Shown here piece after piece: positions 1-64,000 of a stretch of 64,000 nucleotides of DNA. The position numbers were made by a program, and so were the translations under genes. The DNA is from an uncultured SAR86 cluster bacterium (GTDB taxonomy: Bacteria; Pseudomonadota; Gammaproteobacteria; Magnimaribacterales; AG-339-G14). Within the stretch, counting starts at the first letter, position 1, and every line of letters starts with the position of its first letter. The notes under the pieces were generated by a model. That model saw only the letters and a program-made list of their open reading frames with translations. It made no database searches and had not been told where the DNA came from. Location: contig CACBTL010000002.1 in the NCBI GenBank assembly GCA_902542145.1, positions 8,170 through 72,169 on the forward strand. The letters run 5' to 3'.

Positions 1-112
1 CAGAGATACAAAGCTCCTCTGATTCAATTACGTTCATCCCAGCTATAACGATGGCAGGATCCCTGTTGGATATTTTTCGATTATTTAATTGAACCTCAGT
101 AATTTGAACCAT
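1..112 (-). CDS. kdsA: 3-deoxy-8-phosphooctulonate synthase (KdsA), first 37 codons only; gene continues past the window start
   Basis: My own reverse-strand translation from ATG 112..110 gives MVQITEVQLNNRKISNRDPAIVIAGMNVIESEELCIS. The GMNV(I/L)ES N-terminal motif and the pyrG-kdsA order are typical of gammaproteobacteria. It is absent from the ORF track because the window edge truncates it. Confidence 0.7.
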   Translation of the reverse strand, partial: MVQITEVQLNNRKISNRDPAIVIAGMNVIESEELCIS

Positions 113-113
113 T

Positions 114-1751
<1,638 letters not shown>

Positions 1752-1773
1752 TTATCAGTATATCAGAAGAATC

Positions 1774-1794
1774 CAGATACTTCGCAAGTATCTG
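1774..1794. other. Perfect 9-bp stem / 3-nt loop hairpin in the spacer between the diiron gene and pyrG
   Basis: The sequence is CAGATACTT-CGC-AAGTATCTG. On the + strand it is followed by ATTTTG. On the transcribed (-) strand no U-tract follows it. Confidence 0.3.
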
Positions 1795-1811
1795 ATTTTG
1801 AGATCATTCAG

Positions 1812-2924
1812 TTAAATAGCTACGATTTCAGATTCTGAATTATCTTCTTTAGCATCAAGGGGTCTTTCAAGAGAAACCCAATCAATTTCGCCATCATTAG
1901 GCCATTTTTCTAAATCTAAGACACCCAAGTCATCGTATAGCGGTCTGACCTTATCTGTAATAAGACCTATCTTTGAAAGATTTGGCATTACTCTGGTGAA
2001 AAGTAAATGCTGAAAATTTGCAGTTACATCTGCTTTGCTCTGAAATGCAACCGTTTCATCAATATCCCATCCAAAATTAGAGTAAACGTCGGCAGCCATA
2101 AGTCTAGAACGCATTACCACAGCAGCTTCGTAAGCAAACATAGCACGATCTTCTCTCTCTTCTTCGGAAAGAGTTTGAACAAATTCTTCTAGATAATTCA
2201 CACCAAACGTTACGTGTCTGGCCTCATCTCTAGTAATTAGATAAAGCATATCCTTGAAAACCGGATCATTTGTTCCTTGTCTTGCAACATTAAATGCGGC
2301 TAGAGCTAAACCTTCGATAATGATTTGCATGCCTATAAATTTTAAATCCCATCTAGGGTCGGAAAGAATTTTATCAAGAAGAGATTTTAGGCCATGTCCT
2401 ATTGGATAAGATAGACCCACTCTTTTTTGAATATATTTATTGAAGGCTTCAACATGTCTTGCTTCATCAAAGGTTTGAGAAGCAGCATATAGTTTTGCAT
2501 TATAGGTTGGTGCACATGAAACTAATTGTGAGGCCACTAACAGTGCACCTTGTTCGCCATGAAGAAATTGGCTGATAGACCATGAAGCCCTGTGTTGAAG
2601 AAACTTGAATTTATCCTCAGTTGAAAGCTTTTGGTAAGGCTCATATTCGTCCCAGAAAATAGCAGGTGGATTGTCTTCTTTTTCTGGCAACGGTTGATCC
2701 CAATCAATATCCTTCTCTACATTCCAGTTCAACTCTTTTCCAAGCTCATAGAGTCTTTTAATACGATTATCTTGTATTGTGTAATCCCAATTGTAAGAAC
2801 CAGTCAGAGGAGTCTTAAAAATCTCTGCAACATCTTCAACTTCTTTTTCTGTTAAATTAAGATCATTATCTAAAGGAAATTCTAAAACCTTCCTTGGAGT
2901 TTCTTCTAATACTTTTATTTTCAT
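1812..2924 (-). CDS. Ferritin-like diiron-carboxylate protein (oxygenase/desaturase-type four-helix-bundle ligand pattern), function unknown
   Basis: There are two DEARH (ExxH) motifs, FDEARHVEAF and RDEARHVTF. Each is preceded by a candidate ligand Glu, in HGEQGAL and IIIEGLA. This E...ExxH...E...ExxH pattern is the class-I diiron signature. Confidence 0.6.
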   Translation of the reverse strand: MKIKVLEETPRKVLEFPLDNDLNLTEKEVEDVAEIFKTPLTGSYNWDYTIQDNRIKRLYELGKELNWNVEKDIDWDQPLPEKEDNPPAIFWDEYEPYQKLSTEDKFKFLQHRASWSISQFLHGEQGALLVASQLVSCAPTYNAKLYAASQTFDEARHVEAFNKYIQKRVGLSYPIGHGLKSLLDKILSDPRWDLKFIGMQIIIEGLALAAFNVARQGTNDPVFKDMLYLITRDEARHVTFGVNYLEEFVQTLSEEEREDRAMFAYEAAVVMRSRLMAADVYSNFGWDIDETVAFQSKADVTANFQHLLFTRVMPNLSKIGLITDKVRPLYDDLGVLDLEKWPNDGEIDWVSLERPLDAKEDNSESEIVAI

Positions 2925-2926
2925 AA

Positions 2927-4003
2927 TTATTTAATATATTTTCGCTTAACTCTTTTTGATAGTGAAGTCATAAAAGAGTATGCAATATTATCTGTCAACG
3001 AAGCCAACTCGTCTACTTTAAGATCTTTTCCCCATAAGATTATATCCTCCCCTACATTCACTTTTTTGTTAGGAAGTTCAACAGCTATTAGATCCATAGC
3101 TACCCTTCCTATTACTTTAGCCTTAGCTTTATTAATTAAAACATAACCCTTGTTACCATAATTCAAAGGGATACCGTCTGAATATCCTATTGGTATGATT
3201 CCTATTGAGGTATTTTTTTTTGCTTGCCATAAGCCGTCATAACCAACTGTTTCTCCTTTTTTGATATCTTTAATAGCAATAATTTTTGAAACTAACGTAG
3301 TCACATTTTTTAACCTAAAATTTTTAGATTGATTGTGAAAATGACTTCCGTACAAAGACAAACCCGGTCTTTCTATATCTGAAGATAAGTCATCAAAATT
3401 AAGAATTCCGCCTGAATTTGAAACGCTAGTGAGGAAATTGTGCTGCTTCTGTTTTAAATTTAAAGTTGTTTTTGTAAATAAATTAAATTGTTTATTAGTT
3501 ACCTTTCTAGACATTTTTTTTCCAGATGAAGATTTAAGGTGGGTCATCAAGACTATCTTTTTTGAAAAGGGTTTTAGCCTATACATCATATTTTCGATTT
3601 CATTTTGCATAAAACCTAGCCTGTTCATACCTGTATCAAATTTAAGCCATAAAGAAGGGAAAGAAAGTTTTAGCTTCTCCAAAAGACCAATTTGTTCCTC
3701 ATTATGAATAACTAATTCTAGTTTATGAGAATGAGCTAGTTTTAAATCTTGCTTATCATAAAAACCTTGCAAGCATAAAAGGGGTTTATTTGAAAATTCT
3801 CTGAATTCATCTGCTTCTTCAATTGTAGCTACACAAAATCCATCCGAATTTTTTAGTGCCCCAACAACTTTCTCTACGCCATGCCCATAAGCATTAGATT
3901 TAACAACAGAATAAATTTGAGACTTAGGACAATGTTTCTTAACAACATTAAAGTTATGCTCAATCGATGAAAGATCTATAATTGCAGTTGTTGGCCTTGG
4001 CAA
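2927..4003 (-). CDS. alr: Alanine racemase
   Basis: It has the PLP-lysine motif VVKSNAYGHG, is 358 aa long, and shows dnaB-alr synteny. Confidence 0.9.
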   Translation of the reverse strand: MPRPTTAIIDLSSIEHNFNVVKKHCPKSQIYSVVKSNAYGHGVEKVVGALKNSDGFCVATIEEADEFREFSNKPLLCLQGFYDKQDLKLAHSHKLELVIHNEEQIGLLEKLKLSFPSLWLKFDTGMNRLGFMQNEIENMMYRLKPFSKKIVLMTHLKSSSGKKMSRKVTNKQFNLFTKTTLNLKQKQHNFLTSVSNSGGILNFDDLSSDIERPGLSLYGSHFHNQSKNFRLKNVTTLVSKIIAIKDIKKGETVGYDGLWQAKKNTSIGIIPIGYSDGIPLNYGNKGYVLINKAKAKVIGRVAMDLIAVELPNKKVNVGEDIILWGKDLKVDELASLTDNIAYSFMTSLSKRVKRKYIK

Positions 4004-4006
4004 ATC

Positions 4007-5425
4007 TCAATCCTCATAATTCGTTGGCATTGACATTGCTGGGTCGTTATCTGCTAAGTTTTCAAACTTTATTATATTGGATGCAAAATGAAGTTTCACT
4101 TTTCCAGTTTTCCCATTTCTATGCTTAGCGATATTCACTTCAGCTAAACCTTTGTTTTCTGGAGTCTCATTATAGTATTCATCTCTGTATACAAAGGCTA
4201 CTAAGTCAGCATCTTGTTCTAAAGCACCAGACTCTCTTAAATCTGACATAAGAGGTCTTTTGTTATTTCTATTTTCAACAGCACGGTTAAGTTGTGATAA
4301 TGCGATTACGGTAATATCTAAATCTCTTGCTAAAGATTTTACTGATCTAGATATCTCACTCATCTCAGTAACTCTATTTTCAGAGTTTCTATCAGAATTC
4401 ATAAGCTGAAGATAATCAATAATTATCAGCCCTAGGTCAGGATTTTCTCTTTTGACTTTTCTAGCACGCGAAATCAACTCAGATGGACTAAGGCCAGGCG
4501 TGTCATCTATAAATAATTTTGACTTACTAAGTATGGTTGAAGCATCATCAATATCTCTAAAATCCTCTTCTGAGAGGTTTTTGGCTTCTTGAAGTCTCTT
4601 GAAATCTACCCTAGAAAAAGATGAAAAAAGCCTATACATGATGGATCTTGATGACATTTCCATACTGAAAAGAAGAACAGGAACTTCATCAATAAGTAAA
4701 TTGCAAGCAATGCTCATTGCAAAAGCAGTCTTACCCATCCCCGGTCTGCCAGCAATAATAAATAAATCTCCTTTCTGAAGCCCCATTGTTAGGTTATCGA
4801 TATATTTAAAGCCAGTACTATGACCAACCAGGGGTCCCGATGACTTTAAATTTATATCGATGTTTTCGTAGACTGGACCAACTAGATCTTTAGCTATTTG
4901 CGGTCCGCTTTTTCTTTCAATTGAATCTCTTAATTTTAAAATCTTATCTTCAGCTTTAGTAATTGCATCATCACTGCTGAAACTATCTGTAGTAAACGCA
5001 GTTGATGAAATTTCATCAGCAGTTTCAATAAGTTTTCTTAAACTAGACGTCTGTTTAACTATATCAACATAATTAGAAAAGTTTGAGGTTCCAGGAGTTT
5101 CTTCAAACAAATCTTTGATGTAAGAAGAAAAATTTAAATTTGAATTTTTTTTGATTTCTTCATCTGAAGAAACAGCTTCTATGAGAGTTAGAGTGTCTAA
5201 TTGAGTGCCTTGGTCTGAAAGCTTTTTAATGGCTCTATAAATTATTTTATTTTCTGTTTGAGTAAAATCTTTTTCCTCAATTTGAGTTACAAGATCATCC
5301 CATAAATTAGGCTCCAAAAGGAGACAGCCCAAAGCTGCTTTTTCTGCTTGTATTGATGAAGGTAAGGAATTTTTATCTAAGTTCTTCACGTTTTCTATTC
5401 TCCCATTCGAATAATTAGAAAACAA
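4007..5425 (-). CDS. dnaB: Replicative DNA helicase DnaB
   Basis: It has the Walker A motif GRPGMGKTAF, plus IIIDYLQLM and ALSQLNR. It is 472 aa with no intein. Confidence 0.95.
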   Translation of the reverse strand: MFSNYSNGRIENVKNLDKNSLPSSIQAEKAALGCLLLEPNLWDDLVTQIEEKDFTQTENKIIYRAIKKLSDQGTQLDTLTLIEAVSSDEEIKKNSNLNFSSYIKDLFEETPGTSNFSNYVDIVKQTSSLRKLIETADEISSTAFTTDSFSSDDAITKAEDKILKLRDSIERKSGPQIAKDLVGPVYENIDINLKSSGPLVGHSTGFKYIDNLTMGLQKGDLFIIAGRPGMGKTAFAMSIACNLLIDEVPVLLFSMEMSSRSIMYRLFSSFSRVDFKRLQEAKNLSEEDFRDIDDASTILSKSKLFIDDTPGLSPSELISRARKVKRENPDLGLIIIDYLQLMNSDRNSENRVTEMSEISRSVKSLARDLDITVIALSQLNRAVENRNNKRPLMSDLRESGALEQDADLVAFVYRDEYYNETPENKGLAEVNIAKHRNGKTGKVKLHFASNIIKFENLADNDPAMSMPTNYED

Positions 5426-5431
5426 TGAAAA

Positions 5432-5881
5432 TTATTCCTCCCGAGAAACTTTTATATTTATTTTGGCTATAACTTCAGGATGCAATTCTATATCTATCTC
5501 AAAATCACCAAGGTCTTTAATTGGTCCTTCAGGAAGTCTGATAGCCTGTTTATCTAAGTCGAAACCAGCAGTTGTAATTTTCTCAATAATTTCGTTGGTC
5601 CCTACAGAGCCATAAAGTGTATTTTCTTCAGTAACAGCAGATACAATTTCAAAATTCTGTCCATTCAGTTTTTCATAAACAGATTGCGCAGAAGCTTTCT
5701 TTGATTCTTCGGCAGCAAGAATTTGAGTTTTCTCTGCCTCATATTTCTCCATATTTTCTTTATTAGCTGCAATCGCTTTTTTGCCGGGTAAAAGAAAATT
5801 TCTACCATATCCAGATTTAACTGTAACAAGATCGCCTGGAGCTCCAAGGCCGGTGATTCTCTCTAATAAAATAACTTTCAT
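5432..5881 (-). CDS. rplI: 50S ribosomal protein L9
   Basis: The N-terminus MKVILLERITGLG...VKSGYGRNFLLP matches L9, and it follows rpsR. Confidence 0.95.
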   Translation of the reverse strand: MKVILLERITGLGAPGDLVTVKSGYGRNFLLPGKKAIAANKENMEKYEAEKTQILAAEESKKASAQSVYEKLNGQNFEIVSAVTEENTLYGSVGTNEIIEKITTAGFDLDKQAIRLPEGPIKDLGDFEIDIELHPEVIAKINIKVSREE

Positions 5882-5884
5882 TTC

Positions 5885-6154
5885 TTAGGAATAATGACTA
5901 TCTGTGTAGGGAAGAAGAGCAAGCTGTCTTGCTCTCTTGATAGCAGTTTCTAATTGCCTTTGATACTTTGCAGATGTTCCTGTAAGTCTTGCAGGAAGAA
6001 TTTTCCCATTTTCATTTATGAAGTCTCTTAAAAGATTTACGTCTTTATAATCAATCTGCTTGACACCAGCAGCAGTAAATCTGCATTTTCTTGATTGCTT
6101 TACTAAAGGCTCTAGACCAGTATTTTTCTTTCTTGTGTCTTTTTTCCTTCTCAT
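5885..6154 (-). CDS. rpsR: 30S ribosomal protein S18
   Basis: It carries the [23 protein letters not shown]...AKYQRQL...LLPYTD motifs. An ATGA overlap joins it to the rpsF stop. Confidence 0.95.
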
Positions 6155-6711
6155 GTTGCACCTTTGTCTTCTTTTGATTCGTTTTCTGTTTCTACTTTCG
6201 TTTCATCACCATCATTATTTTTTTCAGAATTGTCTGTTTCATCTGAAGTATCATCTGATTGATCGGCTTTTTCTTTCGCCTTAGCTTCTTTATCAGAAGT
6301 GGATTCGTCTATATCTTTCGTTGCCTCTTTAAGAGTATTATCATTTTTAATAGAGGCTTCGTATTCCTCAAGTTGAGTATCCCCATCTTCTTGAGTTTGT
6401 TTTAAGAGTGAAGAAGGTTCTGTTTCAGTCTCATCTTTTCTGACAATCAGATGTCTAAGAATTGCGTCGTTATATTTAAAAGATTCTTTGAGGCTATCAA
6501 TTTGATCAGAATCACAGGTAACATTTATACAAAAGTAATTTGCTTTGTAACAATCTTGAATAGGATAAGCTAACTTTCGAGAACCGATATTCTCAGATCT
6601 ATCTATAGTTCCATTGGAAGATTTAATTTGGTCGCAATACTTATTTAATATTGCCTCAGATTCTGATTTTTGATCAGGATGAACTAAAAAAACAATTTCG
6701 TAACGATTCAT
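6151..6711 (-). CDS. rpsF: 30S ribosomal protein S6 with an unusually long acidic C-terminal tail
   Basis: The S6 core begins [14 protein letters not shown]. From about residue 101 onward the C-terminus is D/E/K/T/S low-complexity sequence. The protein is 186 aa. Confidence 0.9.
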
Positions 6712-6777
6712 ATTTTTCTTATGGTTTATAGCTAAAAATTTTAAATCTCAGCAAGAAAGATTGCGATTCTAGAGAAA

Positions 6778-7695
6778 TTAAGCTTTTTTGGCAAGAGCAT
6801 CATCCATAATGCTCTCTAGTAATTCAAAATAGCTAATGCCGGAGAGATGGGATGATTTTGGAACTAGACTTGTTTCCGTCATACCGGGAACCGAGTTAAG
6901 TTCTATAAAGAAATAATCTATGCCATCATCAATAATATCAATGCGGCCCCAATTTTCTGCACCGACAAGTTCATATGCATTAATTACGAGATTGTTCAAA
7001 GTATCCAACCTTTCTGATTCTATCGCGTACTCTAAATATTTTGTCTTATTGGAAATATATTTGGCATCAAAATCATAAAACTCACCTTCTGGAATAATAT
7101 GAATTGGCCTAAGGCATCTTTTATTAATTATCGGTACCGTTATTTCTTTTCCATCTATAAACCTTTCAATTAATACTGAATCATCATATTTTTTAGCTAG
7201 ATTAATTTTTTTTTGAAAATCCTCTTTACCTTCAATGGTGTTATGAAAGGAAATACCGTTAGAAGATCCCTCTAAATTTGGCTTTATTACCCACTTTTCG
7301 AATGAGGATAAATTATCTATTAGAAAGTTTTCCTCATAGATAAAATATTCAGGTGTTTTAATATTGTTTTTCTTCCAAATTTCTTTGGTCTTTATTTTAT
7401 TCATCGTAATTCTGGAAGACTGCGAATTTGATCCAGTAAATACAATCTCATTTTCCTCAAAGAACTTTTGAATTTCTCCATCTTCCCCTCCTCTACCGTG
7501 AAGCAAAATAAAAACTAGATCGAACTTAGAATATAGCTCCTTTTTAAATGCTTCATTTGCAGTTTTGACATCAATTTTTGAAACTTCATAACCGTTTTCT
7601 TTAAGACATTTGTATACCGAATCCCCGCTCTTTAATGAAATGAGTCTTTCCTCTGACCAACCGCCGCATAGTACTGCAATATTTTTTTTTATCAT
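6778..7695 (-). CDS. ddl: D-alanine--D-alanine ligase
   Basis: It has the GGWSEERLISLKSG and ELNSVPGMTETS motifs and sits after murC. Confidence 0.9.
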   Translation of the reverse strand: MIKKNIAVLCGGWSEERLISLKSGDSVYKCLKENGYEVSKIDVKTANEAFKKELYSKFDLVFILLHGRGGEDGEIQKFFEENEIVFTGSNSQSSRITMNKIKTKEIWKKNNIKTPEYFIYEENFLIDNLSSFEKWVIKPNLEGSSNGISFHNTIEGKEDFQKKINLAKKYDDSVLIERFIDGKEITVPIINKRCLRPIHIIPEGEFYDFDAKYISNKTKYLEYAIESERLDTLNNLVINAYELVGAENWGRIDIIDDGIDYFFIELNSVPGMTETSLVPKSSHLSGISYFELLESIMDDALAKKA

Positions 7696-9065
7696 TGATT
7701 TGATATCTTTCTTGCAAGTTCTGAGGTCGTCCCTGCTCCTTGAGTTATGATGACCTCATTTCCAGAGGTCATATTTTCAAGTTTTTCAATTACCTCAGTA
7801 TGATTTTGACAAAATACTACGTTTGAGCCATTTTTTTTTAGAGCATGAAATAGATCTTTGCCTTCATAGCCTTTAATTATCTTTTCGCTTGCAGGATAAA
7901 TATCAAGCAATAGAAGGTTTTCTATATTTGAAAGAGTTTTTATGAATTCATCAAAAAGATCTTTGGTTCGCGTGTATCTATGCGGTTGAAAAACAACAAT
8001 CTTTTTTTTGTTTTTCCATATTTCTGATGCTGTGTCGTAAGAATAATTGATCTCTTTGGGATGATGACCGTAATCATCTACAAGAGTAATCTTTTTTGAA
8101 AAGATATCATGAGAAATAATCTCAAAACGTCTTTCAATTGAGGAGCAAGTTTTGAGCGATTTTTTTATGATAGACACATCAATGTTTTCTTGAATAGCGG
8201 CAATAATCGCAGATGTTGCATTCATTACATTATGTTCACCATGCATTGACATGGAGAAGCTATAATCTTTTTTAACGAAATTATCTTTCAACTTAAAACT
8301 TGTCCCTCCGATGTTTTGTTTTATGTCTTTGATTTGATAGTCGTTATTTTTATCTTTTCCAAAGGAAAATGAATTCCGAGGTATGTTTTTAATAATATTT
8401 TTAATCGTTTGATCATCGCCATTTGCAATTAAGTAGCCTTGAAATGGCAATGAAAGACAAAATTTTTTAAAAGATTTTTTTAAATTGTTAAAGTTATTGC
8501 CATAAGTACCTAAATGATCGTTATCTATATTTGTAACTAAAGCTTTCAGAGGCCTGAGGTTTAAGAAAGATCCATCACTCTCGTCAGCTTCCGCAATGAT
8601 ATGCTCGCCAAGACCTAATTTGGCATTTGATTCAAAAGACTTTACTTTGCCTCCAATGATGTAAGTAGGATCAAGACCTGCCTCGGTGAAAATATGTGCC
8701 ATTATGCAAGTCACGGTTGTTTTTCCATGACTGCCTGCAACCGCAATGCTATTTTTAAGCATCATAAGATTGGCCAACATTTCAGCTCTAGGAATAACTG
8801 GTATGCCCAGAGAAATTGCTTTTTTAAGCTCAATATTTGTTTTTGATATTGCTGATGAAATCACTACAAGATCTTTTTTTAAGACATTATTTACTTTGTG
8901 GCCTTTAAAAATCTTTACCCCTAGATTTTTTAGTCTTTTTGTCACGTTTGTATCCTCGAGATCACTTCCTGAGACAGAATAGTCTTGATTATGAAGAATT
9001 TCTGCAATTCCGCTCATACCTGCTCCACCGATTCCAATTAGATGAATATTTTTTATGCTGGACAT
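7692..9065 (-). CDS. murC: UDP-N-acetylmuramate--L-alanine ligase
   Basis: It has the HLIGIGGAGMSGIAE and GSHGKTTV motifs and is 457 aa. Confidence 0.95.
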   Translation of the reverse strand: MSSIKNIHLIGIGGAGMSGIAEILHNQDYSVSGSDLEDTNVTKRLKNLGVKIFKGHKVNNVLKKDLVVISSAISKTNIELKKAISLGIPVIPRAEMLANLMMLKNSIAVAGSHGKTTVTCIMAHIFTEAGLDPTYIIGGKVKSFESNAKLGLGEHIIAEADESDGSFLNLRPLKALVTNIDNDHLGTYGNNFNNLKKSFKKFCLSLPFQGYLIANGDDQTIKNIIKNIPRNSFSFGKDKNNDYQIKDIKQNIGGTSFKLKDNFVKKDYSFSMSMHGEHNVMNATSAIIAAIQENIDVSIIKKSLKTCSSIERRFEIISHDIFSKKITLVDDYGHHPKEINYSYDTASEIWKNKKKIVVFQPHRYTRTKDLFDEFIKTLSNIENLLLLDIYPASEKIIKGYEGKDLFHALKKNGSNVVFCQNHTEVIEKLENMTSGNEVIITQGAGTTSELARKISNQ

Positions 9066-10135
9066 TAGATATTTAAATTATCAATGATAATTTTCGAGGA
9101 GTCAGTAAATGAATTCTTATTAAGTTGATCATAATAACTTTTTACAGAAGTATTATCTAAAATTGATTCTCTGAGGCTTGATATCAAATTATTAATATCG
9201 GAATCTTGTTCAAAGACCTTTCCAAATCCTCTTTCTTCAAAAAATTTTGCATTTAAAATTTGGTGATTATCAATTGAGTTTGGAATTGGGATTATAAATG
9301 CTGATCTTCTAACCTTGATCAATTCTGATACTGTCAACGCGCCGCCCCTACAAATGACAACATCGCTCCATTCATATGCTTCTCTCATATCATCTATAAA
9401 TTCGCTTATTGTGAACTGGTTATTTACATTATTTTTCTTATAAGCTTCTTGGGTGATTTTTCTATGTTTTAATCCACACTGATGACGTATTTTCAAGCTG
9501 TTCCTATTAATTCCTCCGAGAACTTTTGGAACCAGATGATTTAAAAAATCTGAACCTTGGCTGCCTCCAATTATTAGAAGGTTGTTGAACTGATCAATAT
9601 TTTTTTGTTTTAAACCTAAAAGTTCATCTCGAATAGGATTGCCACTATCAACAAGAAAATTGACTTTAGTTTTATTGAAATAATCAGACGCCTGACCGAA
9701 GCCCAGAAATACTTTATCAAGATATTTTAACTTTGAAAGAATCCTTATTGCAGATCCAGGTATTGAATTTTGCTCTTGTGCATAGATTGTTCTTAAAGGG
9801 AAAAATAAAGCGATCAATGAAGTGTATCCTCCAAAAACAATCATTTGATCATTCTGACTGGAGAAAACTCTATATTTGAAAAAAAATTTCAATCCAGATC
9901 GAAATAGTTTTAGAACTGAAGAAAGTTTGTTAATAAAGCCCTTTCCTCTAAAGCCTACCAAATCATATTCTATAAATTTGATGCCAAGCTTTTTACATAT
10001 ATTCTTCTCAGGTCCTCTGGCTGTGCCAATCCAGATTATGGAGATATCTTTTTTTAATAAATCTCTCGCAATTTGCTCAGCAGGAAATACATGACCTCCT
10101 GTTCCTCCAGCAACTATGAAGAATTTTTTAGAAAT
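9065..10135 (-). CDS. murG: Undecaprenyldiphospho-muramoylpentapeptide beta-N-acetylglucosaminyltransferase MurG; start extended beyond the ORF-track TTG
   Basis: The frame is open upstream of the track start at 9961. It encodes ISKKFFIVAGGTGGHVFPAEQIARDLLKKDISIIWIGTARGPEKNICKKLGIKFIEYDL, then VGFRGKG. The GGTGGH motif is the MurG N-terminal signature. No ATG, GTG or TTG lies between the upstream in-frame TGA and 9961, so I propose ATT 10135..10133 as the start. Confidence 0.8.
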   Translation of the reverse strand: MSKKFFIVAGGTGGHVFPAEQIARDLLKKDISIIWIGTARGPEKNICKKLGIKFIEYDLVGFRGKGFINKLSSVLKLFRSGLKFFFKYRVFSSQNDQMIVFGGYTSLIALFFPLRTIYAQEQNSIPGSAIRILSKLKYLDKVFLGFGQASDYFNKTKVNFLVDSGNPIRDELLGLKQKNIDQFNNLLIIGGSQGSDFLNHLVPKVLGGINRNSLKIRHQCGLKHRKITQEAYKKNNVNNQFTISEFIDDMREAYEWSDVVICRGGALTVSELIKVRRSAFIIPIPNSIDNHQILNAKFFEERGFGKVFEQDSDINNLISSLRESILDNTSVKSYYDQLNKNSFTDSSKIIIDNLNI

Positions 10136-11300
10136 TTTTCCTCCTTGATATCACTTTATGTCTATCTGATTCATTTAATTCAAAATATATTCTTTGAATC
10201 AGTGAAATCAAAATAAAGGTCAAAAATAAATTGGAACCGCCGTAGCTCAAAAAAGGCAAGGTCAGCCCTTTTGTAGGAAGTAGTCCGATAGACACACCGA
10301 TGTTGATAAAAACATGCAACCCAATCAGAGTACCTATGCCATATGCAATAAATGAATTAAACATTTGATTCATTTGTCTTGCTAAACGTCCAATCATAAA
10401 ACATCTTATGACTAAAACTAGAAAAATAAAAATTAAAATTAATCCAAAAAAACTACCAAATTCCTCCAAAATAATTGAAAAAACAAAGTCAGTTTGAGCG
10501 TCTGGCAGTAAATTTAATTTCAACCAACTTTCTCCATATCCAGTGCCGAACCAGTCACCTCTGCCAATAGCAGAAAAAGATCTTGTCAGTTGATATCCTC
10601 CTTCTTGAGCATTTTCCCATGGATTCATAAATGTAAGTATTCTTTGAAATCTCCAAGGAACTAAAAAAATCATCAAAATAAATGTAAAAAAACCTACCAT
10701 GGAGATTGCAATAAAATGAATAATAGGCGCACCCGCGATAAACATGATTGTGAGAGTGACCAAAAAGATAATTGTTGAAGAACCTAAATCTGGCTGAAAT
10801 AAAATTAAGGAAATAAGTGAAACCATTATGAAAATGGGCTTCCAAAAACCTTTCCAATTTGATTTGAATTCTTCTTTCTTCCTGATACAAAAAGATGATA
10901 CATAAATCAATAATGATAACTTGGCTAATTCAGCAGGCTGGAAACTAAAACCAAGGAACCTTATCCACCTCTTTGCTCCGTTTATTTCTGGTGCAAGATT
11001 TGGCACTAAGAGTATCAACAAAAGAAAGAGCGATAGAAAAATAAGATATAAGTCAATATTTCTCCATGTACTCATCTCAAACCTGAATATAAAGAAGAAA
11101 AGAACGAAACCCACCATCAAATTAAATATGTGCCTAATGGTTAACTCGTTAGATGAAATGCTCGAAACCATCAAGATTCCAAAGAAAGCTAAGAAAATAG
11201 ATATTGTTGTTGTTGTGAAGTCGAAATTATCAAATTTAATGTTCCGATCATGACTTCCAAATAAAATTCTATTTACAAAGTTTTGCTTTCTAGCCAACAT
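10128..11300 (-). CDS. ftsW: Peptidoglycan glycosyltransferase / lipid II flippase FtsW (SEDS family)
   Basis: It is a multi-TM protein with the LPTKGLTLPFLSYGGSN motif, and lies between murD and murG. Confidence 0.9.
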   Translation of the reverse strand: MLARKQNFVNRILFGSHDRNIKFDNFDFTTTTISIFLAFFGILMVSSISSNELTIRHIFNLMVGFVLFFFIFRFEMSTWRNIDLYLIFLSLFLLLILLVPNLAPEINGAKRWIRFLGFSFQPAELAKLSLLIYVSSFCIRKKEEFKSNWKGFWKPIFIMVSLISLILFQPDLGSSTIIFLVTLTIMFIAGAPIIHFIAISMVGFFTFILMIFLVPWRFQRILTFMNPWENAQEGGYQLTRSFSAIGRGDWFGTGYGESWLKLNLLPDAQTDFVFSIILEEFGSFFGLILIFIFLVLVIRCFMIGRLARQMNQMFNSFIAYGIGTLIGLHVFINIGVSIGLLPTKGLTLPFLSYGGSNLFLTFILISLIQRIYFELNESDRHKVISRRKNF

Positions 11301-12525
11301 ATTTTTTGATTAATTCTTTGAACTTAGCCCCTCTTTCTTCATAATTTTGAAATTCATCAAAACTTGAACAACCGGGAGAAAATAAGACCAAATCATTTTT
11401 AGTTGAATAATTAATAGCCTCTTTCACAGCTTGAGTCATATTCTCAAGCACGATTGGATTTAACTCTTCTATTTCATTTGAAATCTTTTCTCTGTCCGCA
11501 CCATAAACAAAAACTTTCTTAGTTTTTCTCTTAAGAACCTCCTTAAGTGGTCTAAAACTTAGATCCTTTTTTAACCCCCCCATAATTAAAATAATTTTTT
11601 CATTTTTATATTTATTTATTGCAGCATTAAGTGAATGTGGATTGGTAGATTTAGAGTCATTTATGATGGTGAGGTATTTATTTAAGGAAATATCTTCAAG
11701 GCGATGGGGAGGCGGATTAAAGGAAAGTATTTTCTCCTCAATGGATTTTTTTTTGAGGCCTATGTGTAAAAGAATCCTTTTTACAGCTTCTTGATTATAA
11801 ATTTCATGATCTGTGATCTCAGGCATAATGAAATCTAAATCCAAATCTATGCCCTCAGGTCCAATTTTATAGTTTGAGTTTTCAAATATTCTTTTTTTTA
11901 TTTTTGTGTACTGTTGAAAAGAATCGTGAACATCTAAATGATCAGGAGATATATTTAATAATACAGAAACTAAGCTTGATAATGACTTTGTCCTTTCTAT
12001 CTGAAAAGAAGATACTTCGATTACAAAATAATCCAGTTGATCTTCAATATGATTAAGCACAGGAAAACCATTATTTCCTATACTCTTAACCTTAAGTTCC
12101 AAGGATTTCATGATGTGTTGAAGCAAAGATACTACAGATGTTTTTCCGTTTGTTCCTGTAACAAGAATTGATTTTTTAGCATGAACTTTCAAAAAGAGAT
12201 CTAAGTCTGAAAGGATTTCAATGTTATGAGTATTCAACTTTGTTACTATTTCATGACTGATATCAAATCCAGGACTTACATAACACGATCGAATTTCATC
12301 AAAAGCTATCTCCTTTAGATTAGAAATAATTAGAGGATTTTTACTTTTTTTAAGTAATTCTTTTTTGCAAGGAGGATCACTTCTGGTATCAAAAATAATT
12401 GGCTCTTGTTCAAATTTTATTAAGTAATTAAAAAGAGATAAGCCTGTCTGACCAAGTCCTAAAATAAGTGATCGAGAAGTTTTTTTTGACACTTGGCTAC
12501 CTAAGTCTGAGGGTAGCAAATCCAA
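11290..12525 (-). CDS. murD: UDP-N-acetylmuramoylalanine--D-glutamate ligase
   Basis: It has the ILGLGQTG and GTNGKTS motifs. An alternative GTG start at 12492 lies just after the mraY stop. Confidence 0.9.
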   Translation of the reverse strand: MDLLPSDLGSQVSKKTSRSLILGLGQTGLSLFNYLIKFEQEPIIFDTRSDPPCKKELLKKSKNPLIISNLKEIAFDEIRSCYVSPGFDISHEIVTKLNTHNIEILSDLDLFLKVHAKKSILVTGTNGKTSVVSLLQHIMKSLELKVKSIGNNGFPVLNHIEDQLDYFVIEVSSFQIERTKSLSSLVSVLLNISPDHLDVHDSFQQYTKIKKRIFENSNYKIGPEGIDLDLDFIMPEITDHEIYNQEAVKRILLHIGLKKKSIEEKILSFNPPPHRLEDISLNKYLTIINDSKSTNPHSLNAAINKYKNEKIILIMGGLKKDLSFRPLKEVLKRKTKKVFVYGADREKISNEIEELNPIVLENMTQAVKEAINYSTKNDLVLFSPGCSSFDEFQNYEERGAKFKELIKKYVG

Positions 12526-13579
12526 TAAGAATTAGAATTAATGTAATTATCCAGAATCTCACAATAATCTTTGGTTCTGCCCATCCTGATAATTCAAAAT
12601 GGTGATGCAAAGGAGCCATCTTGAATACCCTTTTACCAGTTAATTTGTATGAAGTAACCTGGATCATGACAGATAACGTCTCGGCAACAAAAACTCCTGC
12701 CATTATCGCAAATACTATTTCTTGCCTTATCATAACCGCAATTGCTCCCAGTGCTGCCCCTAATGAAAGAGAGCCTACATCCCCCATAAAGACTTGAGCA
12801 GGATAAGTATTGAACCATAGAAATCCAATTCCAGACCCTACAATAGCACCACAAAATACAAGCATTTCACCTGATAGTGGTAAATATGGAATATTGAGAT
12901 AATCTGAAATGATTATGTTTCCAGATGAATATCCAAGAACTCCTAAAGCAGCTGCAATCATTACTGAAGGCATAATTGCTAGACCATCTAAGCCATCTGT
13001 AAGATTCACCGCGCTACTTGAGCCAACAATTACAAAATAAGAAAAGAAAATAAAAAATAAACCTAATGGCAAAGAAAAATCTTTGAAAAAAGGAATTATT
13101 AAGCTCGTCTCAAGGGGATTTGTAGAATATGTATAAAAAATTATTAAGCCGATAAAAGCTGATAGAGACTGCCAAAAAAACTTCTGCCTACTTGTAAGTC
13201 CATTGCTTGACTGAGTTTTTAGTTTAGTTAAATCATCTATCCAGCCAATTACCCCAAATGAAACTGTCATAAATAATACCAACCACAGGTACTTATTTGA
13301 TAAGTCCCCCCAACAAAAAACTGAAAATACTACAGCTGCTAAAATCAGCAGCCCCCCCATTGTTGGAGTTCCTTCTTTAACAAGATGTCTTTTGGGTCCT
13401 TCTTTTCTAATATATTGATTAAACCTTTCCATTTTCAAAAAATTAATGAACCAATTTCCAAAAGATAGGCAAAAAATCAATGAAGTTAGAGTGGCTAAAA
13501 TTGCTCTAAAAGTAAGATAATTGAAAATCCTCAAGGGACCATAGCTTTCAGCTAGAATTTCTAAAATAGGTAAAAACAT
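12497..13579 (-). CDS. mraY: Phospho-N-acetylmuramoyl-pentapeptide transferase
   Basis: It has the NLTDGLDGLA and APLHHHFELSGW motifs and is 360 aa. Confidence 0.95.
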   Translation of the reverse strand: MFLPILEILAESYGPLRIFNYLTFRAILATLTSLIFCLSFGNWFINFLKMERFNQYIRKEGPKRHLVKEGTPTMGGLLILAAVVFSVFCWGDLSNKYLWLVLFMTVSFGVIGWIDDLTKLKTQSSNGLTSRQKFFWQSLSAFIGLIIFYTYSTNPLETSLIIPFFKDFSLPLGLFFIFFSYFVIVGSSSAVNLTDGLDGLAIMPSVMIAAALGVLGYSSGNIIISDYLNIPYLPLSGEMLVFCGAIVGSGIGFLWFNTYPAQVFMGDVGSLSLGAALGAIAVMIRQEIVFAIMAGVFVAETLSVMIQVTSYKLTGKRVFKMAPLHHHFELSGWAEPKIIVRFWIITLILILIGFATLRLR

Positions 13580-14817
13580 TATTTAAAAATATTCATGCAA
13601 TCTTCCATTTTAACTGATCTAGATGCCTTAAATAATATGGCAGTATTTTTACTCAATAAAGATCCGATCTTTTCTTCTGCATTCGCAATATTTATTTTGA
13701 CTACATTCTCCTTCGTGAGTTCAAATTTGGAGTTAAATAAAAAAACGTTATCAAATCTCTCACAGGCTTCATCGATTATTTTTTTCATTTCTTGCTGAAA
13801 GTCTTTACCCAGTTCTTTCATATCACCTATAACACAAATTTTATTTTCTTTATCAGTAGAATCTAAGACTCTAAATGCCTCTTTAAATGAATCAGGATTT
13901 GCATTGTAAGTATCATCAATTATTAAAACACCCTTAGAATTATAGCCTTGCTCTGTCCTAGATGGGACGACAACATCTTTTGATAAATTATATATTTGAT
14001 CAAAAGAGATATTTTCTATGCCTAAACTTACTAGAATAGCTTCTACACACTTACTGTTTGATTTTTTTGCATTTAGTTCATCACTAAAAAAGGATCTGAT
14101 CTTTTTATCATGAGACTTAGCATTAAACTCACTGAGATGAGCATTAATATCTGGGAAGATACAAGTTCCTTGAAGTAAAACATTTTTAAAAATATCAGAT
14201 TTCTCTTGTGCAACTCCCTCAAGATTTATTAATTTTTCTAGGTGAGCTTTTCCAATTGATGTGATGACTCCTACTTCGGGCTGCAAAATTGACGACAATT
14301 CATTTATTTCACCAAAGTCATTCGTTCCTATCTCAAAAATTCCAAATTTATGATGTTTTTTTAATTCTAGGAGACTAAAGCATAATCCGTAAAAATTATT
14401 CCAGTTTCCTGGTGATACATAAATTTGAGATGGATCAAATTTGTTGGATAAAAGATGGCTCAATAGCAATTTAGTCGAAGTTTTACCGTTACTTCCAGTG
14501 ATACCTACAACTTTACCTTCAAACTTTTCTCTTTGGTATTTAGCTAAAAAAGATAAACATTCATTTGTTGAATTAACGCCTAAAATTTTTTCATCTTGAG
14601 GATAATTTTTTTCAGAAATAACAAAAGAGGCTCCCCTATCCAATGCTTCATCAATAAAGTCATGTCCATTGGAATTAGGCCCCTTTAAAGCAAGAAAACA
14701 ATCACCTTTTGAAATTTTTCTAGAGTCTGTAACTATTTTTGAGGATACAAATTCTTTCTTAGGTTTCTCAAGATTTAATTTAGCGGCTAATATTTGGTTT
14801 GACAATTCAAATAGCAT
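13579..14817 (-). CDS. murF: UDP-N-acetylmuramoyl-tripeptide--D-alanyl-D-alanine ligase
   Basis: It has the GITGSNGKTSTK motif and the Mur ligase architecture. Its position is conserved. Confidence 0.9.
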   Translation of the reverse strand: MLFELSNQILAAKLNLEKPKKEFVSSKIVTDSRKISKGDCFLALKGPNSNGHDFIDEALDRGASFVISEKNYPQDEKILGVNSTNECLSFLAKYQREKFEGKVVGITGSNGKTSTKLLLSHLLSNKFDPSQIYVSPGNWNNFYGLCFSLLELKKHHKFGIFEIGTNDFGEINELSSILQPEVGVITSIGKAHLEKLINLEGVAQEKSDIFKNVLLQGTCIFPDINAHLSEFNAKSHDKKIRSFFSDELNAKKSNSKCVEAILVSLGIENISFDQIYNLSKDVVVPSRTEQGYNSKGVLIIDDTYNANPDSFKEAFRVLDSTDKENKICVIGDMKELGKDFQQEMKKIIDEACERFDNVFLFNSKFELTKENVVKINIANAEEKIGSLLSKNTAILFKASRSVKMEDCMNIFK

Positions 14818-16246
14818 TTTTAAAACTCATCACTACTTCAAGATCACTAAAATCTTTTCTTAATCCATTCCCAAATTCTTGATAATTTTCATTTCCCTTT
14901 CCTGCAATTAATAATGCGGAACCGGGTTTACTATTAATAAGTGATTCAAGTGATTCAAGAATAGCTTCTTTTCTATCAAAAATTACATTTATATTCTTTG
15001 ATGAACACTCTGATAAAATATCTTCAACAATTTTTTCAGGATCTTCACTCCTAGGATTATCATTGGTAACGAAAACCTGATCAGATAAATTTTCTGCTAT
15101 TCTTCCCATCTTTGACCTTTTAGATCTATCCCTATCACCGCCACATCCAAATAGACAAATTAAATTTCCAGAATGTGTGCTTCTTAAAGATTTTAAACTT
15201 GTATCCAATGCATCAGGAGTATGTGCAAAATCAATAAATACATCTCTTCCTTCAAAATCTATTTTTTGATTTCTTCCATCAGGCAGGCTAAGGTCAAAAA
15301 AATCTATTCTTGATAAATTAACGTCTTGGTTTGCAACCTTAAACAAAAGAAGAGCACAAACCAGATTTGAGAAATAATGGTCTCCTTGGAAGTTAACACT
15401 AATTTTTTTCGGCATGATATCGTCTGAATCCAATAAAAATTTATTTGATGAGCTTTTATGTATGAATACATCAGCATCTTTGTTATGAAATGAATATGAA
15501 TAAGAATTTTTGTATTTTTGTTTAAGTTTTGTACCTAAGTAATTGTCTTCATTAAACACATATCCTTCTTGCGAAAAGTCATCGGAATCAAAAAAAGATT
15601 CTTTTATGTCTGAATACTTCTCCATATTGCCGTGGTAATCAAGATGGTCTTCAGAGAAACTTGTTAATCCTTTAAATTTGATTTCGATATCTCCGATCCT
15701 TTTTTGATGTATTGCATGAGATGAAACCTCTAGCAAAAAATTCTCAATATTGTGTCCACTTGATATTTCTAAAAACCTGTAAAGTTTGAAGATATCAGGA
15801 GTTGTCATATTTGAAGATCGTAACTCGAGGCCTGAACCTCCATTTTCAATAGAGTTAAAAAAAGATACCTTCATATTTAGCTGTTCATGTAATTGTTTGA
15901 GAAAATGAATTGTGCTGGTCTTACCATTTGTACCAGTTATACCAAATATCTTTTTAACTTGATTATACGCATAGGCCTTATTTGCTAGATCTACTAGTTT
16001 TTCTTCTAACCCAGAAACATGAATTATGTTTCTATTATCATTGGCATGATGTATGCCAGAAAGAATGGCTACTGCTCCTTTATCAAAGGCATGATCTATA
16101 TATTTATTTCCATCTCTTTTGGAAGAATTTTTTAATGCAACAAAAATATCTCCTGGATCTATGTCATTTGAATTGATGCATAATTTTTTAAATTGAATAT
16201 CACTTTTTAATTTATTGCTGTCTAATAAATTCTTTAGACTTTTCAT
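14807..16246 (-). CDS. murE: UDP-N-acetylmuramoyl-L-alanyl-D-glutamate--2,6-diaminopimelate ligase
   Basis: It has the GITGTNGKTST and DNPRSEDP motifs. Confidence 0.9.
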   Translation of the reverse strand: MKSLKNLLDSNKLKSDIQFKKLCINSNDIDPGDIFVALKNSSKRDGNKYIDHAFDKGAVAILSGIHHANDNRNIIHVSGLEEKLVDLANKAYAYNQVKKIFGITGTNGKTSTIHFLKQLHEQLNMKVSFFNSIENGGSGLELRSSNMTTPDIFKLYRFLEISSGHNIENFLLEVSSHAIHQKRIGDIEIKFKGLTSFSEDHLDYHGNMEKYSDIKESFFDSDDFSQEGYVFNEDNYLGTKLKQKYKNSYSYSFHNKDADVFIHKSSSNKFLLDSDDIMPKKISVNFQGDHYFSNLVCALLLFKVANQDVNLSRIDFFDLSLPDGRNQKIDFEGRDVFIDFAHTPDALDTSLKSLRSTHSGNLICLFGCGGDRDRSKRSKMGRIAENLSDQVFVTNDNPRSEDPEKIVEDILSECSSKNINVIFDRKEAILESLESLINSKPGSALLIAGKGNENYQEFGNGLRKDFSDLEVVMSFKNAI

Positions 16247-17871
16247 GAGGAAGCAAAAATTGATTTAAAAATATTTGAAAAGATTGGAGCTGCAACATCG
16301 GAGCCTCCTGAAACATCATTTTTTGGTTCTTGGACCATTATTGCCAGTAAATATCTCTCACTATTTTTTTCTATGAATCCTACAAATAGAGCATTTATAG
16401 AGTCTTCATCATATCCTTGCTGTTTAGAAATGAAGCTTGTCCCTGTTTTTCCTCCAACAACTCCATCTTTTACTTTGGCTAGTTTTCCAGTCCCATTATT
16501 CACAGTATGGATTAAAATATTTTTTATCTTATCAGTGGTTTCCTTTTTAAGAATTCTTCTTCTTATTTCATTATTTTCTGATGAAATAATCTTTAGATTT
16601 GCTTCGATACCTTCGTTTAAAATTCCAGTATATGCTTTTGCAATGTGAAGCAAAGTTGTCTGGAGACCATACCCATAACATAAACTAACTAAACCTCTCA
16701 AGGAAATATTCTGTTCCCCAGGCAAAAATCCCTCTCTATGATTTAAAAACATGTCACTAAAGTACTCTCCGATTCCAAAAGAACGTATTCCTGATATTAC
16801 TCTTGATTTGTTCATTTGAGAGCAAATTTTTACAGTTCCTACATTACTTGATTTAGCTATAACATCGCTTACTGAAAGAATTCCATAATTTCTAAAATCC
16901 TCTGTTCTGTAATCCTCAAATTCAACCCATCCAGGATTAGTATCAATCAAGGTATCTTCGTTAACTAATTCATCGTCTAGAGCTAAAGAAATACTAAGAG
17001 GTTTTAAAACAGAACCGGGTTCCAAAAGAGAAATCGATGCCTTGTTTGTCACTAAAGAAATATCTGATAAAGATTTTCTATCGTTGGGATTAAAGCTAGG
17101 ATAATTAGTTATTGCTAAAATCTCTTCAGTATCTAGATCAATCATTATTGCGGAAGCATTACTAGCATTGTTTTCAATTACAGCCCTTTTCAACTCATCA
17201 AAAACAATAAATTGATAATCTGAATCAATAGATAACTTAATTAAGTCGCCATCCTTCTCAGGGAGAATGACTTCTTCAATAACTTTTCCATTACCATCTC
17301 TCTTTAAATCTATTCTCCCATCTGAGCTATCAAGACTTTTCTGAAAGCTGAGCTCTATACCTTGAAGACCATCATTATTTATATCAGTGATCCCAATTAG
17401 TTGAGAAAAAGCTTCTCCTTCGGGATAATTTCTGTAGTATTTTTCATCAAAAACCAGTCCTTGAATTTTTTCCTTTTTAAGTGCCTCTACTTTTTCCCTA
17501 TTTACTTTTTTAGAAATTTGAATGAATTTAAGCCTCTGATTAGATGATCTTTCTCTTAAATTTTGCTCCTCGATATTCAATAAATTGGAAATAAATTTTA
17601 TCTCGTCTGGTTTGTACGAAAAATAATTAAGGTCTATTCCAATATCGTAAAAAATAATATCTTCAGCCAATATTCGATCATTTCTATCGACTATCTTTCC
17701 TCGTGATGACTTTATGACTTTACTTTGTGAAATTCGATTATCAATTTTATCAAATGAAAAGTCTGCCTCAGTTATTTGGAAATATATTAATCTTACGAAG
17801 AGGAGTAAAAAAAGCACGGGAAGAAAAAACCAGAGAACAAGTTCTCTGGTTTTTTCCGTTTGATGGCTCAA
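16243..17871 (-). CDS. ftsI: Peptidoglycan D,D-transpeptidase FtsI (PBP3)
   Basis: It has an N-terminal TM segment and the SVLK (SxxK), SSN and KTGTS motifs. The start is TTG, 6 nt after the ftsZ stop. Confidence 0.9.
   Translation of the reverse strand: MSHQTEKTRELVLWFFLPVLFLLLFVRLIYFQITEADFSFDKIDNRISQSKVIKSSRGKIVDRNDRILAEDIIFYDIGIDLNYFSYKPDEIKFISNLLNIEEQNLRERSSNQRLKFIQISKKVNREKVEALKKEKIQGLVFDEKYYRNYPEGEAFSQLIGITDINNDGLQGIELSFQKSLDSSDGRIDLKRDGNGKVIEEVILPEKDGDLIKLSIDSDYQFIVFDELKRAVIENNASNASAIMIDLDTEEILAITNYPSFNPNDRKSLSDISLVTNKASISLLEPGSVLKPLSISLALDDELVNEDTLIDTNPGWVEFEDYRTEDFRNYGILSVSDVIAKSSNVGTVKICSQMNKSRVISGIRSFGIGEYFSDMFLNHREGFLPGEQNISLRGLVSLCYGYGLQTTLLHIAKAYTGILNEGIEANLKIISSENNEIRRRILKKETTDKIKNILIHTVNNGTGKLAKVKDGVVGGKTGTSFISKQQGYDEDSINALFVGFIEKNSERYLLAIMVQEPKNDVSGGSDVAAPIFSNIFKSIFASS
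17825..17854 (-). terminator. Intrinsic-terminator-like perfect palindrome (A-run, 9-bp GC-containing stem, U6) inside codons 6-15 of ftsI, 24-53 nt downstream of the ftsZ stop
   Basis: The sense-strand RNA reads AAAAA-CCAGAGAAC-UU-GUUCUCUGG-UUUUUU. It has 14 consecutive complementary positions, symmetric on both strands. Confidence 0.45.
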
Positions 17872-17877
17872 AGAAAA

Positions 17878-19005
17878 CTAATCTATTTGTTTTTTAACGA
17901 ACGATGGAATATCTAGATATTCTGAATCCATTAAATCACTAGACGAAACCTTTTTAACTTCCCTAGAAGAATGAGAAATATCTGGCTTCGGGAGGATGGG
18001 TTCAACAGATTCAAATTCAAAGGTATTTTTAGGCATCTTTTTAGATGCATTTCCACCAAGGCCAGTTGCGACAATTGTAACCTTTATATCTGCTCCCATA
18101 GAATCATCAAATGCCACACCATGAATAATTGTTGCATCTTGTGCAGCAAATTCTTTTACCAAGGCAAGAACTTCCTCAACTTCACCCGTTTTCATATCCG
18201 GTCCAGCAGTGATGTTAACAAGAACTCCTTTTGCATTTTCCAGATTGATATCTTCTAATAATGGACTTCCAACGGCTGCAGAAGCTGCCTCTTTTGCCCT
18301 GCTTGGCCCATTTGCAATTCCCGTCCCCATCATAGCTGTTCCTTTTTCTGACATTACTGTTTTAACATCTTGAAAATCAACATTAACGAGTCCAGTTTGT
18401 GTGATGATATCTGATATACCTCTAACAGCTCCTAATAGAACATCGTTTGCTTGCTTGAAGGCATCAAGAAGACTATGTTCTCTCCCAAGAACTTCCAATA
18501 ATTTTTGGTTAGGGATTGCGATTAGTGAATCAACTTCATCTGTAAGCTCTTTTAAGCCAACATCTGCAATCTGATCTCGCATTTCAAGCTCTAATGGCTT
18601 GGTGACTACTGCAACTGTCAAAGCACCTATTTCTTTGGCAGCTCTAGCAACAATTGGGGCTGCACCAGTTCCAGTTCCGCCGCCCATTCCTGCTGCAACA
18701 AAAACCATATCTGAACCCTCAAGCAAGGTTTTAATTCTTTCAAGATCATCAAGTGCAGCATCTCTTCCAACCTCAGGCTTCCCTCCTGCTCCAAGACCAT
18801 TAGAAATACCGGTTCCAAGAGTAATTTTTAATTCTGCTAAATTGGTATCAAGCGCTTGCTCATCTGTATTAGCACAAATCATTTGCACGCCTTCGATACC
18901 GCTTTCAACCATATGGTTTACTGCGTTTCCTCCAGCTCCACCTACTCCTACTACTCTTATAAGAGCAGATGATTTAGTTTCATTTTCTACAACGGTCCAG
19001 TTCAT
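17878..19005 (-). CDS. ftsZ: Cell division GTPase FtsZ
   Basis: It has the GVGGAGGNAV and GGGTGTGAAP tubulin signatures and the conserved C-terminal peptide DIPSFVKKQ. Confidence 0.97.
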   Translation of the reverse strand: MNWTVVENETKSSALIRVVGVGGAGGNAVNHMVESGIEGVQMICANTDEQALDTNLAELKITLGTGISNGLGAGGKPEVGRDAALDDLERIKTLLEGSDMVFVAAGMGGGTGTGAAPIVARAAKEIGALTVAVVTKPLELEMRDQIADVGLKELTDEVDSLIAIPNQKLLEVLGREHSLLDAFKQANDVLLGAVRGISDIITQTGLVNVDFQDVKTVMSEKGTAMMGTGIANGPSRAKEAASAAVGSPLLEDINLENAKGVLVNITAGPDMKTGEVEEVLALVKEFAAQDATIIHGVAFDDSMGADIKVTIVATGLGGNASKKMPKNTFEFESVEPILPKPDISHSSREVKKVSSSDLMDSEYLDIPSFVKKQID

Positions 19006-19022
19006 AGTCCCTCCTTATTAAA

Positions 19023-20252
19023 TTAGAAATTGTTTTGGATCCATCTAAAAGCTTTGTTAAAAATGTTCTTATCTTTCATGAATAGATAGTTCATATGGTC
19101 TTCTTCTTGTGATTTTTGGCTATATAAGACCAACCCTACAGCAGTTGCATATATTGGATTCCTTAAAATATCGCTCAATCCTATCAATCCTGATGGTGAA
19201 CCAATACGAACAGGAGCATTAAAAACTTCCTCTGCTAATTGGGCTACTCCTTCCATCCTGGATGTTCCACCCGTGATTACAATCCCGGCGGGAATATTAT
19301 TTTCTAAAGAAGATAAGTTAAGTTTTTGTTTTATTAAGCCAAAAATATCCATATACCTTTGCTCTATTACACTGGCTAGGGCCATTCTTGAGAAAATTTT
19401 ATTTTTTCTTCCTGCCATACCTGAAACCTCAATTGTTTCATTTTCATGAATTATGGAGCTTGAAGCACAGCCATACTTCTTCTTGAGTTCTTCTGCTTGG
19501 ATACTTGGAGTTTGAAGTGCTCTAGCAATGTCTTTAGTAATATGATCGCCTGAAGTTGGAATATTAGCAGTATGACTTATTGCTCCATTTTGAAAAACTG
19601 CAACGTCTGAAGTTCCGCCGCCCATGTCAATTAAACACGTTCCCAACTCTTTTTCATCTTCTGATAGGACAGAGTAACTTGACGCTAGTTGCTCCAAAAC
19701 AAATCCTTCAACACTAATACCACAAGCTTTCATACAGGAGGATATGTTTTGAGCAGAGTTCCTGTTACAGGTGACTAGATGAACTTTGGTCTCCAGTCTA
19801 ACGCCAGCCATTCCGAAAGGTTCTTTAATGCCATTTTGTTGATCAATAATATAGTCTCTCGGCAGAACATGAAGCAATTGAGAGTCATCTGGAATAGCAT
19901 ATGCTTGTGCAGCAGTGATGACTCTATCAACATCACTAACTTTGACTTTTTTATCTTTAATTCCTACAACACCTTCAGAATTTAAACCATTGATATGACC
20001 TCCACTTATACCTACAAAAGCTGATGTAACTTGTTTACCAGACATCAATTCTGCATCATTTACCGCGGATTCTATTGCGGATACAGTTGATTCAATATCA
20101 ACAATCACTCCGTTTTTTAAACCTTGAGAAGTTTGGCTTCCTAAGCCGATAACTCGTAACTCGTGATCAACATATTCGGCGATTAGACACACGACTTTCG
20201 AGGTGCCTATGTCAATACCTACCCTGATGTTATTTGATCCGTTGCTAGCCAT
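19023..20252 (-). CDS. ftsA: Cell division protein FtsA
   Basis: It has the actin-fold motifs GIDIGTSKV and DMGGGTSDVAVF and is 409 aa. Confidence 0.95.
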   Translation of the reverse strand: MASNGSNNIRVGIDIGTSKVVCLIAEYVDHELRVIGLGSQTSQGLKNGVIVDIESTVSAIESAVNDAELMSGKQVTSAFVGISGGHINGLNSEGVVGIKDKKVKVSDVDRVITAAQAYAIPDDSQLLHVLPRDYIIDQQNGIKEPFGMAGVRLETKVHLVTCNRNSAQNISSCMKACGISVEGFVLEQLASSYSVLSEDEKELGTCLIDMGGGTSDVAVFQNGAISHTANIPTSGDHITKDIARALQTPSIQAEELKKKYGCASSSIIHENETIEVSGMAGRKNKIFSRMALASVIEQRYMDIFGLIKQKLNLSSLENNIPAGIVITGGTSRMEGVAQLAEEVFNAPVRIGSPSGLIGLSDILRNPIYATAVGLVLYSQKSQEEDHMNYLFMKDKNIFNKAFRWIQNNF

Positions 20253-20258
20253 ATTAAT

Positions 20259-20810
20259 TTAATCCCTAAACCCAATTGCTCCTTTGTTTTGATACCTTAA
20301 ATCTAAATATGAAAAGGTATCTTTTATGTTGTTAAAGTATTCGCTCTTCAGAAATGTTTTAAGGTTTTCTAATTGATTTTCTATTTTTGATTTATTCATG
20401 CGAAACCTTAAACCGGAATTATCCTCTAAGGTCATTAAATCAAACTCTTCAATTAGAATTTTATTAAGAACCAGGTTAGACCCTTTCAAAATTTGATTGA
20501 GTTCAAAAAAATACCTTAGGACAAAGTCAATATTATTTCTGTTTGCTTCAATATTGACTAATTTCAAATCTTCTTTGGTTTTAAATTTGAGGAGGCGACC
20601 AGATTGGGTCAGTATCTGGTCTTTTCCCCAAAAAACAAGCGGTTGATATTCTTTCACATACAATCTTTTCATTGGCCAAGAATTGACTTCCTTAGATGAT
20701 TCAACAAAGTTAGGATTATCTTTTGAAAATAAAGGTTTTGGATCTTCAAAAACTTCGGATAAAAGAAAGGTTGAAGAAAATATCATTACAATAAAAGTTA
20801 AGAATTTCAC
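20259..20810 (-). CDS. ftsQ: Short FtsQ-like cell division protein
   Basis: The TM segment sits right at the N-terminus, with no cytoplasmic tail. The C-terminal YLDLRYQNKGAIGF resembles the FtsQ (v)DLRY.ng.av motif. It lies immediately upstream of ftsA. At 183 aa it is shorter than typical FtsQ (about 270 aa in E. coli). Confidence 0.65.
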   Translation of the reverse strand: MKFLTFIVMIFSSTFLLSEVFEDPKPLFSKDNPNFVESSKEVNSWPMKRLYVKEYQPLVFWGKDQILTQSGRLLKFKTKEDLKLVNIEANRNNIDFVLRYFFELNQILKGSNLVLNKILIEEFDLMTLEDNSGLRFRMNKSKIENQLENLKTFLKSEYFNNIKDTFSYLDLRYQNKGAIGFRD

Positions 20811-21085
20811 TTTTCTGCTCCTTGAATCAAAACAAGGGATTCAGGCAAAATCATTCCATATTCATCAACCGTTTTTTCTTTTACTGAATTGTGAGAAGTT
20901 AGATTTAATATCTTATTCTTGAGATAAACTGATTCTTCATCTAGTTTTGACTTATAGTCGTTTAAAAGATACTTTTCTGAGACTAATTGCTTGTGACTAG
21001 CATTCTTATTCATCACTAAGTGAGAACTAAAAAAAGTAGCAATCAGAGATCCTAAAATAAATATCAATATCATTTGATTAAACAT
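20807..21085 (-). CDS. ftsL: Cell division protein FtsL
   Basis: It is 92 aa, with a single TM segment followed by a heptad-like region. The call rests on its position after rsmH. Confidence 0.65.
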   Translation of the reverse strand: MFNQMILIFILGSLIATFFSSHLVMNKNASHKQLVSEKYLLNDYKSKLDEESVYLKNKILNLTSHNSVKEKTVDEYGMILPESLVLIQGAEK

Positions 21086-21932
21086 TTTTTATCGCAATTC
21101 TCATTATTGCGCTCCTTGATCTCGGATTAGACTTAATTTCATTAATTGTTGGCTTAATAGGCTTTCCTTGCTTTTTTAGATTAAGATTTTTTGCTTCTTC
21201 TGATCTAAGAAAGTTTTTAGCTATTCTGTCTTCTATGGAATGAAAGCTTATGATGATTAATTTTCCATTTTGCTTGAGTAGGCAAGCTGCCAATTTAAAT
21301 CCATTGATCATCTCTTCAATTTCATTATTTATATGCATTCTTATTGCTCTGAATACATTAGTTGCTGGATGCCGTTTTTGTGAACTGCTATATTTCTCAA
21401 TAAATAAAGAAAGCTGTGCTGTGCTTTTAAACTTGGTCTTTTTTCTTGATTCAACAATTTTCCTGGCATAAAACCTAGATTTTCGCTCCTCGCCTAAATG
21501 AAATAAAACATCACTTATTTCCTTCTCTGTTGCAGTATTTATCCATTGCTCTGCTGTGATTTCCTCTCCTTTGTCCATTCTCATATCAAGAGGGCCGTCC
21601 TTTTGAAAGCTAAATCCTCTTTCTGGATCATCTAGTTGCATGGAAGAATTCCCTAGATCAAACAAGATACCATCTAGTTTCGTATCTAAACTTTCAATTT
21701 TTGAAAAATTTAGATTTTTAAAATGAAATCTTTTGTCTTTTATTTTTTGTGAATACGAGACAGTTTCTTTGTCTCTGTCTATTGCGATCAATCGGCCATT
21801 ATCGTTAAGGTTTTCTAAAATCTTTTTTGAATGTCCCCCTAAGCCAAAAGTACAATCTAAATAAGTGCCGGCAGGATCATGAACTAAATTTTTAATAGTT
21901 TCGTTGATCATTACTGGCTGATGAGTGAACAT
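21078..21932 (-). CDS. rsmH: 16S rRNA (cytosine1402-N4)-methyltransferase
   Basis: It has the HQPVM, DCTFGLGGHS and SFHSIEDRI motifs. Confidence 0.95.
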   Translation of the reverse strand: MFTHQPVMINETIKNLVHDPAGTYLDCTFGLGGHSKKILENLNDNGRLIAIDRDKETVSYSQKIKDKRFHFKNLNFSKIESLDTKLDGILFDLGNSSMQLDDPERGFSFQKDGPLDMRMDKGEEITAEQWINTATEKEISDVLFHLGEERKSRFYARKIVESRKKTKFKSTAQLSLFIEKYSSSQKRHPATNVFRAIRMHINNEIEEMINGFKLAACLLKQNGKLIIISFHSIEDRIAKNFLRSEEAKNLNLKKQGKPIKPTINEIKSNPRSRSAIMRIAIKNV

Positions 21933-21936
21933 GATG

Positions 21937-22416
21937 CTAAAAAGGAATCTCCTGAACGTTAGAAGGTAAGTCTATATCTAATTTTTCACCTTGAATTTGT
22001 TGACCTTTCTCTTTTGCAAGCCAATTTTTTTCGTTCCATACTTCAAATTTCTGACCCATACCGATCAAAGATACTTTTTCTTTAACTTCTAATTGAGCAT
22101 AATCTCTTAAGCTTTGAGGAATAAGTATTTGCATCCGATCATTGACTTCAAAATCAATTAAATTTGCATATCCAAGAAAATTCCACTGAATAGATCTAAT
22201 TTTTGAATCTAGGCCTGATAAGTTTTCAAAAGCTTTTGATATGGTTTTCCATAAACTGCCTGGATAAATTCTTAAGGAAGGATATTGTGGGTCCCTAGTT
22301 ATGACCAAAGAACCCTCTGAAACCTCTTTTAAAGCTTCTTTATACTTTGCTGGCATCGCAATTCGTCCTTTAGAATCCAATGCCAAACTACTGTATCCAT
22401 AAAGTCCTATAGCCAT
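21937..22416 (-). CDS. mraZ: Transcriptional regulator MraZ
   Basis: It has duplicated SpoVT/AbrB-like halves (LDSKGRIAMPAKYKEAL and MQILIPQSLRDY). ATG 22416 is preferred over the track's TTG at 22419. Confidence 0.9.
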   Translation of the reverse strand: MAIGLYGYSSLALDSKGRIAMPAKYKEALKEVSEGSLVITRDPQYPSLRIYPGSLWKTISKAFENLSGLDSKIRSIQWNFLGYANLIDFEVNDRMQILIPQSLRDYAQLEVKEKVSLIGMGQKFEVWNEKNWLAKEKGQQIQGEKLDIDLPSNVQEIPF

Positions 22417-22434
22417 CAAACAAGACCCCTTTTA

Positions 22435-22469
22435 CACACATATATACACAAATGTGCACTTCAGCACAC
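22435..22469 (-). promoter_or_regulatory. Putative MraZ operator: four direct GTGNN repeats with an exact 10-bp period
   Basis: The reverse strand reads GTGTG-ctgaa-GTGCA-cattt-GTGTA-tatat-GTGTG, with repeat starts at 22469, 22459, 22449 and 22439. It lies between the putative -10 element and the mraZ start. Confidence 0.5.
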
Positions 22470-22496
22470 TTTAGACATTTGTATAATCTCTGTCAA
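22468..22496 (-). promoter_or_regulatory. Putative sigma-70 promoter of the mraZ/dcw operon
   Basis: The -35 element is TTGACA (22496..22491). A 17-nt spacer follows, then the -10 element TAAAGT (22473..22468). The -10 overlaps the first GTG repeat. Confidence 0.45.
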
Positions 22497-22540
22497 GAGG
22501 TTTAGTCCCAAAATATAAGGGTTTTAAGGATATTTATTAT

Positions 22541-22875
22541 GTGAGCTGACCTATAAGCCGGGTTCTGTAATTGGTAATCATTCCTCTGGGATTTATGTTG
22601 CCATAAACCTCTAGCAACCTACCCTGACCTAATGCGAGAAACATTAACAGGTCTCTATTTGGTCTTGCTCCTGATGGGGTTTGCCAACTACTTTTGTTAC
22701 CAAAAGTCTGGTGCGCTCTTACCGCACCTTTTCACCCTTACCTTTTAACACAAGGCGGTTTATTTTCTGTTGCACTATCCGTTACTTCGCAGCACCCAGA
22801 CGTTATCTGGCATCATTCTCTATGGAGCCCGGACTTTCCTCTATCTATTTGACAGCGATTACCCGGTCAGCTCGA
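22541..22875 (-). ncRNA. rnpB: RNase P RNA, bacterial type A
   Basis: The reverse strand contains GAGGAAAGTCCGGGCTCCATAG, AGTGCAACAGAAA, GGTAAGGGTGAAAAGGTGCGGTAAGAGCGCACC and ACAGAACCCGGCTTATAGGTCAGCTC. P1 pairs GAGCTGACC with GGTCAGCTC. The ends are approximate, within a few nt. Confidence 0.93.
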
Positions 22876-22880
22876 AGATC

Positions 22881-22908
22881 ATTATAAGTATTTGGACTTA
22901 TTTGTCAT
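22881..22908 (-). promoter_or_regulatory. Putative rnpB promoter straddling the rsmI stop codon
   Basis: The -35 element is ATGACA (22908..22903). A 16-nt spacer follows, then the -10 element TATAAT (22886..22881). Seven nt downstream is the G that opens helix P1. Confidence 0.5.
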
Positions 22909-23734
22909 TCTTTGATTCGCTGAAAATTGAGTAAATCTCTTTTGAGGTTTTTGAAGAAATCTTTGACACAATTTTGGATGCTGCCTTGGTTCCGTTTAAT
23001 TTTTGGATCTCTTCAAAGAGGACTTTCTCATGTTCGACTAAAATAAGTTGCTTCTCTTTGGAGCCTTCAATCACGATAACCATCTCACCTTTTTTTAAAG
23101 TTTCATCTTTTATTATTAATTCATGAATTTCTTTAGCTTCATCTGTTATGACCCTCTCAAATTTTTTTGTGAGCTCTTTTGCTAATGATACTTTTCTTTT
23201 AGGGCCTAAAATTTTTACGATCATCTCCACCAATCTTTCTACCCTCTTTGGAGATTCAAATAGAATGATAGTTCTAACCTCGTATTGTAAATTTTTTAAG
23301 AACGTTTTTAGCTGACCCTTTTTTTTTGGAGCATAACCTTCAAATACAAAAGAACTTGTTGATAAACCTGAAGATATTAAAGCCGAAATAACAGCAGAAG
23401 GTCCTGGTATTGAGGTAACTTTAATTTTCTCATCAATGGCTTTAGCAACTAATTCGTATCCGGGATCAGATATTAAAGGTGTTCCTGCATCAGAGATTAT
23501 GGCCAAAGAGGCTCCTTCTTTTAATAATTTTAGGAAATAATTAATTTTTGAAACATTCGAGTGATCATGATAAGAGAGTAATTTATTTTTTATGCCTAAA
23601 TCTTTTAAAAAGATGCCCGATTTTTTTGTATCCTCGCATAGAATGACATCAACTGAGGAAAGCACATTTTGAGTCCTTAAAGAAATATCTAATTTATTTC
23701 CTATCGGTGTACTGACTAAATATAATGTAGACAA
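22898..23734 (-). CDS. rsmI: 16S rRNA (cytidine1402-2'-O)-methyltransferase
   Basis: It has the LYLVSTPIGN and SDAGTPLISDPG motifs and a TTG start. Confidence 0.9.
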   Translation of the reverse strand: MSTLYLVSTPIGNKLDISLRTQNVLSSVDVILCEDTKKSGIFLKDLGIKNKLLSYHDHSNVSKINYFLKLLKEGASLAIISDAGTPLISDPGYELVAKAIDEKIKVTSIPGPSAVISALISSGLSTSSFVFEGYAPKKKGQLKTFLKNLQYEVRTIILFESPKRVERLVEMIVKILGPKRKVSLAKELTKKFERVITDEAKEIHELIIKDETLKKGEMVIVIEGSKEKQLILVEHEKVLFEEIQKLNGTKAASKIVSKISSKTSKEIYSIFSESKNDK

Positions 23735-23737
23735 TTT

Positions 23738-24793
23738 ATGAAAGACTGTTTGAAAAAAGTTTATTTTTTAATCATCAGTGTATTCCTATTTCACTGTTCT
23801 ATGAATATGGAAGATAAAGTTTTATTAGATAAAGAGCAAATCATTGATAGTAACTTTTCGCAGTCTTTTGTTGAAAATTTCAATAAAAATAAAAACTTCT
23901 CTTCTTCATATAATATTTTTTTCTCGGAAGAGATAGATGAAAAACTCATTTCTTCTTTTATGAAAGGCATAGAGTTTGGGTTTTTTTCTAGTGAAGATTC
24001 TATGAAGTCGAAACTCTCATTTATCTCTTTTGATGAAGAAAGTGATTGCAGCATAATTAAAGCCAGGGGTTTCAATTTAATATTGGTAAATGATATCAAT
24101 TCGGAATTCTACAGAAAGTGTAAAAGAAGATTATCAAGAAATTCTCTTTTCACATCGATAAATATAGATAGTGAAAATGAGTTTATCCAGATCGATGAAA
24201 AATCTCTTCTCATTACTGGAAAGAATCGAAATTCAAAAAATAATGAAAATACCTTGTCTTTAAAGGACAGTTCGGACTACGAACAAAAAATTGCTGATTA
24301 CTTTGAAATCAATTTAAGCAATGAAAGAGTAAGGTCCCTGAGGAATGTTTTAAAAGAAAAAATTAACTTCTCTCCTCGAAAAAGAAGGGATATTGATAAA
24401 ATATTTATCGACGCCTTGCCAAATGAAACAAAAAGGATTATTCCTGCTATTCGCTATAATTTAATTTTTGATGCTGAGGTTTTAACTAACCCTAAATCAT
24501 TAGATGTTTGGAATTCAGAATTAAGCTTTAGTGAACTCAATGAAGTTCAAGGCATTGAATATCCAGTATTATTAAACAGAATAAATATCTTTGAAAAAAT
24601 CATTCCTGTATTAAATATTAACGAGAAAATTGCTTTTTCGGCTGGCTTTGATATTTTCTTCTTTGGAGCAAAAATTAAAGGCAGATCTTCTAATTTTACT
24701 GGATTACTTGGTAGATATAAAATTAAGGAGAATTTTCTTTATTCTAGCCCTTTAAAATTCATAATAGATCTTAGCGGGGTAAAGCAAGGTTAA
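23738..24793 (+). CDS. LpoA-like lipoprotein (penicillin-binding protein activator family), about half the usual length
   Basis: The signal peptide ends in a Cys (FLFHCS). The C-terminal region (PRKRRDIDKIFIDALPNETKRIIPAIRYN, AFSAGFDIFFF, FTGLLGRYKI) resembles the LpoA C-domain. Its divergent position from rsmI matches lpoA in E. coli and Pseudomonas. Confidence 0.55.
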   Translation: MKDCLKKVYFLIISVFLFHCSMNMEDKVLLDKEQIIDSNFSQSFVENFNKNKNFSSSYNIFFSEEIDEKLISSFMKGIEFGFFSSEDSMKSKLSFISFDEESDCSIIKARGFNLILVNDINSEFYRKCKRRLSRNSLFTSINIDSENEFIQIDEKSLLITGKNRNSKNNENTLSLKDSSDYEQKIADYFEINLSNERVRSLRNVLKEKINFSPRKRRDIDKIFIDALPNETKRIIPAIRYNLIFDAEVLTNPKSLDVWNSELSFSELNEVQGIEYPVLLNRINIFEKIIPVLNINEKIAFSAGFDIFFFGAKIKGRSSNFTGLLGRYKIKENFLYSSPLKFIIDLSGVKQG

Positions 24794-24794
24794 C

Positions 24795-25439
24795 TTAATC
24801 GGTAAAAAAAGATTCACTCTCGCTTAACGTTAAACTCTCTTGGATAATCTCATTTTCAATCATCCTCTCTAAGTATTCATGCATATTTTTAGTTGATTTA
24901 TTGTTGGAAATATCCACGCCTAAAAACTTCAATCTAATCAAAATAGGAATGATTGTTGCATCTAATACAGAAAATTCCTCGCTTCGGAAGTATTCAGAGC
25001 CATCAAAAAGCATCATTGAATTTGTTATATTTTTTTTGAGCTCCTTTCTTGAAGAATTCTTTTTTGCCGTTGTGGCAGATGCATTTTCCAGAATATCAAC
25101 ATGATAGGTCCACTCTTCCTCAATTCTATGAAGAATTAATCTTGTTTGAGCTCTTGCTACAGGATAAACGGGAAGCAAGGGAGGATGAGGAAATCTTTCA
25201 TCCAAGTATTCAACAATTAGTTGAGACTTATACAAGGCTAGCTCTCTGTCCATGAGTAAAGGAAGAAACCCTTTTGGATTAACTTCTAGAATTTCTTTTG
25301 GAAGATTTTCAGGATCTAAAGCTTCAAGATCGGCGGTAATACCCTTTTCTGATAGTACTATTCTTACTTTATGGCTTTGATGTCCAATTTCATTATGAAA
25401 TAAGACCATGGATGATCTTTTACCTAATAAACTAGTCAT
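24795..25439 (-). CDS. sspA: Stringent starvation protein A (GST-like)
   Basis: It aligns closely with E. coli SspA as recalled (HKVRIVLSEKG, EYLDERFPHPPLLPVYPVARA). Confidence 0.92.
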   Translation of the reverse strand: MTSLLGKRSSMVLFHNEIGHQSHKVRIVLSEKGITADLEALDPENLPKEILEVNPKGFLPLLMDRELALYKSQLIVEYLDERFPHPPLLPVYPVARAQTRLILHRIEEEWTYHVDILENASATTAKKNSSRKELKKNITNSMMLFDGSEYFRSEEFSVLDATIIPILIRLKFLGVDISNNKSTKNMHEYLERMIENEIIQESLTLSESESFFTD

Positions 25440-25448
25440 TTAATAAAA

Positions 25449-26111
25449 TTATTTTAAGTCTTTTTTAAACTCTCTATAAACTAGATAAGCAAAAGCAGTG
25501 AAGATTAAAAGAAAGAGGATAACATATATACCAAGCTGTTTTCTGGTTTCAGCTGATGGATCTGAAACATAAGTAAGAAAATTGGTTATATCAGCAATAT
25601 ATCTATCGTATTCCTCTTCTGATAATTCTGATTGGATATCTTCCAATACATGTGGCATGGAAACATTTACATAAACTTCATTATTAACTCCATAAGGTCT
25701 AGAGGAGTCCTCATAAAAAGTGTCTAAGTAAGTATAAATCCACTCGGGAGATCTCAATCTTGCTTCTAAAGTCAAATCAGGAGGTTTGGCTCCTAATAGC
25801 TCTATAGCCTTGGATTCCTTGAGGCTTATATGCATCAAGTCACCTATTTTAGAGTCATCAAAAATCAAGTTTTGCTCATAAATATCAAGAGGGATTGAGA
25901 GATCTTCAGCGACTCTTTTATAACGTGAATATTTGAGAGAGTGGCATCCATAACAATAGTTCATATATGCTGAAAGACCCCTTTGAAGTGATTCTTTATC
26001 TTTTGTATCAGGGCTGAATTCATAGCATTCAATTGAGCCACATTTGTAATCTCCTGCGGAAATAGATAGCCCTGAAAAAAAAACAAATGCCAAAAAAACT
26101 AATAGCTTCAT
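25449..26111 (-). CDS. petC: Cytochrome c1 (ubiquinol-cytochrome c reductase subunit)
   Basis: It has the signal peptide [19 protein letters not shown], the heme motif CYGCHS and a C-terminal TM anchor. The true start, ATG 26111, overlaps the petB stop as ATGA. The track ORF extends spuriously to 26258. Confidence 0.9.
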
Positions 26112-27361
26112 GCTTCTGCTACTCTCTCCGGAACAGGTTTGCATTTCTCTATCCTTGTATAAATTGGCATCAATAGAAAATAAGAGAAATAACCCAACGT
26201 GAAAATTTTCGATAACAGTGCTTTTGTTTCTGTGGGCGGAACCATACCCAAGTAACAAAGAGCAAAGAAACTTACCACAAAGATTCCTAAGAAAGTCTTA
26301 CTTAATATCCCTTTATATTTGATCGATTTCACAGGGCTTCGATCAAGCCAAGGAAGAACAGCAAAGATAGCAACTGCAGCCATCATAGTAGCAAACCCAA
26401 GGAATTTTGCAGTTAGTCCGAATAAAGGGAAATCCACAGCTCTCAACATGGCATAGAACGGAGTGTAATACCATGAAGGAACAATGTGAGCTGGAGTAGA
26501 AAGGGGATTAGCTGGCTCATAATTGACATATTCGATAATGTACCCACCACCTGTTGGAAAGAAGAAGACCACAGAACAGAATATAATCAGGAATACGCCG
26601 AGTGCAAAAATATCATGACTAATGTCGTAGGGAAAAAATGGTTTTGTGTCTAATGGAACTCCGTCTTCATCAAGATGTTTTTTTACGTCTATTCCATCTG
26701 GATTATTTGAACCAATTTCATGAAGTGCAAGTATATGAAAGAAAACAATTGCAATTAGTAATATTGGAAGAAGGACTACATGAAATGCAAATAACCTTGA
26801 TAGAGTAATTCCTGATACCAAGTAATCACCCCTTATCCATGTTGCCAAATCTTCTCCTACAAGAGGTATTGAACTAAACAACGAAATAATAACTTGAGCA
26901 GCCCAAAACGACATTTGACCCCAAGGAAGAACATAGCCTGTGAAACCTTCAGCCATTAGAATGAGATAGGTAAACCAACCTCCGAGCCATATCAGCTCTC
27001 TAGGTTTTTGATAGGATCCGTACATCATTCCTCTAAACATGTGCAAATAGATAAGTGCAAAAAATGCTGAGGCTCCTGCAGCATGCATGTAACGGATAAG
27101 CCATCCATACTCTACATCTCTCATGATGTATTCAACAGAAGAAAAAGCCTCTTCTGCTGAATTTGTATAATTCATCATCAGCCAAAGACCTGTGACAATT
27201 TGCATTGCCAATACAACAATAAGAAGAAATCCAAAGAGATACCAAATATTGAGGTTAGTGGGTGCTGGATATTTAGATAAATGCCTTTCGAAAACTTCAG
27301 TTAAAGGAAATCTAAAATCTATCCAATTAAGGAAACGTTTCGTTCTAGTATCAGTTGTCAT
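26108..27361 (-). CDS. petB: Cytochrome b
   Basis: It is 417 aa and polytopic, with [15 protein letters not shown] and conserved His ligands. Confidence 0.95.
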
Positions 27362-27954
27362 TAACTTGCTCCATCGGAACCGATTACCAACGTAGAATCG
27401 GTCTCAAAATAATGAGGTGGGACTTCAAGGTTGGTTGGGGCAGGTACATTGGCATAAACTCTTCCAGCGAGATCAAATTTTGATCCATGGCATGGACAGA
27501 AAAAACCACCCTGCCAATTAGGATCGAAATCCTGTGAGGTGGCTTCCGGATAAAACTTTGGGGCACAGCCTAAATGAGTACAAACTCCTTTTACAACTGC
27601 GATACCCTTTTTTCTAGATCTTGTTTCGTTTTGTGCGTACTCAGGTTGTTGTTGTTGATCTGAATTAGGGTCAGCTAATTTGGATTTATCTGCGGATAAG
27701 GCGTTTTGAGCTTCGCTTGAGACCTTGTATACAAATACAGGCATCCCTCTCCATTCCACAGTCATTAATTCTCCTGGGCTTAGCTTGCTTATATTAACTT
27801 TAACAGGTGCTCCAGCGGCTTCAGCTCGAGCACTAGGCTTGAATGCATTTAGAAAGGGAATAGCTGCAAAAATAACACCCACAAATCCAAGTAAGGATGT
27901 GATTGAGGTTAGTAATTGTCGTCTTATTGGGTTCGGAGGAGATTTTAGCTGCAT
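27361..27954 (-). CDS. petA: Rieske iron-sulfur subunit of the bc1 complex
   Basis: It has a twin-arginine signal (IRRQLL) and the CTHLGC and CPCHGS cluster motifs. Confidence 0.95.
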
Positions 27955-27959
27955 AAAGT

Positions 27960-28352
27960 CTATCTTTTGCTGAACTGAGGAGCTTTTCTAGCTTTTCTTA
28001 AACCTACCTTTTTCCTTTCTACTTTTCTTGAATCTCTCGTAAGGAAACCGGCCTCTTTAAGAACTGGCTTAAGAGATTCATCATATTTAACAAGGGCCCT
28101 AGAGAGTCCATGTCTTATAGCTCCTGCTTGGCCAAAATATCCGCCACCAGAAACATAAATTTTTAAGTCAAATTTGTCTGTCATCTCAACTAGCTCTATC
28201 GGTTGTTTGACCAATATTCTAGCTACTTCTCGACCGAAATATTCTTCTAATGGTAGATCGTTAACTAATATGGAACCCCCGCCAGAACTAAGATAAACCC
28301 TAGCTGTGGAAGTTTTTCTTCTGCCGGTTGAATAATACTGATTATCGCTCAT
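27960..28352 (-). CDS. rpsI: 30S ribosomal protein S9
   Basis: It has [14 protein letters not shown] and the C-terminal [11 protein letters not shown]. Confidence 0.97.
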
Positions 28353-28360
28353 ATTTTATT

Positions 28361-28789
28361 TTAGATCTCGAGTTTTACAGGATTTTGAGCGCTATGCGGA
28401 TGAGATTCTCCCTTATAGACTTTAAGTTTTTTTATAACTGAGTTTGATAGTTTATTTTTAGGCAACATGCCTTTAACTGCAGAGGTAATTATTCTATCTG
28501 GATATGAAGCAATTAGATCATTAAAATTTTGAGATTTTATTCCACCAGGATAACCGGTATGTCGGTAATACATTTTTTGCTCGTTTTTATTTCCAGTTAC
28601 TTTTATTTTCTCAGCATTTATCACAACTACATAGTCTCCAACATCATTATGAGGGGTATACTCAGGTTTATTTTTCCCCATTAAAATCTTTGCAATGTTA
28701 GTGCTTAAACGACCTAAAGTTTTGTCGGAAGCGTCTACTAACAACCAACCTTTATCCAGTGAATCTAATTTGTAAGATTTTGTATCCAT
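28361..28789 (-). CDS. rplM: 50S ribosomal protein L13
   Basis: It has the [14 protein letters not shown] motif and is 142 aa. Confidence 0.97.
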
Positions 28790-28857
28790 AATTAACGTAT
28801 AAGGCGCGTGAATGATACATTAGAGAGGTTATAATTTACAACTCTGAATAATAAAAA

Positions 28858-29634
28858 ATGCGCTCTTTTTACACACTATCTATATGGATATTACTGGGAA
28901 CCTTTGCAGGGTATGGTCTCCTAACTTTGGTAGGTTTAGGAGATAAAAATGAATATTCTCCGAGAGCATTTAACTTCGAAAAATCTGCATCATCTGTTGT
29001 AAATATTTGGAGTCTTCGTCGGTGGAGAGAATGGCAAGAAAAAACTCCTTCATTAGGCCTAAGAAGATGGAAACAAGTCATCAAAACAGGTTTTTTCCCT
29101 GATGGATCAGGAGTAATTTTTGATGATGACGGTCATGTAATCACTAATCTACATGTTTTGAATAATTCAATTAAATTGAAACAAAAACTTCTTGTTGAAT
29201 TTTATGACGGATCAAATCACGAAGTTGAAATTATAGGCATAGATAGAGACAACGATTTAGCAGTATTAAAATTAGTAGAAAAAACTGTAAATATTTCACC
29301 AATTCAAAGAAAAAGAAAAATCGAAGATATAAACATTGGTGAAACTGTTTATGCGATTGGTAACCCTCAAGGGCTTGGACAATCAGTCAGCATGGGAATA
29401 ATTTCCGCAATCGGCAGAAAGTTCATTAATAAGGAAGGTTCGTTTATACAGACAGATGCTTCTATCAATCCTGGCAATTCTGGTGGAGCGTTGGTTGATT
29501 CAAATGGAAATCTATTAGGCGTTATTAATTTCATTGAATCGACAACCGGTGGGAATCAAGGTTTAAATTTTGCCATTCCAATTGATGTTGTATCAGAGAG
29601 TTATTCTAAAATCCTTAAAGAAACAAAAAGATAG
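28858..29634 (+). CDS. Membrane-anchored DegS/AlgW-like trypsin-fold serine protease lacking a PDZ domain
   Basis: It has an N-terminal TM segment and the catalytic triad contexts HVITNLHVL (His), NDLAVLKL (Asp) and GNSGGALVD (Ser). The ORF ends about 45 residues after the Ser, where DegS or HtrA would begin a PDZ domain. Confidence 0.75.
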   Translation: MRSFYTLSIWILLGTFAGYGLLTLVGLGDKNEYSPRAFNFEKSASSVVNIWSLRRWREWQEKTPSLGLRRWKQVIKTGFFPDGSGVIFDDDGHVITNLHVLNNSIKLKQKLLVEFYDGSNHEVEIIGIDRDNDLAVLKLVEKTVNISPIQRKRKIEDINIGETVYAIGNPQGLGQSVSMGIISAIGRKFINKEGSFIQTDASINPGNSGGALVDSNGNLLGVINFIESTTGGNQGLNFAIPIDVVSESYSKILKETKR

Positions 29635-30924
29635 TTAATTATCTCTCTCTTTTAGAGCATTAGCATGCTCCCAGAGACCCTCGCTTTCAGCAATATTTAT
29701 TGACTCACTGAGAAGCGTTTTATACCCATTTTTTTTATATGAGTTTTTTGAAGTAACTATGTAAGAAGTTTTTATAAAGAAGTCATTCAATGAAACTTGT
29801 GAACTAAATCTTCCTTGACCTCCCGTAGGAATAACATGCGATGGTCCTGCACAATAATCTCCCATTACTGCAGAAGCCTCTGCTCCGATAAAAATTGCAC
29901 CGGCCTTGATTACTGGCATCTGATTTAAATCAATGTCATCAATCAAAATTTCTAAGTGTTCAGGGATAATTAAATTCGATAACGAAATAGCATTTTTTAA
30001 TGATGAGGCTTCAATTGAGCAACAATTTTTTAAGGCTTCATTGATAATTTTTTTTCTTTTTGAAATTGATAAATTCTTTTTTAACGATTCATTGAACTGA
30101 TTTAAATCAAAGCCTGGAAGATGTATTAGAAAACACCTAGAGTCCTCGCCATGTTCAGCTTGAGCTAAAAAATCCTTCGCTGCATATTCAATTGAAGAAT
30201 TTTCATCAACAATAATTGCAACTTCTGATGGTCCATTAAGAGAATCAATTCCAACCTCGCCATAAAGTTGTCTTTTTGCCTCAGAAACATAGCTATTTCC
30301 TGGTCCAAATACTTTATCAACTCTTCCTATGGACTCAGTCCCGAATGCAACAGCAGCTAATGTGTGCGCCCCACCAGAATTTAAAACACTTTTTGCTCCG
30401 ATTAAATGAGAAGCCGCAAACATAAGATTCAAGTCATCAATTTTTCCAGGAAACATAACTGTTATCTCATTAACTCCTGCTAACTTAGCTAAAACACCCG
30501 TCATGAGAACAGAAGAAGGATACTGCGCTTTTCCTCCCGGAGCGTACAAGCCAACTTTATCTATAGGCCTCAAAAAATATCCATACTTTTCTACCGTGTC
30601 ATCTTCAAGTTCTTCAGATAATCTAATATCGTTATTGTGAAATTTTTCTATTCTGTCAGCCATGTAGATCAACATATTTCTATCTTTATCACTCAAGGAA
30701 TTGAACTTATCCCCCAAAAAATCTTGATTAAATAAAACTTCATCAATTGATTTAAGTTTTTTTCCTTCGTGCTTATTTATAAATTTAAGTAATGCTTCGT
30801 TTCCAGAGTCTTTGACTTCTTGAATTATCTCTCTTACTGCATCTGTGATGCCATTTTCATTTTGAAGATTTTTTTCTTTTAATAAATAATCTTCTAAAGA
30901 ATGGCTTTCGATCTCTTTAATCAC
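29635..30924 (-). CDS. hisD: Histidinol dehydrogenase
   Basis: It is 429 aa, has the QAEHGEDS motif, and follows hisG. Confidence 0.93.
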   Translation of the reverse strand: MIKEIESHSLEDYLLKEKNLQNENGITDAVREIIQEVKDSGNEALLKFINKHEGKKLKSIDEVLFNQDFLGDKFNSLSDKDRNMLIYMADRIEKFHNNDIRLSEELEDDTVEKYGYFLRPIDKVGLYAPGGKAQYPSSVLMTGVLAKLAGVNEITVMFPGKIDDLNLMFAASHLIGAKSVLNSGGAHTLAAVAFGTESIGRVDKVFGPGNSYVSEAKRQLYGEVGIDSLNGPSEVAIIVDENSSIEYAAKDFLAQAEHGEDSRCFLIHLPGFDLNQFNESLKKNLSISKRKKIINEALKNCCSIEASSLKNAISLSNLIIPEHLEILIDDIDLNQMPVIKAGAIFIGAEASAVMGDYCAGPSHVIPTGGQGRFSSQVSLNDFFIKTSYIVTSKNSYKKNGYKTLLSESINIAESEGLWEHANALKERDN

Positions 30925-31522
30925 TCTTTATCCTTTGAATAAATTTTTTAATTTCTTTATTTTTCGTTCTAAATTTTGATTTATTGACAATCAGCCTAGT
31001 CGAAATCTCCTTTATAACTTTAAGTTCCTTCAATCCGTTTTCTTTCAGAGTATTGCCTGTATTAACTATGTCAACAATGTAGTCCGATATTCCCAAAATG
31101 GGAGCAATTTCAATAGATCCTTTCAATTCAATTATTTCAGCATCTATAAAGTTTTCTGATAGAAAATTATTTGTTTCTTTGGGAAATTTTGAGGCTATAG
31201 TAGATCCAGCTAATTCACTGACCTTATTTTCTTTAGCAGCTAAAGATAATCTACATTTCCCAATCTCTAGATCTAGGACTTCAAAAAAATTTTCTTCCTC
31301 CGTTTCCAAAAGAACATCTTTTCCAACGATTCCGATATCAACTGCTCCATAACTTACGAACTTAGGAATGTCCCAACCTCGAAGAATAGAAAACTGAACA
31401 TTCTTTTCTGAGGAACCAAAAATTAATTTTCTTTTATCTTCCTTTAAATGTATTCCAGAGTTCTCTAGTAACTGCCTTATTTCCTTATAGATTCTTCCTT
31501 TTGGTAATCCAATTAATATCAT
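30917..31522 (-). CDS. hisG: ATP phosphoribosyltransferase, short (HisZ-dependent) form
   Basis: It is 201 aa, begins LIGLPKGR, and lacks the C-terminal regulatory domain. Confidence 0.9.
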
Positions 31523-32784
31523 GCTGAAATCCTTTCTATTTTTGCGCCCAAAAGCTTAAGTTTTTCCTCGATTCTTTCGTATCCTCTATCAATGTGGTAG
31601 ATTCTATCAACTAAAGTTTCTCCTTTTGCAACAAGACCTGCTAGCACTAAGCTAGCTGAAGCTCTTAAATCTGTTGCCATTACCGGAGCGGCGATTAATT
31701 TCTTGCCTTTACCTTTTATAAAGGCAGTATTTCCTCTCAGTTCTATGTCTCCTCCCATTCTTATAAGCTCATTTACATGCATGAACCTATTTTCAAATAC
31801 TGTTTCGGTCACTGTTGCAGACCCATTAGAAATGGAATTTAGGGCTATAAATTGTGCTTGCATGTCTGTTGGAAATGAAGGAAACGGCGCCGTGCTAAGA
31901 GAGGTTGATTTTGGTAATTCCTCTTTCATTTTTAAGTTTATTTCATTCTCTTTACACACTATATTTGCGCCAGCCTCTTCTAATTTAGTAATGACTGCAC
32001 CCAATGAGTTTGGTTGACAGTTCTTAACAGTAATCTCACCGCCAGTCATCGTGGTTGCAACTAAATAAGTTGCGGTTTCAATTCTGTCAGGCATTATTGA
32101 GAAGGATGTTCCGTGCAGTTCTTTTACTCCTTCGATGACAAGTTCATCAGATCCAATTCCAGATATTTTTGCGCCGCAATCATTTAAACAATTTGCAAGA
32201 TCGGATACCTCAGGTTCCCTTGCGCAGTTCTTAAGTATTGAAGTTCCTTCAGCCAAACATGCAGCCATAAGAGCATTCTCAGTTGCAGTAACACTTACTA
32301 GATCAAAGTGAAACTCACAACCTTTAAGCCTTCCATTAGATTTTGCCTCAATGTATCCATCTTTTATAAAAATTTCTGATCCCATTTTCTTCATAATATC
32401 TATATGAAGATTGACTGGACGACTTCCGATTGCGCATCCACCTGGAAGAGCTACTTTAGCGTAGCCAGTTTTTGCTAAAAGTGGCCCCAAAACTAGCACA
32501 GAAGCTCTCATTGTTTTTACCAATTCATATCTAGCACCTACATCATTCAAGCCTGATGGATCTAACTCTACTTCCATGTCTTCAGATAAAGTCATGTCGA
32601 CACCCATGGAGCCAAGTAATTCAAGCATAGTAGTGACATCATTAAGATGAGGAATATTTCTTATAGTTATTGGATCATCAAGGAGTATTGATCCAGCCAA
32701 TATAGGTAAGGCAGAATTTTTTGCTCCGGATGATGTAATAGAACCGTTAAGCTGAAAACCGCCCTCGACTAACAATTTATCCAT
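31519..32784 (-). CDS. murA: UDP-N-acetylglucosamine 1-carboxyvinyltransferase
   Basis: It has [11 protein letters not shown] and the active-site Cys loop [11 protein letters not shown]. It is 421 aa. Confidence 0.96.
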
Positions 32785-33405
32785 TTAAGAATTCTGCCTA
32801 ATATCTGAAATTTCCCAGCCATCAATTACTTTATCAAGATCATCTTGATATTCAGAAGCAAGAGATGAGAATTGAGTTTTAAAAATAGAAACGATATTTA
32901 CTCCGCTGAAAATTATATTGATAACTCCCCATCTATTTTTCTTTTTTATCATTTGATAGTTGAGATCATATGAATCCTCGCCTGATGTTATTCTCACTCT
33001 CACAATTGCTGCATTGGGTTTATCCTTTGGATGAGCATGACCTATTACTTCAATTTTTTGGTCCTCTAAATTACTTAAGGCGCTTGAATAAGTGTTAAAA
33101 AAAGTCTCCTTGAATTTGTTATTAAATCTTTTTCTTTGTTCCTCTGTAGCACTCATGAAATATTTCTTACCCATAACCCGTTTGGATATTTCGCTTATAG
33201 AAATAAGCCCTGAAAATTCTTTCTCTATTAGATCGATTCGATTGTTTTCACTTAACATTTCTGCATTTTCCTTTAAGAATGAAAATATTTTTTCATGTTG
33301 ATTATTGACATAATCATCTAATTCATCATCTGCGGAGACAGGATGAATCAATAACATCAATGCAATTAATATAAAATTAATCTGTGAAGCAAATTTCCTT
33401 ATCAT
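32785..33405 (-). CDS. mlaC: MlaC/Ttg2D-family periplasmic phospholipid-binding protein
   Basis: It has a signal peptide, family-like motifs (ISKRVMGKKYFMSATEEQRKRFNNKF, NRWGVINIIFSGVNIVSIFKTQF), and a position next to murA. Confidence 0.7.
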   Translation of the reverse strand: MIRKFASQINFILIALMLLIHPVSADDELDDYVNNQHEKIFSFLKENAEMLSENNRIDLIEKEFSGLISISEISKRVMGKKYFMSATEEQRKRFNNKFKETFFNTYSSALSNLEDQKIEVIGHAHPKDKPNAAIVRVRITSGEDSYDLNYQMIKKKNRWGVINIIFSGVNIVSIFKTQFSSLASEYQDDLDKVIDGWEISDIRQNS

Positions 33406-33449
33406 GATTAGTAAGTTTACTATATGTTCTTAATTGAAATTTAAAAATA

Positions 33450-34418
33450 ATGACTGCAGATAACTTTTTCATTCATGCAAAAAAAACTTTTAGAGATGAA
33501 ATTTCATCAATAAATTACTCTTTAAATAATTTATCTAAAAAAGATTTTAATTTAATTTGCAACCATATAAAAAAACTTAAAGGTAAATTAGTTTTAATGG
33601 GTGTAGGAAAATCAGGTCATATTGCTGCAAAAATTTCATCTACTTTATCAAGCACTGGCACACCCTCTTTTTTTATCAATCCATCTGAAGCAAGCCATGG
33701 TGATCTTGGGGCTATTTCTAAGAATGATGGAATTTTAATAATTTCAAATTCTGGTGAAACCGATGAAATTGTTCTGATACTTAGCGGTCTTATAAAAAAG
33801 ACAAAGAATATTCTTTCAATTACTGGAAATGAAGAGTCCTCTATTGCCAAAAAATCCCTGGTACATCTTGAGGCAAAAGTAGATAAAGAGGCTTGTCCAA
33901 ATAATTTAGCGCCAACAACAAGCACTTCATTTATGCTCATGTTAGGAGATGCAATATCTATTGCATTGTTGAAAAATAATAGATTCAGTCCAAAAGAATT
34001 TGCTGAAAATCATCCTGGAGGGAAATTAGGAAAAAGATTTCTTCTTGCGAAAGATTTAATGATTGATATTAAAGAAATACCAATAGTAAAAGAAAATACC
34101 TCGATATTAGAAGCAATTAAAGTCATTACACAATTTGGCTTAGGATTTTGTTTAGTGAAAAATTCAAAACAATCTATTAATGCAATTTTCACTGACGGTG
34201 ATTTGAGAAGGACTTTAAATAAAAAAATCGATATAAGAAATTTATCAATATCAAAAGTAATGACAAAATCTTTCAAAAGTATTGAGCATAATAAAAATGC
34301 CTACTTAGCCAGAGAGATTATGTCTAAGAATAAAATCTATAGCTTAGTTGTAAAAAAACAAAAAAAAGTTATTGGCGTCATAAGAATGCATGAGTTGAAT
34401 GAATCACGAGTATTTTGA
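33450..34418 (+). CDS. kdsD: Arabinose-5-phosphate isomerase (SIS domain plus tandem CBS)
   Basis: It has GVGKSGHIAAK and SNSGET in the SIS domain, followed by two CBS-like repeats. Confidence 0.9.
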   Translation: MTADNFFIHAKKTFRDEISSINYSLNNLSKKDFNLICNHIKKLKGKLVLMGVGKSGHIAAKISSTLSSTGTPSFFINPSEASHGDLGAISKNDGILIISNSGETDEIVLILSGLIKKTKNILSITGNEESSIAKKSLVHLEAKVDKEACPNNLAPTTSTSFMLMLGDAISIALLKNNRFSPKEFAENHPGGKLGKRFLLAKDLMIDIKEIPIVKENTSILEAIKVITQFGLGFCLVKNSKQSINAIFTDGDLRRTLNKKIDIRNLSISKVMTKSFKSIEHNKNAYLAREIMSKNKIYSLVVKKQKKVIGVIRMHELNESRVF

Positions 34419-35134
34419 TGGGATGGCGATTAATTGTTTATTGTGTCCTAGCATTAGCGCTTACAGGCTCTTTTCTTTTTATAACAATTGAAAATGAGTC
34501 TCTTTCCTCAAAAGAAAATAATTCTTCAATATTTAATGCAAAAGAAATTGAAATTAGATCTTCTTCAAAAAACAAAGAAATTTTTTACACCATCGAAAGC
34601 GAGATGATTAATGCTCTTTCTAATTCCAATAACTTATCAATCTTCAAACCAAAAATTGAGATAAATAATAAGGATAGCTATCTAGTAAAGTTGTCAGCAA
34701 ATAAGGGTGTTTTTTTCTTTGAGAGTAATCAGTTTAATCTGTCAGAAAAAATAAATGTGAACCTTATCAAAGATAATGAAAAGATAGACCTTTTTGCAGA
34801 AAAAGTTTTTGTAGACATTGATAAAGAATATTTAAGTTCAAAAAATTTGAATCTGAAACACAATGATCTTACCTTTTCAGGAAAAGAAGTTTCTTTGTCT
34901 GATGAATTAATTTCTGTGTCAGGAAATCCTATAAGTTTTGCTAGAAAGAATGTTTTTAAAGGGCTTTCTGATGAAATTAAAATAGATTTAAAAAGAAAGC
35001 TTTTATATCTTTCTGGAACATCAAGCATTTTTATTGATGGCAAAGATATCTCAGGTGAAGATATCGTCTTTGACTATGAAAATAACAGCATTTTAAATTC
35101 TGAAAATTTGAGGATCAAAAGTGAAAACTCTTGA
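34415..35134 (+). CDS. lptC: LptC-like LPS export protein (TM anchor plus OstA-like beta-rich domain)
   Basis: It has an N-terminal TM segment and a beta-rich periplasmic part. The call rests mainly on its position between kdsD and lptB. At 239 aa it is somewhat longer than typical LptC. Confidence 0.55.
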   Translation: MMGWRLIVYCVLALALTGSFLFITIENESLSSKENNSSIFNAKEIEIRSSSKNKEIFYTIESEMINALSNSNNLSIFKPKIEINNKDSYLVKLSANKGVFFFESNQFNLSEKINVNLIKDNEKIDLFAEKVFVDIDKEYLSSKNLNLKHNDLTFSGKEVSLSDELISVSGNPISFARKNVFKGLSDEIKIDLKRKLLYLSGTSSIFIDGKDISGEDIVFDYENNSILNSENLRIKSENS

Positions 35135-35837
35135 ACTTCAAAATATTAAAAAAAGCTTTAAGAAAAAAGAAATCTTACACGGGATCGATCTTCAAATAAG
35201 AAGCTCTGAAGTATTTGGGCTGCTGGGACCTAACGGTGCAGGAAAAACTACTTTATTTTCTTTAATCTCTGGTTTGGAGATGACAACCTCAGGAAAAATT
35301 TTTCTTGATGAATACGATATTACTTTTAAGGATATTTCTTTTAGAGCTTCAAAAGGAATAATTTATTTGCCACAAGAACCATCTGTTTTTAGAAAACTAT
35401 CAGTTGCAGATAATATCAAAGCTGCCCTGCAGACTAAGTTCAAAAATATTGAAATAGAAGATAAATATACAAGCATAATGAAAGAATTTGATCTTTTTAG
35501 TTTAGAGAAACAAATCTCCGAAAACCTTTCGGGTGGCCAAAGAAGAAAACTAGAGATAGCCAGAGCTTTTGCGCTTGAACCTAAATTTATTTTATTAGAC
35601 GAACCTTTTGCAGGGATTGATCCATTAACAATAAATGAAATCAAAAATATTATTTCAAAACTACGTGCCAAAAATGTCGGTGTCGTTATAAGCGATCACA
35701 ATGCTCAAGCAACAATGGATATTTGTGACAATATTTCGGTGATTAATAATGGGGAAATAATTGCATCGGGTAATCCTTCCAGCATTAAAGAGAATAATAC
35801 CGTGCAACAAATATATTTAGGCGAAAATTTAACTTAA
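35121..35837 (+). CDS. lptB: LPS export ABC transporter ATPase
   Basis: It has Walker A (GPNGAGKTT), the ABC signature LSGGQRRKLEIARA, and Walker B (ILLDEP). The start is GTG. Confidence 0.93.
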   Translation: MKTLELQNIKKSFKKKEILHGIDLQIRSSEVFGLLGPNGAGKTTLFSLISGLEMTTSGKIFLDEYDITFKDISFRASKGIIYLPQEPSVFRKLSVADNIKAALQTKFKNIEIEDKYTSIMKEFDLFSLEKQISENLSGGQRRKLEIARAFALEPKFILLDEPFAGIDPLTINEIKNIISKLRAKNVGVVISDHNAQATMDICDNISVINNGEIIASGNPSSIKENNTVQQIYLGENLT

Positions 35838-35848
35838 AATTTCTTGAG

Positions 35849-37189
35849 ATGACCCAAGGCAGCGACATTTCTCTCTCTGAAGAAATCCAAAAACAACTCA
35901 CAAAAAAAAGATTTGAACTTATTAGAGGCATGTTTAATAGCATGTCGCCATTTGATATTGCATCAGCTTTGGAATCAAGTAGCCCAAATAACAGAAGGAT
36001 TTTATGGGAGCTTGTAGATTTTAATGTTGAAGGAGAAGTATTAAATGAGTTATCAATAGAGGTAAGAGAATTCTTCCTATCTAGTATGGATGCAACCGAG
36101 GTTGCTCAAGTAACAGAAAAGCTTGAAGCTGATGAAATAGTTGAAATTATTCAGGAATTGCCTGAAAAGGTAATCGGAGATGTTTTGAAAGCAATGTCAA
36201 GCCAAAACAGAAAGCTTGTCAGTAAAGAACTCTCTTTTGCCAAAGGTACTGCAGGAAGAATGATGAATCCTGACGTTGTGGTGGTAAGACCCTCTCATAC
36301 TATTGAAGTGATAAGACGTTATCTTAGGATCAGAGACGAGCTCCCCCAGGATATGGATAAAGTTTTTGTTGTGAATAGAAATAATATTTTAAGAGGAAAT
36401 TTACCTCTTACTAAAATCTTATCCGCTAAAAGTTCAGAGAAAGCCGAAGACTTAATGATCAGAAAATTTCATTCTTTACTTGCTACGAACTCAGAGAAAG
36501 AAGTAGATAGATTATTTGAACGTAATCATCTAATGTCTGCTCCAGTTACTAATGATGATGGTGAACTTTTAGGAAGAATTACCATTGATGATGTCATTGA
36601 TTCAATCAAAGAAGAAGTTGATCAGCCCTTCAGACAAATTTCAGGTTTAAGTAGGGATACTTTTCAAGAAACCTTCTTAGCTTTGAGATCTCGAGGATTG
36701 TGGTTGGGTGCAAACCTCATAACAGCTCTTCTTGCCTCTTCAGTTATTAATCTCTTTCAAGACACTATTGAAAAAGTCATATTTTTAGCAGTTTTAATGC
36801 CAATAATTGCGAGTATGGGCGGTGTTGCTGCAACTCAAACTCTTGCCATTACTGTAAGGGGCTTGGCATTGGGTCAAATAGTTTCAGGCAACTTAAGATG
36901 GATATTATCAAGAGAATTAATTGTTTCTTTCTGGAACGGTCTTTTTTGGTCAATAATTTTAGGTTTGATAGCTTCATTTTGGTTTAAAGATTTTGATATC
37001 TTCTTAATTATTATCTTCTCTATGACCATTAATTTGATTGCAGCAGCTTTGTCAGGTATCTCCATACCCCTGGTATTGAGAAAATTAAAATTTGATCCTG
37101 CCATTGGCGGTGGAGTGATAGTTACAACAGTAACAGATATCGTTGGTTTTTTTACTTTCCTTGGAGTTGCATCTATCGTTTACGCATAG
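35849..37189 (+). CDS. mgtE: Magnesium transporter MgtE
   Basis: It has an N-domain, a CBS pair and a C-terminal 5-TM domain (PIIASMGGVAATQT, TDIVGFF). Confidence 0.9.
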   Translation: MTQGSDISLSEEIQKQLTKKRFELIRGMFNSMSPFDIASALESSSPNNRRILWELVDFNVEGEVLNELSIEVREFFLSSMDATEVAQVTEKLEADEIVEIIQELPEKVIGDVLKAMSSQNRKLVSKELSFAKGTAGRMMNPDVVVVRPSHTIEVIRRYLRIRDELPQDMDKVFVVNRNNILRGNLPLTKILSAKSSEKAEDLMIRKFHSLLATNSEKEVDRLFERNHLMSAPVTNDDGELLGRITIDDVIDSIKEEVDQPFRQISGLSRDTFQETFLALRSRGLWLGANLITALLASSVINLFQDTIEKVIFLAVLMPIIASMGGVAATQTLAITVRGLALGQIVSGNLRWILSRELIVSFWNGLFWSIILGLIASFWFKDFDIFLIIIFSMTINLIAAALSGISIPLVLRKLKFDPAIGGGVIVTTVTDIVGFFTFLGVASIVYA

Positions 37190-37692
37190 GTATATTTTCT
37201 TCTGATGATCCTTAATAATCCAAATAAAATAGGCCATACAGAAGCTGAGATCAAACTATTTAATATAATTGCAAGGATGACAAAAAAACTGAATTCTTGA
37301 AAGAAAACATAAAGACTTAAAAGATAAAGAAAAACGATACTTGCTATCAAGAGAGATTGTTGAATTTGAAACATAGCTCTAATCCTATGAAAATATCTCT
37401 GAGTTAAATAAGATATAAATAAAAATAAAATTACATGAGTTCCTAAAAAATAACCCAGATTCAAATCCAGTAGAATCCCTGAAATAAATGACCAGGAAAG
37501 GCCAATATTTTTTGGCAAAGCGATATTCCAATAAATTAGAATCATTAAAGTAATTGGAATAGAAGATCCATAAATTTCGTATGAAAAGAAATTTAAGAGC
37601 GATTGAAAAAAAACCCCAAAAATTAGTGATATACCAATTGCTAATTGAGTAGAAAAAGTTTTACTAGGATTTCTTGAAGAAAAATAAGCCAT
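37180..37692 (-). CDS. mreD: Rod shape-determining protein MreD
   Basis: It is a polytopic 170-aa protein after mreC, with an ILLDLNLGYFLGTH motif. Confidence 0.8.
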   Translation of the reverse strand: MAYFSSRNPSKTFSTQLAIGISLIFGVFFQSLLNFFSYEIYGSSIPITLMILIYWNIALPKNIGLSWSFISGILLDLNLGYFLGTHVILFLFISYLTQRYFHRIRAMFQIQQSLLIASIVFLYLLSLYVFFQEFSFFVILAIILNSLISASVWPILFGLLRIIRRKYTYA

Positions 37693-38537
37693 TACGGTAA
37701 AGTTAATAAAATTTGATCGCCAGAGCTAAATTCTGAAGTCCCTAAGACCTCAATTTCTAAAAATTCATTATTTGATGTCGCTGAAATTTTATTAACTATT
37801 CCAACATCAATTCCCTTAGGATATTTCTTGCCAAGACCTGAGGTTACAAGTTTGTCGCCTGGAACAATATCTTCATTTTTCTTCAATCCTTTTATTAAAA
37901 AATTTTGAGGCATATCGGTTCCAACCAAAATCATGTTTGAATTTGTCCTTCTATTTCTTATGGGAACTTGAGAATTTTCAGCAAAGATTGGTTTAATTTC
38001 AACTTTAGAACCAGCAGATAACTCTACTGATCCTATCAAGCCTGTCCAATTAAATGCTACCATTTCATTTGCTTTTTCATTCCCATCAATGCCTACGGTT
38101 AGTGAAGGTTTAGGAGCATAATTAATTTCCTCTATTTCGCCGTAGATGAACTTTTTTTTACTGGTTTTTTCTAGATATCCCAATAATTTTTTTAGCTCTA
38201 TATTTTCTTGCAGGACCCTTTCGTAATTTATAAGGTTGAATCTCTGATCATCAATATTTTTTTTTAAGCGAAGTATTTCATTTTGTAATATTTCCCTATC
38301 TTCGAAATAATCAGAAAAAGAGATCCAACCTCCCCTAACAAATTGAGGTATGTAAATAATAGGTTCAGTAGCAAAACCAACGTAAATCTTAACCTTTTCG
38401 CCTACGTTAAATCGAACATCAGCTGCAAGAATAAGGATGGCAAAGATAATAGAAGGAATCACTCTGGAAAGCCTCATAGAGCCAGTTGTAAAAATGGCTT
38501 TTTGAGCAATTACAGCTTGTTTATGCTCCTTGGCCAT
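37692..38537 (-). CDS. mreC: Rod shape-determining protein MreC
   Basis: It has a TM segment, a coiled coil, and beta domains (GDKLVTSGLGKKYPKGIDVG). Confidence 0.88.
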   Translation of the reverse strand: MAKEHKQAVIAQKAIFTTGSMRLSRVIPSIIFAILILAADVRFNVGEKVKIYVGFATEPIIYIPQFVRGGWISFSDYFEDREILQNEILRLKKNIDDQRFNLINYERVLQENIELKKLLGYLEKTSKKKFIYGEIEEINYAPKPSLTVGIDGNEKANEMVAFNWTGLIGSVELSAGSKVEIKPIFAENSQVPIRNRRTNSNMILVGTDMPQNFLIKGLKKNEDIVPGDKLVTSGLGKKYPKGIDVGIVNKISATSNNEFLEIEVLGTSEFSSGDQILLTLP

Positions 38538-38546
38538 AAGGGACTA

Positions 38547-39587
38547 TTAATCTGTTGATAAAAGATCAATATCGTATTTATCCATTATTTCTAAGGCAAC
38601 TCCCCCTCCTCTTGCAACGCAAGTAAGAGGATCATCAGCCGGAATAACAGGTATGCCTGTTTGCTCTGATATCATTACATCAAGATCTCTGAGTAAGGCT
38701 CCTCCACCAGTCAAAACAATTCCTCTTTCTGATATATCAGAACTCAGTTCAGGTGGTGATTGCTCAAGACCGTTTTTAATTGCTTGCAATATTGAAGATA
38801 GAGGGCCAGACATTGCTTCATATACTTCTAAGCTGGAAATAGAAAGAGTATTTGGAACACCTTCAGCTAAATTTCGTCCTCGAATCTCCATCTCTTGTAA
38901 CTCACTTTCGGGAGTAGCGCATCCAATTGTCTCTTTTATCCTTTCTGCAGTTGATTCACCAATAAGAATTCCATACTTTCTTCTTAAATAAGAAATAATT
39001 GATTCATTAAGCCTATCTCCTCCGGTTTTCAATGAATTTGAGTAAACCACTCCGTTAAGCGCAAGAATGGCAACTTCAGTGGTACCGCCACCAATATCAA
39101 CTACCATGGATCCAAAAGCTTCCTCCACAGGAAGTCCGGCTCCTATTGCTGCCGCCATAGGCTCTTCTATTAGCCTTACTTCTCTTGCCCCAGCTCCAAG
39201 TACGGACTCTCTGATTGCTCTTCGCTCCACTTGTGTTGATTGACAAGGTACGCACACAAGAATTCTCGGGCTAGGTCGCATAAAATTATCGCCATGAACT
39301 TGTTGAATGAAGTGTTGAAGCATTTTCTCAGTAACCTGAAAATCTGCTATAACTCCATCTTTCAGTGGTCTTATTGCTTCAATGTTTCCTGGAACTCTTC
39401 CAAGCATCCTTTTTGCTTCAGTTCCAACTGCTACTACTGTTCTTGCCCCTTCTGTTTTTCTAATGGCAACTACACTAGGTTCATTGAGGACAATTCCTTT
39501 ATCTCGGACGTAAACAAGAGTATTTGCTGTTCCAAGATCAATTGATAAATCATTGGAGTATAATCCTCTAAAATATTTTAGTACCAT
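38547..39587 (-). CDS. mreB: Rod shape-determining actin homologue MreB
   Basis: It has the [10 protein letters not shown] and [11 protein letters not shown] motifs and is 346 aa. Confidence 0.97.
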
Positions 39588-39667
39588 TGCTTTCTCGTTT
39601 TATAAGCGAATCGTATCAATGCTGTGTCGAAGGGGCAAGAAATAGCAATAAAATAAAATTTGAAAAA

Positions 39668-39955
39668 ATGACAATAAATAATAAGACTTTAGAAAATCTT
39701 TCGAAATTATCTAAGATTAAAATTGACGATAATCTGAGAGATAAATTGAAAGAGGATCTTAATTTGACGATGAATATGATTGATAAAATCAATAAAATTG
39801 ATTGTGATCAAATAGAAGAACTAAGTCATCCAATAAAAGATAATTTTAATTTAAGAGGAGATGTAGTTTCTGAAGATATCAACAGAGAAAGTCTTCAAAA
39901 AACTTCAAATAAAACTGAAGATGGATTTTACCTCGTGCCTAAAGTTATTGAATAA
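39668..39955 (+). CDS. gatC: Glu/Asp-tRNA amidotransferase subunit C
   Basis: It is 95 aa from ATG 39668 (MTINNKTLENLSKLSKIKI). The track ORF has a spurious N-terminal extension from 39587. Confidence 0.88.
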   Translation: MTINNKTLENLSKLSKIKIDDNLRDKLKEDLNLTMNMIDKINKIDCDQIEELSHPIKDNFNLRGDVVSEDINRESLQKTSNKTEDGFYLVPKVIE

Positions 39956-41380
39956 ATGAATTTGGAAACATTATCTCTTCAAGAGCAGATAGAAGGCTTA
40001 AGAGAAAAGAAATTTTCTTCCGTTGAGCTGGTAAAAAATTATATTTCGGTAATAGAAGATAAAGAAGATCTCAATATCTTTGTATCCAATGATTTTGAAA
40101 AAGCGCTTGAGAAAGCAAAAAAGTCTGATGGGTCCAAAAAAAGCCAAGAAGATGTTCCTTTAAATGGAATACCAATGGTACACAAAGACATCTTTTGTAC
40201 TAAAGGTATAAAAACATCATGTGGATCAAAAATGTTGGATAATTTTTATCCTCCCTACTCGGCAACAGTTGTAGAAAAGTTAGAACAAGCTGGATCAATT
40301 TGTCTAGGAAAGACAAACATGGATGAATTTGCGATGGGATCTTCAAATGAAACAAGCTTTTATGGGGCAGTAAAAAATCCTCTTAACATTAAAAAAACTC
40401 CAGGAGGTTCTTCTGGAGGATCTGCAGCAGCGGTTGCCGCAAACTTCAGTAGCTTTTCAACTGGAACTGACACAGGAGGATCTATAAGACAACCTGCTTC
40501 ATTTTGCGGTATAGCAGGAATTAAGCCAACCTATGGAAGAGTATCTAGGTATGGAATGATTGCCTTTGCATCAAGTCTTGATCAGGGAGGAATACTTGCA
40601 AAAAATATAAAAGATGCGGCGATTGCCCTTCAATGCATATCAGGGTATGACTCAAAAGATGCTACTTCGATAAAAGTGGAAGTTCCCAATTTTTCTGAAG
40701 ATTGTGAATCAAGTGAATTTGAGCATGTTGTTGGTTTGGTTACTGATTTAATTCATTCTTTTGGAGATGAAGATTTATCAAAAAATTATGGTGAAGCCAT
40801 CGAAAGGCTAGAAAAATTAAAAATTAAGACGAAAGAGATTGAATTGCCAAATTTAGAATTATCATTACCCGTTTATTACGTAATAGCCCCTGCTGAATGT
40901 TCAGCTAACTTATCTAGATATGATGGAATCAGGTTTGGATACAGAGCTGAGAACGTTGAAAATCTCGATGATCTATATTTTAAATCTAGAGGAGAAGGTT
41001 TTGGAAACGAAACAAAAAAAAGGATACTTATAGGAACTTATTGCTTATCTTCAGGATTTTATGATGCTTACTACAAAAAGGCACAAAAGATTAGAAACCT
41101 GATTTCAAGTGATTTTGTTAATGCATTCAAAAATGTTACTTCAGTAATGTTGCCTACAACATCTGGAGAAGCTTTTGATTTAGGTTCAATAACTGATCCT
41201 GTTGAAATGTATAAACAGGATATTTTTACTATTCCTGCAAACCTTGGAGGTTTGCCTGCTACATCTGTACCATTTGGAGAAAAGAATAATATGCCCCTTG
41301 GAATACAATTCATAGGAAACATTTTAGAGGAGTCCTCGCTTTTAAATATTTCTAATAAATTTCAGTTAGGTGAAAAATGA
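39956..41380 (+). CDS. gatA: Glu/Asp-tRNA amidotransferase subunit A
   Basis: It has the amidase signature GGSSGGSAAAVA...GTDTGGSIRQPA. Confidence 0.96.
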   Translation: MNLETLSLQEQIEGLREKKFSSVELVKNYISVIEDKEDLNIFVSNDFEKALEKAKKSDGSKKSQEDVPLNGIPMVHKDIFCTKGIKTSCGSKMLDNFYPPYSATVVEKLEQAGSICLGKTNMDEFAMGSSNETSFYGAVKNPLNIKKTPGGSSGGSAAAVAANFSSFSTGTDTGGSIRQPASFCGIAGIKPTYGRVSRYGMIAFASSLDQGGILAKNIKDAAIALQCISGYDSKDATSIKVEVPNFSEDCESSEFEHVVGLVTDLIHSFGDEDLSKNYGEAIERLEKLKIKTKEIELPNLELSLPVYYVIAPAECSANLSRYDGIRFGYRAENVENLDDLYFKSRGEGFGNETKKRILIGTYCLSSGFYDAYYKKAQKIRNLISSDFVNAFKNVTSVMLPTTSGEAFDLGSITDPVEMYKQDIFTIPANLGGLPATSVPFGEKNNMPLGIQFIGNILEESSLLNISNKFQLGEK

Positions 41381-42816
41381 AAGATAATTGGGAAAGTGTC
41401 ATTGGACTGGAAATTCATGTTCAGTTGAATTCAGAATCTAAAATCTTTTCTAATGCTCCAACTAAATTTGGATCTGATCAGAATCTGCAAGCATGCGAAG
41501 TTGATCTTGGCATGCCAGGCACTCTCCCAGTTTTAAATGAAAAAGCCATTGAAAAGGCTTTAAAGTTTGGAGTTGCTATCAATGCAGAGATTGCTGAAAA
41601 AGTAGGCTTTGCTAGAAAAAACTATTTCTATCCTGATTTACCAAAAGGTTATCAAATAAGTCAACTTGATGATCCAATAGTTGGTAAAGGATCAATTGAA
41701 ATTCAACTAGGAGATCAGAAGATCAAAACAATTGGTATCACAAGAGCTCATCTTGAAGAAGATGCTGGCAAGTCGATACATGATCTATTTGAAAATGAGA
41801 CTGCGATTGATCTTAATAGAGCTGGCACACCTTTATTAGAAATTGTCTCTGAGCCAGATATGTCAAATTCTGAAGAAGCGGTTTCTTACTTAAAAAAAAT
41901 TCATTCTATAGTTTGTGCTTTGGAAATTTCTGATGGGAATATGTCTCAGGGTTCTATGAGATGTGATGCAAATGTCTCTGTAAGAAAGAAAGGTGATAAA
42001 AAATTAGGCACAAGAACGGAACTTAAAAATATAAATTCTTTCAAATTTGTCGAAAAAGCAATTAATTTTGAAATAAAACGCCAAATTTCTTGTCTGGAAA
42101 AAGGAGAAGAGATTGTTCAAGAGACTAGGCTGTATGATGCTACAAATAACACTACTAGATCAATGAGATCGAAAGAGGAAGCTAACGACTATAGATATTT
42201 TCCTGAACCAGACATAATCCCTATTCAAATAACATCTGATCAAATTCATAAGATCAAAAATGAATTGCCAGAACTGCCTGATGAAAAAAAAGAAAGGTTT
42301 ATAAATGAATTAGGTCTATCAGAATATGATGCGAGGAATCTTACATATGATCTAGAACTTGCAAATTTCTTTGAAAAAACCTTGGTTAATATCGATGATC
42401 CTAAGCTTGTGGCCAATTGGATATTAGGAGACTTTTCAGCCATTTTAAATAAGTTTGACTCAGAAGCTAACAACTCAAAAGTTGATGCGGTAAAATTCGC
42501 CGAACTACTGACTTATCTCAAAGAAGAAAAAATCTCTGGGCAAGCTACGAAAAAGGTTCTGGAAAATATATGGGAAAATCCAGATTTATCAGTTTCCAAA
42601 AGCATTCAAGACCTTGGTTTAGAGCAAATATCAGACGACAGTGAGATTGAAGAGATAATAGAAAAGGTTATAAATAATAACCCTGATCAAAAGGAACAGT
42701 TTCTTTCTGGGAAAGATCGTTTATTTGGATTTTTTGTAGGCCAGGTAATGAAAGAATCCAAAGGCAAGGCCAATCCTAAGCTCGTAAATGAGATTCTAAA
42801 AAAGAAATTAGTCTAA
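41377..42816 (+). CDS. gatB: Glu/Asp-tRNA amidotransferase subunit B
   Basis: It begins WESVIGLEIHVQL, contains RAHLEEDAGK, and is 479 aa. Confidence 0.96.
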   Translation: MKDNWESVIGLEIHVQLNSESKIFSNAPTKFGSDQNLQACEVDLGMPGTLPVLNEKAIEKALKFGVAINAEIAEKVGFARKNYFYPDLPKGYQISQLDDPIVGKGSIEIQLGDQKIKTIGITRAHLEEDAGKSIHDLFENETAIDLNRAGTPLLEIVSEPDMSNSEEAVSYLKKIHSIVCALEISDGNMSQGSMRCDANVSVRKKGDKKLGTRTELKNINSFKFVEKAINFEIKRQISCLEKGEEIVQETRLYDATNNTTRSMRSKEEANDYRYFPEPDIIPIQITSDQIHKIKNELPELPDEKKERFINELGLSEYDARNLTYDLELANFFEKTLVNIDDPKLVANWILGDFSAILNKFDSEANNSKVDAVKFAELLTYLKEEKISGQATKKVLENIWENPDLSVSKSIQDLGLEQISDDSEIEEIIEKVINNNPDQKEQFLSGKDRLFGFFVGQVMKESKGKANPKLVNEILKKKLV

Positions 42817-43265
42817 GTTACATACATAGTGAGAGCTTCAGCTACGTATGCTGGTTTTTCTTGCCCTTCAATTTCCATTTTTATTTCATTTTTAACTAGA
42901 TACCTTCCATCCCCTTTATCATCTACAGATAATAAAGTAGCTTTTGTTCGAACCTTTGAACCAACATTTACAGGCGTAAGAAATCTAACCTTATCTAAAC
43001 CATAATTAAAAGCCATTTTCATGTTCTCTGGAGCTACTTGAGGAGCAGGCATTCCAGCCATCAATGATAATGAGAGAAAACCATGAGCAATGGTGGAACC
43101 GAATAATGGTGTTGCCTTTTCTTCATCGACATGAATGAATTGATGATCTAACGTTACATCAGCAAATTGATTTATTCTTTCTTGATCAATTTCCAACCAA
43201 TCCGATGTACCCATATCTTTTCCTATGTAATCTTTTAAAGTATCTGCTGGTACTAATCCCGCCAT
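42813..43265 (-). CDS. MaoC-like (R)-specific enoyl-CoA hydratase / hot-dog fold dehydratase
   Basis: It has INQFADVTLDHQFIHVDEEKA...TIAHGFL, the typical MaoC dehydratase motif. It is 150 aa. Confidence 0.8.
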   Translation of the reverse strand: MAGLVPADTLKDYIGKDMGTSDWLEIDQERINQFADVTLDHQFIHVDEEKATPLFGSTIAHGFLSLSLMAGMPAPQVAPENMKMAFNYGLDKVRFLTPVNVGSKVRTKATLLSVDDKGDGRYLVKNEIKMEIEGQEKPAYVAEALTMYVT

Positions 43266-43266
43266 T

Positions 43267-44892
43267 TCAATCTCCTTTTTTAATTAAATGATTTTTATAA
43301 TCTTCTCTTAAACCTGTTTTTAATAATTTTCCGGTTGCTCCGTGAGGTAATTCATCAATGAAGATCACATCATCAGGCAACCACCACTTTGCAACTTTAT
43401 CAGAAAGATACTCTAAAACAGATTCTTTTGTACAGTCGTCAGAATTTTTAACGACAAACAGTAGAGGTCTCTCATCCCATTTTTCATGAGCAACTCCAAC
43501 GACACATGCTTCCAAAACTCCAGGGCATCCGAGGGCGGTATTTTCTAGGTCAATAGAACTTATCCACTCACCTCCAGACTTGATTACATCCTTACTCCTA
43601 TCTACTATCCTCATGTATCCATCTGATGAAATAGTTGATACATCTCCAGTATCAAACCAACCATTTTCTAAAGCACTTTCCGATGACTTGTAATATCTTT
43701 CAATTATTGCTGGTCCTTTAACCATTAACCTGCCAAAAGTTTTCCCATCGTTAGGCAAAGTATCGCCTTCATCATTAACAATTTTAATTTGGCATCCATA
43801 TATTGCTCTTCCTTGACTGGTTTGAAGCTCATAACGATCATCTAACTCCATTAAATCCATCTCTGCTGTATCTTGATTTAATGTTCCCAAAGGACTCATT
43901 TCAGTCATTCCCCACCCATGCAAAAGAAAAACGTTATGTTTTTCTTGGAAGTCTTTTATCATCGACTTAGGAGCGGCAGATCCGCCTACCAATACTGAAT
44001 TTACATTTTCTAGGGTAATGTCCTTTTCATCTAAATAATTAAGTAACCCGAGCCACACTGTGGGAACACCAAGCAAATTATTCACTCCCTCATCGTTAAT
44101 CAAGTTGAAAATAGACTCTCCATCAGTGAAAGGGCCAGGAAATACTAATTTACACCCAAGCATGCTAGCTGCATAAGGAACTCCCCAAGCATTAACGTGA
44201 AACATTGGAACCACTGGGAGGACAACACTTTTTGAAGTTAAATTCATTGCATTTCCTGCGCTCGAATACCATGCATGAAGTATTGTAGATCTATGAGAAT
44301 AGAGAACTCCTTTTGGATTTCCTGTTGTGCCAGACGTATAACACAAAGAAGATGCTGTGTTTTCATCAAAAGTTGGCCAATTAAATTCTTCGCTCTCATC
44401 TTTAATTAACTCTTCGTAACACATCAAATTTTCTAGCTTTGAATCTTTGGGAAGGTTTTCTTTGTCGCATAAAACAATAAAGCCTTTCACGTTTTTTAAA
44501 TTTTTAGCAACTGCCTCAATTATTGGTATAAAAGGAAGATCTATAAAAAGATACTTATCTTCAGCATGATTAACTATGAAATCTATCTGCTCTGGAAAAA
44601 GCCTAGGGTTTAAAGTATGCAATACTGCTCCAATCCCAGAGATTCCAAAATAAAGTTCAAAATGTCGGTAGCCATTGACAGCCATTGTGCCGAGAACATC
44701 GCCTTCTTTAACTCCTAAGTTAACTAAGGCATTGGCAAGCTGCTTTGATCTTTTTGCAGCGTCTAAAATAGAATATCTATGAATGTCTCCTTCAACTCTC
44801 TTGCTTACTATTTCAGTTTTAGAATTATTTTGAATTGCATGCTCAAGAATTCCTGAAATGAGCAAAGGTTCAGTCATCATATTACCCAGCAT
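43267..44892 (-). CDS. AMP-dependent acyl-CoA ligase (medium/long-chain fatty-acid--CoA ligase family)
   Basis: It has the AMP-binding motif [12 protein letters not shown], plus GWGMTE and the C-terminal GKLLK. It is 541 aa. Confidence 0.85.
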
Positions 44893-44914
44893 AATTACCT
44901 CTTTATGATTAATA

Positions 44915-45967
44915 TTAATTAAAAGTCTGACTAACTAATGGAGAATATCTTCGATGTAAGTAAGTTTCAATAGTCTGCTTAGATTTAAAATTTTTTATTA
45001 GCTCTATATCATTTAAGGCTTGCACTAAATAAGGTTTCCATTCCAAAAACAAATTATCGTCTGTAGTCTCAAAAACTACTTTCTTGATATTTTTTGAATT
45101 TCTAATCATTTTGTTGATTTCAGATTTATTGATATTTTTGAAAGGACTATCAAACAAAGGCAGTAGTTCACTGGGTAAATTTATCCTTTTTTTCTTATCA
45201 AAAACTTTACTTATTAAAAATTCATCAGTGTTTATGAGGCCAGTGCCATTTATAACGTGTCCATAAGGATTACCTCTAAAAAAATCCCTGCCCGTAATAT
45301 CGCCTAAAAAAAGCCTTGTAGGACAATAATCGTTTGCATAAAAATTATCCCAAATAATCACAGGATTCTTTATTACTTGACCTAGCTCTCTGAGGTGGTC
45401 TTGAGAAATAAAATCGCTAATTACTTTTGGACCCGTCCAAAGAAAAAATAAATCATTATTTATGGTTTCTGATACTCCTTCGAGATACTTATCATTTTGA
45501 ATTCCTTTTTTAGAAAAGCTTTCGCAATAAATTGATGGACAAAACCATCCGTTACTAAGACCCAACTTAGTAGTTACCTCTGAAATTAATTCGCCGTGAA
45601 ATTTACCTAAATCTTTATCATCAGATTCTATTCCAATGTTATTTATATCAATATCATCAAACAATAAACCTACCTCGGAAAATCCTTTATCAATGGCAAA
45701 ATTAAACTTTGAAAGCAGAAAGTTAAAATCCTTCTTAGATTTTCTATTAAAGTCTGATCCTGGAGATAATGTATATACTTGAGCTATATTTTTGGGAATG
45801 CTTCGTGCTTCCAGAGATTTATCTTTTAATCGCCATTTTTGTCTGATGTAAGAATCTTCTTTTGGTGCATAAATGTAATGGGTAATATTACCATTCTCAA
45901 AACCATAATCATTTTTTTTTGGCTTTCTATTATAAAAACCTTCTATGAATCCTCTGATTTTCATCAT
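44915..45967 (-). CDS. GH84-family beta-N-acetylglucosaminidase (O-GlcNAcase/NagJ-like), catalytic domain only
   Basis: It has IRGFIEGFY, HYIYAPKEDSYIRQKWR, the tandem-Asp motif GLLFDDI, LWTGPKV and PVIIWDNFYANDY, matching GH84 family motifs as I recall them. ATG 45967 overlaps the moeB stop as TAATG. The track starts at GTG 45973. Confidence 0.75.
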   Translation of the reverse strand: MMKIRGFIEGFYNRKPKKNDYGFENGNITHYIYAPKEDSYIRQKWRLKDKSLEARSIPKNIAQVYTLSPGSDFNRKSKKDFNFLLSKFNFAIDKGFSEVGLLFDDIDINNIGIESDDKDLGKFHGELISEVTTKLGLSNGWFCPSIYCESFSKKGIQNDKYLEGVSETINNDLFFLWTGPKVISDFISQDHLRELGQVIKNPVIIWDNFYANDYCPTRLFLGDITGRDFFRGNPYGHVINGTGLINTDEFLISKVFDKKKRINLPSELLPLFDSPFKNINKSEINKMIRNSKNIKKVVFETTDDNLFLEWKPYLVQALNDIELIKNFKSKQTIETYLHRRYSPLVSQTFN

Positions 45968-46737
45968 TAACACTTACCACAAATTTTACATTGGTTATTT
46001 TTTTTAAAAGATATTTCCCTGCTTAAATTATCTTTGAAATCATAATCTTGGAAAATTTGGCAGTTCTTGGATATCTTAGTAATAGTTTTTATTGCTTCTG
46101 AAGCTAACATTGACCCAATTATCCCTACTATTGGAGAAAATATTGCTGATTCTGTGCAGCTTAAGTCTTCAGAAGATGTATCTTCAAATAAGCATTCATA
46201 ACATGCACTATCATTTTGGAAATCAAATTTCATAAGCTGCCCTTTCCACTGAATGCATGAACCTGAAATTAAAGGTATTTTATTTTTATAACAGTAGTTA
46301 TTTGTATACCTTCTGGTTTGAAAATTATCAGAGCAATCTATAATAATTTCGCTCTTTGTTATTTCATCAGGAACACTATTTTTTTCAAAACTTTGTCTGA
46401 ATTTTTTTATATTCACATCAGGATTAAGTCTCAATAAAGATGTAACTGCAGCATCGACTTTAAAAGCATTTAAGTCCTTTTCACGAAATAAAATTTGCCT
46501 TTGTAAGTTGCTTAGATCAACTTGGTCAGGATCAAAGAGGTTTAAGTTACCAATTCCACTTGCAACCAGATACTGCGAGCAGGCGCACCCCAAACCGCCA
46601 ACTCCAATAATCGTGACAGTAGAATTTTTTAGTAGCTTTTGTCCCTCAACCCCTATATCTGTAAGCATGATGTTTCTGCTGTATTTCATCATCTCTTTTT
46701 CACTAAAGTTCACTTGGTTAGGCATGCTACTCTCCAT
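45967..46737 (-). CDS. moeB: MoeB/ThiF-family adenylyltransferase
   Basis: It has the GVGGLGC nucleotide loop, NLQRQ, and two CxxC pairs (CYEC, CKIC). It lies after prmC. Confidence 0.8.
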   Translation of the reverse strand: MESSMPNQVNFSEKEMMKYSRNIMLTDIGVEGQKLLKNSTVTIIGVGGLGCACSQYLVASGIGNLNLFDPDQVDLSNLQRQILFREKDLNAFKVDAAVTSLLRLNPDVNIKKFRQSFEKNSVPDEITKSEIIIDCSDNFQTRRYTNNYCYKNKIPLISGSCIQWKGQLMKFDFQNDSACYECLFEDTSSEDLSCTESAIFSPIVGIIGSMLASEAIKTITKISKNCQIFQDYDFKDNLSREISFKKNNQCKICGKC

Positions 46738-47516
46738 TTTCCATTCAAATCTTTTAAAAAAGAAGCATCGCTATAGTCATTTTGATTTGCCATCTCATTA
46801 ATAAAATCCTTCTGATCAAATCCATGCTCTATAAGCAACTTCCCATTTTCTTTTAAGAAAGTAGCACTATTTTTTATGATTGTACTAATGTCAGCCAGTC
46901 CCTTTTTCTCAGAAAAAAGTGCAGATGGTGGCTCAAACCAAATTCCATCCTCATCTCCATCTAAATCATTACGATTAATATATGGTGGATTAGAAATTAT
47001 CAAATCCATCGGCTCAAAAAGCCATCTTTTACGCCAATCATGCTGAATTAGAACAGAATTTTTCAGATTTAGAGCTTTCATGTTTTCTCTCGCAACAGAT
47101 AAAGCTTCAAAACTTTTATCTGTTAAGGTGCAAGTCCAAAAGGGCTTTTCTTTGGCTATAGACAAACCTATAGCTCCAGATCCTGTTCCAAGCTCAAGAA
47201 GTGAACAATTCTCTAAATCAATAGATATGGCTGTTTCTACTAATAATTCTGACTCTGGTCTTGGGATTAACGTACTTTCATTAACCTGAAATTCATCGTC
47301 CCAAAAAGGTTTTATTCCTGTTATGTATGCTAAAGGAAAACCTTCTTCCCTCCTCTTTACAAGATAGGTAAAAGCTTTATTTGTTGTATCTTGAATTTCA
47401 ATATCTGACTTTTTATAAAGATCAACTCTTTCAATTTTGAGTAAATGACACAAAATTAGTTCCTTATCAATTGTTGGGAGATTTGAAATTGAAAATAACT
47501 TTCGGAGATTCGTCAC
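46710..47516 (-). CDS. prmC: Release factor glutamine N5-methyltransferase
   Basis: It has the LELGTGSGAIG SAM motif and the NPPY catalytic motif. It overlaps prfA by 4 nt. Confidence 0.92.
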   Translation of the reverse strand: MTNLRKLFSISNLPTIDKELILCHLLKIERVDLYKKSDIEIQDTTNKAFTYLVKRREEGFPLAYITGIKPFWDDEFQVNESTLIPRPESELLVETAISIDLENCSLLELGTGSGAIGLSIAKEKPFWTCTLTDKSFEALSVARENMKALNLKNSVLIQHDWRKRWLFEPMDLIISNPPYINRNDLDGDEDGIWFEPPSALFSEKKGLADISTIIKNSATFLKENGKLLIEHGFDQKDFINEMANQNDYSDASFLKDLNGKWRVACLTK

Positions 47517-48604
47517 GAGAGTGTTTTTTCAAGGTTTGATAATAATCTAGCTTGATTTTCTTCTAATAAAGTTGAAATCATGATTTCCATTTCACCATCT
47601 AGGAAACCATCCAAATTATGAACCGAAAATTCAATCCTATGATCAGTGATTCTACTTTGAGGAAAATTATAAGTCCTAATTTTCTCAGATCGATCTCCTG
47701 ACCCAACCATATTTTTTCTTTTTTCAGCTTGCTCCTGAGTTAGTTCTTCTTCTGCCATTGCTTTGAGCTTTGCACCGAGCAAAGTTAGTGCTTTTGCTTT
47801 ATTCTTATGTTGAGACCTATCATCCTGACACTCAACGACTATTCCAGTTGGAATATGAGTTAACCTCACAGCTGAATCTGTCTTATTAACATGCTGCCCT
47901 CCTGCACCAGAGGCACGAAAAGTGTCAGTTCTGATTTCAGACTTATCTATCTCGACTTCTTCAACATCTTCTATTTCTGCAAGAACAGCTACTGAGCATG
48001 CCGAGGTATGAATTCTTCCTTGTGATTCAGTTGAAGGAACTCTTTGAACGCGGTGTATCCCAGATTCAAACTTCAATTTTTTATAAACATTCTCACCAGA
48101 GATTTTAATTACTACTTCTTTAAATCCACCTTGCTCGCTTTCTCTTGACGAAATAAGGTCACTCTTCCATCTATTTCTTTCTGCTAGTCTTAGATACATT
48201 CTATAAAGATCTCCAACAAAAAGTGCTGCCTCATCGCCGCCGGTTCCGGCTCTAACTTCAACAAAAACATTTTTATCATCATTCTCATCAACAGGTATAA
48301 GAAGATTCTTCAGCTCTATTTCAATCTCAGAGATTCTTTCGTTATTTTCCTTAATTTCCTCTTTTGCTAACTCCGCTAAATCCATATCAGATTCATTAAG
48401 GACTTCTTCAGCGCTTGAAATATTGCTTTCGCACTGAATGTACTCATCGAATTTTTCTACAATAGGTTTTAAATTAGAATATTCTTTCGATAAAGATGCA
48501 TACTGCTTTTGATCATTGATTACATCTGGCATGCTCAATTTAGTCTGAATATCAGAGAAATTATCCTTAATCTCAGTTAATCTTGTTTTTATTGAATCTA
48601 ACAT
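47513..48604 (-). CDS. prfA: Peptide chain release factor 1
   Basis: It has the GGQ motif (SGAGGQHVNKTDSAVR) and the PST-type tripeptide (VPSTES). Confidence 0.97.
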   Translation of the reverse strand: MLDSIKTRLTEIKDNFSDIQTKLSMPDVINDQKQYASLSKEYSNLKPIVEKFDEYIQCESNISSAEEVLNESDMDLAELAKEEIKENNERISEIEIELKNLLIPVDENDDKNVFVEVRAGTGGDEAALFVGDLYRMYLRLAERNRWKSDLISSRESEQGGFKEVVIKISGENVYKKLKFESGIHRVQRVPSTESQGRIHTSACSVAVLAEIEDVEEVEIDKSEIRTDTFRASGAGGQHVNKTDSAVRLTHIPTGIVVECQDDRSQHKNKAKALTLLGAKLKAMAEEELTQEQAEKRKNMVGSGDRSEKIRTYNFPQSRITDHRIEFSVHNLDGFLDGEMEIMISTLLEENQARLLSNLEKTLS

Positions 48605-48622
48605 TTATAAAATTTTTAAAAG

Positions 48623-49138
48623 ATGAATAAAAATTCAATCCTGAGGTCAATTCTACTTATTTTTATTTTAGTATCCTATCTTTCATCTTGTGCAACTGTT
48701 AAAGATGGCTTAATTGATTCAAAAAATGATAGAAATTTTTTAACTGCAAGTTTTTCATTTAGAACAAGTGAATCTTTCCATAACGGGAAAGTCAGTTTTT
48801 TAAAACAAAAAGATAAAATAACAATAAATTTTAAAAGTAGTAGGTTCTATCCAAAATTCAGCCTTTTGTTCAACAATAAAGATACATATCAATTACTGGT
48901 CAATAATTCTTTCAGAAACAAAGCAGAAGAAATAATTCAAAAGAATGATAATTTAATTTTTACACTTTATTCCGTTGTGGATTGGTACTACAGAGATTGC
49001 TTATCTGGAGACTGCAAACTTCTAAGAATAATAGAAGATTCTATCCTTGTTGAAAAAATATCCGATGGTCAGGAAGATACGGATAAATTAGTTGCAACTA
49101 ATCCATTTTATAAACTTCAGATTTTGATAAATAAATGA
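48623..49138 (+). CDS. lolB: Outer-membrane lipoprotein LolB-like
   Basis: It has the lipobox YLSSC. The call rests mainly on its size and its position immediately upstream of ispE, with a 4-nt overlap. Confidence 0.55.
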   Translation: MNKNSILRSILLIFILVSYLSSCATVKDGLIDSKNDRNFLTASFSFRTSESFHNGKVSFLKQKDKITINFKSSRFYPKFSLLFNNKDTYQLLVNNSFRNKAEEIIQKNDNLIFTLYSVVDWYYRDCLSGDCKLLRIIEDSILVEKISDGQEDTDKLVATNPFYKLQILINK

Positions 49139-49935
49139 AAGTTTCCTGTCCAGCGAAGTTAAACATTGGCCTGAAAATAAATTCTAAGAGACCTGATGGC
49201 TATCATGATCTTGAAACTGAGTTCAGATTAATATCTTTATTTGATTATCTTGAAATAAAAGAAAGTAAAAATTTCCAACTTAATATCGATAATGATGAAA
49301 TTGAAACTGAAGATAATCTCATTACAAAAGCTTATTTTTTGATGAAAAGCTTATGTAATGAAAAATCAGAATTCTCATTTAAGGTGCAAAAAAATATACC
49401 AATAGGTGCAGGCTTAGGAGGCGGAAGTTCAAACTGTGCTTCTACATTGATTGTTCTCAATAAACTTTTTAAATTGAATTTACCGGAGAAAAAGTTATTA
49501 AAAATTGGACTTAGTCTAGGAAGCGATGTTCCTTTTTTTATAAAAGGAGAAAATTCTATTGCTAAAGGGAGAGGCGAATTACTTGAAACTATTGAAAGAC
49601 AAACACATTATTATTTGATTATCTATCCAGATATAAAAATATCCACGGCCAATGCATTCAAGTTTTATGAAGAAAATAAGAAAGATTTTCCAAAATATTT
49701 AAAAAATGATTTTGAGTACTTTGCAAGAAAAGCATATCCAGAAATAAATGAAATTTTTAACCTCATGTCTCAATATGGAACTGTAGAATTATCTGGAACT
49801 GGCTCTTCAATGTATTTAAATTTTAATTCTTCAGAAGAGGCGTATACAATTGCAACGAAAGTTCCGACTAACTGTAAGTTTTTTGTAACAAGAAGTTTAG
49901 ACAAGTCTCCGATATATGATGAACTTAATAAATAA
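49135..49935 (+). CDS. ispE: 4-diphosphocytidyl-2-C-methyl-D-erythritol kinase
   Basis: It begins CPAKLNIGL and has the GHMP kinase motif PIGAGLGGGSSN. Confidence 0.92.
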   Translation: MKVSCPAKLNIGLKINSKRPDGYHDLETEFRLISLFDYLEIKESKNFQLNIDNDEIETEDNLITKAYFLMKSLCNEKSEFSFKVQKNIPIGAGLGGGSSNCASTLIVLNKLFKLNLPEKKLLKIGLSLGSDVPFFIKGENSIAKGRGELLETIERQTHYYLIIYPDIKISTANAFKFYEENKKDFPKYLKNDFEYFARKAYPEINEIFNLMSQYGTVELSGTGSSMYLNFNSSEEAYTIATKVPTNCKFFVTRSLDKSPIYDELNK

Positions 49936-50010
49936 TGGGGTGTGGCCAAGCGGTAAGGCAGCGGCTTTTGATGCCGCCATGCGTAGGTTCGAATCCTACC
50001 ACCCCAGCCA
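49936..50010 (+). tRNA. tRNA-Gln (anticodon UUG)
   Basis: I folded the cloverleaf by hand. The acceptor is TGGGGTG/CACCCCA, the anticodon stem GCGGC/GCCGC with loop TTTTGAT, and the T-arm GTAGG-TTCGAAT-CCTAC. CCA is encoded. It closely resembles E. coli tRNA-Gln. Confidence 0.92.
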
Positions 50011-50016
50011 AATAAA

Positions 50017-50973
50017 ATGTTAAAGCCTGCTAAAAATCTTATTTTATTTTCAGGTAATTCTAACAATGCTTTAGCTGGAAAGATTGCTAAAAAACTTGGT
50101 AAAAATCTAGGAAAAGCTGAAGTAGAAAGATTTAGCGATGGCGAGTCAGATGTAAGGATAAACGTTAATGTCAGAGGAAAGGATGTATTCATAATCCAAT
50201 CAACTTGTTCTCCTGCAAACGAAAATCTTATGGAGTTATCAATTATGATAGATGCTTTAAGGAGAGCATCTGCATCCAGAATTACTGCAGTGATTCCCTA
50301 TTTTGGTTATGCCAGACAGGATCGAAGAGTTAGATCTGAAAGAGTGCCTATTTCAGCAAAACTAGTTGCTGAAATTCTTCAAATTGCTGGTGCAAATAGA
50401 ATCATGACTCTTGATTTGCACTCAGACCAAATACAGGGTTTCTTCAATATACCTGTGGATAATATCTATGTTACAAAAGCATTCTTAAATCATATAAACA
50501 GATCAAGATATCTCAACCAAATTGTAGTTTCTCCTGATGTAGGTGGTGTTGTAAGAGCAAGAGCACTAGCAAAATATATGGGGGATACTGATTTAGCTAT
50601 CATTGATAAAAGAAGAGAAAAAGCGAATGAATCTGAAGTCATGAATGTTATTGGGGACGTTAAGAACAAAACATGCATTATTATCGATGACATAATTGAT
50701 ACAGCAGGAACTCTGTGCAACGCTGCTGATGCATTGAAAGAAGAAGGCGCTCAAAAAGTTTATGCTTATATTTCTCACCCAGTTCTTTCTGGTTCTGCAA
50801 TTGAAAAAATATCTGAATCAAAGCTAGACTCATTGATAGTAACTGATACAATTCCGCTCTCAAAAGAGGCTGAAAATTGTAAGAAAATAAAGATTGTCTC
50901 TATGGATTCAACATTAGCAGGCGCTATAACAAGAGTGAATAGAGAAGAATCAATCAGTGAAATGTTTTTATAA
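50017..50973 (+). CDS. prs: Ribose-phosphate pyrophosphokinase
   Basis: It has the [18 protein letters not shown] and [11 protein letters not shown] motifs. Confidence 0.96.
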
Positions 50974-50976
50974 AAA

Positions 50977-51678
50977 ATGAGCGAAAAAATAACTATATCT
51001 GGTGAATCCAGACAAGAAACAGGCAAGGCAAATTCAAGAAGCTTAAGATCTTCTGAAATAGTCCCCGGGGTTATATACGGAGAAGAAAAATCTTCAAATA
51101 TTAAAGTCTTGGAGAAAGATCTTAAGAAAATTCTTGAAAACCCAAGTATTTTTTCCCAAGTTATCGATTTGAATATTGATGGATCTCCTTTTGAGGTTCT
51201 ATTGAAAGACATTCAACGAAACCCGAGAAATGATAGACCTTCACACGTTGACTTCCTTGTTGTTTCAAAAGATACCAAAGTGACTGTTAATGTCCCGTTA
51301 AAGTTTACCAATGAAGATATTTGCGTTGGCGTCAAACAACAAGGCGGTATGATTTCTCACCTCAGAAACGAAGTAGAAGTTTTATGCTCTGCAGCCTCTC
51401 TTCCAGAATTTATTGAAATCGACACTCAAAACATAGAATTGAATCAATCTGTGATGATGTCAGAAATTTCCTTACCCGAAGGTGTCGAACTGACTAGCGT
51501 ATTGAATGATCTCCAAGATCAACCTGTTCTCTCTTGTGCTGTTACCAGAGCTTCTCTTGAAATTGATGATGATCCTGTAATTGGAGAAGATGGTGAAGAA
51601 GTTACAGACGATGCTGAAGCTTCTGCCAATTCATCTCAAACAGACGAATCTCAAGAAGAAGAATCTAACGATAACTAA
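50977..51678 (+). CDS. rplY: 50S ribosomal protein L25 (long Ctc form) with acidic C-terminal tail
   Basis: It has SRSLRSSEIVPGVIYG and a two-domain Ctc architecture. It lies between prs and pth. Confidence 0.9.
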   Translation: MSEKITISGESRQETGKANSRSLRSSEIVPGVIYGEEKSSNIKVLEKDLKKILENPSIFSQVIDLNIDGSPFEVLLKDIQRNPRNDRPSHVDFLVVSKDTKVTVNVPLKFTNEDICVGVKQQGGMISHLRNEVEVLCSAASLPEFIEIDTQNIELNQSVMMSEISLPEGVELTSVLNDLQDQPVLSCAVTRASLEIDDDPVIGEDGEEVTDDAEASANSSQTDESQEEESNDN

Positions 51679-51681
51679 TTT

Positions 51682-52260
51682 ATGGAGACCTTTTTAGTGG
51701 TTGGGTTAGGAAATCCTGGCTCAAGGTATGCTAATACAAGACATAATGCTGGAACTGATTTCGTTCATATGCTTTGTGAAAAGTATGACGTTGAGTTAAC
51801 AGAAAAGAAAAAATATAAAGCTTCTATAGGAAAATTTCTATTGAAGGATATGGAAGTCATACTTTCAATCCCTACCCTGTTTATGAATCAAAGTGGAAAA
51901 AGCGTCGCTCCCACTGTAAGGGGGGAAAATATAAAATTAAAAAATCTTCTTGTTGTTCATGATGATCTTGATCTTCCTCCTGGAGTATCAAAATTAAAAT
52001 TCTCTGGAGGAGATGGAGGTCACAATGGTTTAAAAGATATTATGCAAAGCTTATCTGGTAAAAAGGATTTTAAGAGGCTAAGGATTGGTATAGGTCATCC
52101 AGGTGACGCAAAAAAAGTTAATTCTTTTGTCGTAAAAAAAGGATCTTCTAGCGAAAGAAAAAATAAAATTATAGCGATGCATAATGCTTTGGAAGTTTTT
52201 GAACTTGTTGCTTTTGACGATTGGGAAAAAGCTTTGACGCAATTACATTCAAAAAAATAA
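51682..52260 (+). CDS. pth: Peptidyl-tRNA hydrolase
   Basis: It has VVGLGNPGSRYANTRHNAG and GHNGLKD. Confidence 0.95.
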   Translation: METFLVVGLGNPGSRYANTRHNAGTDFVHMLCEKYDVELTEKKKYKASIGKFLLKDMEVILSIPTLFMNQSGKSVAPTVRGENIKLKNLLVVHDDLDLPPGVSKLKFSGGDGGHNGLKDIMQSLSGKKDFKRLRIGIGHPGDAKKVNSFVVKKGSSSERKNKIIAMHNALEVFELVAFDDWEKALTQLHSKK

Positions 52261-53345
52261 TGGGACTTAAATGTGGGATTGTTGGATTGCCTAACGTAGG
52301 AAAATCTACCTTATTTAATGCGTTAACTTCATCTGGCATCCAAGCTGAAAATTTTCCTTTCTGTACAATTGATCCTAATGTCGGAATAGTAAATCTACCT
52401 GACAGCAGACTAAATAAAATAGCTGAAATTGTTAATCCTCAAGAAATAATTCAATCAACTGTTGAGTTTGTTGACATAGCGGGACTTGTTGAGGGAGCTT
52501 CCAAAGGAGAGGGTTTAGGTAATAAGTTTCTTGCAAACATCAGAGAAACAGATGCGATAATTCACGTGGTTAGATGCTTTGAAGATGAAAGCATAATTCA
52601 TGTCAAAGATAAAATATCTCCTCTAGATGATATAAAAACGATAGAACTAGAACTCATCCTTGCTGATATGGAAGTTCTTGAAAACGCTATCGAAAATGTT
52701 AAGAGGAAAGCAAAAAGTGGTGACAAAAAGCTTCTCTTTACCTTAGAGGTTTATGAAAAAACATTGGAATTTCTCAACAGAGAAGAAAATTTAAGAAATA
52801 TAAACTTTGAAAATAATGATTTAGCTGAACTTAAAGGCTTAAATCTTATTTCAATCAAACCTGTTATATATGTTGCAAACATAGATGATAGCCTTAGAGA
52901 AAATGAATTTTATTCATCCGTTAAAGAATTCGCCTCTGAAAATAATTCTCAAGTCATTGGTCTGTGCAATCAGCTAGAAGCTGAAATAGCTGAACTTGGA
53001 AATGACAAAGATGATCTTCTGAGAGATATAGGTCTGGAAGAACCTGGATTAAACATCATGATCAGGGCAGCGTTTGATAGCTTAGGTCTTCAAACCTTTT
53101 TTACGGCCGGAAAAAAAGAAGTTAGAGCTTGGGAAATAAAAAAAGGATCTCTTGCTCCTCAAGCTGCAGGAACAATTCATACAGACTTTGAAAAAGGTTT
53201 TATCAGAGCTGAAACCATTTCCTATGAAGACTATATTGAGTTTAATGGTGAGCTAGGAGCTAAAGAGGCTGGAAAATTAAGATCCGAGGGTTCTGAATAC
53301 ATCATTGAAGATGGAGACGTAATTCACTTCAGATTCAATGTATAG
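52260..53345 (+). CDS. ychF: Ribosome-binding ATPase YchF
   Basis: It begins MGLKCGIVGLPNVGKST from ATG 52260, in a TAATG overlap with the pth stop. The track start at 52221 is a spurious extension. Confidence 0.95.
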   Translation: MGLKCGIVGLPNVGKSTLFNALTSSGIQAENFPFCTIDPNVGIVNLPDSRLNKIAEIVNPQEIIQSTVEFVDIAGLVEGASKGEGLGNKFLANIRETDAIIHVVRCFEDESIIHVKDKISPLDDIKTIELELILADMEVLENAIENVKRKAKSGDKKLLFTLEVYEKTLEFLNREENLRNINFENNDLAELKGLNLISIKPVIYVANIDDSLRENEFYSSVKEFASENNSQVIGLCNQLEAEIAELGNDKDDLLRDIGLEEPGLNIMIRAAFDSLGLQTFFTAGKKEVRAWEIKKGSLAPQAAGTIHTDFEKGFIRAETISYEDYIEFNGELGAKEAGKLRSEGSEYIIEDGDVIHFRFNV

Positions 53346-53393
53346 CTTGTTGCTTGACTTTTAATGATCAGACTAAGAAAATTCTCTTTCTTT

Positions 53394-53470
53394 GGCTATG
53401 TAGCTCAGCTGGTTAGAGCGCTGCACTCATAACGCAGAGGTCGGTAGTTCAAGTCTACCCATAGCCACCA
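53394..53470 (+). tRNA. tRNA with CAU anticodon, most likely elongator tRNA-Met (tRNA-Ile2/lysidine not excluded)
   Basis: I folded the cloverleaf by hand. The acceptor is GGCTATG/CATAGCC (like E. coli metT GGCUACG), the anticodon loop CTCATAA, and the T-arm GGTAG-TTCAAGT-CTACC. CCA is encoded. There is one A31-C39 mismatch. Confidence 0.85.
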
Positions 53471-53473
53471 GGT

Positions 53474-55579
53474 TTATCCTTCGGTAGTTTCTTCCGGTGA
53501 ATTTACTGCTTTGATGCTGAGTTTTACCCTGCCTCTTTCATCAATACCAATGACTTTAACATCGACTTCTTCTCCTTCAACAAGATAGTCAGAAACTTTC
53601 TCAACCCTTTCTTCCATGATTTCTGAGACATGAACTAGGCCTTCTTTGCCGCCATCTATTGAAACAAAAGCTCCGAACTCGACAATTTTAACTACGGTTC
53701 CGGTATAAATCTGACCCACCTCAGGATCTGCAACAATTTTATTAATAAGATCTATGGCTGTTTGCCTTGATTCAGGTGAATCACCAAATATTTTAATCTC
53801 TCCATCATCATTAATATCAACATTTGCACCAGATTTTTCGGTAATACTTTTAATTACCGAACCGCCTTTTCCAATCACTTCTCTAATTTTATCTTTTGCA
53901 ATAGTCATATTTACGGCTTGTGGGGCATTTGGAGAAAGTTCTTTTCTTGGTGAGTCCAATACAGAGTCCATTTTTTCAAGAATGTGAGTCCTTGCTGTCT
54001 GTGCTTTCTCAAGAGCTACCTCCATTATCTCTTCTGATATTCCTTTAACTTTGATATCCATCTGAAGAGCCGTTACTCCATCTGAAGTTCCTGCTACCTT
54101 AAAATCCATATCTCCCAGATGATCTTCATCTCCTAAAATATCTGTTATGACGCAGAAATCATCTCCATCAAGAACAAGTCCCATAGCTACTCCTGCCACG
54201 GCTTTCTTGATAGGAATTCCTGCATCCATCAGTGATAAACTTGAAGAACAAACTGTTGCCATGGAACTAGAGCCATTCGATTCAGTTATTTCGGATACAA
54301 CCCTTATGGTGTAGGGAAACTCTTCTTGGGATGGCAAAACTGCTTCCAAAGCTCTTCGTGCCAATTTTCCATGACCGATTTCTCTTCTTTTCGGTGCCCC
54401 TATAAAACCTGCCTCACCAACAGAAAATGGAGGAAAGTTATAATGAAGCATAAAGGGATCATTTGATGTACCTTCTAGAGCATCAATTAATTGAGCATCT
54501 CTGGACCCGCCTAGTGTTGCAACACCAATAGATTGAGTCTCACCTCTCGTAAACAAACAAGAACCGTGAGATTTATTTAAAAATCCAACTTCTATATCTA
54601 TTGGTCTGACTGTATTAAGGTCTCTTCCATCTATTCTTGAATCTCCGTTAAGGAGCCTAGATCTTACTATTTCTGATTCTACTGATTTGAAATATCCAGA
54701 AACAGCGTTTTCATCTTCCAAATCTTCATCGCTAAGACTCTCTTTCATTTTATCTCTAGCAAGAGAGACTGATTCCTGTCTTTTAGACTTTTCTGGAATC
54801 GAATAAGCACTCACTAGGTCGTCTCTTACAATATTTATAATTTTTTCTTTTAATTCAGAATTATCTTCTTTTATAGAATATTCAATTTCAGGAATAGAGG
54901 TTTTTGAAGCGAGCTCTTCAATTAAAGTAATTGTTTTTTGCATTTCTTGATGAGCAAATAAAACAGCTCCGAGCATTTGATCTTCTGAAAGTTCTTTTGC
55001 CTCAGATTCAACCATCAAAATAGCATCTTTCGTTCCAGCAACAACCATATCCAACATCGATTTTTCAAGTGATTCATTATCAGGATTGAGCACATATGAT
55101 CCATCCACAAATCCCACTCTTGCAGCAGAAATTGGACCCTCAAAAGGAAGGCCAGATATCGCTAAAGCTGCAGATGCTCCAATGAGAGAAATAATCTCCG
55201 GACTTTCATTCTTATCAGCAGATAAAACTGTGCATATTACTTGCACTTCTTGAAAATAACCTTTTGGAAATAAAGGTCTTAAAGGTCTATCAATAAGTCT
55301 TGAGACAAGTGTTTCTTTTTCAGTTGGTCTACCCTCTCTACGAAAAAAACTGCCTGGAATCTTTCCTGCAGCATAATATTTTTCTGTGTAATTTACTGTT
55401 AATGGAAAAAAAGATTGGCCTTCTGGCTCTCTTCCAGCAACGACAGTTACTAGAACTTGATTATCGCCAGAAGAAGCAATGATAGATGCTGTGGCTTGTC
55501 GTGCTATTTTTCCTGTTTCTAATTTTATTTCTCTACCAGCTACATTTGTTGTAACTGACGCATAAGTCTCTTCAAACAT
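53474..55579 (-). CDS. pnp: Polyribonucleotide nucleotidyltransferase (PNPase)
   Basis: It is 701 aa with two RNase PH domains plus KH and S1 (GKGGSVIK; GQIYTGTVVKIVEFGAFV). Confidence 0.97.
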   Translation of the reverse strand: MFEETYASVTTNVAGREIKLETGKIARQATASIIASSGDNQVLVTVVAGREPEGQSFFPLTVNYTEKYYAAGKIPGSFFRREGRPTEKETLVSRLIDRPLRPLFPKGYFQEVQVICTVLSADKNESPEIISLIGASAALAISGLPFEGPISAARVGFVDGSYVLNPDNESLEKSMLDMVVAGTKDAILMVESEAKELSEDQMLGAVLFAHQEMQKTITLIEELASKTSIPEIEYSIKEDNSELKEKIINIVRDDLVSAYSIPEKSKRQESVSLARDKMKESLSDEDLEDENAVSGYFKSVESEIVRSRLLNGDSRIDGRDLNTVRPIDIEVGFLNKSHGSCLFTRGETQSIGVATLGGSRDAQLIDALEGTSNDPFMLHYNFPPFSVGEAGFIGAPKRREIGHGKLARRALEAVLPSQEEFPYTIRVVSEITESNGSSSMATVCSSSLSLMDAGIPIKKAVAGVAMGLVLDGDDFCVITDILGDEDHLGDMDFKVAGTSDGVTALQMDIKVKGISEEIMEVALEKAQTARTHILEKMDSVLDSPRKELSPNAPQAVNMTIAKDKIREVIGKGGSVIKSITEKSGANVDINDDGEIKIFGDSPESRQTAIDLINKIVADPEVGQIYTGTVVKIVEFGAFVSIDGGKEGLVHVSEIMEERVEKVSDYLVEGEEVDVKVIGIDERGRVKLSIKAVNSPEETTEG

Positions 55580-55608
55580 TTAATTTCCTTTATAAATCTG
55601 AATCTAAA

Positions 55609-55878
55609 TTACTTTCTTAAATTCAGTGCTTCTAGAACAGAAGAATAAGCATCGGGATCTTTTCCTTTGAGATAATCTAATAACTTTCTCCTAGAATTCA
55701 CCATTCTTATAAGTCCTTGACGGGAGTGATGATCCTTCGCATGATCTTGAAAATGCTTTTGTAACGATTCAATATTCGCAGTTAATAAAGCTATTTGAAC
55801 CTGAGGTGAACCAGTATCTCCGTCCGATACGGCGAATTTACTTACAATTTCATTTTTCTGTTCTGCTGTTAAACTCAA
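55609..55878 (-). CDS. rpsO: 30S ribosomal protein S15
   Basis: It has [14 protein letters not shown] and HDHHSRQGL, and is 89 aa. Confidence 0.97.
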
Positions 55879-55894
55879 TGAGTCCTCCTAGTTT

Positions 55895-56779
55895 TTAAGA
55901 TAAAGATAGAAAATTTTCTAGGAATCGTTTTGGTTTAAGTAAACCTTCGTTATATTCTACCAATCCAATGAATCCCCTTTTGGAATCCCTTAGCCTTAAA
56001 ATAGTCGAAGAATCGTATTTCAAGATAGATTCGACGAATTGGCCGTTTCTTAATTTATCTACTATATCTGGCGCGCATTGTATCTCATTAAAGCAATTTA
56101 GTGCATCATTTGGTGAAATTATTTTATCGATAGGTAAAGTGTCTTCAGGAAGTTTGATTGCATTTTTCACATAGAAATTCCCTGATCTGGTTCTTCTAAG
56201 ATCTTTCAAATACGCAGGACAATTAAATAGTTCACCGATATCTTCTGCTAAGGATCTTACGTAAGTTCCAGAGCTACAAGAGACTTCAATATTAACTTCA
56301 TTTCCAACTATGGATAAAAGTTTTATTGAAGATATAAAAATTTCTCTTTCATCTTTGTCTATTTTTTTGCCTTTTCTTGCGTATTCATATAAAGATTTTC
56401 CTTTGTGTTTTAAGGCTGAGAAAGCTGGAGGTTTTTGTCTAGATTTGCCCAGGAATTTTTGAATTGTATTTTCTATATCTTTTGAAGAGAAATCTAAAAA
56501 TGAAAATTTTTTTGAATCAATTACCTCTCCCTCAGAGTCACCAGTGCTAGTCTTTTTTCCAAAGTATATGCATGCTTGATAAGTTTTTTCAGACGAGCTC
56601 AGATATGATGCAAATCTGGTCATTTGATTAAGACAAACTACCAATATTCCAGTAGCCATTGGATCAAGAGTTCCACAATGTCCAATTTTTAGTTCCGGTT
56701 CTAATATAGATAGTCTTCTTATATGAGAAGCAGACGACTCAGCTTTTGGTTTATCAATTTGAAGTACACCATTAATCAT
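55895..56779 (-). CDS. truB: tRNA pseudouridine55 synthase
   Basis: It has the GHCGTLDPMATGILVV catalytic Asp motif. Confidence 0.93.
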   Translation of the reverse strand: MINGVLQIDKPKAESSASHIRRLSILEPELKIGHCGTLDPMATGILVVCLNQMTRFASYLSSSEKTYQACIYFGKKTSTGDSEGEVIDSKKFSFLDFSSKDIENTIQKFLGKSRQKPPAFSALKHKGKSLYEYARKGKKIDKDEREIFISSIKLLSIVGNEVNIEVSCSSGTYVRSLAEDIGELFNCPAYLKDLRRTRSGNFYVKNAIKLPEDTLPIDKIISPNDALNCFNEIQCAPDIVDKLRNGQFVESILKYDSSTILRLRDSKRGFIGLVEYNEGLLKPKRFLENFLSLS

Positions 56780-57089
56780 AAATGTTTAGCTCATCATAAA
56801 TAAAAATCAGACTTGGAACTCTTTTCAAAGATAAATTTCTTGCCAGACTTGATCTTAAAAAGCCTGATGCCTTTTTAAAACCTTTTTCTAAGTCTGCTTG
56901 ATCGGAAGAAGTTATCAAATTTCTGTAAAAGATTTTGGCTATCTTCATATTGTCAGACATCTCTACTTTAGTAATGACAGTATTCTCTAGTCGGGGATCT
57001 TTTACCTGCGTTTGAACTAGATTTGAAATTTCCCTGAATATTAGATCTGCGATCCTATCAGACCTCTTAAATGAGTATTTATTTGTCAA
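56772..57089 (-). CDS. rbfA: Ribosome-binding factor A
   Basis: It has RSDRIADLIFREISNLV and VKDPRL, and is 105 aa. Confidence 0.9.
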   Translation of the reverse strand: MTNKYSFKRSDRIADLIFREISNLVQTQVKDPRLENTVITKVEMSDNMKIAKIFYRNLITSSDQADLEKGFKKASGFLRSSLARNLSLKRVPSLIFIYDELNIYD

Positions 57090-59440
57090 GATTCAAGTTT
57101 TCTAGCTATTTCTTCTCTTTCATATACTTCAATGACATCGCCAACTTTTGCATCAGTATAATTGGTAATTCCTATACCGCATTCAGTACCGCTTTTTACT
57201 TCTGAAGCCTCATCTTTGAATCGTCTTAAAGAGTCTAATTTTCCTTCATGAATTACAATATTATCTCTCAGAACTCTTACGAGTTTATTTGCCATTATGC
57301 TTCCATCAGTAACCATTGAACCTGCAATGAGTCCAAATTTAGGAGATTTGAATAATTCTTTTACTTCTGCGATACCCAATTGTCTTTCTTTTATCTCTGG
57401 CTCTAAAGATCCTTCTATCAAAGCTTTAATTGAGTCCAACAAATCGTAAATTATGCCGAAATACTTTATCTCTATCCCTTCGCTTTCTGCCAAGTTGAGT
57501 GCAGTGGTATCAGCTCTCACATTGTAGCCAAAAATAGTTGCCTCTGATGCAATTGCTAAATTGACATCATTTTCGGTAATAGAGCCCACTCCATCGAGTA
57601 CAATTTTTAAATTAACCTCATCAATCTTCATATTGAGAACTGAACCGGATAGAGCTTCCAATGTTCCGTTGGAGTCTGATTTAAGAATAAGATTTATTGA
57701 AGGTTTAGTTCCATCAGCATTTGCAAATATATTTTCAGAATTTAGAGAGCCCATTCTAGAAAGTCTTTTTTCTCTTTCTTTAGTAGCTCTTTCTTCTGAT
57801 AGATTTTTTGCTGTTTTTTCATCTTTTAATACATAAAACTGATCCCCAGCTGACGGAGGATATTCCAAACCTGATATAGAAACTGGCGAGGAAGGTTGTG
57901 CAGCTTTAATTGGTTTATCATTAAAATCTTTTAGAGCCCTAATTTTTCTGGTTTGATCTCCCACAAGAATAAAGTCACCTGTATTTAGGCTACCTTGTTG
58001 AATTAATAATGTAGCAACTGCACCTTCGCCTCTCTTTACTCCAGATTCTAAAACCACTCCAGTTGCAGGTCCTTCAAAAGATGCCTTCAAGTCCATGATT
58101 TCTGCTACTAAGAAAATTGTTTCTAATAATTCAGGGATTCCTTCTCCAGATTGAGCTGATACAGGAACCATTTGAATGTCACCGCCCCAATCTTCTGCAA
58201 CAAGTTCTTCCTTGGCTAAATCCCCTTTTATTTTGTCTACATCAGCCTCTGGTTTATCAATTTTATTTATTGCAACCACAATTTGTACACCAGCTGCTTT
58301 AGCATGATTAATTGCTTCAACTGTTTGGGGTTGAACTCCATCATCAGCAGCAACTACAAGAACAACAATATCTGTAGAATTTGCACCTCTAGCTCTCATT
58401 TTTGAGAATGCAGCGTGTCCTGGTGTATCAATAAATGTGAGATTCTTGTCTTCAATTGATACTTGATAAGCACCTATGCTTTGAGTGATACCTCCCTCTT
58501 CTTTATCTGCAACGGAGGAATTTCTTATGTAATCAAGAAGTGAAGTTTTTCCATGATCAACATGTCCCAGTACTGAGATAATAGCATCTCTTGCAATTTG
58601 CTCTCCCTCTTGAGCAAATCCCTCAAGCATTTTTTCTTCAGCTTCATTTTCTTGAATCGGATTGCCTACATGGCCCAGTTCAGTGGTTATGAGAACTGCA
58701 GTTTCTTGATCAAGAGACTGATTCACCGTAGCCATAATTCCATTATTCATAAGAGCTTTAATAAGGTCAGAAGATTTCACGGAAAGTTCTTTGGCTAATT
58801 CAGCTACAGAAATAGTTTCAGGAATTGATATCTCTTTCTGTACAAATTCAGTTGGCTTCTCAAATTTTTGGACCGATGCAAGCTGGGATTCTAAAAACTT
58901 TTCACCTTCTTGTTCTTTTTTATCCAGCTTCGAATCTTTAGAAGGACTTTTGAGATCCTTTCTTTGAGTTTTTGTTGTTTTTTTTGCTGAAGAACTACCT
59001 TTGCTTTGTTTTGCTTGTTCTTGTTTTGTTTTCCTAATTACCTTGGTTGAAGAATCTTTTATTCTTTTTTCTCTTTCTTCGTCTTGAGCTTTCTTATCAC
59101 TAGATGCCTGAACTCTCCTCTTTTCTGCAGCCTCAAAATCAATTGTTCCAGATAAATCTCCTGATGAACCTTTTTCTTTATCAGATTGAATCTCAGATTT
59201 AAACCTAGTGATAGAGATTTGACCTTCATCATTCTTAGTCTCAGTTTTTGTTTTCTTAGCAATAGAAATAGTTTTCTTAGATCCTTTCTTTGTACTCTTA
59301 ATGTGTTCAAGAATTTTTTTTCTATCTTCAGTAGAAATATTATCATCGGCAGATGATTGGGATAGGCCCGCTTGATTTATTGCTTCTAACAATGAATCTA
59401 CTTCGTATCCTATGACTTTTGCTAAATCACTTACATCCAT
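57086..59440 (-). CDS. infB: Translation initiation factor IF-2
   Basis: It has the G-domain motifs GHVDHGKTSLLD, DTPGH and NKID, and a Lys/Glu-rich N-terminal region. Confidence 0.97.
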   Translation of the reverse strand: MDVSDLAKVIGYEVDSLLEAINQAGLSQSSADDNISTEDRKKILEHIKSTKKGSKKTISIAKKTKTETKNDEGQISITRFKSEIQSDKEKGSSGDLSGTIDFEAAEKRRVQASSDKKAQDEEREKRIKDSSTKVIRKTKQEQAKQSKGSSSAKKTTKTQRKDLKSPSKDSKLDKKEQEGEKFLESQLASVQKFEKPTEFVQKEISIPETISVAELAKELSVKSSDLIKALMNNGIMATVNQSLDQETAVLITTELGHVGNPIQENEAEEKMLEGFAQEGEQIARDAIISVLGHVDHGKTSLLDYIRNSSVADKEEGGITQSIGAYQVSIEDKNLTFIDTPGHAAFSKMRARGANSTDIVVLVVAADDGVQPQTVEAINHAKAAGVQIVVAINKIDKPEADVDKIKGDLAKEELVAEDWGGDIQMVPVSAQSGEGIPELLETIFLVAEIMDLKASFEGPATGVVLESGVKRGEGAVATLLIQQGSLNTGDFILVGDQTRKIRALKDFNDKPIKAAQPSSPVSISGLEYPPSAGDQFYVLKDEKTAKNLSEERATKEREKRLSRMGSLNSENIFANADGTKPSINLILKSDSNGTLEALSGSVLNMKIDEVNLKIVLDGVGSITENDVNLAIASEATIFGYNVRADTTALNLAESEGIEIKYFGIIYDLLDSIKALIEGSLEPEIKERQLGIAEVKELFKSPKFGLIAGSMVTDGSIMANKLVRVLRDNIVIHEGKLDSLRRFKDEASEVKSGTECGIGITNYTDAKVGDVIEVYEREEIARKLES

Positions 59441-59445
59441 ATTTT

Positions 59446-60906
59446 TTATTCCTCAAACCAATCAGATCTTGCATCCATAATAATTTTTGCAGCTAATTCT
59501 TCATCTATTTTGGTCATTTCTACTAATTCATCAACAGATAGATCAGCTAACTCATCTTTACTAGATAAATTATCTGAAAGAACTTTTGCAATTTCTTCAT
59601 CGACATCATCTAAAGAATTAAAGTCAAATGCTTCTTCCATATCTGAAAGAGCAATTTCAATCAGTGCATCAGAGGCTCTTTCAATTAATGTTTCAGCAAT
59701 TTCCTCTGAAATCCCCTCTATTTCACAAAGTTTAGATATTTCAGCTTCTGCAATAGAATTAATTGATTCGAAACCATTAGAAATTAAAATTTCTGAAGTG
59801 GAAGTATCAATATCTAAGTATTTTTCAAGAATATTTGAAGCTTGATCAGACCCAGAAGATTCTTTATCTTCATTCTCTCCACGAATCTGGATATCCCATC
59901 CAATAAGTTCCGAGGATAATCTTATATTTTGACCATTTCTTCCTATTGCTTGAGCCAAGCTTTCATCTTTGACCTGAACTTCCATTTTATCTGCATCTTC
60001 ATCTAAAACTATTGAAGTAACTTCGGCTGGAGACAAAGTATTTATTAGTAATTTTGCTGGATCGTCTTCCCAGACAATAATATCAATTCTCTCATTACCT
60101 AATTCGTTTGAAACTGCTTGAACTCTCGCTCCTCTCATTCCCACACATGCTCCAACAGGATCAATTCTCGTATCGTTTGTTTTGACTGCGATTTTAGATC
60201 TTCCTCCAGGCTCTCTAGCCACGGCTCTTATCTGAACTACTTCTTCAGCTATCTCAGGAACCTCAAGTTTAAATAATTCAACTAACATCTCTTTAGACCC
60301 TCTAGATAAAGTTAATTGTGATCCTCTATTCTCGCGAACAGTTTCTTCAAGAATAGCCCTGACCCTATCACCGATGCGATATATCTCTCCTTGAATTAAA
60401 TCTGACCTAGGGAGAATAGCATCAGCTCCTTCACCGAGATCAACAATGATTGTTTCTCTTGTAACTTTCTTTACTGTCCCTGTAACTAGAAGACCTAAGG
60501 AGGATCTGAATTTTTTTATTGTTTCAAGTCTCTCAGCATCTCTTACTTTTTGAACAATGACTTGTTTAGCTATTTGGGCAGCAATTCTTCCAAATTCAAC
60601 ATTTTCAATTTTTTCTTTCACTAAGTCACCAAGAGAAAGGTTTTTTTCCTCCGCATGATCACTATCTATAAGAATATGCATCTCAGGTGTTTCATAATCA
60701 TCAACCTCTACTACCTCCCAACATCTGAAAGTTTCATAATCACCTGTCTGATGATCTATATCCACGCGAATATCTACCTCATCAGCATATTTTTTCTTAG
60801 CAGCACTAGCTAAAGCAATTTCAATTGCTTCAAAAATAGTATCTTTTGGTAAATCTTTCTCATTCGAAACTGATTCTGCAACCATTAATATTTCTTCATT
60901 ATTCAT
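59446..60906 (-). CDS. nusA: Transcription termination/antitermination factor NusA
   Basis: It has S1 and KH domains plus acidic C-terminal repeats. The start MNNEEILMVAESV at ATG 60906 overlaps the rimP end by 8 nt. The track start at 60939 is probably spurious. Confidence 0.95.
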   Translation of the reverse strand: MNNEEILMVAESVSNEKDLPKDTIFEAIEIALASAAKKKYADEVDIRVDIDHQTGDYETFRCWEVVEVDDYETPEMHILIDSDHAEEKNLSLGDLVKEKIENVEFGRIAAQIAKQVIVQKVRDAERLETIKKFRSSLGLLVTGTVKKVTRETIIVDLGEGADAILPRSDLIQGEIYRIGDRVRAILEETVRENRGSQLTLSRGSKEMLVELFKLEVPEIAEEVVQIRAVAREPGGRSKIAVKTNDTRIDPVGACVGMRGARVQAVSNELGNERIDIIVWEDDPAKLLINTLSPAEVTSIVLDEDADKMEVQVKDESLAQAIGRNGQNIRLSSELIGWDIQIRGENEDKESSGSDQASNILEKYLDIDTSTSEILISNGFESINSIAEAEISKLCEIEGISEEIAETLIERASDALIEIALSDMEEAFDFNSLDDVDEEIAKVLSDNLSSKDELADLSVDELVEMTKIDEELAAKIIMDARSDWFEE

Positions 60907-61369
60907 TTGATACCTCGAAAATTGGTTCAAGTCTTGCAACTATGATTTTGTCAAAATTAATAAAGAGATCGTTTTCCTCTTTTAAAAAAATTCCTTCCTC
61001 GTTAGCATCCAGTAAGAGAGCAAGTTTGGTTACCTTTTTGTTTCCGTCATAAAATTTAACTTTGATTTCATGCCCAATAAATTCGTTAAATTGCTCTAAT
61101 TTAAAGAATTTTCTATCCAATCCTGGAGAGGATACTTCTAAAGTATAATCAAATGATACAAGCTCTATATTGGTGAGTAATTCATTTACTTGATTGCTTA
61201 CCTTCTGACAATCATCTATATCTACGCCGTTTTTTTTATCTATAAAAATTCTTATTAATTTTGATCTTGAATTCCCTGATAATTCAATTCCCCACAGAGA
61301 AAGACCAAAAGATTCAATATCTTTTGTAATATTTGTTTCTAACTTTTCTATCGTACTTGTCATAACCAC
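60899..61369 (-). CDS. rimP: Ribosome maturation factor RimP
   Basis: It has the LEVSSPGLDRKF motif and lies between tRNA-fMet and nusA. An alternative ATG start is at 61363. Confidence 0.9.
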   Translation of the reverse strand: MVMTSTIEKLETNITKDIESFGLSLWGIELSGNSRSKLIRIFIDKKNGVDIDDCQKVSNQVNELLTNIELVSFDYTLEVSSPGLDRKFFKLEQFNEFIGHEIKVKFYDGNKKVTKLALLLDANEEGIFLKEENDLFINFDKIIVARLEPIFEVSNE

Positions 61370-61379
61370 ATATAAAAGA

Positions 61380-61394
61380 AGCCCATAAAGGGCC
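61380..61394 (-). terminator. Weak hairpin between tRNA-fMet and rimP (possible attenuator or processing site)
   Basis: The sense RNA is GGCCC-UUUAU-GGGCU, followed by UCUUUUAU. It has only 4 GC pairs plus a wobble pair. Confidence 0.25.
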
Positions 61395-61401
61395 CAAAAA
61401 A

Positions 61402-61478
<77 letters not shown>

Positions 61479-61496
61479 ATATTCTTAAACTGCGCG

Positions 61497-61525
61497 AGTA
61501 TAGGTTTTTAAAGCTTGTTTTTCAA
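61497..61525 (-). promoter_or_regulatory. Putative sigma-70 promoter for metY-rimP-nusA-infB, with a GC-rich discriminator
   Basis: The -35 element is TTGAAA (61525..61520). A 17-nt spacer follows, then the -10 element TATACT (61502..61497) and the discriminator CGCGCA. It lies about 18 nt upstream of the tRNA 5' end and 7 nt after tRNA-Leu. Confidence 0.5.
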
Positions 61526-61531
61526 GTAAAT

Positions 61532-61618
61532 TGGTGCCGAAGAGAGGATTCGAACCTCCACGGACAGTTGTCCACTACCCCCTCAAGATAGCGTGTCTAC
61601 CAGTTCCACCACTTCGGC
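61532..61618 (-). tRNA. leuU: tRNA-Leu (anticodon GAG), class II with long variable arm
   Basis: The reverse strand begins GCCGAAGTGGTGGAACTGGTAGACACGCTATCTTGAGGGGGTAG and ends TTCGAATCCTCTCTTCGGCACCA. It resembles E. coli leuU and keeps the conserved secG-leuU linkage. Confidence 0.9.
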
Positions 61619-61620
61619 CC

Positions 61621-61935
61621 TTATTCTGGTAATTCTTGAATAATTTCTTCTTCAATCTGTTCAATGTTATTTTGATCAATAAGAAAATCAAACTCATTAT
61701 TGATTTCATTTTTTTGAACTATTGATATAGAAATAGTTACAACAAAGAATATAGCTACTAAAACCCAAGTAACTTTTGTTAACAAATTAGTTGAATCAAT
61801 TGGACCAAGCATTGGATTTGAAGAACCGGAGCCAAATGCAGAACCAATATCGGCTCCTTTACCGTGCTGCAACAAAATTATCCCAACCAATAATATGGCT
61901 GAAATCACTTGGAATATAATCAAAAAAAGAATCAT
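61621..61935 (-). CDS. secG: Preprotein translocase subunit SecG
   Basis: It has two TM segments and LLQHGKGADIGSAFGSG. It is 104 aa. Confidence 0.9.
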   Translation of the reverse strand: MILFLIIFQVISAILLVGIILLQHGKGADIGSAFGSGSSNPMLGPIDSTNLLTKVTWVLVAIFFVVTISISIVQKNEINNEFDFLIDQNNIEQIEEEIIQELPE

Positions 61936-62663
61936 TACTCTAAACTCAGCGCGATATTAGCAAATTCTTTAGGGTCAAGAGAAGCATTTCCTACTAAAAA
62001 TCCATCGATACCATCAACTTTGGCAAGATTCTTAGCGCTCTCAGAAGTAACGCTTCCCCCATAGATCAATGTCAAATCAAATTCTAAATTATCTCTAACT
62101 AAATCTTTTATAAGAAGAGAAACCTCTTCTAAATGCTCGTTTTGGACAGCCATTCCAGAACCTATAGCATAAATAGGCTCGTAGGCAATCAAAACACTAT
62201 CTGATAAGTTTTTAAGAGGAAATAAATTTTCAGTTAATTGATGTTTTATTTTTTTTTCTGTTCTACCTTTGGAGTATTCGTCCTGATTTTCACCAATGCA
62301 CAAAATAGGTATAAGATCACAATCCAAGGCTGTTTGAACTTTATTAAGAATAGTTTCATCGTCTTCTCCTTGAAGCCTGCTTTCGGAGTGGCCTACTATT
62401 GAGTAAGAAGCTCCTATATTTTTTAGCATTTTTCCTGATATTTGACCAGTAAATGCGCCTTCAGTCTCTGAAGATAAATTTTGAGCGCTGATTAAAATTT
62501 TTTTGTGAGTTTCCGATGTTTTTTTAAATAAATCTTTAATATCCAGATAGTTAGGACAAATAACTACCTTAATTTCTTCTGAAATATTATTTAGATCAAA
62601 ATCTTTCAGCCATACATCCAAATTGACAAAGTTCATTTTCCAGTTTGCAACTAAATGCTTCAT
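61935..62663 (-). CDS. tpiA: Triosephosphate isomerase
   Basis: It has the VANWKMN, IVGHSESR and AYEPIYAIGSG motifs. Confidence 0.95.
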   Translation of the reverse strand: MKHLVANWKMNFVNLDVWLKDFDLNNISEEIKVVICPNYLDIKDLFKKTSETHKKILISAQNLSSETEGAFTGQISGKMLKNIGASYSIVGHSESRLQGEDDETILNKVQTALDCDLIPILCIGENQDEYSKGRTEKKIKHQLTENLFPLKNLSDSVLIAYEPIYAIGSGMAVQNEHLEEVSLLIKDLVRDNLEFDLTLIYGGSVTSESAKNLAKVDGIDGFLVGNASLDPKEFANIALSLE

Positions 62664-64000
62664 GAAATTGATTCTACAAGATCAGTTAATAAAGATGATT
62701 GCTCTGAAGTTGCTTCCTTAGAATTACTTTCAACCATTATTCTAATCTTGTGTTCTGTGCCAGATTTTCTTATGAGTACTCTGCCATCAAAAGTTTCTAA
62801 TAACTCTTCTGATTTTTTTTGAGCTTTCTGTAATTTTTTATTTTTTAAAACTTTATTTCCATCCTTAACTTTTACATTGGTAAGAATTTGAGGATATTTT
62901 TTAAATTCTGAAAGTAATTCGGATATTGTTTTATTTGAAACTACAATAGATTGAAGGAACTGAATTGCAGCGATTATTCCATCTCCAGTATTTGATTTAT
63001 CTAGGCAAAGAATATGTCCAGACTGTTCTCCTCCAAGAGTCCAATTTAGTTCATTTAACTTTTGTAAAACATACTTATCCCCAACATCCGATCTCACCAA
63101 CTCAATACCCTCATCGTTAAAAGCTTTTTCTAACCCTTTGTTTGTCATAAGAGTACCAACTACGCCTTTAACGCCAAGATGTATTTTTGACTCAAATTTA
63201 TTTTTTGCGATGACATATAAAATATCGTCTCCATCTAATTCTCGACCGTTTGAATCAATAATAATTAATCTATCTCCATCACCATCAAGTGCAATGCCAA
63301 AATCTGCATTTTTGTTTAAAACTTCATCTTTTAAAAAATCTATGTTGGTACTTCCGCAATCTTTGTTAATGTTTAAACCATCCGGACTATCAGCAATCGA
63401 ATAAACTTCTGCTCCAAGCTCTTTAAAAACTTTGGGTGCAACTTCATAGGCAGCGCCATTAGCAGAGTCAATAACAAGACTTAGACCTGAAAATGAAATA
63501 TCTTCACTTAGGGTATTCTTACAAAATTCAATGTATCTGCCTTTTGCATCACTAATCCTTGCCGCCTTGCCAAGATTTTCAGGATGCACAAATTCATAAG
63601 CTTCTTCAGCAAATTTTTCTATTTCTCTTTCATTCTCAAGGGATAACTTTTCTCCATTTTCATCAAAAAATTTAATGCCATTGTCTTCAAATGAATTATG
63701 TGAGGCACTTATTACGACTCCAGCGTGTCCTTTGAAAGTAGATACCAGATATGAAATTGCCGGCGTTGGCATAGGGCCTACTAATCTTACATTCACTCCA
63801 GATGAAATAATTCCAGCTTGAAGGGCAGACTCCAGCATATATCCGGAAATCCTTGTATCTTTTCCGATTACTAAAGTTTTAATTCCCCTTTTTTTGAAAT
63901 GTCTCCCTGCAGCATGGCCAAGTTTGAGGACTGACTCTGGGTTAACTTCATTATCTATAGATCCTCTTACACCGTCGGTACCAAAAAATATTAGTTTTCT
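62660..64000 (-). CDS. glmM: Phosphoglucosamine mutase, 5' end running off the window
   Basis: It has the phosphoserine loop GVVISASHNSFEDNGIK. The frame stays open upstream of the track start at 63838, and my translation of the window end gives RKLIFFGTDGVRG, the GlmM N-terminus. The start codon lies at or just beyond position 64000. Confidence 0.93.
   Translation of the reverse strand, partial: RKLIFFGTDGVRGSIDNEVNPESVLKLGHAAGRHFKKRGIKTLVIGKDTRISGYMLESALQAGIISSGVNVRLVGPMPTPAISYLVSTFKGHAGVVISASHNSFEDNGIKFFDENGEKLSLENEREIEKFAEEAYEFVHPENLGKAARISDAKGRYIEFCKNTLSEDISFSGLSLVIDSANGAAYEVAPKVFKELGAEVYSIADSPDGLNINKDCGSTNIDFLKDEVLNKNADFGIALDGDGDRLIIIDSNGRELDGDDILYVIAKNKFESKIHLGVKGVVGTLMTNKGLEKAFNDEGIELVRSDVGDKYVLQKLNELNWTLGGEQSGHILCLDKSNTGDGIIAAIQFLQSIVVSNKTISELLSEFKKYPQILTNVKVKDGNKVLKNKKLQKAQKKSEELLETFDGRVLIRKSGTEHKIRIMVESNSKEATSEQSSLLTDLVESIS

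Follow-up and report, generated by a model that had tools for sequence, protein, structure and literature searches.

The first codons of ftsI in this SAR86 cluster bacterium contain a perfect palindrome that begins just past the end of ftsZ and folds, in the sense RNA, into a hairpin followed by six U residues. The hairpin has the shape of an intrinsic terminator, is rare in the window (the whole 64-kb stretch of DNA that was analysed), lies directly behind ftsZ, is under selection at the nucleotide level, and originated within a single SAR86 clade. Our preferred, tentative reading is that it acts as a partial intrinsic (Rho-independent) terminator, an intra-operon attenuator that may uncouple ftsZ from ftsI and the mur genes. 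We infer transcription termination, and its partial nature, from the sequence and its relatives; most likely, the hairpin reduces the expression of the downstream cell-wall genes. A terminator-shaped hairpin, rare in the window and located inside the genuine ftsI coding sequence, had been pointed out in an initial annotation, and this description was confirmed.

Gene order and start signals at the ftsZ–ftsI junction

All genes between positions 114 and 23734 are on the minus strand, neighbouring gene ends overlap or abut, and intergenic space is almost nil. ftsZ is followed by ftsI-murE-murF-mraY-murD-ftsW-murG-murC-ddl, with the stop codon of ftsI overlapping the start of murE. In SAR86, ftsQAZ is placed between ftsL and ftsI, and the order mraZ-rsmH-ftsL-ftsQ-ftsA-ftsZ-ftsI-murE and onwards was common to every SAR86-like locus sampled, with FtsI identities between 37% and 99%, which indicates that the ftsZ–ftsI junction is ancient rather than recent. 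The initial annotation had placed the hairpin exactly at a rearrangement junction, an adjacency that is present in all of these loci. No account of the SAR86 dcw order turned up in the literature searches, and such an order-wide rearrangement of an otherwise highly conserved cluster is unreported.

The start of ftsZ has a strong Shine–Dalgarno (SD) sequence (AAGGAGG, then 5 nt, then ATG), whereas ftsI begins with TTG, and no SD-like purine run was found in the 6-nt spacer between the two genes. In the 20-sequence alignment of clade A, the clade to which the window belongs, spacer position 17877 is variable (T/A). Position 17872 is C in loci L098 and L099. FtsI proteins in the databases begin with MSHQTEKTRELVLWFF. 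A GTG at 17817 had been dismissed as an alternative start, rightly so: it is not conserved, and GTA, ATA or TTA is found in its place in relatives. Since the ftsI start is upstream of the hairpin, every ftsI mRNA traverses the hairpin.

Table 1. Features of the ftsZ–ftsI junction, with positions in the window.
Feature	Position	Strand	Basis or remark
ftsZ CDS, 375 aa	17878..19005	-	NCBIfam TIGR00065 ftsZ, E = 2e-115, and translation
ftsZ stop codon TAG	17880-17878	-	
Spacer between ftsZ stop and ftsI start, 6 nt, UUUUCU	17872..17877	-	Sequence
ftsI CDS, PBP3-type transpeptidase, 542 aa	16243..17871	-	NCBIfam PBP2/FtsI models, E = 2e-84 and 6e-73
ftsI start codon TTG	17871-17869	-	Invariant in clade A; TTG also used in clades B and C
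47-nt block with zero substitutions in 20 clade-A sequences	17819..17865	-	+15 to +61 from ftsZ stop
Full perfect palindrome, 16-nt arms and 2-nt spacer	17823..17856	-	Inverted-repeat search; stem invariant in 23 loci
A6 tract 5' of core stem, in codons GAA AAA ACC	17850..17855	-	Sequence; invariant
Core stem 5' arm CCAGAGAAC, codons aCC AGA GAA Ctt	17841..17849	-	
Effective tetraloop CUUG	17838..17841	-	
Core stem 3' arm GUUCUCUGG, codons GTT CTC TGG	17830..17838	-	
U6 tract immediately 3' of stem	17824..17829	-	Sequence; census match, tail TTTCTTCCCG

Structure of the hairpin

The two arms of the palindrome (17823–17838 and 17841–17856) are 100% complementary, and the sense RNA, transcribed from the minus strand, reads G-A6-CCAGAGAAC-UU-GUUCUCUGG-U6-C. 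The palindrome begins 24 nt past the ftsZ stop and 15 nt past the ftsI TTG, and its codons specify E-K-T-R-E-L-V-L-W-F-F; both the distances from the ftsZ stop and the coding content had been given correctly in the initial annotation. The perfect palindrome and the U6 tract also stood, but the 9-bp stem with 5 G-C pairs and the 5-nt A run had to be revised. Because a 2-nt loop cannot close, the core is an 8-bp stem with 4 G-C pairs and a CUUG tetraloop (−9.8 kcal/mol), while the arms of the full repeat are 16 nt long and the A run has 6 residues. The A6 tract is complementary to the U6 tract, and the extended helix that includes the A6:U6 pairing and a G:C pair reaches 15 bp and −18.9 kcal/mol (z = −6.4), with none of 200 shuffled sequences being as stable.

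Intrinsic terminators have a stem of ≈5–14 bp with G-C pairs, a loop of 3–8 nt and a U-rich tract directly after the stem. The stem and loop found here are within these limits, and the U6 tract (17829–17824), which is the predicted transcript release zone, follows the stem directly. The same residues form the Phe-Phe codons that begin the FtsI transmembrane helix.

Rarity of the hairpin in the window

The palindrome is the longest perfect inverted repeat of the window. When the energy was calculated in a 40-nt sliding window, the hairpin reached −21.1 kcal/mol and was the strongest structure within ±2.4 kb, the best of 73 other zones in that range having ≈−13 to −17 kcal/mol. For terminators, a purpose-built census was used, since a standard terminator scan extends the stem greedily through the A:U pairs of the two runs, is left with no tail and misses the site. 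In the census, the hairpin ranked first among the terminator-like sites of the 64 kb, both strands included, with −13.3 kcal/mol on the minus strand and −11.5 kcal/mol on the plus strand. Only eight sites at −8 kcal/mol or lower were found in the 64 kb, and shuffled windows yielded 0.15 matches at ≤ −12 kcal/mol. The census showed no other terminator-like site in the dcw cluster, including the region after its last gene, ddl.

A hairpin with a U-rich tail also follows tRNA-Met (61379–61395), upstream of rimP-nusA-infB, and for this reason the organism evidently employs this type of signal. In E. coli, attenuating terminators are found after metY, upstream of rimP-nusA-infB. No Rfam 15 family matched the hairpin at the gathering score, and the region 16000–20000 gave sub-threshold chance matches only; the gathering-score matches in the whole window were RNase P RNA and four tRNAs.

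Conservation in clade A

The absence of the palindrome from close relatives, which the initial annotation had set against its own reading, was not encountered: in 23 related SAR86 loci (clade A), the stem is without any variation and the U6 tract is invariant as well. Across ftsZ and ftsI, 49% of the third codon positions are variable, compared to only one of 27 between −21 and +61 around the ftsZ stop and none of the ten degenerate third positions inside the palindrome. The 47-nt block in Table 1 is the longest invariant run of the 2763-nt alignment of ftsZ and ftsI, and the conserved region also takes in the last part of ftsZ, the spacer and the ftsI start codon.

The sole variable base of the palindrome is 17838, in the loop, where G→A (Val→Ile) and G→T (Val→Phe) were observed. 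Because the only base that varies is a loop base, and because its changes alter the amino acid, the stem is evidently constrained more than the protein. The overall pattern indicates strong nucleotide-level selection on the hairpin. The invariance of the A6 and U6 tracts is weak evidence in this respect, since TTT, AAA and GAA are presumably favoured codons in a genome with ≈33% GC.

Comparison with other SAR86 clades

Alignment of the junction in relatives, as suggested in the initial annotation, gave a divided result: the palindrome is kept in clade A, but clades B, B' and C lack the canonical shape and group II has a weak form of it. At the ftsZ–ftsI junction, clade B has a 6–7 bp stem without a U tract, clade B' has no structure, the helix of clade C is 22 bp long (−21.9 kcal/mol, z = −8) and lacks a conserved U tract, and group II has an AU-rich 8-bp stem followed by U5. 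The weak stems of the other clades thus span 6–8 bp. The group II stem showed no covariation beyond that explained by the peptide, and may have arisen as a side effect of encoding the conserved YSSGRIVFI. In a cross-clade sliding-energy test, the site ranked at the top only in clades A and C, while clades B, B' and group II ranged from approximately the top 10% to the median. The A6/U6 terminator shape is confined to clade A.

The codons of the hairpin correspond to the N-terminal FtsI motif K[YT]RELx[LVI]W, which clades whose hairpin is weak or missing possess too. In clade A, ACC (Thr) takes the place of the TAC or TAT (Tyr) found elsewhere, and the TTT TTT (Phe-Phe) codons correspond to Ile-Val/Ile codons in clade B. 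Because the homologous codons are present in clades without the hairpin, and clade-specific codons made the shape, the comparison indicates that the hairpin evolved in place from ftsI codons and was not imported. With an ancient junction and a shape built in place, the suggestion that the hairpin is a relic terminator that travelled with ftsQAZ is not supported.

A putative attenuator between ftsZ and ftsI

According to the attenuator model, RNA polymerase would pass ftsZ and then transcribe the 8-bp stem with its G-C pairs, the CUUG loop and the U6 tract. Measured from the first base of the ftsZ stop codon, the extended helix is 24 nt and the core stem 31 nt away, and a ribosome reaches ≈13 nt. 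A ribosome that ends ftsZ would stop at the TAG with its front edge short of the hairpin, which is predicted to lie beyond its reach and hence to fold freely in the nascent RNA, releasing a fraction of the transcripts at ≈17822–17826. ftsI and the mur genes would then be carried solely by read-through transcripts, and the hairpin, the TTG start and the lack of an SD sequence would together give a high ratio of FtsZ to FtsI and Mur proteins. The signal would be written in the first 17 codons of ftsI, with the U tract doubling as the Phe-Phe codons of the membrane helix, and would be embedded in the coding sequence because there is almost no space between genes. The context fits the attenuator that the initial annotation had offered as one of its readings, in that a strong SD sequence on ftsZ is opposed to a TTG without SD on ftsI, and the cluster has no other terminator-like site. 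As the hairpin is inside ftsI, the ribosomes of ftsI itself could melt it later.

Several points weigh against the model. The other SAR86 clades have the same gene order without a canonical terminator, and in clade A the symmetry of the palindrome runs past the A and U tracts into a closing G:C pair, for which a terminator has no need. The invariance of A6 and U6 adds little, for the codon reasons given above. Covariation counts for clades A and B gave no significant signal and had little power, and the wobble pairs are approximately balanced by A×C mismatches, leaving the strand undecided.

In E. coli, an intra-operon intrinsic terminator (attenuator) is found in rplL-rpoB. Like this element and the metY terminators, the SAR86 hairpin has a U tract, stands between a highly expressed gene and genes required in smaller amounts, and would make the latter dependent on read-through; unlike them, it is not intergenic but lies inside the ftsI coding sequence, 15 nt after the start, and termination is here a prediction. 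ORF-internal 3' ends and premature terminators were mapped by Term-seq in E. coli; they are widespread and can be regulatory (PMC7815308). Those sites were mapped experimentally and are often Rho- or sRNA-dependent, whereas the SAR86 element is known from sequence and comparison; it would also serve the 3' end of the upstream gene, unlike those sites. A hairpin packed into coding sequence is a tidy arrangement, yet not an unprecedented one. In E. coli and Burkholderia cenocepacia, the main dcw promoter is upstream of mraZ, ftsZ is one of the last genes, and the sole predicted terminator follows lpxC, with none being internal (PMC7761207). SAR86 shares the gene set and the need for FtsZ in excess of the other products, but its sole strong site is internal, after ftsZ, with none after ddl. 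A literature search for the hairpin element itself found no description.

If the attenuator model is correct, this streamlined marine organism adjusts the amount of FtsZ, its most abundant division protein, relative to the scarce wall enzymes by a terminator placed in the codons of the next essential gene, and the U tract, being membrane-helix codons as well, would be a clear case of dual coding under genome compaction. The use of SAR86 ftsZ transcript levels as an index of growth in field studies would also be affected (PMC13349992).

Alternative explanations

A possible, though rather improbable, alternative is that the helix alone matters and acts after transcription, either through RNase III-type cleavage in ftsI codons 6–17 or as a barrier to 3'-to-5' exonucleases once the RNA has been cut further downstream, so that the ftsZ RNA would outlive that of ftsI-mur. 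Intercistronic stabilizing hairpins and RNase III sites set differential expression in the operons of Rhodobacter puf, malEFG (REP) and the T7 early mRNAs; the SAR86 element resembles these in being a stable helix between cistrons of high and low expression, but is a single copy of 15 bp inside a coding sequence. Clades A and C independently hold long conserved helices, differing in sequence but located in the same place and both showing synonymous conservation, and the one in clade C has no conserved U tract. In clade A, the palindrome continues as a helix through A6:U6 and the G:C pair, and not only as a U tail. If one function is common to the clades, it depends on the helix and not on the U tract. 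However, the 15 bp of clade A are short compared to classical RNase III substrates, which have at least ≈20 bp of near-continuous double-stranded RNA, a length attained by the 22 bp of clade C. Furthermore, clades B, B' and group II have weak stems or none, and a hairpin followed by U6 in ribosome-free RNA, as in clade A, should terminate to some extent anyway.

It is unlikely that the element serves the translation of ftsI, either as a throttle on FtsI synthesis or as a roadblock to a sliding post-termination ribosome that re-initiates at the TTG. A TTG start without SD that follows the ftsZ stop after 6 nt in clade A and after 1 nt in clades B and C does suggest coupling of termination and re-initiation, and the last part of ftsZ, the spacer and the TTG all lie within the invariant region. 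Group II ftsI, which starts with an SD sequence and ATG, has only a weak stem. Counted from the first base of the TTG, pairing begins at +16 in both clade A and clade C, a position that corresponds to the edge of a ribosome with the start codon in the P site; but this coincidence comes from two clades only, the stem starting at ≈+24 to +27 in clade B and at +5 to +18 elsewhere, and the A6/U6 terminator shape is left unexplained. Structure close to a start codon as a rule makes initiation less efficient, and we know of no bacterial precedent for a positive role in positioning the ribosome. The specific proposal that the helix halts the sliding ribosome with the TTG in the P site for SD-free re-initiation, perhaps while also being a terminator, is something of a long shot. 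An effect of downstream hairpins is known from eukaryotic scanning, and such a roadblock would be its bacterial counterpart.

Distinctly unlikely, too, is the absence of any dedicated function, in which case the palindrome would result from an AT-rich genome encoding the conserved FtsI N-terminal peptide, and the local invariance from constraints on translation initiation or a low local mutation rate. The core AGAGAA...CUCUGG does derive from the R-E...L-W residues that are conserved across clades, the group II hairpin has no covariation that the peptide does not explain, and a second long invariant run is present in ftsZ, such that synonymous constraint is not unique to the junction. On the other hand, by an estimate from base composition, 64 kb should contain ≈6e-4 perfect inverted repeats with 16-nt arms and a short spacer. 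The invariance of all ten degenerate third positions, against 49% variable overall, and the tolerance of nonsynonymous change at the loop base alone also weigh against a by-product. Gene starts are normally selected against structure, and yet the hairpin is the strongest within its surroundings.

A role at the DNA level, as a site for a dimeric protein or as a bidirectional terminator that blocks antisense transcription into ftsZ, is very improbable: the repeat is perfect on both strands, the plus strand gives the second-best terminator-like match (T5 tail), and a promoter-like site with 10/12 matches is found ≈400 nt upstream on the plus strand (17401–17429), but the unbroken run of minus-strand genes leaves no plus-strand gene to terminate, promoter-like sites are not above shuffles (51 against 60), and the element is in coding sequence, far from any promoter to regulate. 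We know of no operator motif, LexA-like or other, that matches the palindrome. The promoter-like matches downstream of the hairpin (17809–17781 and 17744–17717) are at chance level.

Three other candidates were rejected. A REP- or BIME-like repeat does not fit a palindrome that has one copy in 64 kb with 3 mismatches allowed and is located in coding rather than intergenic sequence. With its A-rich run ahead of a stem-loop in coding sequence, the element resembles the −1 frameshift signals of the dnaX type, but the run reads GAA AAA ACC instead of an X XXY YYZ heptamer, there is no spacer of 5–9 nt before the stem, and the −1 frame ends after ≈28 codons. A fusion of FtsZ with FtsI by stop codon read-through would be in frame only in clade A, where the two genes share a reading frame; in clades B and C, the junction reads TAG-N-TTG and the genes are out of frame.

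The palindrome at the start of ftsI

All genes around the palindrome lie on the minus strand of the window (SAR86 cluster, Gammaproteobacteria; G+C ≈33%), where the ftsZ–ftsI junction reads ...GAT TAG UUUUCU UUG AGC CAU CAA ACG GAA AAA ACC AGA GAA CUU GUU CUC UGG UUU UUU CUU CCC... The initial annotation had described a terminator-like palindrome here, 24 nt past the ftsZ stop; both its presence and its position agree with the sequence, and it is larger than described, with perfect 16-nt arms and a 2-nt spacer. The hairpin stem is real, but its foldable core has 8 bp and a CUUG tetraloop (-9.8 kcal/mol), not 9 bp closing on UU, since in RNA a loop of 2 nt is too short to be closed by the innermost C:G pair. 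With A6:U6 and a closing G:C, the core becomes a 15-bp helix of -18.9 kcal/mol (z = -6.4). The palindrome begins at position +16 relative to the ftsI TTG and encodes EKTRELVLWFF, the FtsI cytoplasmic tail and the first residues of the membrane helix. What sets it apart is that it lies wholly within the first 17 codons of an essential gene. A clade-conserved but very weak 5-bp AU-rich hairpin (UUUGA GCCA UCAAA) is predicted to contain the TTG itself.

[quoted passage not shown]
Feature	Position	Strand	Remark
dcw cluster	6778-22419	minus	rearranged
RNase P RNA gene	22538-22874	minus	class A, 322 bits
Region upstream of mraZ	22420-22500	minus	promoter-like
mraZ	21937-22419	minus	first of cluster
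rsmH, 92-aa ftsL-like ORF, short ftsQ-like ORF, ftsA		minus	between mraZ and ftsZ
ftsZ	17878-19005	minus	
Invariant run in ftsZ	18848-18885	minus	about codons 41-53
ftsI	16243-17871	minus	
AU-rich hairpin	17860-17873	minus	contains ftsI TTG
Palindrome	17823-17856	minus	arms 17823-17838, 17841-17856
murE, murF, mraY, murD, ftsW, murG, murC		minus	in this order between ftsI and ddl
murG ORF	9065-10127	minus	298 aa
ddl	6778-7695	minus	last cluster gene
Region after ddl	6712-6777	minus	fold z = +0.45
tRNA-Met hairpin region	61379-61618	minus	U-rich tail
secG hairpin	61880-61905	minus	30-55 nt into secG

The palindrome lies in true ftsI coding sequence, since the TTG at 17871 is conserved and the alternative start is excluded. 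This TTG is invariant in clade A, the window's own clade, and two more distant clades likewise start ftsI with TTG; the in-frame codon three before it is the ftsZ stop (TAG UUU UCU UUG), and FtsI proteins in databases start MSHQTEKTRELVLWFF. The candidate GTG at 17817 is GTA, ATA or TTA in relatives. In clade A, the TTG follows the ftsZ stop by 6 nt in the same frame, without a Shine-Dalgarno (SD) sequence (17869-17880), while in clades B and C it follows by 1 nt (TAGTTTG, TGATTTG or TAATTTG; about 4997-5003 in loci L015 and L016). More distant clades have an SD (GGAG/AGGA) and ATG. The arrangement in clades A, B and C suggests termination-reinitiation coupling of ftsZ and ftsI.

Rarity within the window

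The palindrome is the longest perfect inverted repeat of the whole window. In a 40-nt sliding fold over ±2.4 kb it reached -21.1 kcal/mol, where the best among 73 other zones reached -13 to -17. The built-in terminator scan of the window missed it: by extending the stem through the A and U runs, the scan leaves no tail. In our own census of hairpins with U tails (64 kb, both strands), it ranked first on each strand (-13.3 and -11.5 kcal/mol); shuffled windows gave 0.15 sites at -12 kcal/mol or lower. Terminator-like hairpins are rare here, as previously noted, with just eight sites at -8 kcal/mol or lower and no terminator-like structure in the 66 nt between ddl, the cluster end, and rpsF. The genome is extremely compact: convergent gene ends meet or share a few bases (24793/24795, 29634/29635, 37180-37189, 42813-42816), with no space for terminators between them and little room for other intergenic signals.

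Conservation in close relatives

The junction was aligned in 23 clade A loci (89-98% nucleotide identity) from a genome scan, a metagenome scan and two protein look-ups. The stem, A6 and U6 tracts were identical in all 23. In a 2763-nt ftsZ+ftsI alignment of 20 sequences, 49% of third codon positions varied, compared to 1 of 27 between -21 and +61 around the ftsZ stop, and the longest invariant run (47 nt, 17865-17819) included the hairpin. All ten degenerate third positions inside the palindrome were fixed (naive probability ≈1e-3). The sole variable base, 17838, lies in the loop, and its changes replace Val by Ile or Phe; thus, the stem is more constrained than the protein. These data are good evidence for selection on nucleic-acid structure in clade A.

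Within ftsZ, a run of 38 nt is the second longest in this alignment to show no variation, and marks a further patch of strong synonymous constraint. It overlaps a sub-threshold Rfam match to Bacilli-1 (18820-18879) and a promoter-like site (18851-18824).

Proposed function

We tentatively propose, as quite possible, that the element is a partial intrinsic terminator between ftsZ and the ftsI-mur genes. The clade A hairpin has intrinsic-terminator anatomy and is sited just past the reach of a ribosome finishing ftsZ, and should therefore fold in the nascent RNA, so that a fraction of transcripts would be released at the U tract. Because the ftsI start codon precedes the hairpin, there would be no private ftsI promoter, and termination would have to be partial. 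The strong ftsZ start (AAGGAGG-5-ATG) and the SD-less ftsI TTG both suggest that the cell makes far more FtsZ than FtsI, as E. coli does. The attenuator reading offered by the initial annotation is plausible.

The organism uses hairpin-U-tail signals elsewhere: downstream of secG, tRNA-Leu(GAG) and tRNA-Met(CAT), a canonical hairpin followed by a U-rich tail (GGGCCCUUUAUGGGCUU CUUUUAU) stands just ahead of rimP-nusA-infB, matching the layout of the E. coli metY-nusA-infB operon, where attenuating terminators occur. secG, too, carries a hairpin in its first codons, directly following the overlapping tpiA stop; it ranks third among the terminator-like hairpins of the window and is the second case at the start of a downstream gene for a membrane protein.

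Selection on the element is well supported, and the mechanism class would already be familiar: on paper, the element resembles known intra-operon attenuators and ORF-internal terminators (PMC7815308). No Rfam family matched it.

Distant relatives and origin

FtsI homologue identity drops from at least 91% straight to 45% or less, and the more distant SAR86-like clades differ at the junction.

The ftsI start in more distant SAR86-like clades
Clade	FtsI identity	Start	Structure	U tract	Sliding-energy rank
B	43-46%	TAG-N-TTG	6-7 bp core CAGAGA/UCUCUG alone, -7.8 kcal/mol	none	3-35 of 41-73 zones (mostly 10-35 of 73)
B'	about 39-40%	TTG	ATA in place of CTC; no hairpin	none	≈median
C	40-43%	TTG	different 22-bp helix, -21.9 kcal/mol, z = -8	none conserved	0-4 of 37-73 zones
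Group II	37-40%	SD plus ATG	AU-rich 8-bp stem, -6.1 kcal/mol	U5	about 7-18 of 73

The main doubt over the terminator reading comes from clade C, whose long conserved helix (ACAAGCAAGUAUAGAGAAUUAA / UUGGUUCUUUAUAUUUUGCUUGU; ftsI codons 6-22, 5016-5065 in locus L016, also in loci L025, L027, L033, L039, L043, L044 and L049) begins at the same +16 but lacks the U tract; 9 of its 49 columns vary, compared to about half elsewhere. The shared theme may therefore be a role of the helix itself, in processing, as an exonuclease barrier, or as a translational throttle or roadblock for SD-less reinitiation, in which case the terminator shape might be a clade A addition or even a side effect. Less likely alternatives are that the palindrome has no dedicated function or that it acts at the DNA level.

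The other earlier suggestion, a relic terminator that travelled with ftsQAZ, is not supported by these loci. ftsZ lies directly upstream of ftsI in every locus with enough upstream DNA (L015-L097, FtsI identity 37-99%), and the order mraZ-rsmH-ftsL-ftsQ-ftsA-ftsZ-ftsI-murE-murF-mraY-murD was read in each of the three distant loci that were fully inspected. Hence the rearrangement is old and common to SAR86 rather than a junction formed recently. Clades without the hairpin also conserve the peptide motif K[YT]RELx[LVI]W; the FtsI codons predate the hairpin. Clade A later built the terminator shape on an old 6-bp core through substitutions of its own, replacing TAC (Tyr) with ACC (Thr), Ile-Val/Ile codons with TTT TTT (Phe-Phe) and AAT with GAA, which favours evolution in place over import. 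A repeat element was rejected, as the palindrome is single copy in the window, and so was a frameshift site.

Pair counts gave non-significant covariation in clades A and B, where wobble pairs do not fix the strand because A×C mismatches are similarly many. In group II (peptide RILYSSGRIVFIQ) they gave no covariation, TAT-to-TAC changes being uncompensated in 4 of 5, and the stem may simply mirror the conserved peptide.

Organization of the dcw cluster

In the window, ftsQ-ftsA-ftsZ lie between ftsL and ftsI, not after ddl, and neither murB nor lpxC is within the cluster. No published description of the SAR86 order was found in the literature searched. The dcw clusters of E. coli and B. cenocepacia have their sole predicted terminator after lpxC (PMC7761207); the internal terminator-like site of the window, directly behind ftsZ, is consistent with the SAR86 rearrangement.

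The murG model matched the short murG ORF from position 63 on, downstream of a 166-nt ftsW-murG gap; its start codon may be wrongly placed, or the 5' end of the gene may carry a truncation or frameshift. The RNase P RNA gene, flanked by rsmI and mraZ, sits immediately upstream of the dcw promoter region, in which a promoter-like TTGACA-17-TAAAGT is followed by a small hairpin (GTGTGCTGAAGTGCAC) and GTGTG/TGTGT repeats that may be MraZ operator repeats.

Follow-up and report, generated by a model that had tools for sequence, protein, structure and literature searches.

A Minimal, Putatively Cytoplasmic GH84 Enzyme Conserved in the Genome-Streamlined SAR86 Bacteria

Gene Organization of the Locus

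The window, that is, the whole stretch of 64,000 nucleotides of SAR86 cluster DNA analyzed here, contains a gap-free, same-strand string of genes on the minus strand, prfA-prmC-moeB-GH84-acs-maoC, of which the GH84 gene is the fourth by position. The string opens with prfA (release factor 1; 47513–48604; NF001859 and TIGR00019, E ~ 1e-152), which starts 18 nt from a divergent lolB-like gene (48623). It continues with prmC (release-factor glutamine methyltransferase; 46710–47516; TIGR03534, E = 6e-74, above cut-off), a ThiF/MoeB-family adenylyltransferase gene, referred to below as moeB (45967–46737; PF00899, E = 2e-72), the GH84 gene itself (44915–45967; 350 aa), acs, which encodes an AMP-forming acyl-CoA synthetase (43267–44892; PF00501 and PF13193), and finally maoC, for a MaoC-like (R)-hydratase (42813–43265; PF01575), whose stop overlaps that of the convergent gatB. 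The third gene can be only marginally assigned to MoeB, its NCBIfam PRK05690 score being 266.1 bits for a cut-off of 266 and TIGR02355 falling under its cut-off.

The genes are tightly packed: prfA and prmC overlap by 4 nt, prmC and moeB also overlap, the moeB/GH84 spacing is −1 or +2 nt according to the start codon considered, acs begins 22 nt past the GH84 stop with its own Shine–Dalgarno sequence (AGAGG, 44897–44901), and 1 nt separates acs from maoC. A consensus scan detected no terminator-like site on the minus strand between any two genes of the string, and 20 promoter-like sites versus 25.9 expected from shuffled sequence; internal promoters inside coding sequence are possible. The original prediction saw here the fourth gene of a prfA-prmC-moeB operon; position, strand, and packing agree with this description, but the string does not end with the GH84 gene and runs on into acs and maoC.

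The GH84 open reading frame, delimited from the ORF list, the PF07555 and PDB matches, and a start-codon comparison, begins with an ATG at 45967 (alternative GTG at 45973) and ends with a TAA at 44917–44915. At its junction with moeB (TAATGATG, 45962–45969, minus strand), the moeB-like stop (TAA, 45969–45967) shares bases with this ATG (45967–45965), forming the TAATG overlap noticed earlier, and a second ATG lies 3 nt further down (45964–45962). Because the second ATG is kept in 14 of 14 close relatives, three of which (L013, L014, and L015) lack the overlapping one, it is probably the start in use, 2 nt past the moeB stop. The overlap does exist, but translation would start just after it, which is still a tight stop–start coupling with moeB. 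No Shine–Dalgarno sequence is recognizable 5′ of either GH84 start; with a start that overlaps or lies 2 nt past the upstream stop and has no such sequence of its own, the protein would most likely be made at a low level through termination–reinitiation coupling. An exact-sequence database lookup of the protein matched no record, and relatives of 94–47% identity were used in its place for the comparisons.

Family Membership and Active-Site Residues

The product matches the NAGidase profile PF07555 with 127.1 bits, far above the gathering score of 25 (E = 1.2e-36, profile positions 1–230 of 295). The NCBIfam model NF041654 gave a domain-level match (E = 1e-21) far under its equivalog cut-off, which was built on 732-aa enzymes. 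Among solved structures, the best sequence match is human OGA (hOGA; OGA/MGEA5; PDB 5UHK, 5M7R, 5UN9; E = 8e-30, residues 6–228), followed by OgOGA from Oceanicola granulosus (PDB 2XSA/2XSB/7KHS; 6e-25), BtGH84 (BT_4395; 9e-21), TtOGA from Thermobaculum terrenum (PDB 5DIY; 1.5e-20), and Clostridium perfringens NagJ (CpNagJ; 1e-15), all of which are GH84 enzymes, and profile searches of the protein gave no GH3 (NagZ type) match. The earlier family assignment is thus confirmed by profile and structure searches alike, and the motifs on which it relied can all be found: EGFY (residues 9–12), YIYAPKED (31–38), WR (45–46), LLFDDI (101–106), WTGPKV (177–182), and IWDNFYANDY (205–214).

The tandem aspartates of LLFDDI, Asp104-Asp105 (codons GATGAT, 45653–45658, minus strand), correspond to hOGA D174/D175 in a residue-by-residue alignment and are invariant in 92 of 92 aligned sequences (55/55 SAR86, 26/26 Fibrobacterota, and 11/11 outgroup). 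K36, Y147, W206, N208, D213, and Y214 align directly with hOGA K98, Y219, W278, N280, D285, and Y286, and N240 could be equated with hOGA N313 via the family alignment; together with the catalytic pair, these residues are invariant in the 55 SAR86 and 26 Fibrobacterota sequences. On the evidence of these alignments, the gene product is a minimal GH84, a relative of the O-GlcNAcase family with all catalytic and GlcNAc-binding residues intact. As other members of the family, it would be a retaining exo-β-N-acetylglucosaminidase using substrate-assisted catalysis, in which Asp104 would polarize the 2-acetamido group of the substrate so that an oxazoline intermediate arises, with Asp105 as general acid/base.

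The aglycone side is more peculiar to the subfamily. The segment W206-D207-N208...N212-D213-Y214-C215-P216 (45320–45352, minus strand) combines sugar-binding residues with a signature, YANDYCP, present in 41 of the 146 top 50%-identity representatives; its C215-P216 is found in 100% of the SAR86 and Fibrobacterota sequences, whereas hOGA has D-Q at the same place. C215-P216, H124, and E309-W310 are subfamily-specific invariant residues lying toward this side. Among the equivalents of the hOGA substrate groove, I176, T217, and F223 are retained (as I106, the similar S145, and F151), whereas residues needed for protein substrates are altered (S190 to K122, E218 to I146, and D287-Q288-K289 to C215-P216-T217).

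Predicted Fold and Cell Location

The AlphaFold (AF2) model (pLDDT 89.2, pTM 0.87) displays an OGA-type architecture, made of a catalytic (β/α)8-barrel (residues 1–243 from the model and alignment; 45239–45967, minus strand) and a C-terminal helical bundle or "stalk" (residues 244–350; 44918–45238, minus strand) of seven helices, which carries the invariant E309-W310. In the barrel, the strands at residues 5–8, 30–33, and 62–67 succeed one another without intervening helices, α-1 and α-2 being absent, and in the alignment the sub-clade of the window shows deletions relative to 370–400-aa relatives; according to the model, these two outer helices have been trimmed off in this SAR86 sub-clade. 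All top-50 PDB matches retrieved by Foldseek are GH84 structures, with OgOGA and hOGA on top (E ~ 1e-21, TM 0.75); the alignment extends over the full length for OgOGA and covers catalytic domain and stalk for hOGA. The protein had been described as devoid of accessory domains, which is correct except that residues ~244–350 form the stalk bundle typical of OGA-type GH84s.

The predicted absence of a signal peptide stood up to inspection. In the model, strand β-1 begins at residue 5, which leaves no room for one, a hydrophobic N-terminal segment is absent from 81 of 81 homologs on inspection of their sequences, and every relative starts within ~25 residues of the GYIEGYYG motif. The position of β-1 and these short N-termini support a cytoplasmic location for the protein.

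Comparison with Characterized GH84 Enzymes

OgOGA, the top structural match, shares with the SAR86 protein its barrel and stalk as well as its catalytic and sugar-binding residues and likewise lacks a signal peptide, although identity in the Foldseek alignment is only ~20%. Unlike the SAR86 protein, it has 447 aa (~100 more), full barrel helices, a larger stalk, and an hOGA-like D-x-x-R loop in place of the C-P signature. It is itself an orphan, whose natural substrate is not known (PMC2973230). Human OGA has identical equivalents of the aspartate pair and sugar-binding residues, shares the LFLGP..GR motif, and presumably the substrate-assisted, retaining mechanism; it differs in having 916 aa that include disordered stretches and a pseudo-HAT domain, and in partnering with OGT on nucleocytoplasmic proteins. 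A GNAT (pseudo-HAT-like) gene is found beside an OgOGA-type relative (locus L089) but none beside the SAR86 gene. TtOGA, another bacterial GH84 that is intracellular and has a helical bundle, matches in both sequence and fold, but has 474 aa and co-occurs with a GT41 OGT homolog (PMC4683255). BtGH84 and NagJ belong to the same family and have the same catalytic residues, but these 590–740+-aa proteins bear signal peptides and N-terminal, CBM, cohesin, or FN3 modules that the SAR86 protein lacks, and they act extracellularly on host glycans. The SAR86 enzyme is therefore an orphan intracellular bacterial GH84 of an already known type.

Conservation and Evolution in SAR86

By similarity to the GH84 protein of the window, we recovered ~55 species-representative SAR86 loci. 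The order prfA-prmC-(moeB)-GH84-acyl-CoA synthetase-maoC is found in all of them, as part of a ~17-kb block that is collinear across SAR86: ychF-pth-rplY-prs-ispE-lolB-like, then prfA-prmC-(moeB)-GH84-acs-maoC, then gatBA, then mreBC. In nearly all of these loci, the GH84 gene is −7 to +20 nt from its upstream neighbor and 2–22 nt from the downstream one. That neighbor is not always moeB, which many SAR86 clades lack, among them the cultured HIMB1674 (locus L037); in these, GH84 is present and directly overlaps the prmC stop. The moeB gene is dispensable and is not the conserved partner of GH84. In a Tara scaffold (L002), an apparent deletion of moeB with a truncated GH84 gene turned out to be merely a run of N, and one sequence (P0006, 53% identity) was left out as an apparent assembly chimera, its C-terminus being the same as in the window clade.

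The GH84 gene is intact and full length in every SAR86 locus retrieved, in streamlined genomes of 1.2–1.7 Mb. Its dN/dS is 0.11–0.13 in three clades, similar to the 0.12–0.16 of prmC and the 0.15–0.19 of ispE; its identity between SAR86 clades is 31–48% versus 62–89% for prfA, acs, and maoC. In a neighbor-joining tree, the SAR86 sequences form one clade, with Fibrobacterota as sister group. Recent horizontal transfer is ruled out by this monophyly and by a base composition (GC 0.299, GC3 0.234) matching that of neighboring genes such as ispE. These data strongly support vertical inheritance of GH84 in SAR86 under purifying selection, and a gene inherited and selected in this way is present in every SAR86 genome recovered by similarity. 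The original prediction considered its retention in a streamlined genome unexpected: the retention is real and stronger than first supposed, although OgOGA and TtOGA are orphan intracellular bacterial GH84s that were already known (PMC2973230, PMC4683255). Taken together, the identity of the enzyme, its cytoplasmic location, and its conservation appear very probable.

Relatives outside SAR86

In the loci examined from Fibrobacterota and elsewhere, the homologs never adjoin prfA or prmC. About 14 Fibrobacteria loci have the GH84 homolog directly after NUDIX-FolB-SDR, that is, pterin/folate-type genes, and distant OgOGA-type relatives adjoin PTS_EIIC sugar permeases and DegT aminotransferases. 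As in SAR86, the Fibrobacterota neighborhoods are housekeeping strings without sugar-handling genes, a point against the muropeptide role considered below; no glycosyltransferase was found beside these homologs among an unknown 316-aa gene, inserted response regulators, an HTH gene, SprT, and SDR. Two Fibrobacterota loci contain a NamZ-MurU-AmgK cluster at a distance of 2.3 kb from the homolog, which we counted in favor of a role in muropeptide metabolism, but this adjacency is not kept in other Fibrobacterota loci of the same immediate context (L073 and L082).

Candidate Substrates

Intracellular bacterial GH84s are long-standing orphans that resemble animal O-GlcNAcases and cleave O-GlcNAc peptides in vitro. 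SAR86 (Magnimaribacterales) is a hugely abundant, genome-streamlined order of the surface ocean, and its cultured member HIMB1674 opens the question of their substrate to experiment in a setting where each retained gene likely matters.

Our best-supported guess is that the enzyme removes GlcNAc from muropeptides, a possibility that we hold tentatively and consider clearly short of even. AmpG would import cell-wall turnover products (GlcNAc-anhMurNAc-peptides) into the cytoplasm, where GH84 would take off the terminal GlcNAc and so do the job of NagZ, an unrelated GH3 enzyme absent from most SAR86 genera. The likeness to NagZ is a functional analogy alone, both being cytoplasmic exo-β-GlcNAcases: NagZ has an unrelated fold and an enzyme nucleophile without substrate assistance, and the SAR86 protein does not belong to its family. 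This proposal is based on the retention of AmpG by a group that mostly lacks NagZ: in the table of Ramfelt et al. (2024; PMC11582366, Suppl. Table 5), ampG is listed for 21 of 22 SAR86 genera and for HIMB1674, and nagZ for only 5 of 22 and not for HIMB1674, counts that refer to the published genera of these authors and not to the clades of the present GH84 analysis. The same table records a GH3 "bglX" in all SAR86 genera, which might cover the role of NagZ and would then count against the muropeptide proposal. Peptidoglycan degradation by SAR86 was proposed by Dupont et al. (2012), and a paper on SAR86 MAGs placed GH84, together with GH103, in the category "peptidoglycan recycling," an untested assignment.

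Replacement of NagZ would not be a simple matter of either/or, as GH84 appears to occur throughout SAR86, probably including the NagZ-bearing genera. A NagZ-motif scan of 1.34 Mb, all of it GH84 neighborhoods, gave no hit. We know of no demonstrated case of a GH84 cleaving GlcNAc-β-1,4-(anh)MurNAc. The substrates of the characterized members are aryl glycosides and O-GlcNAc peptides (PMC2973230, PMC4683255), and the nearest sequence and structure neighbors of the SAR86 protein are true or candidate protein O-GlcNAcases rather than cell-wall enzymes, which we counted against the proposal. The whole scheme, in which a conserved cytoplasmic GH84, fourth in its string and coupled by reinitiation, serves muropeptide recycling, may hold, but we would not give it quite an even chance. 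If GH84 does substitute for NagZ, this would be a new physiological role for the family and would close a gap in the cell-wall recycling of SAR86.

The enzyme could instead act on another GlcNAc-capped small molecule, such as imported chitobiose or chito-oligosaccharides, a GlcNAc-glycolipid, or a GlcNAc-conjugated metabolite, which is a reasonable but unlikely option. GH84 pockets take many aglycones, both aryl and peptide, and the subfamily invariants C215-P216, H124, and E309-W310 suggest a dedicated and different aglycone. Genomic context offers hints as well, with the permeases and aminotransferases beside distant relatives, the NUDIX-FolB-SDR genes before the Fibrobacteria homologs, and, in SAR86, a MoeB-family gene upstream and the lipid-type genes acs and maoC downstream. 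Yet FolB and moeB adjoin the GH84 gene within housekeeping strings that are collinear, and these adjacencies may reflect history; many SAR86 clades lack moeB with GH84 unaffected, and no GlcNAc transporter, kinase, or deacetylase lies near GH84 in the SAR86 loci. Moreover, SAR86 genera usually differ from one another in their genes for nutrient acquisition, but GH84 occupies a fixed core-genome slot in every SAR86 locus retrieved. Pterin β-GlcNAc glycosides of the limipterin/tepidopterin type exemplify GlcNAc-conjugated metabolites, and the FolB/NUDIX/SDR and MoeB neighbors make a pterin glycoside a low-probability lead.

It is more doubtful that GH84 removes O-GlcNAc from cytoplasmic proteins, with an OGT-like (GT41) enzyme encoded elsewhere in the SAR86 genome. 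Its best matches in sequence and fold are human OGA, OgOGA, and TtOGA, not the secreted GH84s of gut bacteria and pathogens; it has the same barrel and stalk build, and the stalk has been implicated in peptide recognition (PMC2973230; PMC4683255). The retained groove residues point in the same direction, as does a cytoplasmic, housekeeping-like gene found in every SAR86 locus retrieved. The altered groove positions do not, and no GT41/TPR glycosyltransferase was found among the 26 scanned proteins of the window or beside any homolog; a literature search on SAR86 and GT41 returned nothing relevant. A CAZy-wide screen found intracellular GT41 and GH84 together in only one bacterium, in which O-GlcNAc proteins were not detected (PMC4683255), and OgOGA shows that an OGA-like enzyme may cleave O-GlcNAc peptides in vitro while nothing indicates that it does so in nature. 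Such an activity would extend O-GlcNAc signaling to a major bacterial lineage. The fuller version, a cytoplasmic protein O-GlcNAc(-like) cycle run by SAR86 with the 350-aa OGA as its eraser and a core gene of a release-factor operon, seems improbable; were it true, reversible O-GlcNAc signaling would for the first time be known from a bacterial lineage that is widespread and ecologically dominant, and the SAR86 OGA would be the smallest natural one.

The wiring of GH84 to translation termination that had been suggested holds in position only. Adjacency to prfA-prmC persists across the deepest SAR86 splits, with a stop/start overlap whether or not moeB is present, and one could imagine that the substrate of GH84 is a release factor, PrmC, or a component of the ribosome bearing GlcNAc. 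However, with collinearity extending over the entire ~17-kb block and the string continuing into acs-maoC, this adjacency, no better conserved than that of unrelated neighbors, carries little functional information, and in the loci examined outside SAR86 the homologs are never beside prfA or prmC. In other gammaproteobacteria, the slot is taken by unrelated genes, presumably murI in Pseudomonas, after prfA-prmC-moeB; our literature search on the Pseudomonas prfA-hemK-moeB-murI arrangement yielded nothing usable. We regard a functional tie of this kind as very improbable.

Lastly, the loss of two barrel helices in the window clade and an evolution faster than that of most neighbors might evoke a decaying relic kept by chance, but this is effectively refuted by the low dN/dS in three independent clades, the catalytic residues invariant in 81 sequences, the intact gene in every SAR86 locus of a streamlined genome, and the confident fold model. 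A 350-aa GH84 minus two barrel helices would provide a natural minimal scaffold for structure–function work on OGA.

A Compact GH84 Protein

The gene at 44915–45967 (minus strand; 350 aa in the six-frame ORF list, or 352 aa if read from the GTG upstream, at 45973) encodes a member of the GH84 family, as shown by its profile match, catalytic pair, sugar-binding residues, and fold. Its sole Pfam match is PF07555 (NAGidase), with E = 1.2e-36 and a score of 127 bits where the cut-off is 25, and an NCBIfam GlcNAcase model matches it at the domain level only. All the family motifs listed in the original prediction were found in the translation: EGFY (residues 9–12), YIYAPKED (31–38) followed by W45-R46, LLFDDI (101–106), WTGPKV (177–182), and IWDNFYANDY (205–214). 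The tandem aspartates were likewise recovered in a residue-level alignment, in which D104-D105 pair with D174-D175 of human O-GlcNAcase (hOGA) and K36, Y147, W206, N208, D213, and Y214 align to hOGA K98, Y219, W278, N280, D285, and Y286; N240 is the equivalent of hOGA N313 through the family alignment. None of these catalytic and sugar-binding residues varies among 55 homologs from SAR86 and 26 from Fibrobacterota. Judged from its sequence, the protein has every part of an active GH84. What is known of the family predicts a retaining exo-β-N-acetylglucosaminidase that relies on the acetamido group of its substrate; D104 would be the polarizer and D105 the acid/base.

In a search against all PDB sequences, the best match was hOGA (E = 8e-30), ahead of Oceanicola granulosus OgOGA (6e-25), Bacteroides BtGH84 (9e-21), Thermobaculum TtOGA (1.5e-20), and Clostridium NagJ (1e-15). 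An AlphaFold2 model built from a 32-sequence alignment was confident (pLDDT 89.2, pTM 0.87), and a Foldseek search of the PDB with it placed GH84 structures in all 50 top ranks, led by OgOGA and hOGA (E around 1e-21, TM 0.75 over the full length). The protein belongs to the intracellular OGA-like group, of which OgOGA and TtOGA are type members, and not to the secreted multidomain GH84 enzymes. As predicted, it has no signal peptide: strand β1 begins at residue 5 and leaves no room for one, and all relatives likewise lack the room. It was also thought to lack accessory domains, but the model comprises a barrel (residues 1–243) and a helical bundle (244–350), the OGA "stalk," so that more than the catalytic domain alone is present.

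It is an unusually minimal GH84. The model has no helices between strands β1, β2, and β3, and in the alignment the deletions relative to relatives of 370–400 aa coincide with these missing helices; the window sub-clade thus appears, from the model, to have trimmed two outer barrel helices. The deleted α1/α2 segments (window 45780–45967, minus strand; residues ~9–62) have been lost in the window clade as well as in its sister clade, and AlphaFold2 still predicts the barrel confidently despite the deletion.

Distribution and Selection in SAR86

When relatives were sought in one genome per GTDB species, 217 loci encoding them were found, the closest (92–98% identity) being from single-cell genomes of the SAR86 cluster, which assigns the window to SAR86 (order Magnimaribacterales). 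Once the neighbor genes of the window had been mapped onto all fetched loci, GH84 was seen to occupy the same slot, prfA-prmC-(moeB)-GH84-acyl-CoA synthetase (acs)-maoC, in every one of about 55 SAR86 species representatives, which, having been retrieved through GH84 itself, show a widespread and positionally fixed gene but do not strictly prove its presence in all SAR86 genomes. The slot is flanked by a divergent lolB-like-ispE-prs-rplY-pth-ychF block and by convergent gatBA, then mreBC. In a neighbor-joining tree, all SAR86 sequences form one clade, sister to a Fibrobacterota/Chitinivibrionales clade, and the 350-aa forms make up a long derived branch. GC and GC3 match those of neighboring genes, and pairwise dN/dS is 0.11–0.13 in three separate SAR86 clades, equal to that of prmC (0.12–0.16) and moeB (0.10) and below that of ispE (0.15–0.19). 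Tree, composition, and dN/dS together show an old, native gene that is inherited vertically and kept under steady purifying selection, even if its sequence changes quickly (31–48% identity between SAR86 clades).

Two homologs call for caution. Protein P0006 looks like an assembly chimera, with a 384-aa-type N-terminus fused to a C-terminus identical to that of the window clade, and the apparent truncation of P0004 to 252 aa (Tara scaffold L002, 4488–4587) is an artifact of a 100-nt run of N.

Gene String and Start Codon

GH84 had been described as the fourth gene of a prfA-prmC-moeB string, and order and same-strand packing in the ORF list bear this out: six same-strand genes run from prfA (start 48604) to maoC (end 42813), each overlapping the next or separated from it by no more than 22 nt. 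Its junctions measure −7 to +20 nt upstream and 2–22 nt downstream in nearly all SAR86 loci, a geometry that makes co-transcription with the string likely; a scan for consensus promoters and terminators gave nothing informative for the string. The proposed link to a translation-termination operon stands as adjacency: the neighborhood of prfA and prmC should not be over-read because gene order is kept throughout the order over the full 17-kb block, because homologs outside SAR86 lie elsewhere and never sit by either gene, and because streamlined genomes pack unrelated genes together. Nor is moeB the conserved partner of GH84. It is optional (compare loci L034–L060), being found in the window clade, the sister clade (45–48%), and two other genomes (L043 and L045), and missing from the large clade typified by the cultured strain HIMB1674, where the GH84 ATG overlaps the prmC stop as ATGTTGA, and from several other SAR86 clades.

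The TAATG overlap is present as described. Read along the minus strand, the sequence at this point is ...GGT AAG TGT TAA TG ATG AAA, so that the TAA of the ThiF/MoeB-family gene (45969–45967) shares a base with an ATG (45967–45965), and a second ATG follows immediately. The second ATG is invariant in a comparison with 13 close relatives, and three of these (L013, L014, and L015) have ACG or TTA where the overlapping ATG would be, which points to the second ATG, at 45964 and 2 nt past the moeB stop, as the probable working start; the joining is tight with either codon. Inspection ahead of the GH84 start revealed no recognizable Shine-Dalgarno sequence, and acs has AGAGG 5 nt ahead of its ATG, a pattern that would fit low-level translation of GH84 via reinitiation after moeB or prmC.

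The ThiF/MoeB-family protein itself (45967–46737, minus strand) scores a mere 0.1 bit above the cut-off of the NCBIfam MoeB subfamily and falls below that of the MoeB equivalog, and the name "moeB" is accordingly a loose one. Downstream, acs and maoC (42813–44892, minus strand), always 2–22 nt after GH84, are among the most constrained genes of the block (dN/dS 0.03 and 0.02; 63–89% identity across the whole order). The convergent stop codons of maoC (minus) and gatB (plus) overlap by 4 nt (42813–42816), and a plus-strand terminator-like hairpin (42838–42854) lies inside the maoC coding sequence. At the other end, the divergent start codons of prfA (minus) and the lolB-position gene (plus) are 18 nt apart (48604–48623), and both promoters must therefore lie in the neighbor's coding sequence. 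The lolB-position protein (171 aa) has no Pfam match and a lipoprotein-like N-terminus (…LSSC). The gene hemA, which precedes prfA in Escherichia coli and Pseudomonas, is absent from that position in the window.

Homologs outside SAR86

Two contexts recur in Fibrobacterota: NUDIX-FolB-SDR-GH84-RidA-UbiD-UDG and flavodiiron-unknown-GH84-SprT-HisRS. The NUDIX-FolB-SDR-GH84 string occurs at loci L056, L059, L061–L066, L070, L074, L080, L081, L085, and L087; in Fibrobacteria MAGs, it extends through RidA-UbiD-UDG to GGR, and GH84 sometimes overlaps the SDR stop. Among loci with the second context, two of Chitinivibrionales type, L033 and L083 (2346–5690), carry genes for MurNAc salvage (NamZ-MurU-AmgK) on the opposite strand, 2.3 kb upstream of the GH84 homolog; two others that share this immediate context and have long flanks, L073 and L082, lack the cluster. 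SAR86, Fibrobacterota, and other homologs make up a "YANDYCP" subfamily, with at least 41 of the best 146 representatives at 50% identity, within a broader family of 4,753 representative clusters (1,632 at E ≤ 1e-30). At the locus of a distant OgOGA-type relative (L089, 1152–3166), GH84 is followed by a GNAT acetyltransferase gene with a 4-nt overlap; hOGA combines catalytic and HAT domains in one protein, whereas here the same arrangement is split into two genes. Genes for a DegT aminotransferase and a PTS_EIIC permease lie near both this and another distant homolog (L088, 3746–8359).

Possible Substrates

The SAR86 neighbors of GH84 are housekeeping and lipid-type genes, a context that does not reveal the natural substrate. 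Peptidoglycan use by SAR86 was proposed earlier (PMC3358033), and a study of a SAR86 MAG listed GH84 among genes for "peptidoglycan recycling" but gave no evidence. Of 22 SAR86 genera, 21 have ampG, the gene for the muropeptide permease, as does HIMB1674, whereas nagZ, encoding the GH3 GlcNAcase of peptidoglycan recycling, occurs in only five of the 22 and not in HIMB1674 (PMC11582366, Suppl. Table 5). This GH84 is encoded in HIMB1674 (L037). Importing GlcNAc-anhMurNAc-peptides without NagZ, a lineage needs another cytoplasmic GlcNAcase, for which GH84 is the obvious candidate: it would cleave GlcNAc off the AmpG-imported molecules in the cytoplasm in the stead of NagZ, to which it compares in function only. 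We hold this muropeptide role tentatively, as a real possibility that falls somewhat short of an even chance. We know of no GH84 that cleaves the GlcNAc-MurNAc bond, and GH84 and NagZ probably co-exist in some SAR86 genera. The GH3 "bglX" genes, universal in SAR86 (PMC11582366, Suppl. Table 5), also count against it.

Invariant residues of the subfamily's own (YANDYCP, H124, and E309-W310) suggest recognition of something specific, which might be a different GlcNAc-capped small molecule, although we regard this as unlikely. The main rival, protein de-O-GlcNAcylation, agrees with the nearest relatives in sequence and fold being OGAs and with the conservation of the stalk and part of the groove; other groove residues are changed, however (S190 to K, E218 to I, and D287-Q288-K289 to C-P-T, hOGA numbering), and intracellular GH84 and GT41 pairs are very rare in bacteria (PMC4683255), and we find it distinctly improbable. 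A pterin-GlcNAc glycoside is a conceivable substrate, an idea drawn from the pterin/folate-type neighbors in Fibrobacteria MAGs and MoeB in SAR86.

The GH84 family, its mechanism, and the puzzle of orphan intracellular bacterial OGA-like enzymes are already known, and an earlier study mentioned GH84 in a SAR86 MAG in passing. New here are the fixed position of the gene, and its purifying selection, at all the SAR86 loci retrieved, its lack of a conserved partnership with moeB, the trimmed 350-aa form of the window clade, and the coincidence with an AmpG-present/NagZ-absent pattern; the finding yields a testable functional hypothesis.

Other Features of the Window

The window (GC ~34%) is full of core genes, including those for cytochrome bc1, rpsI/rplM, hisDG, a murA-type enzyme, mlaC, kdsD-lptCB, mgtE, mreBCD, gatCAB, prs, pth, ychF, and truB. 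Rieske, cytochrome b, and cytochrome c1 genes form the usual bc1 operon, adjoining a GST-like gene in the sspA position; the c1 ORF (TTG start 26258; region 25449–27361, minus strand) runs 150 nt into the end of cytochrome b, so its true start probably lies further downstream. The window also has a bacterial RNase P RNA at 22538–22874 (minus strand, 322 bits) and four tRNA genes at 49936, 53394, 61402, and 61532, comprising Gln-TTG, two Met-CAT, and Leu-GAG, with tRNA-Gln located between ispE and prs.
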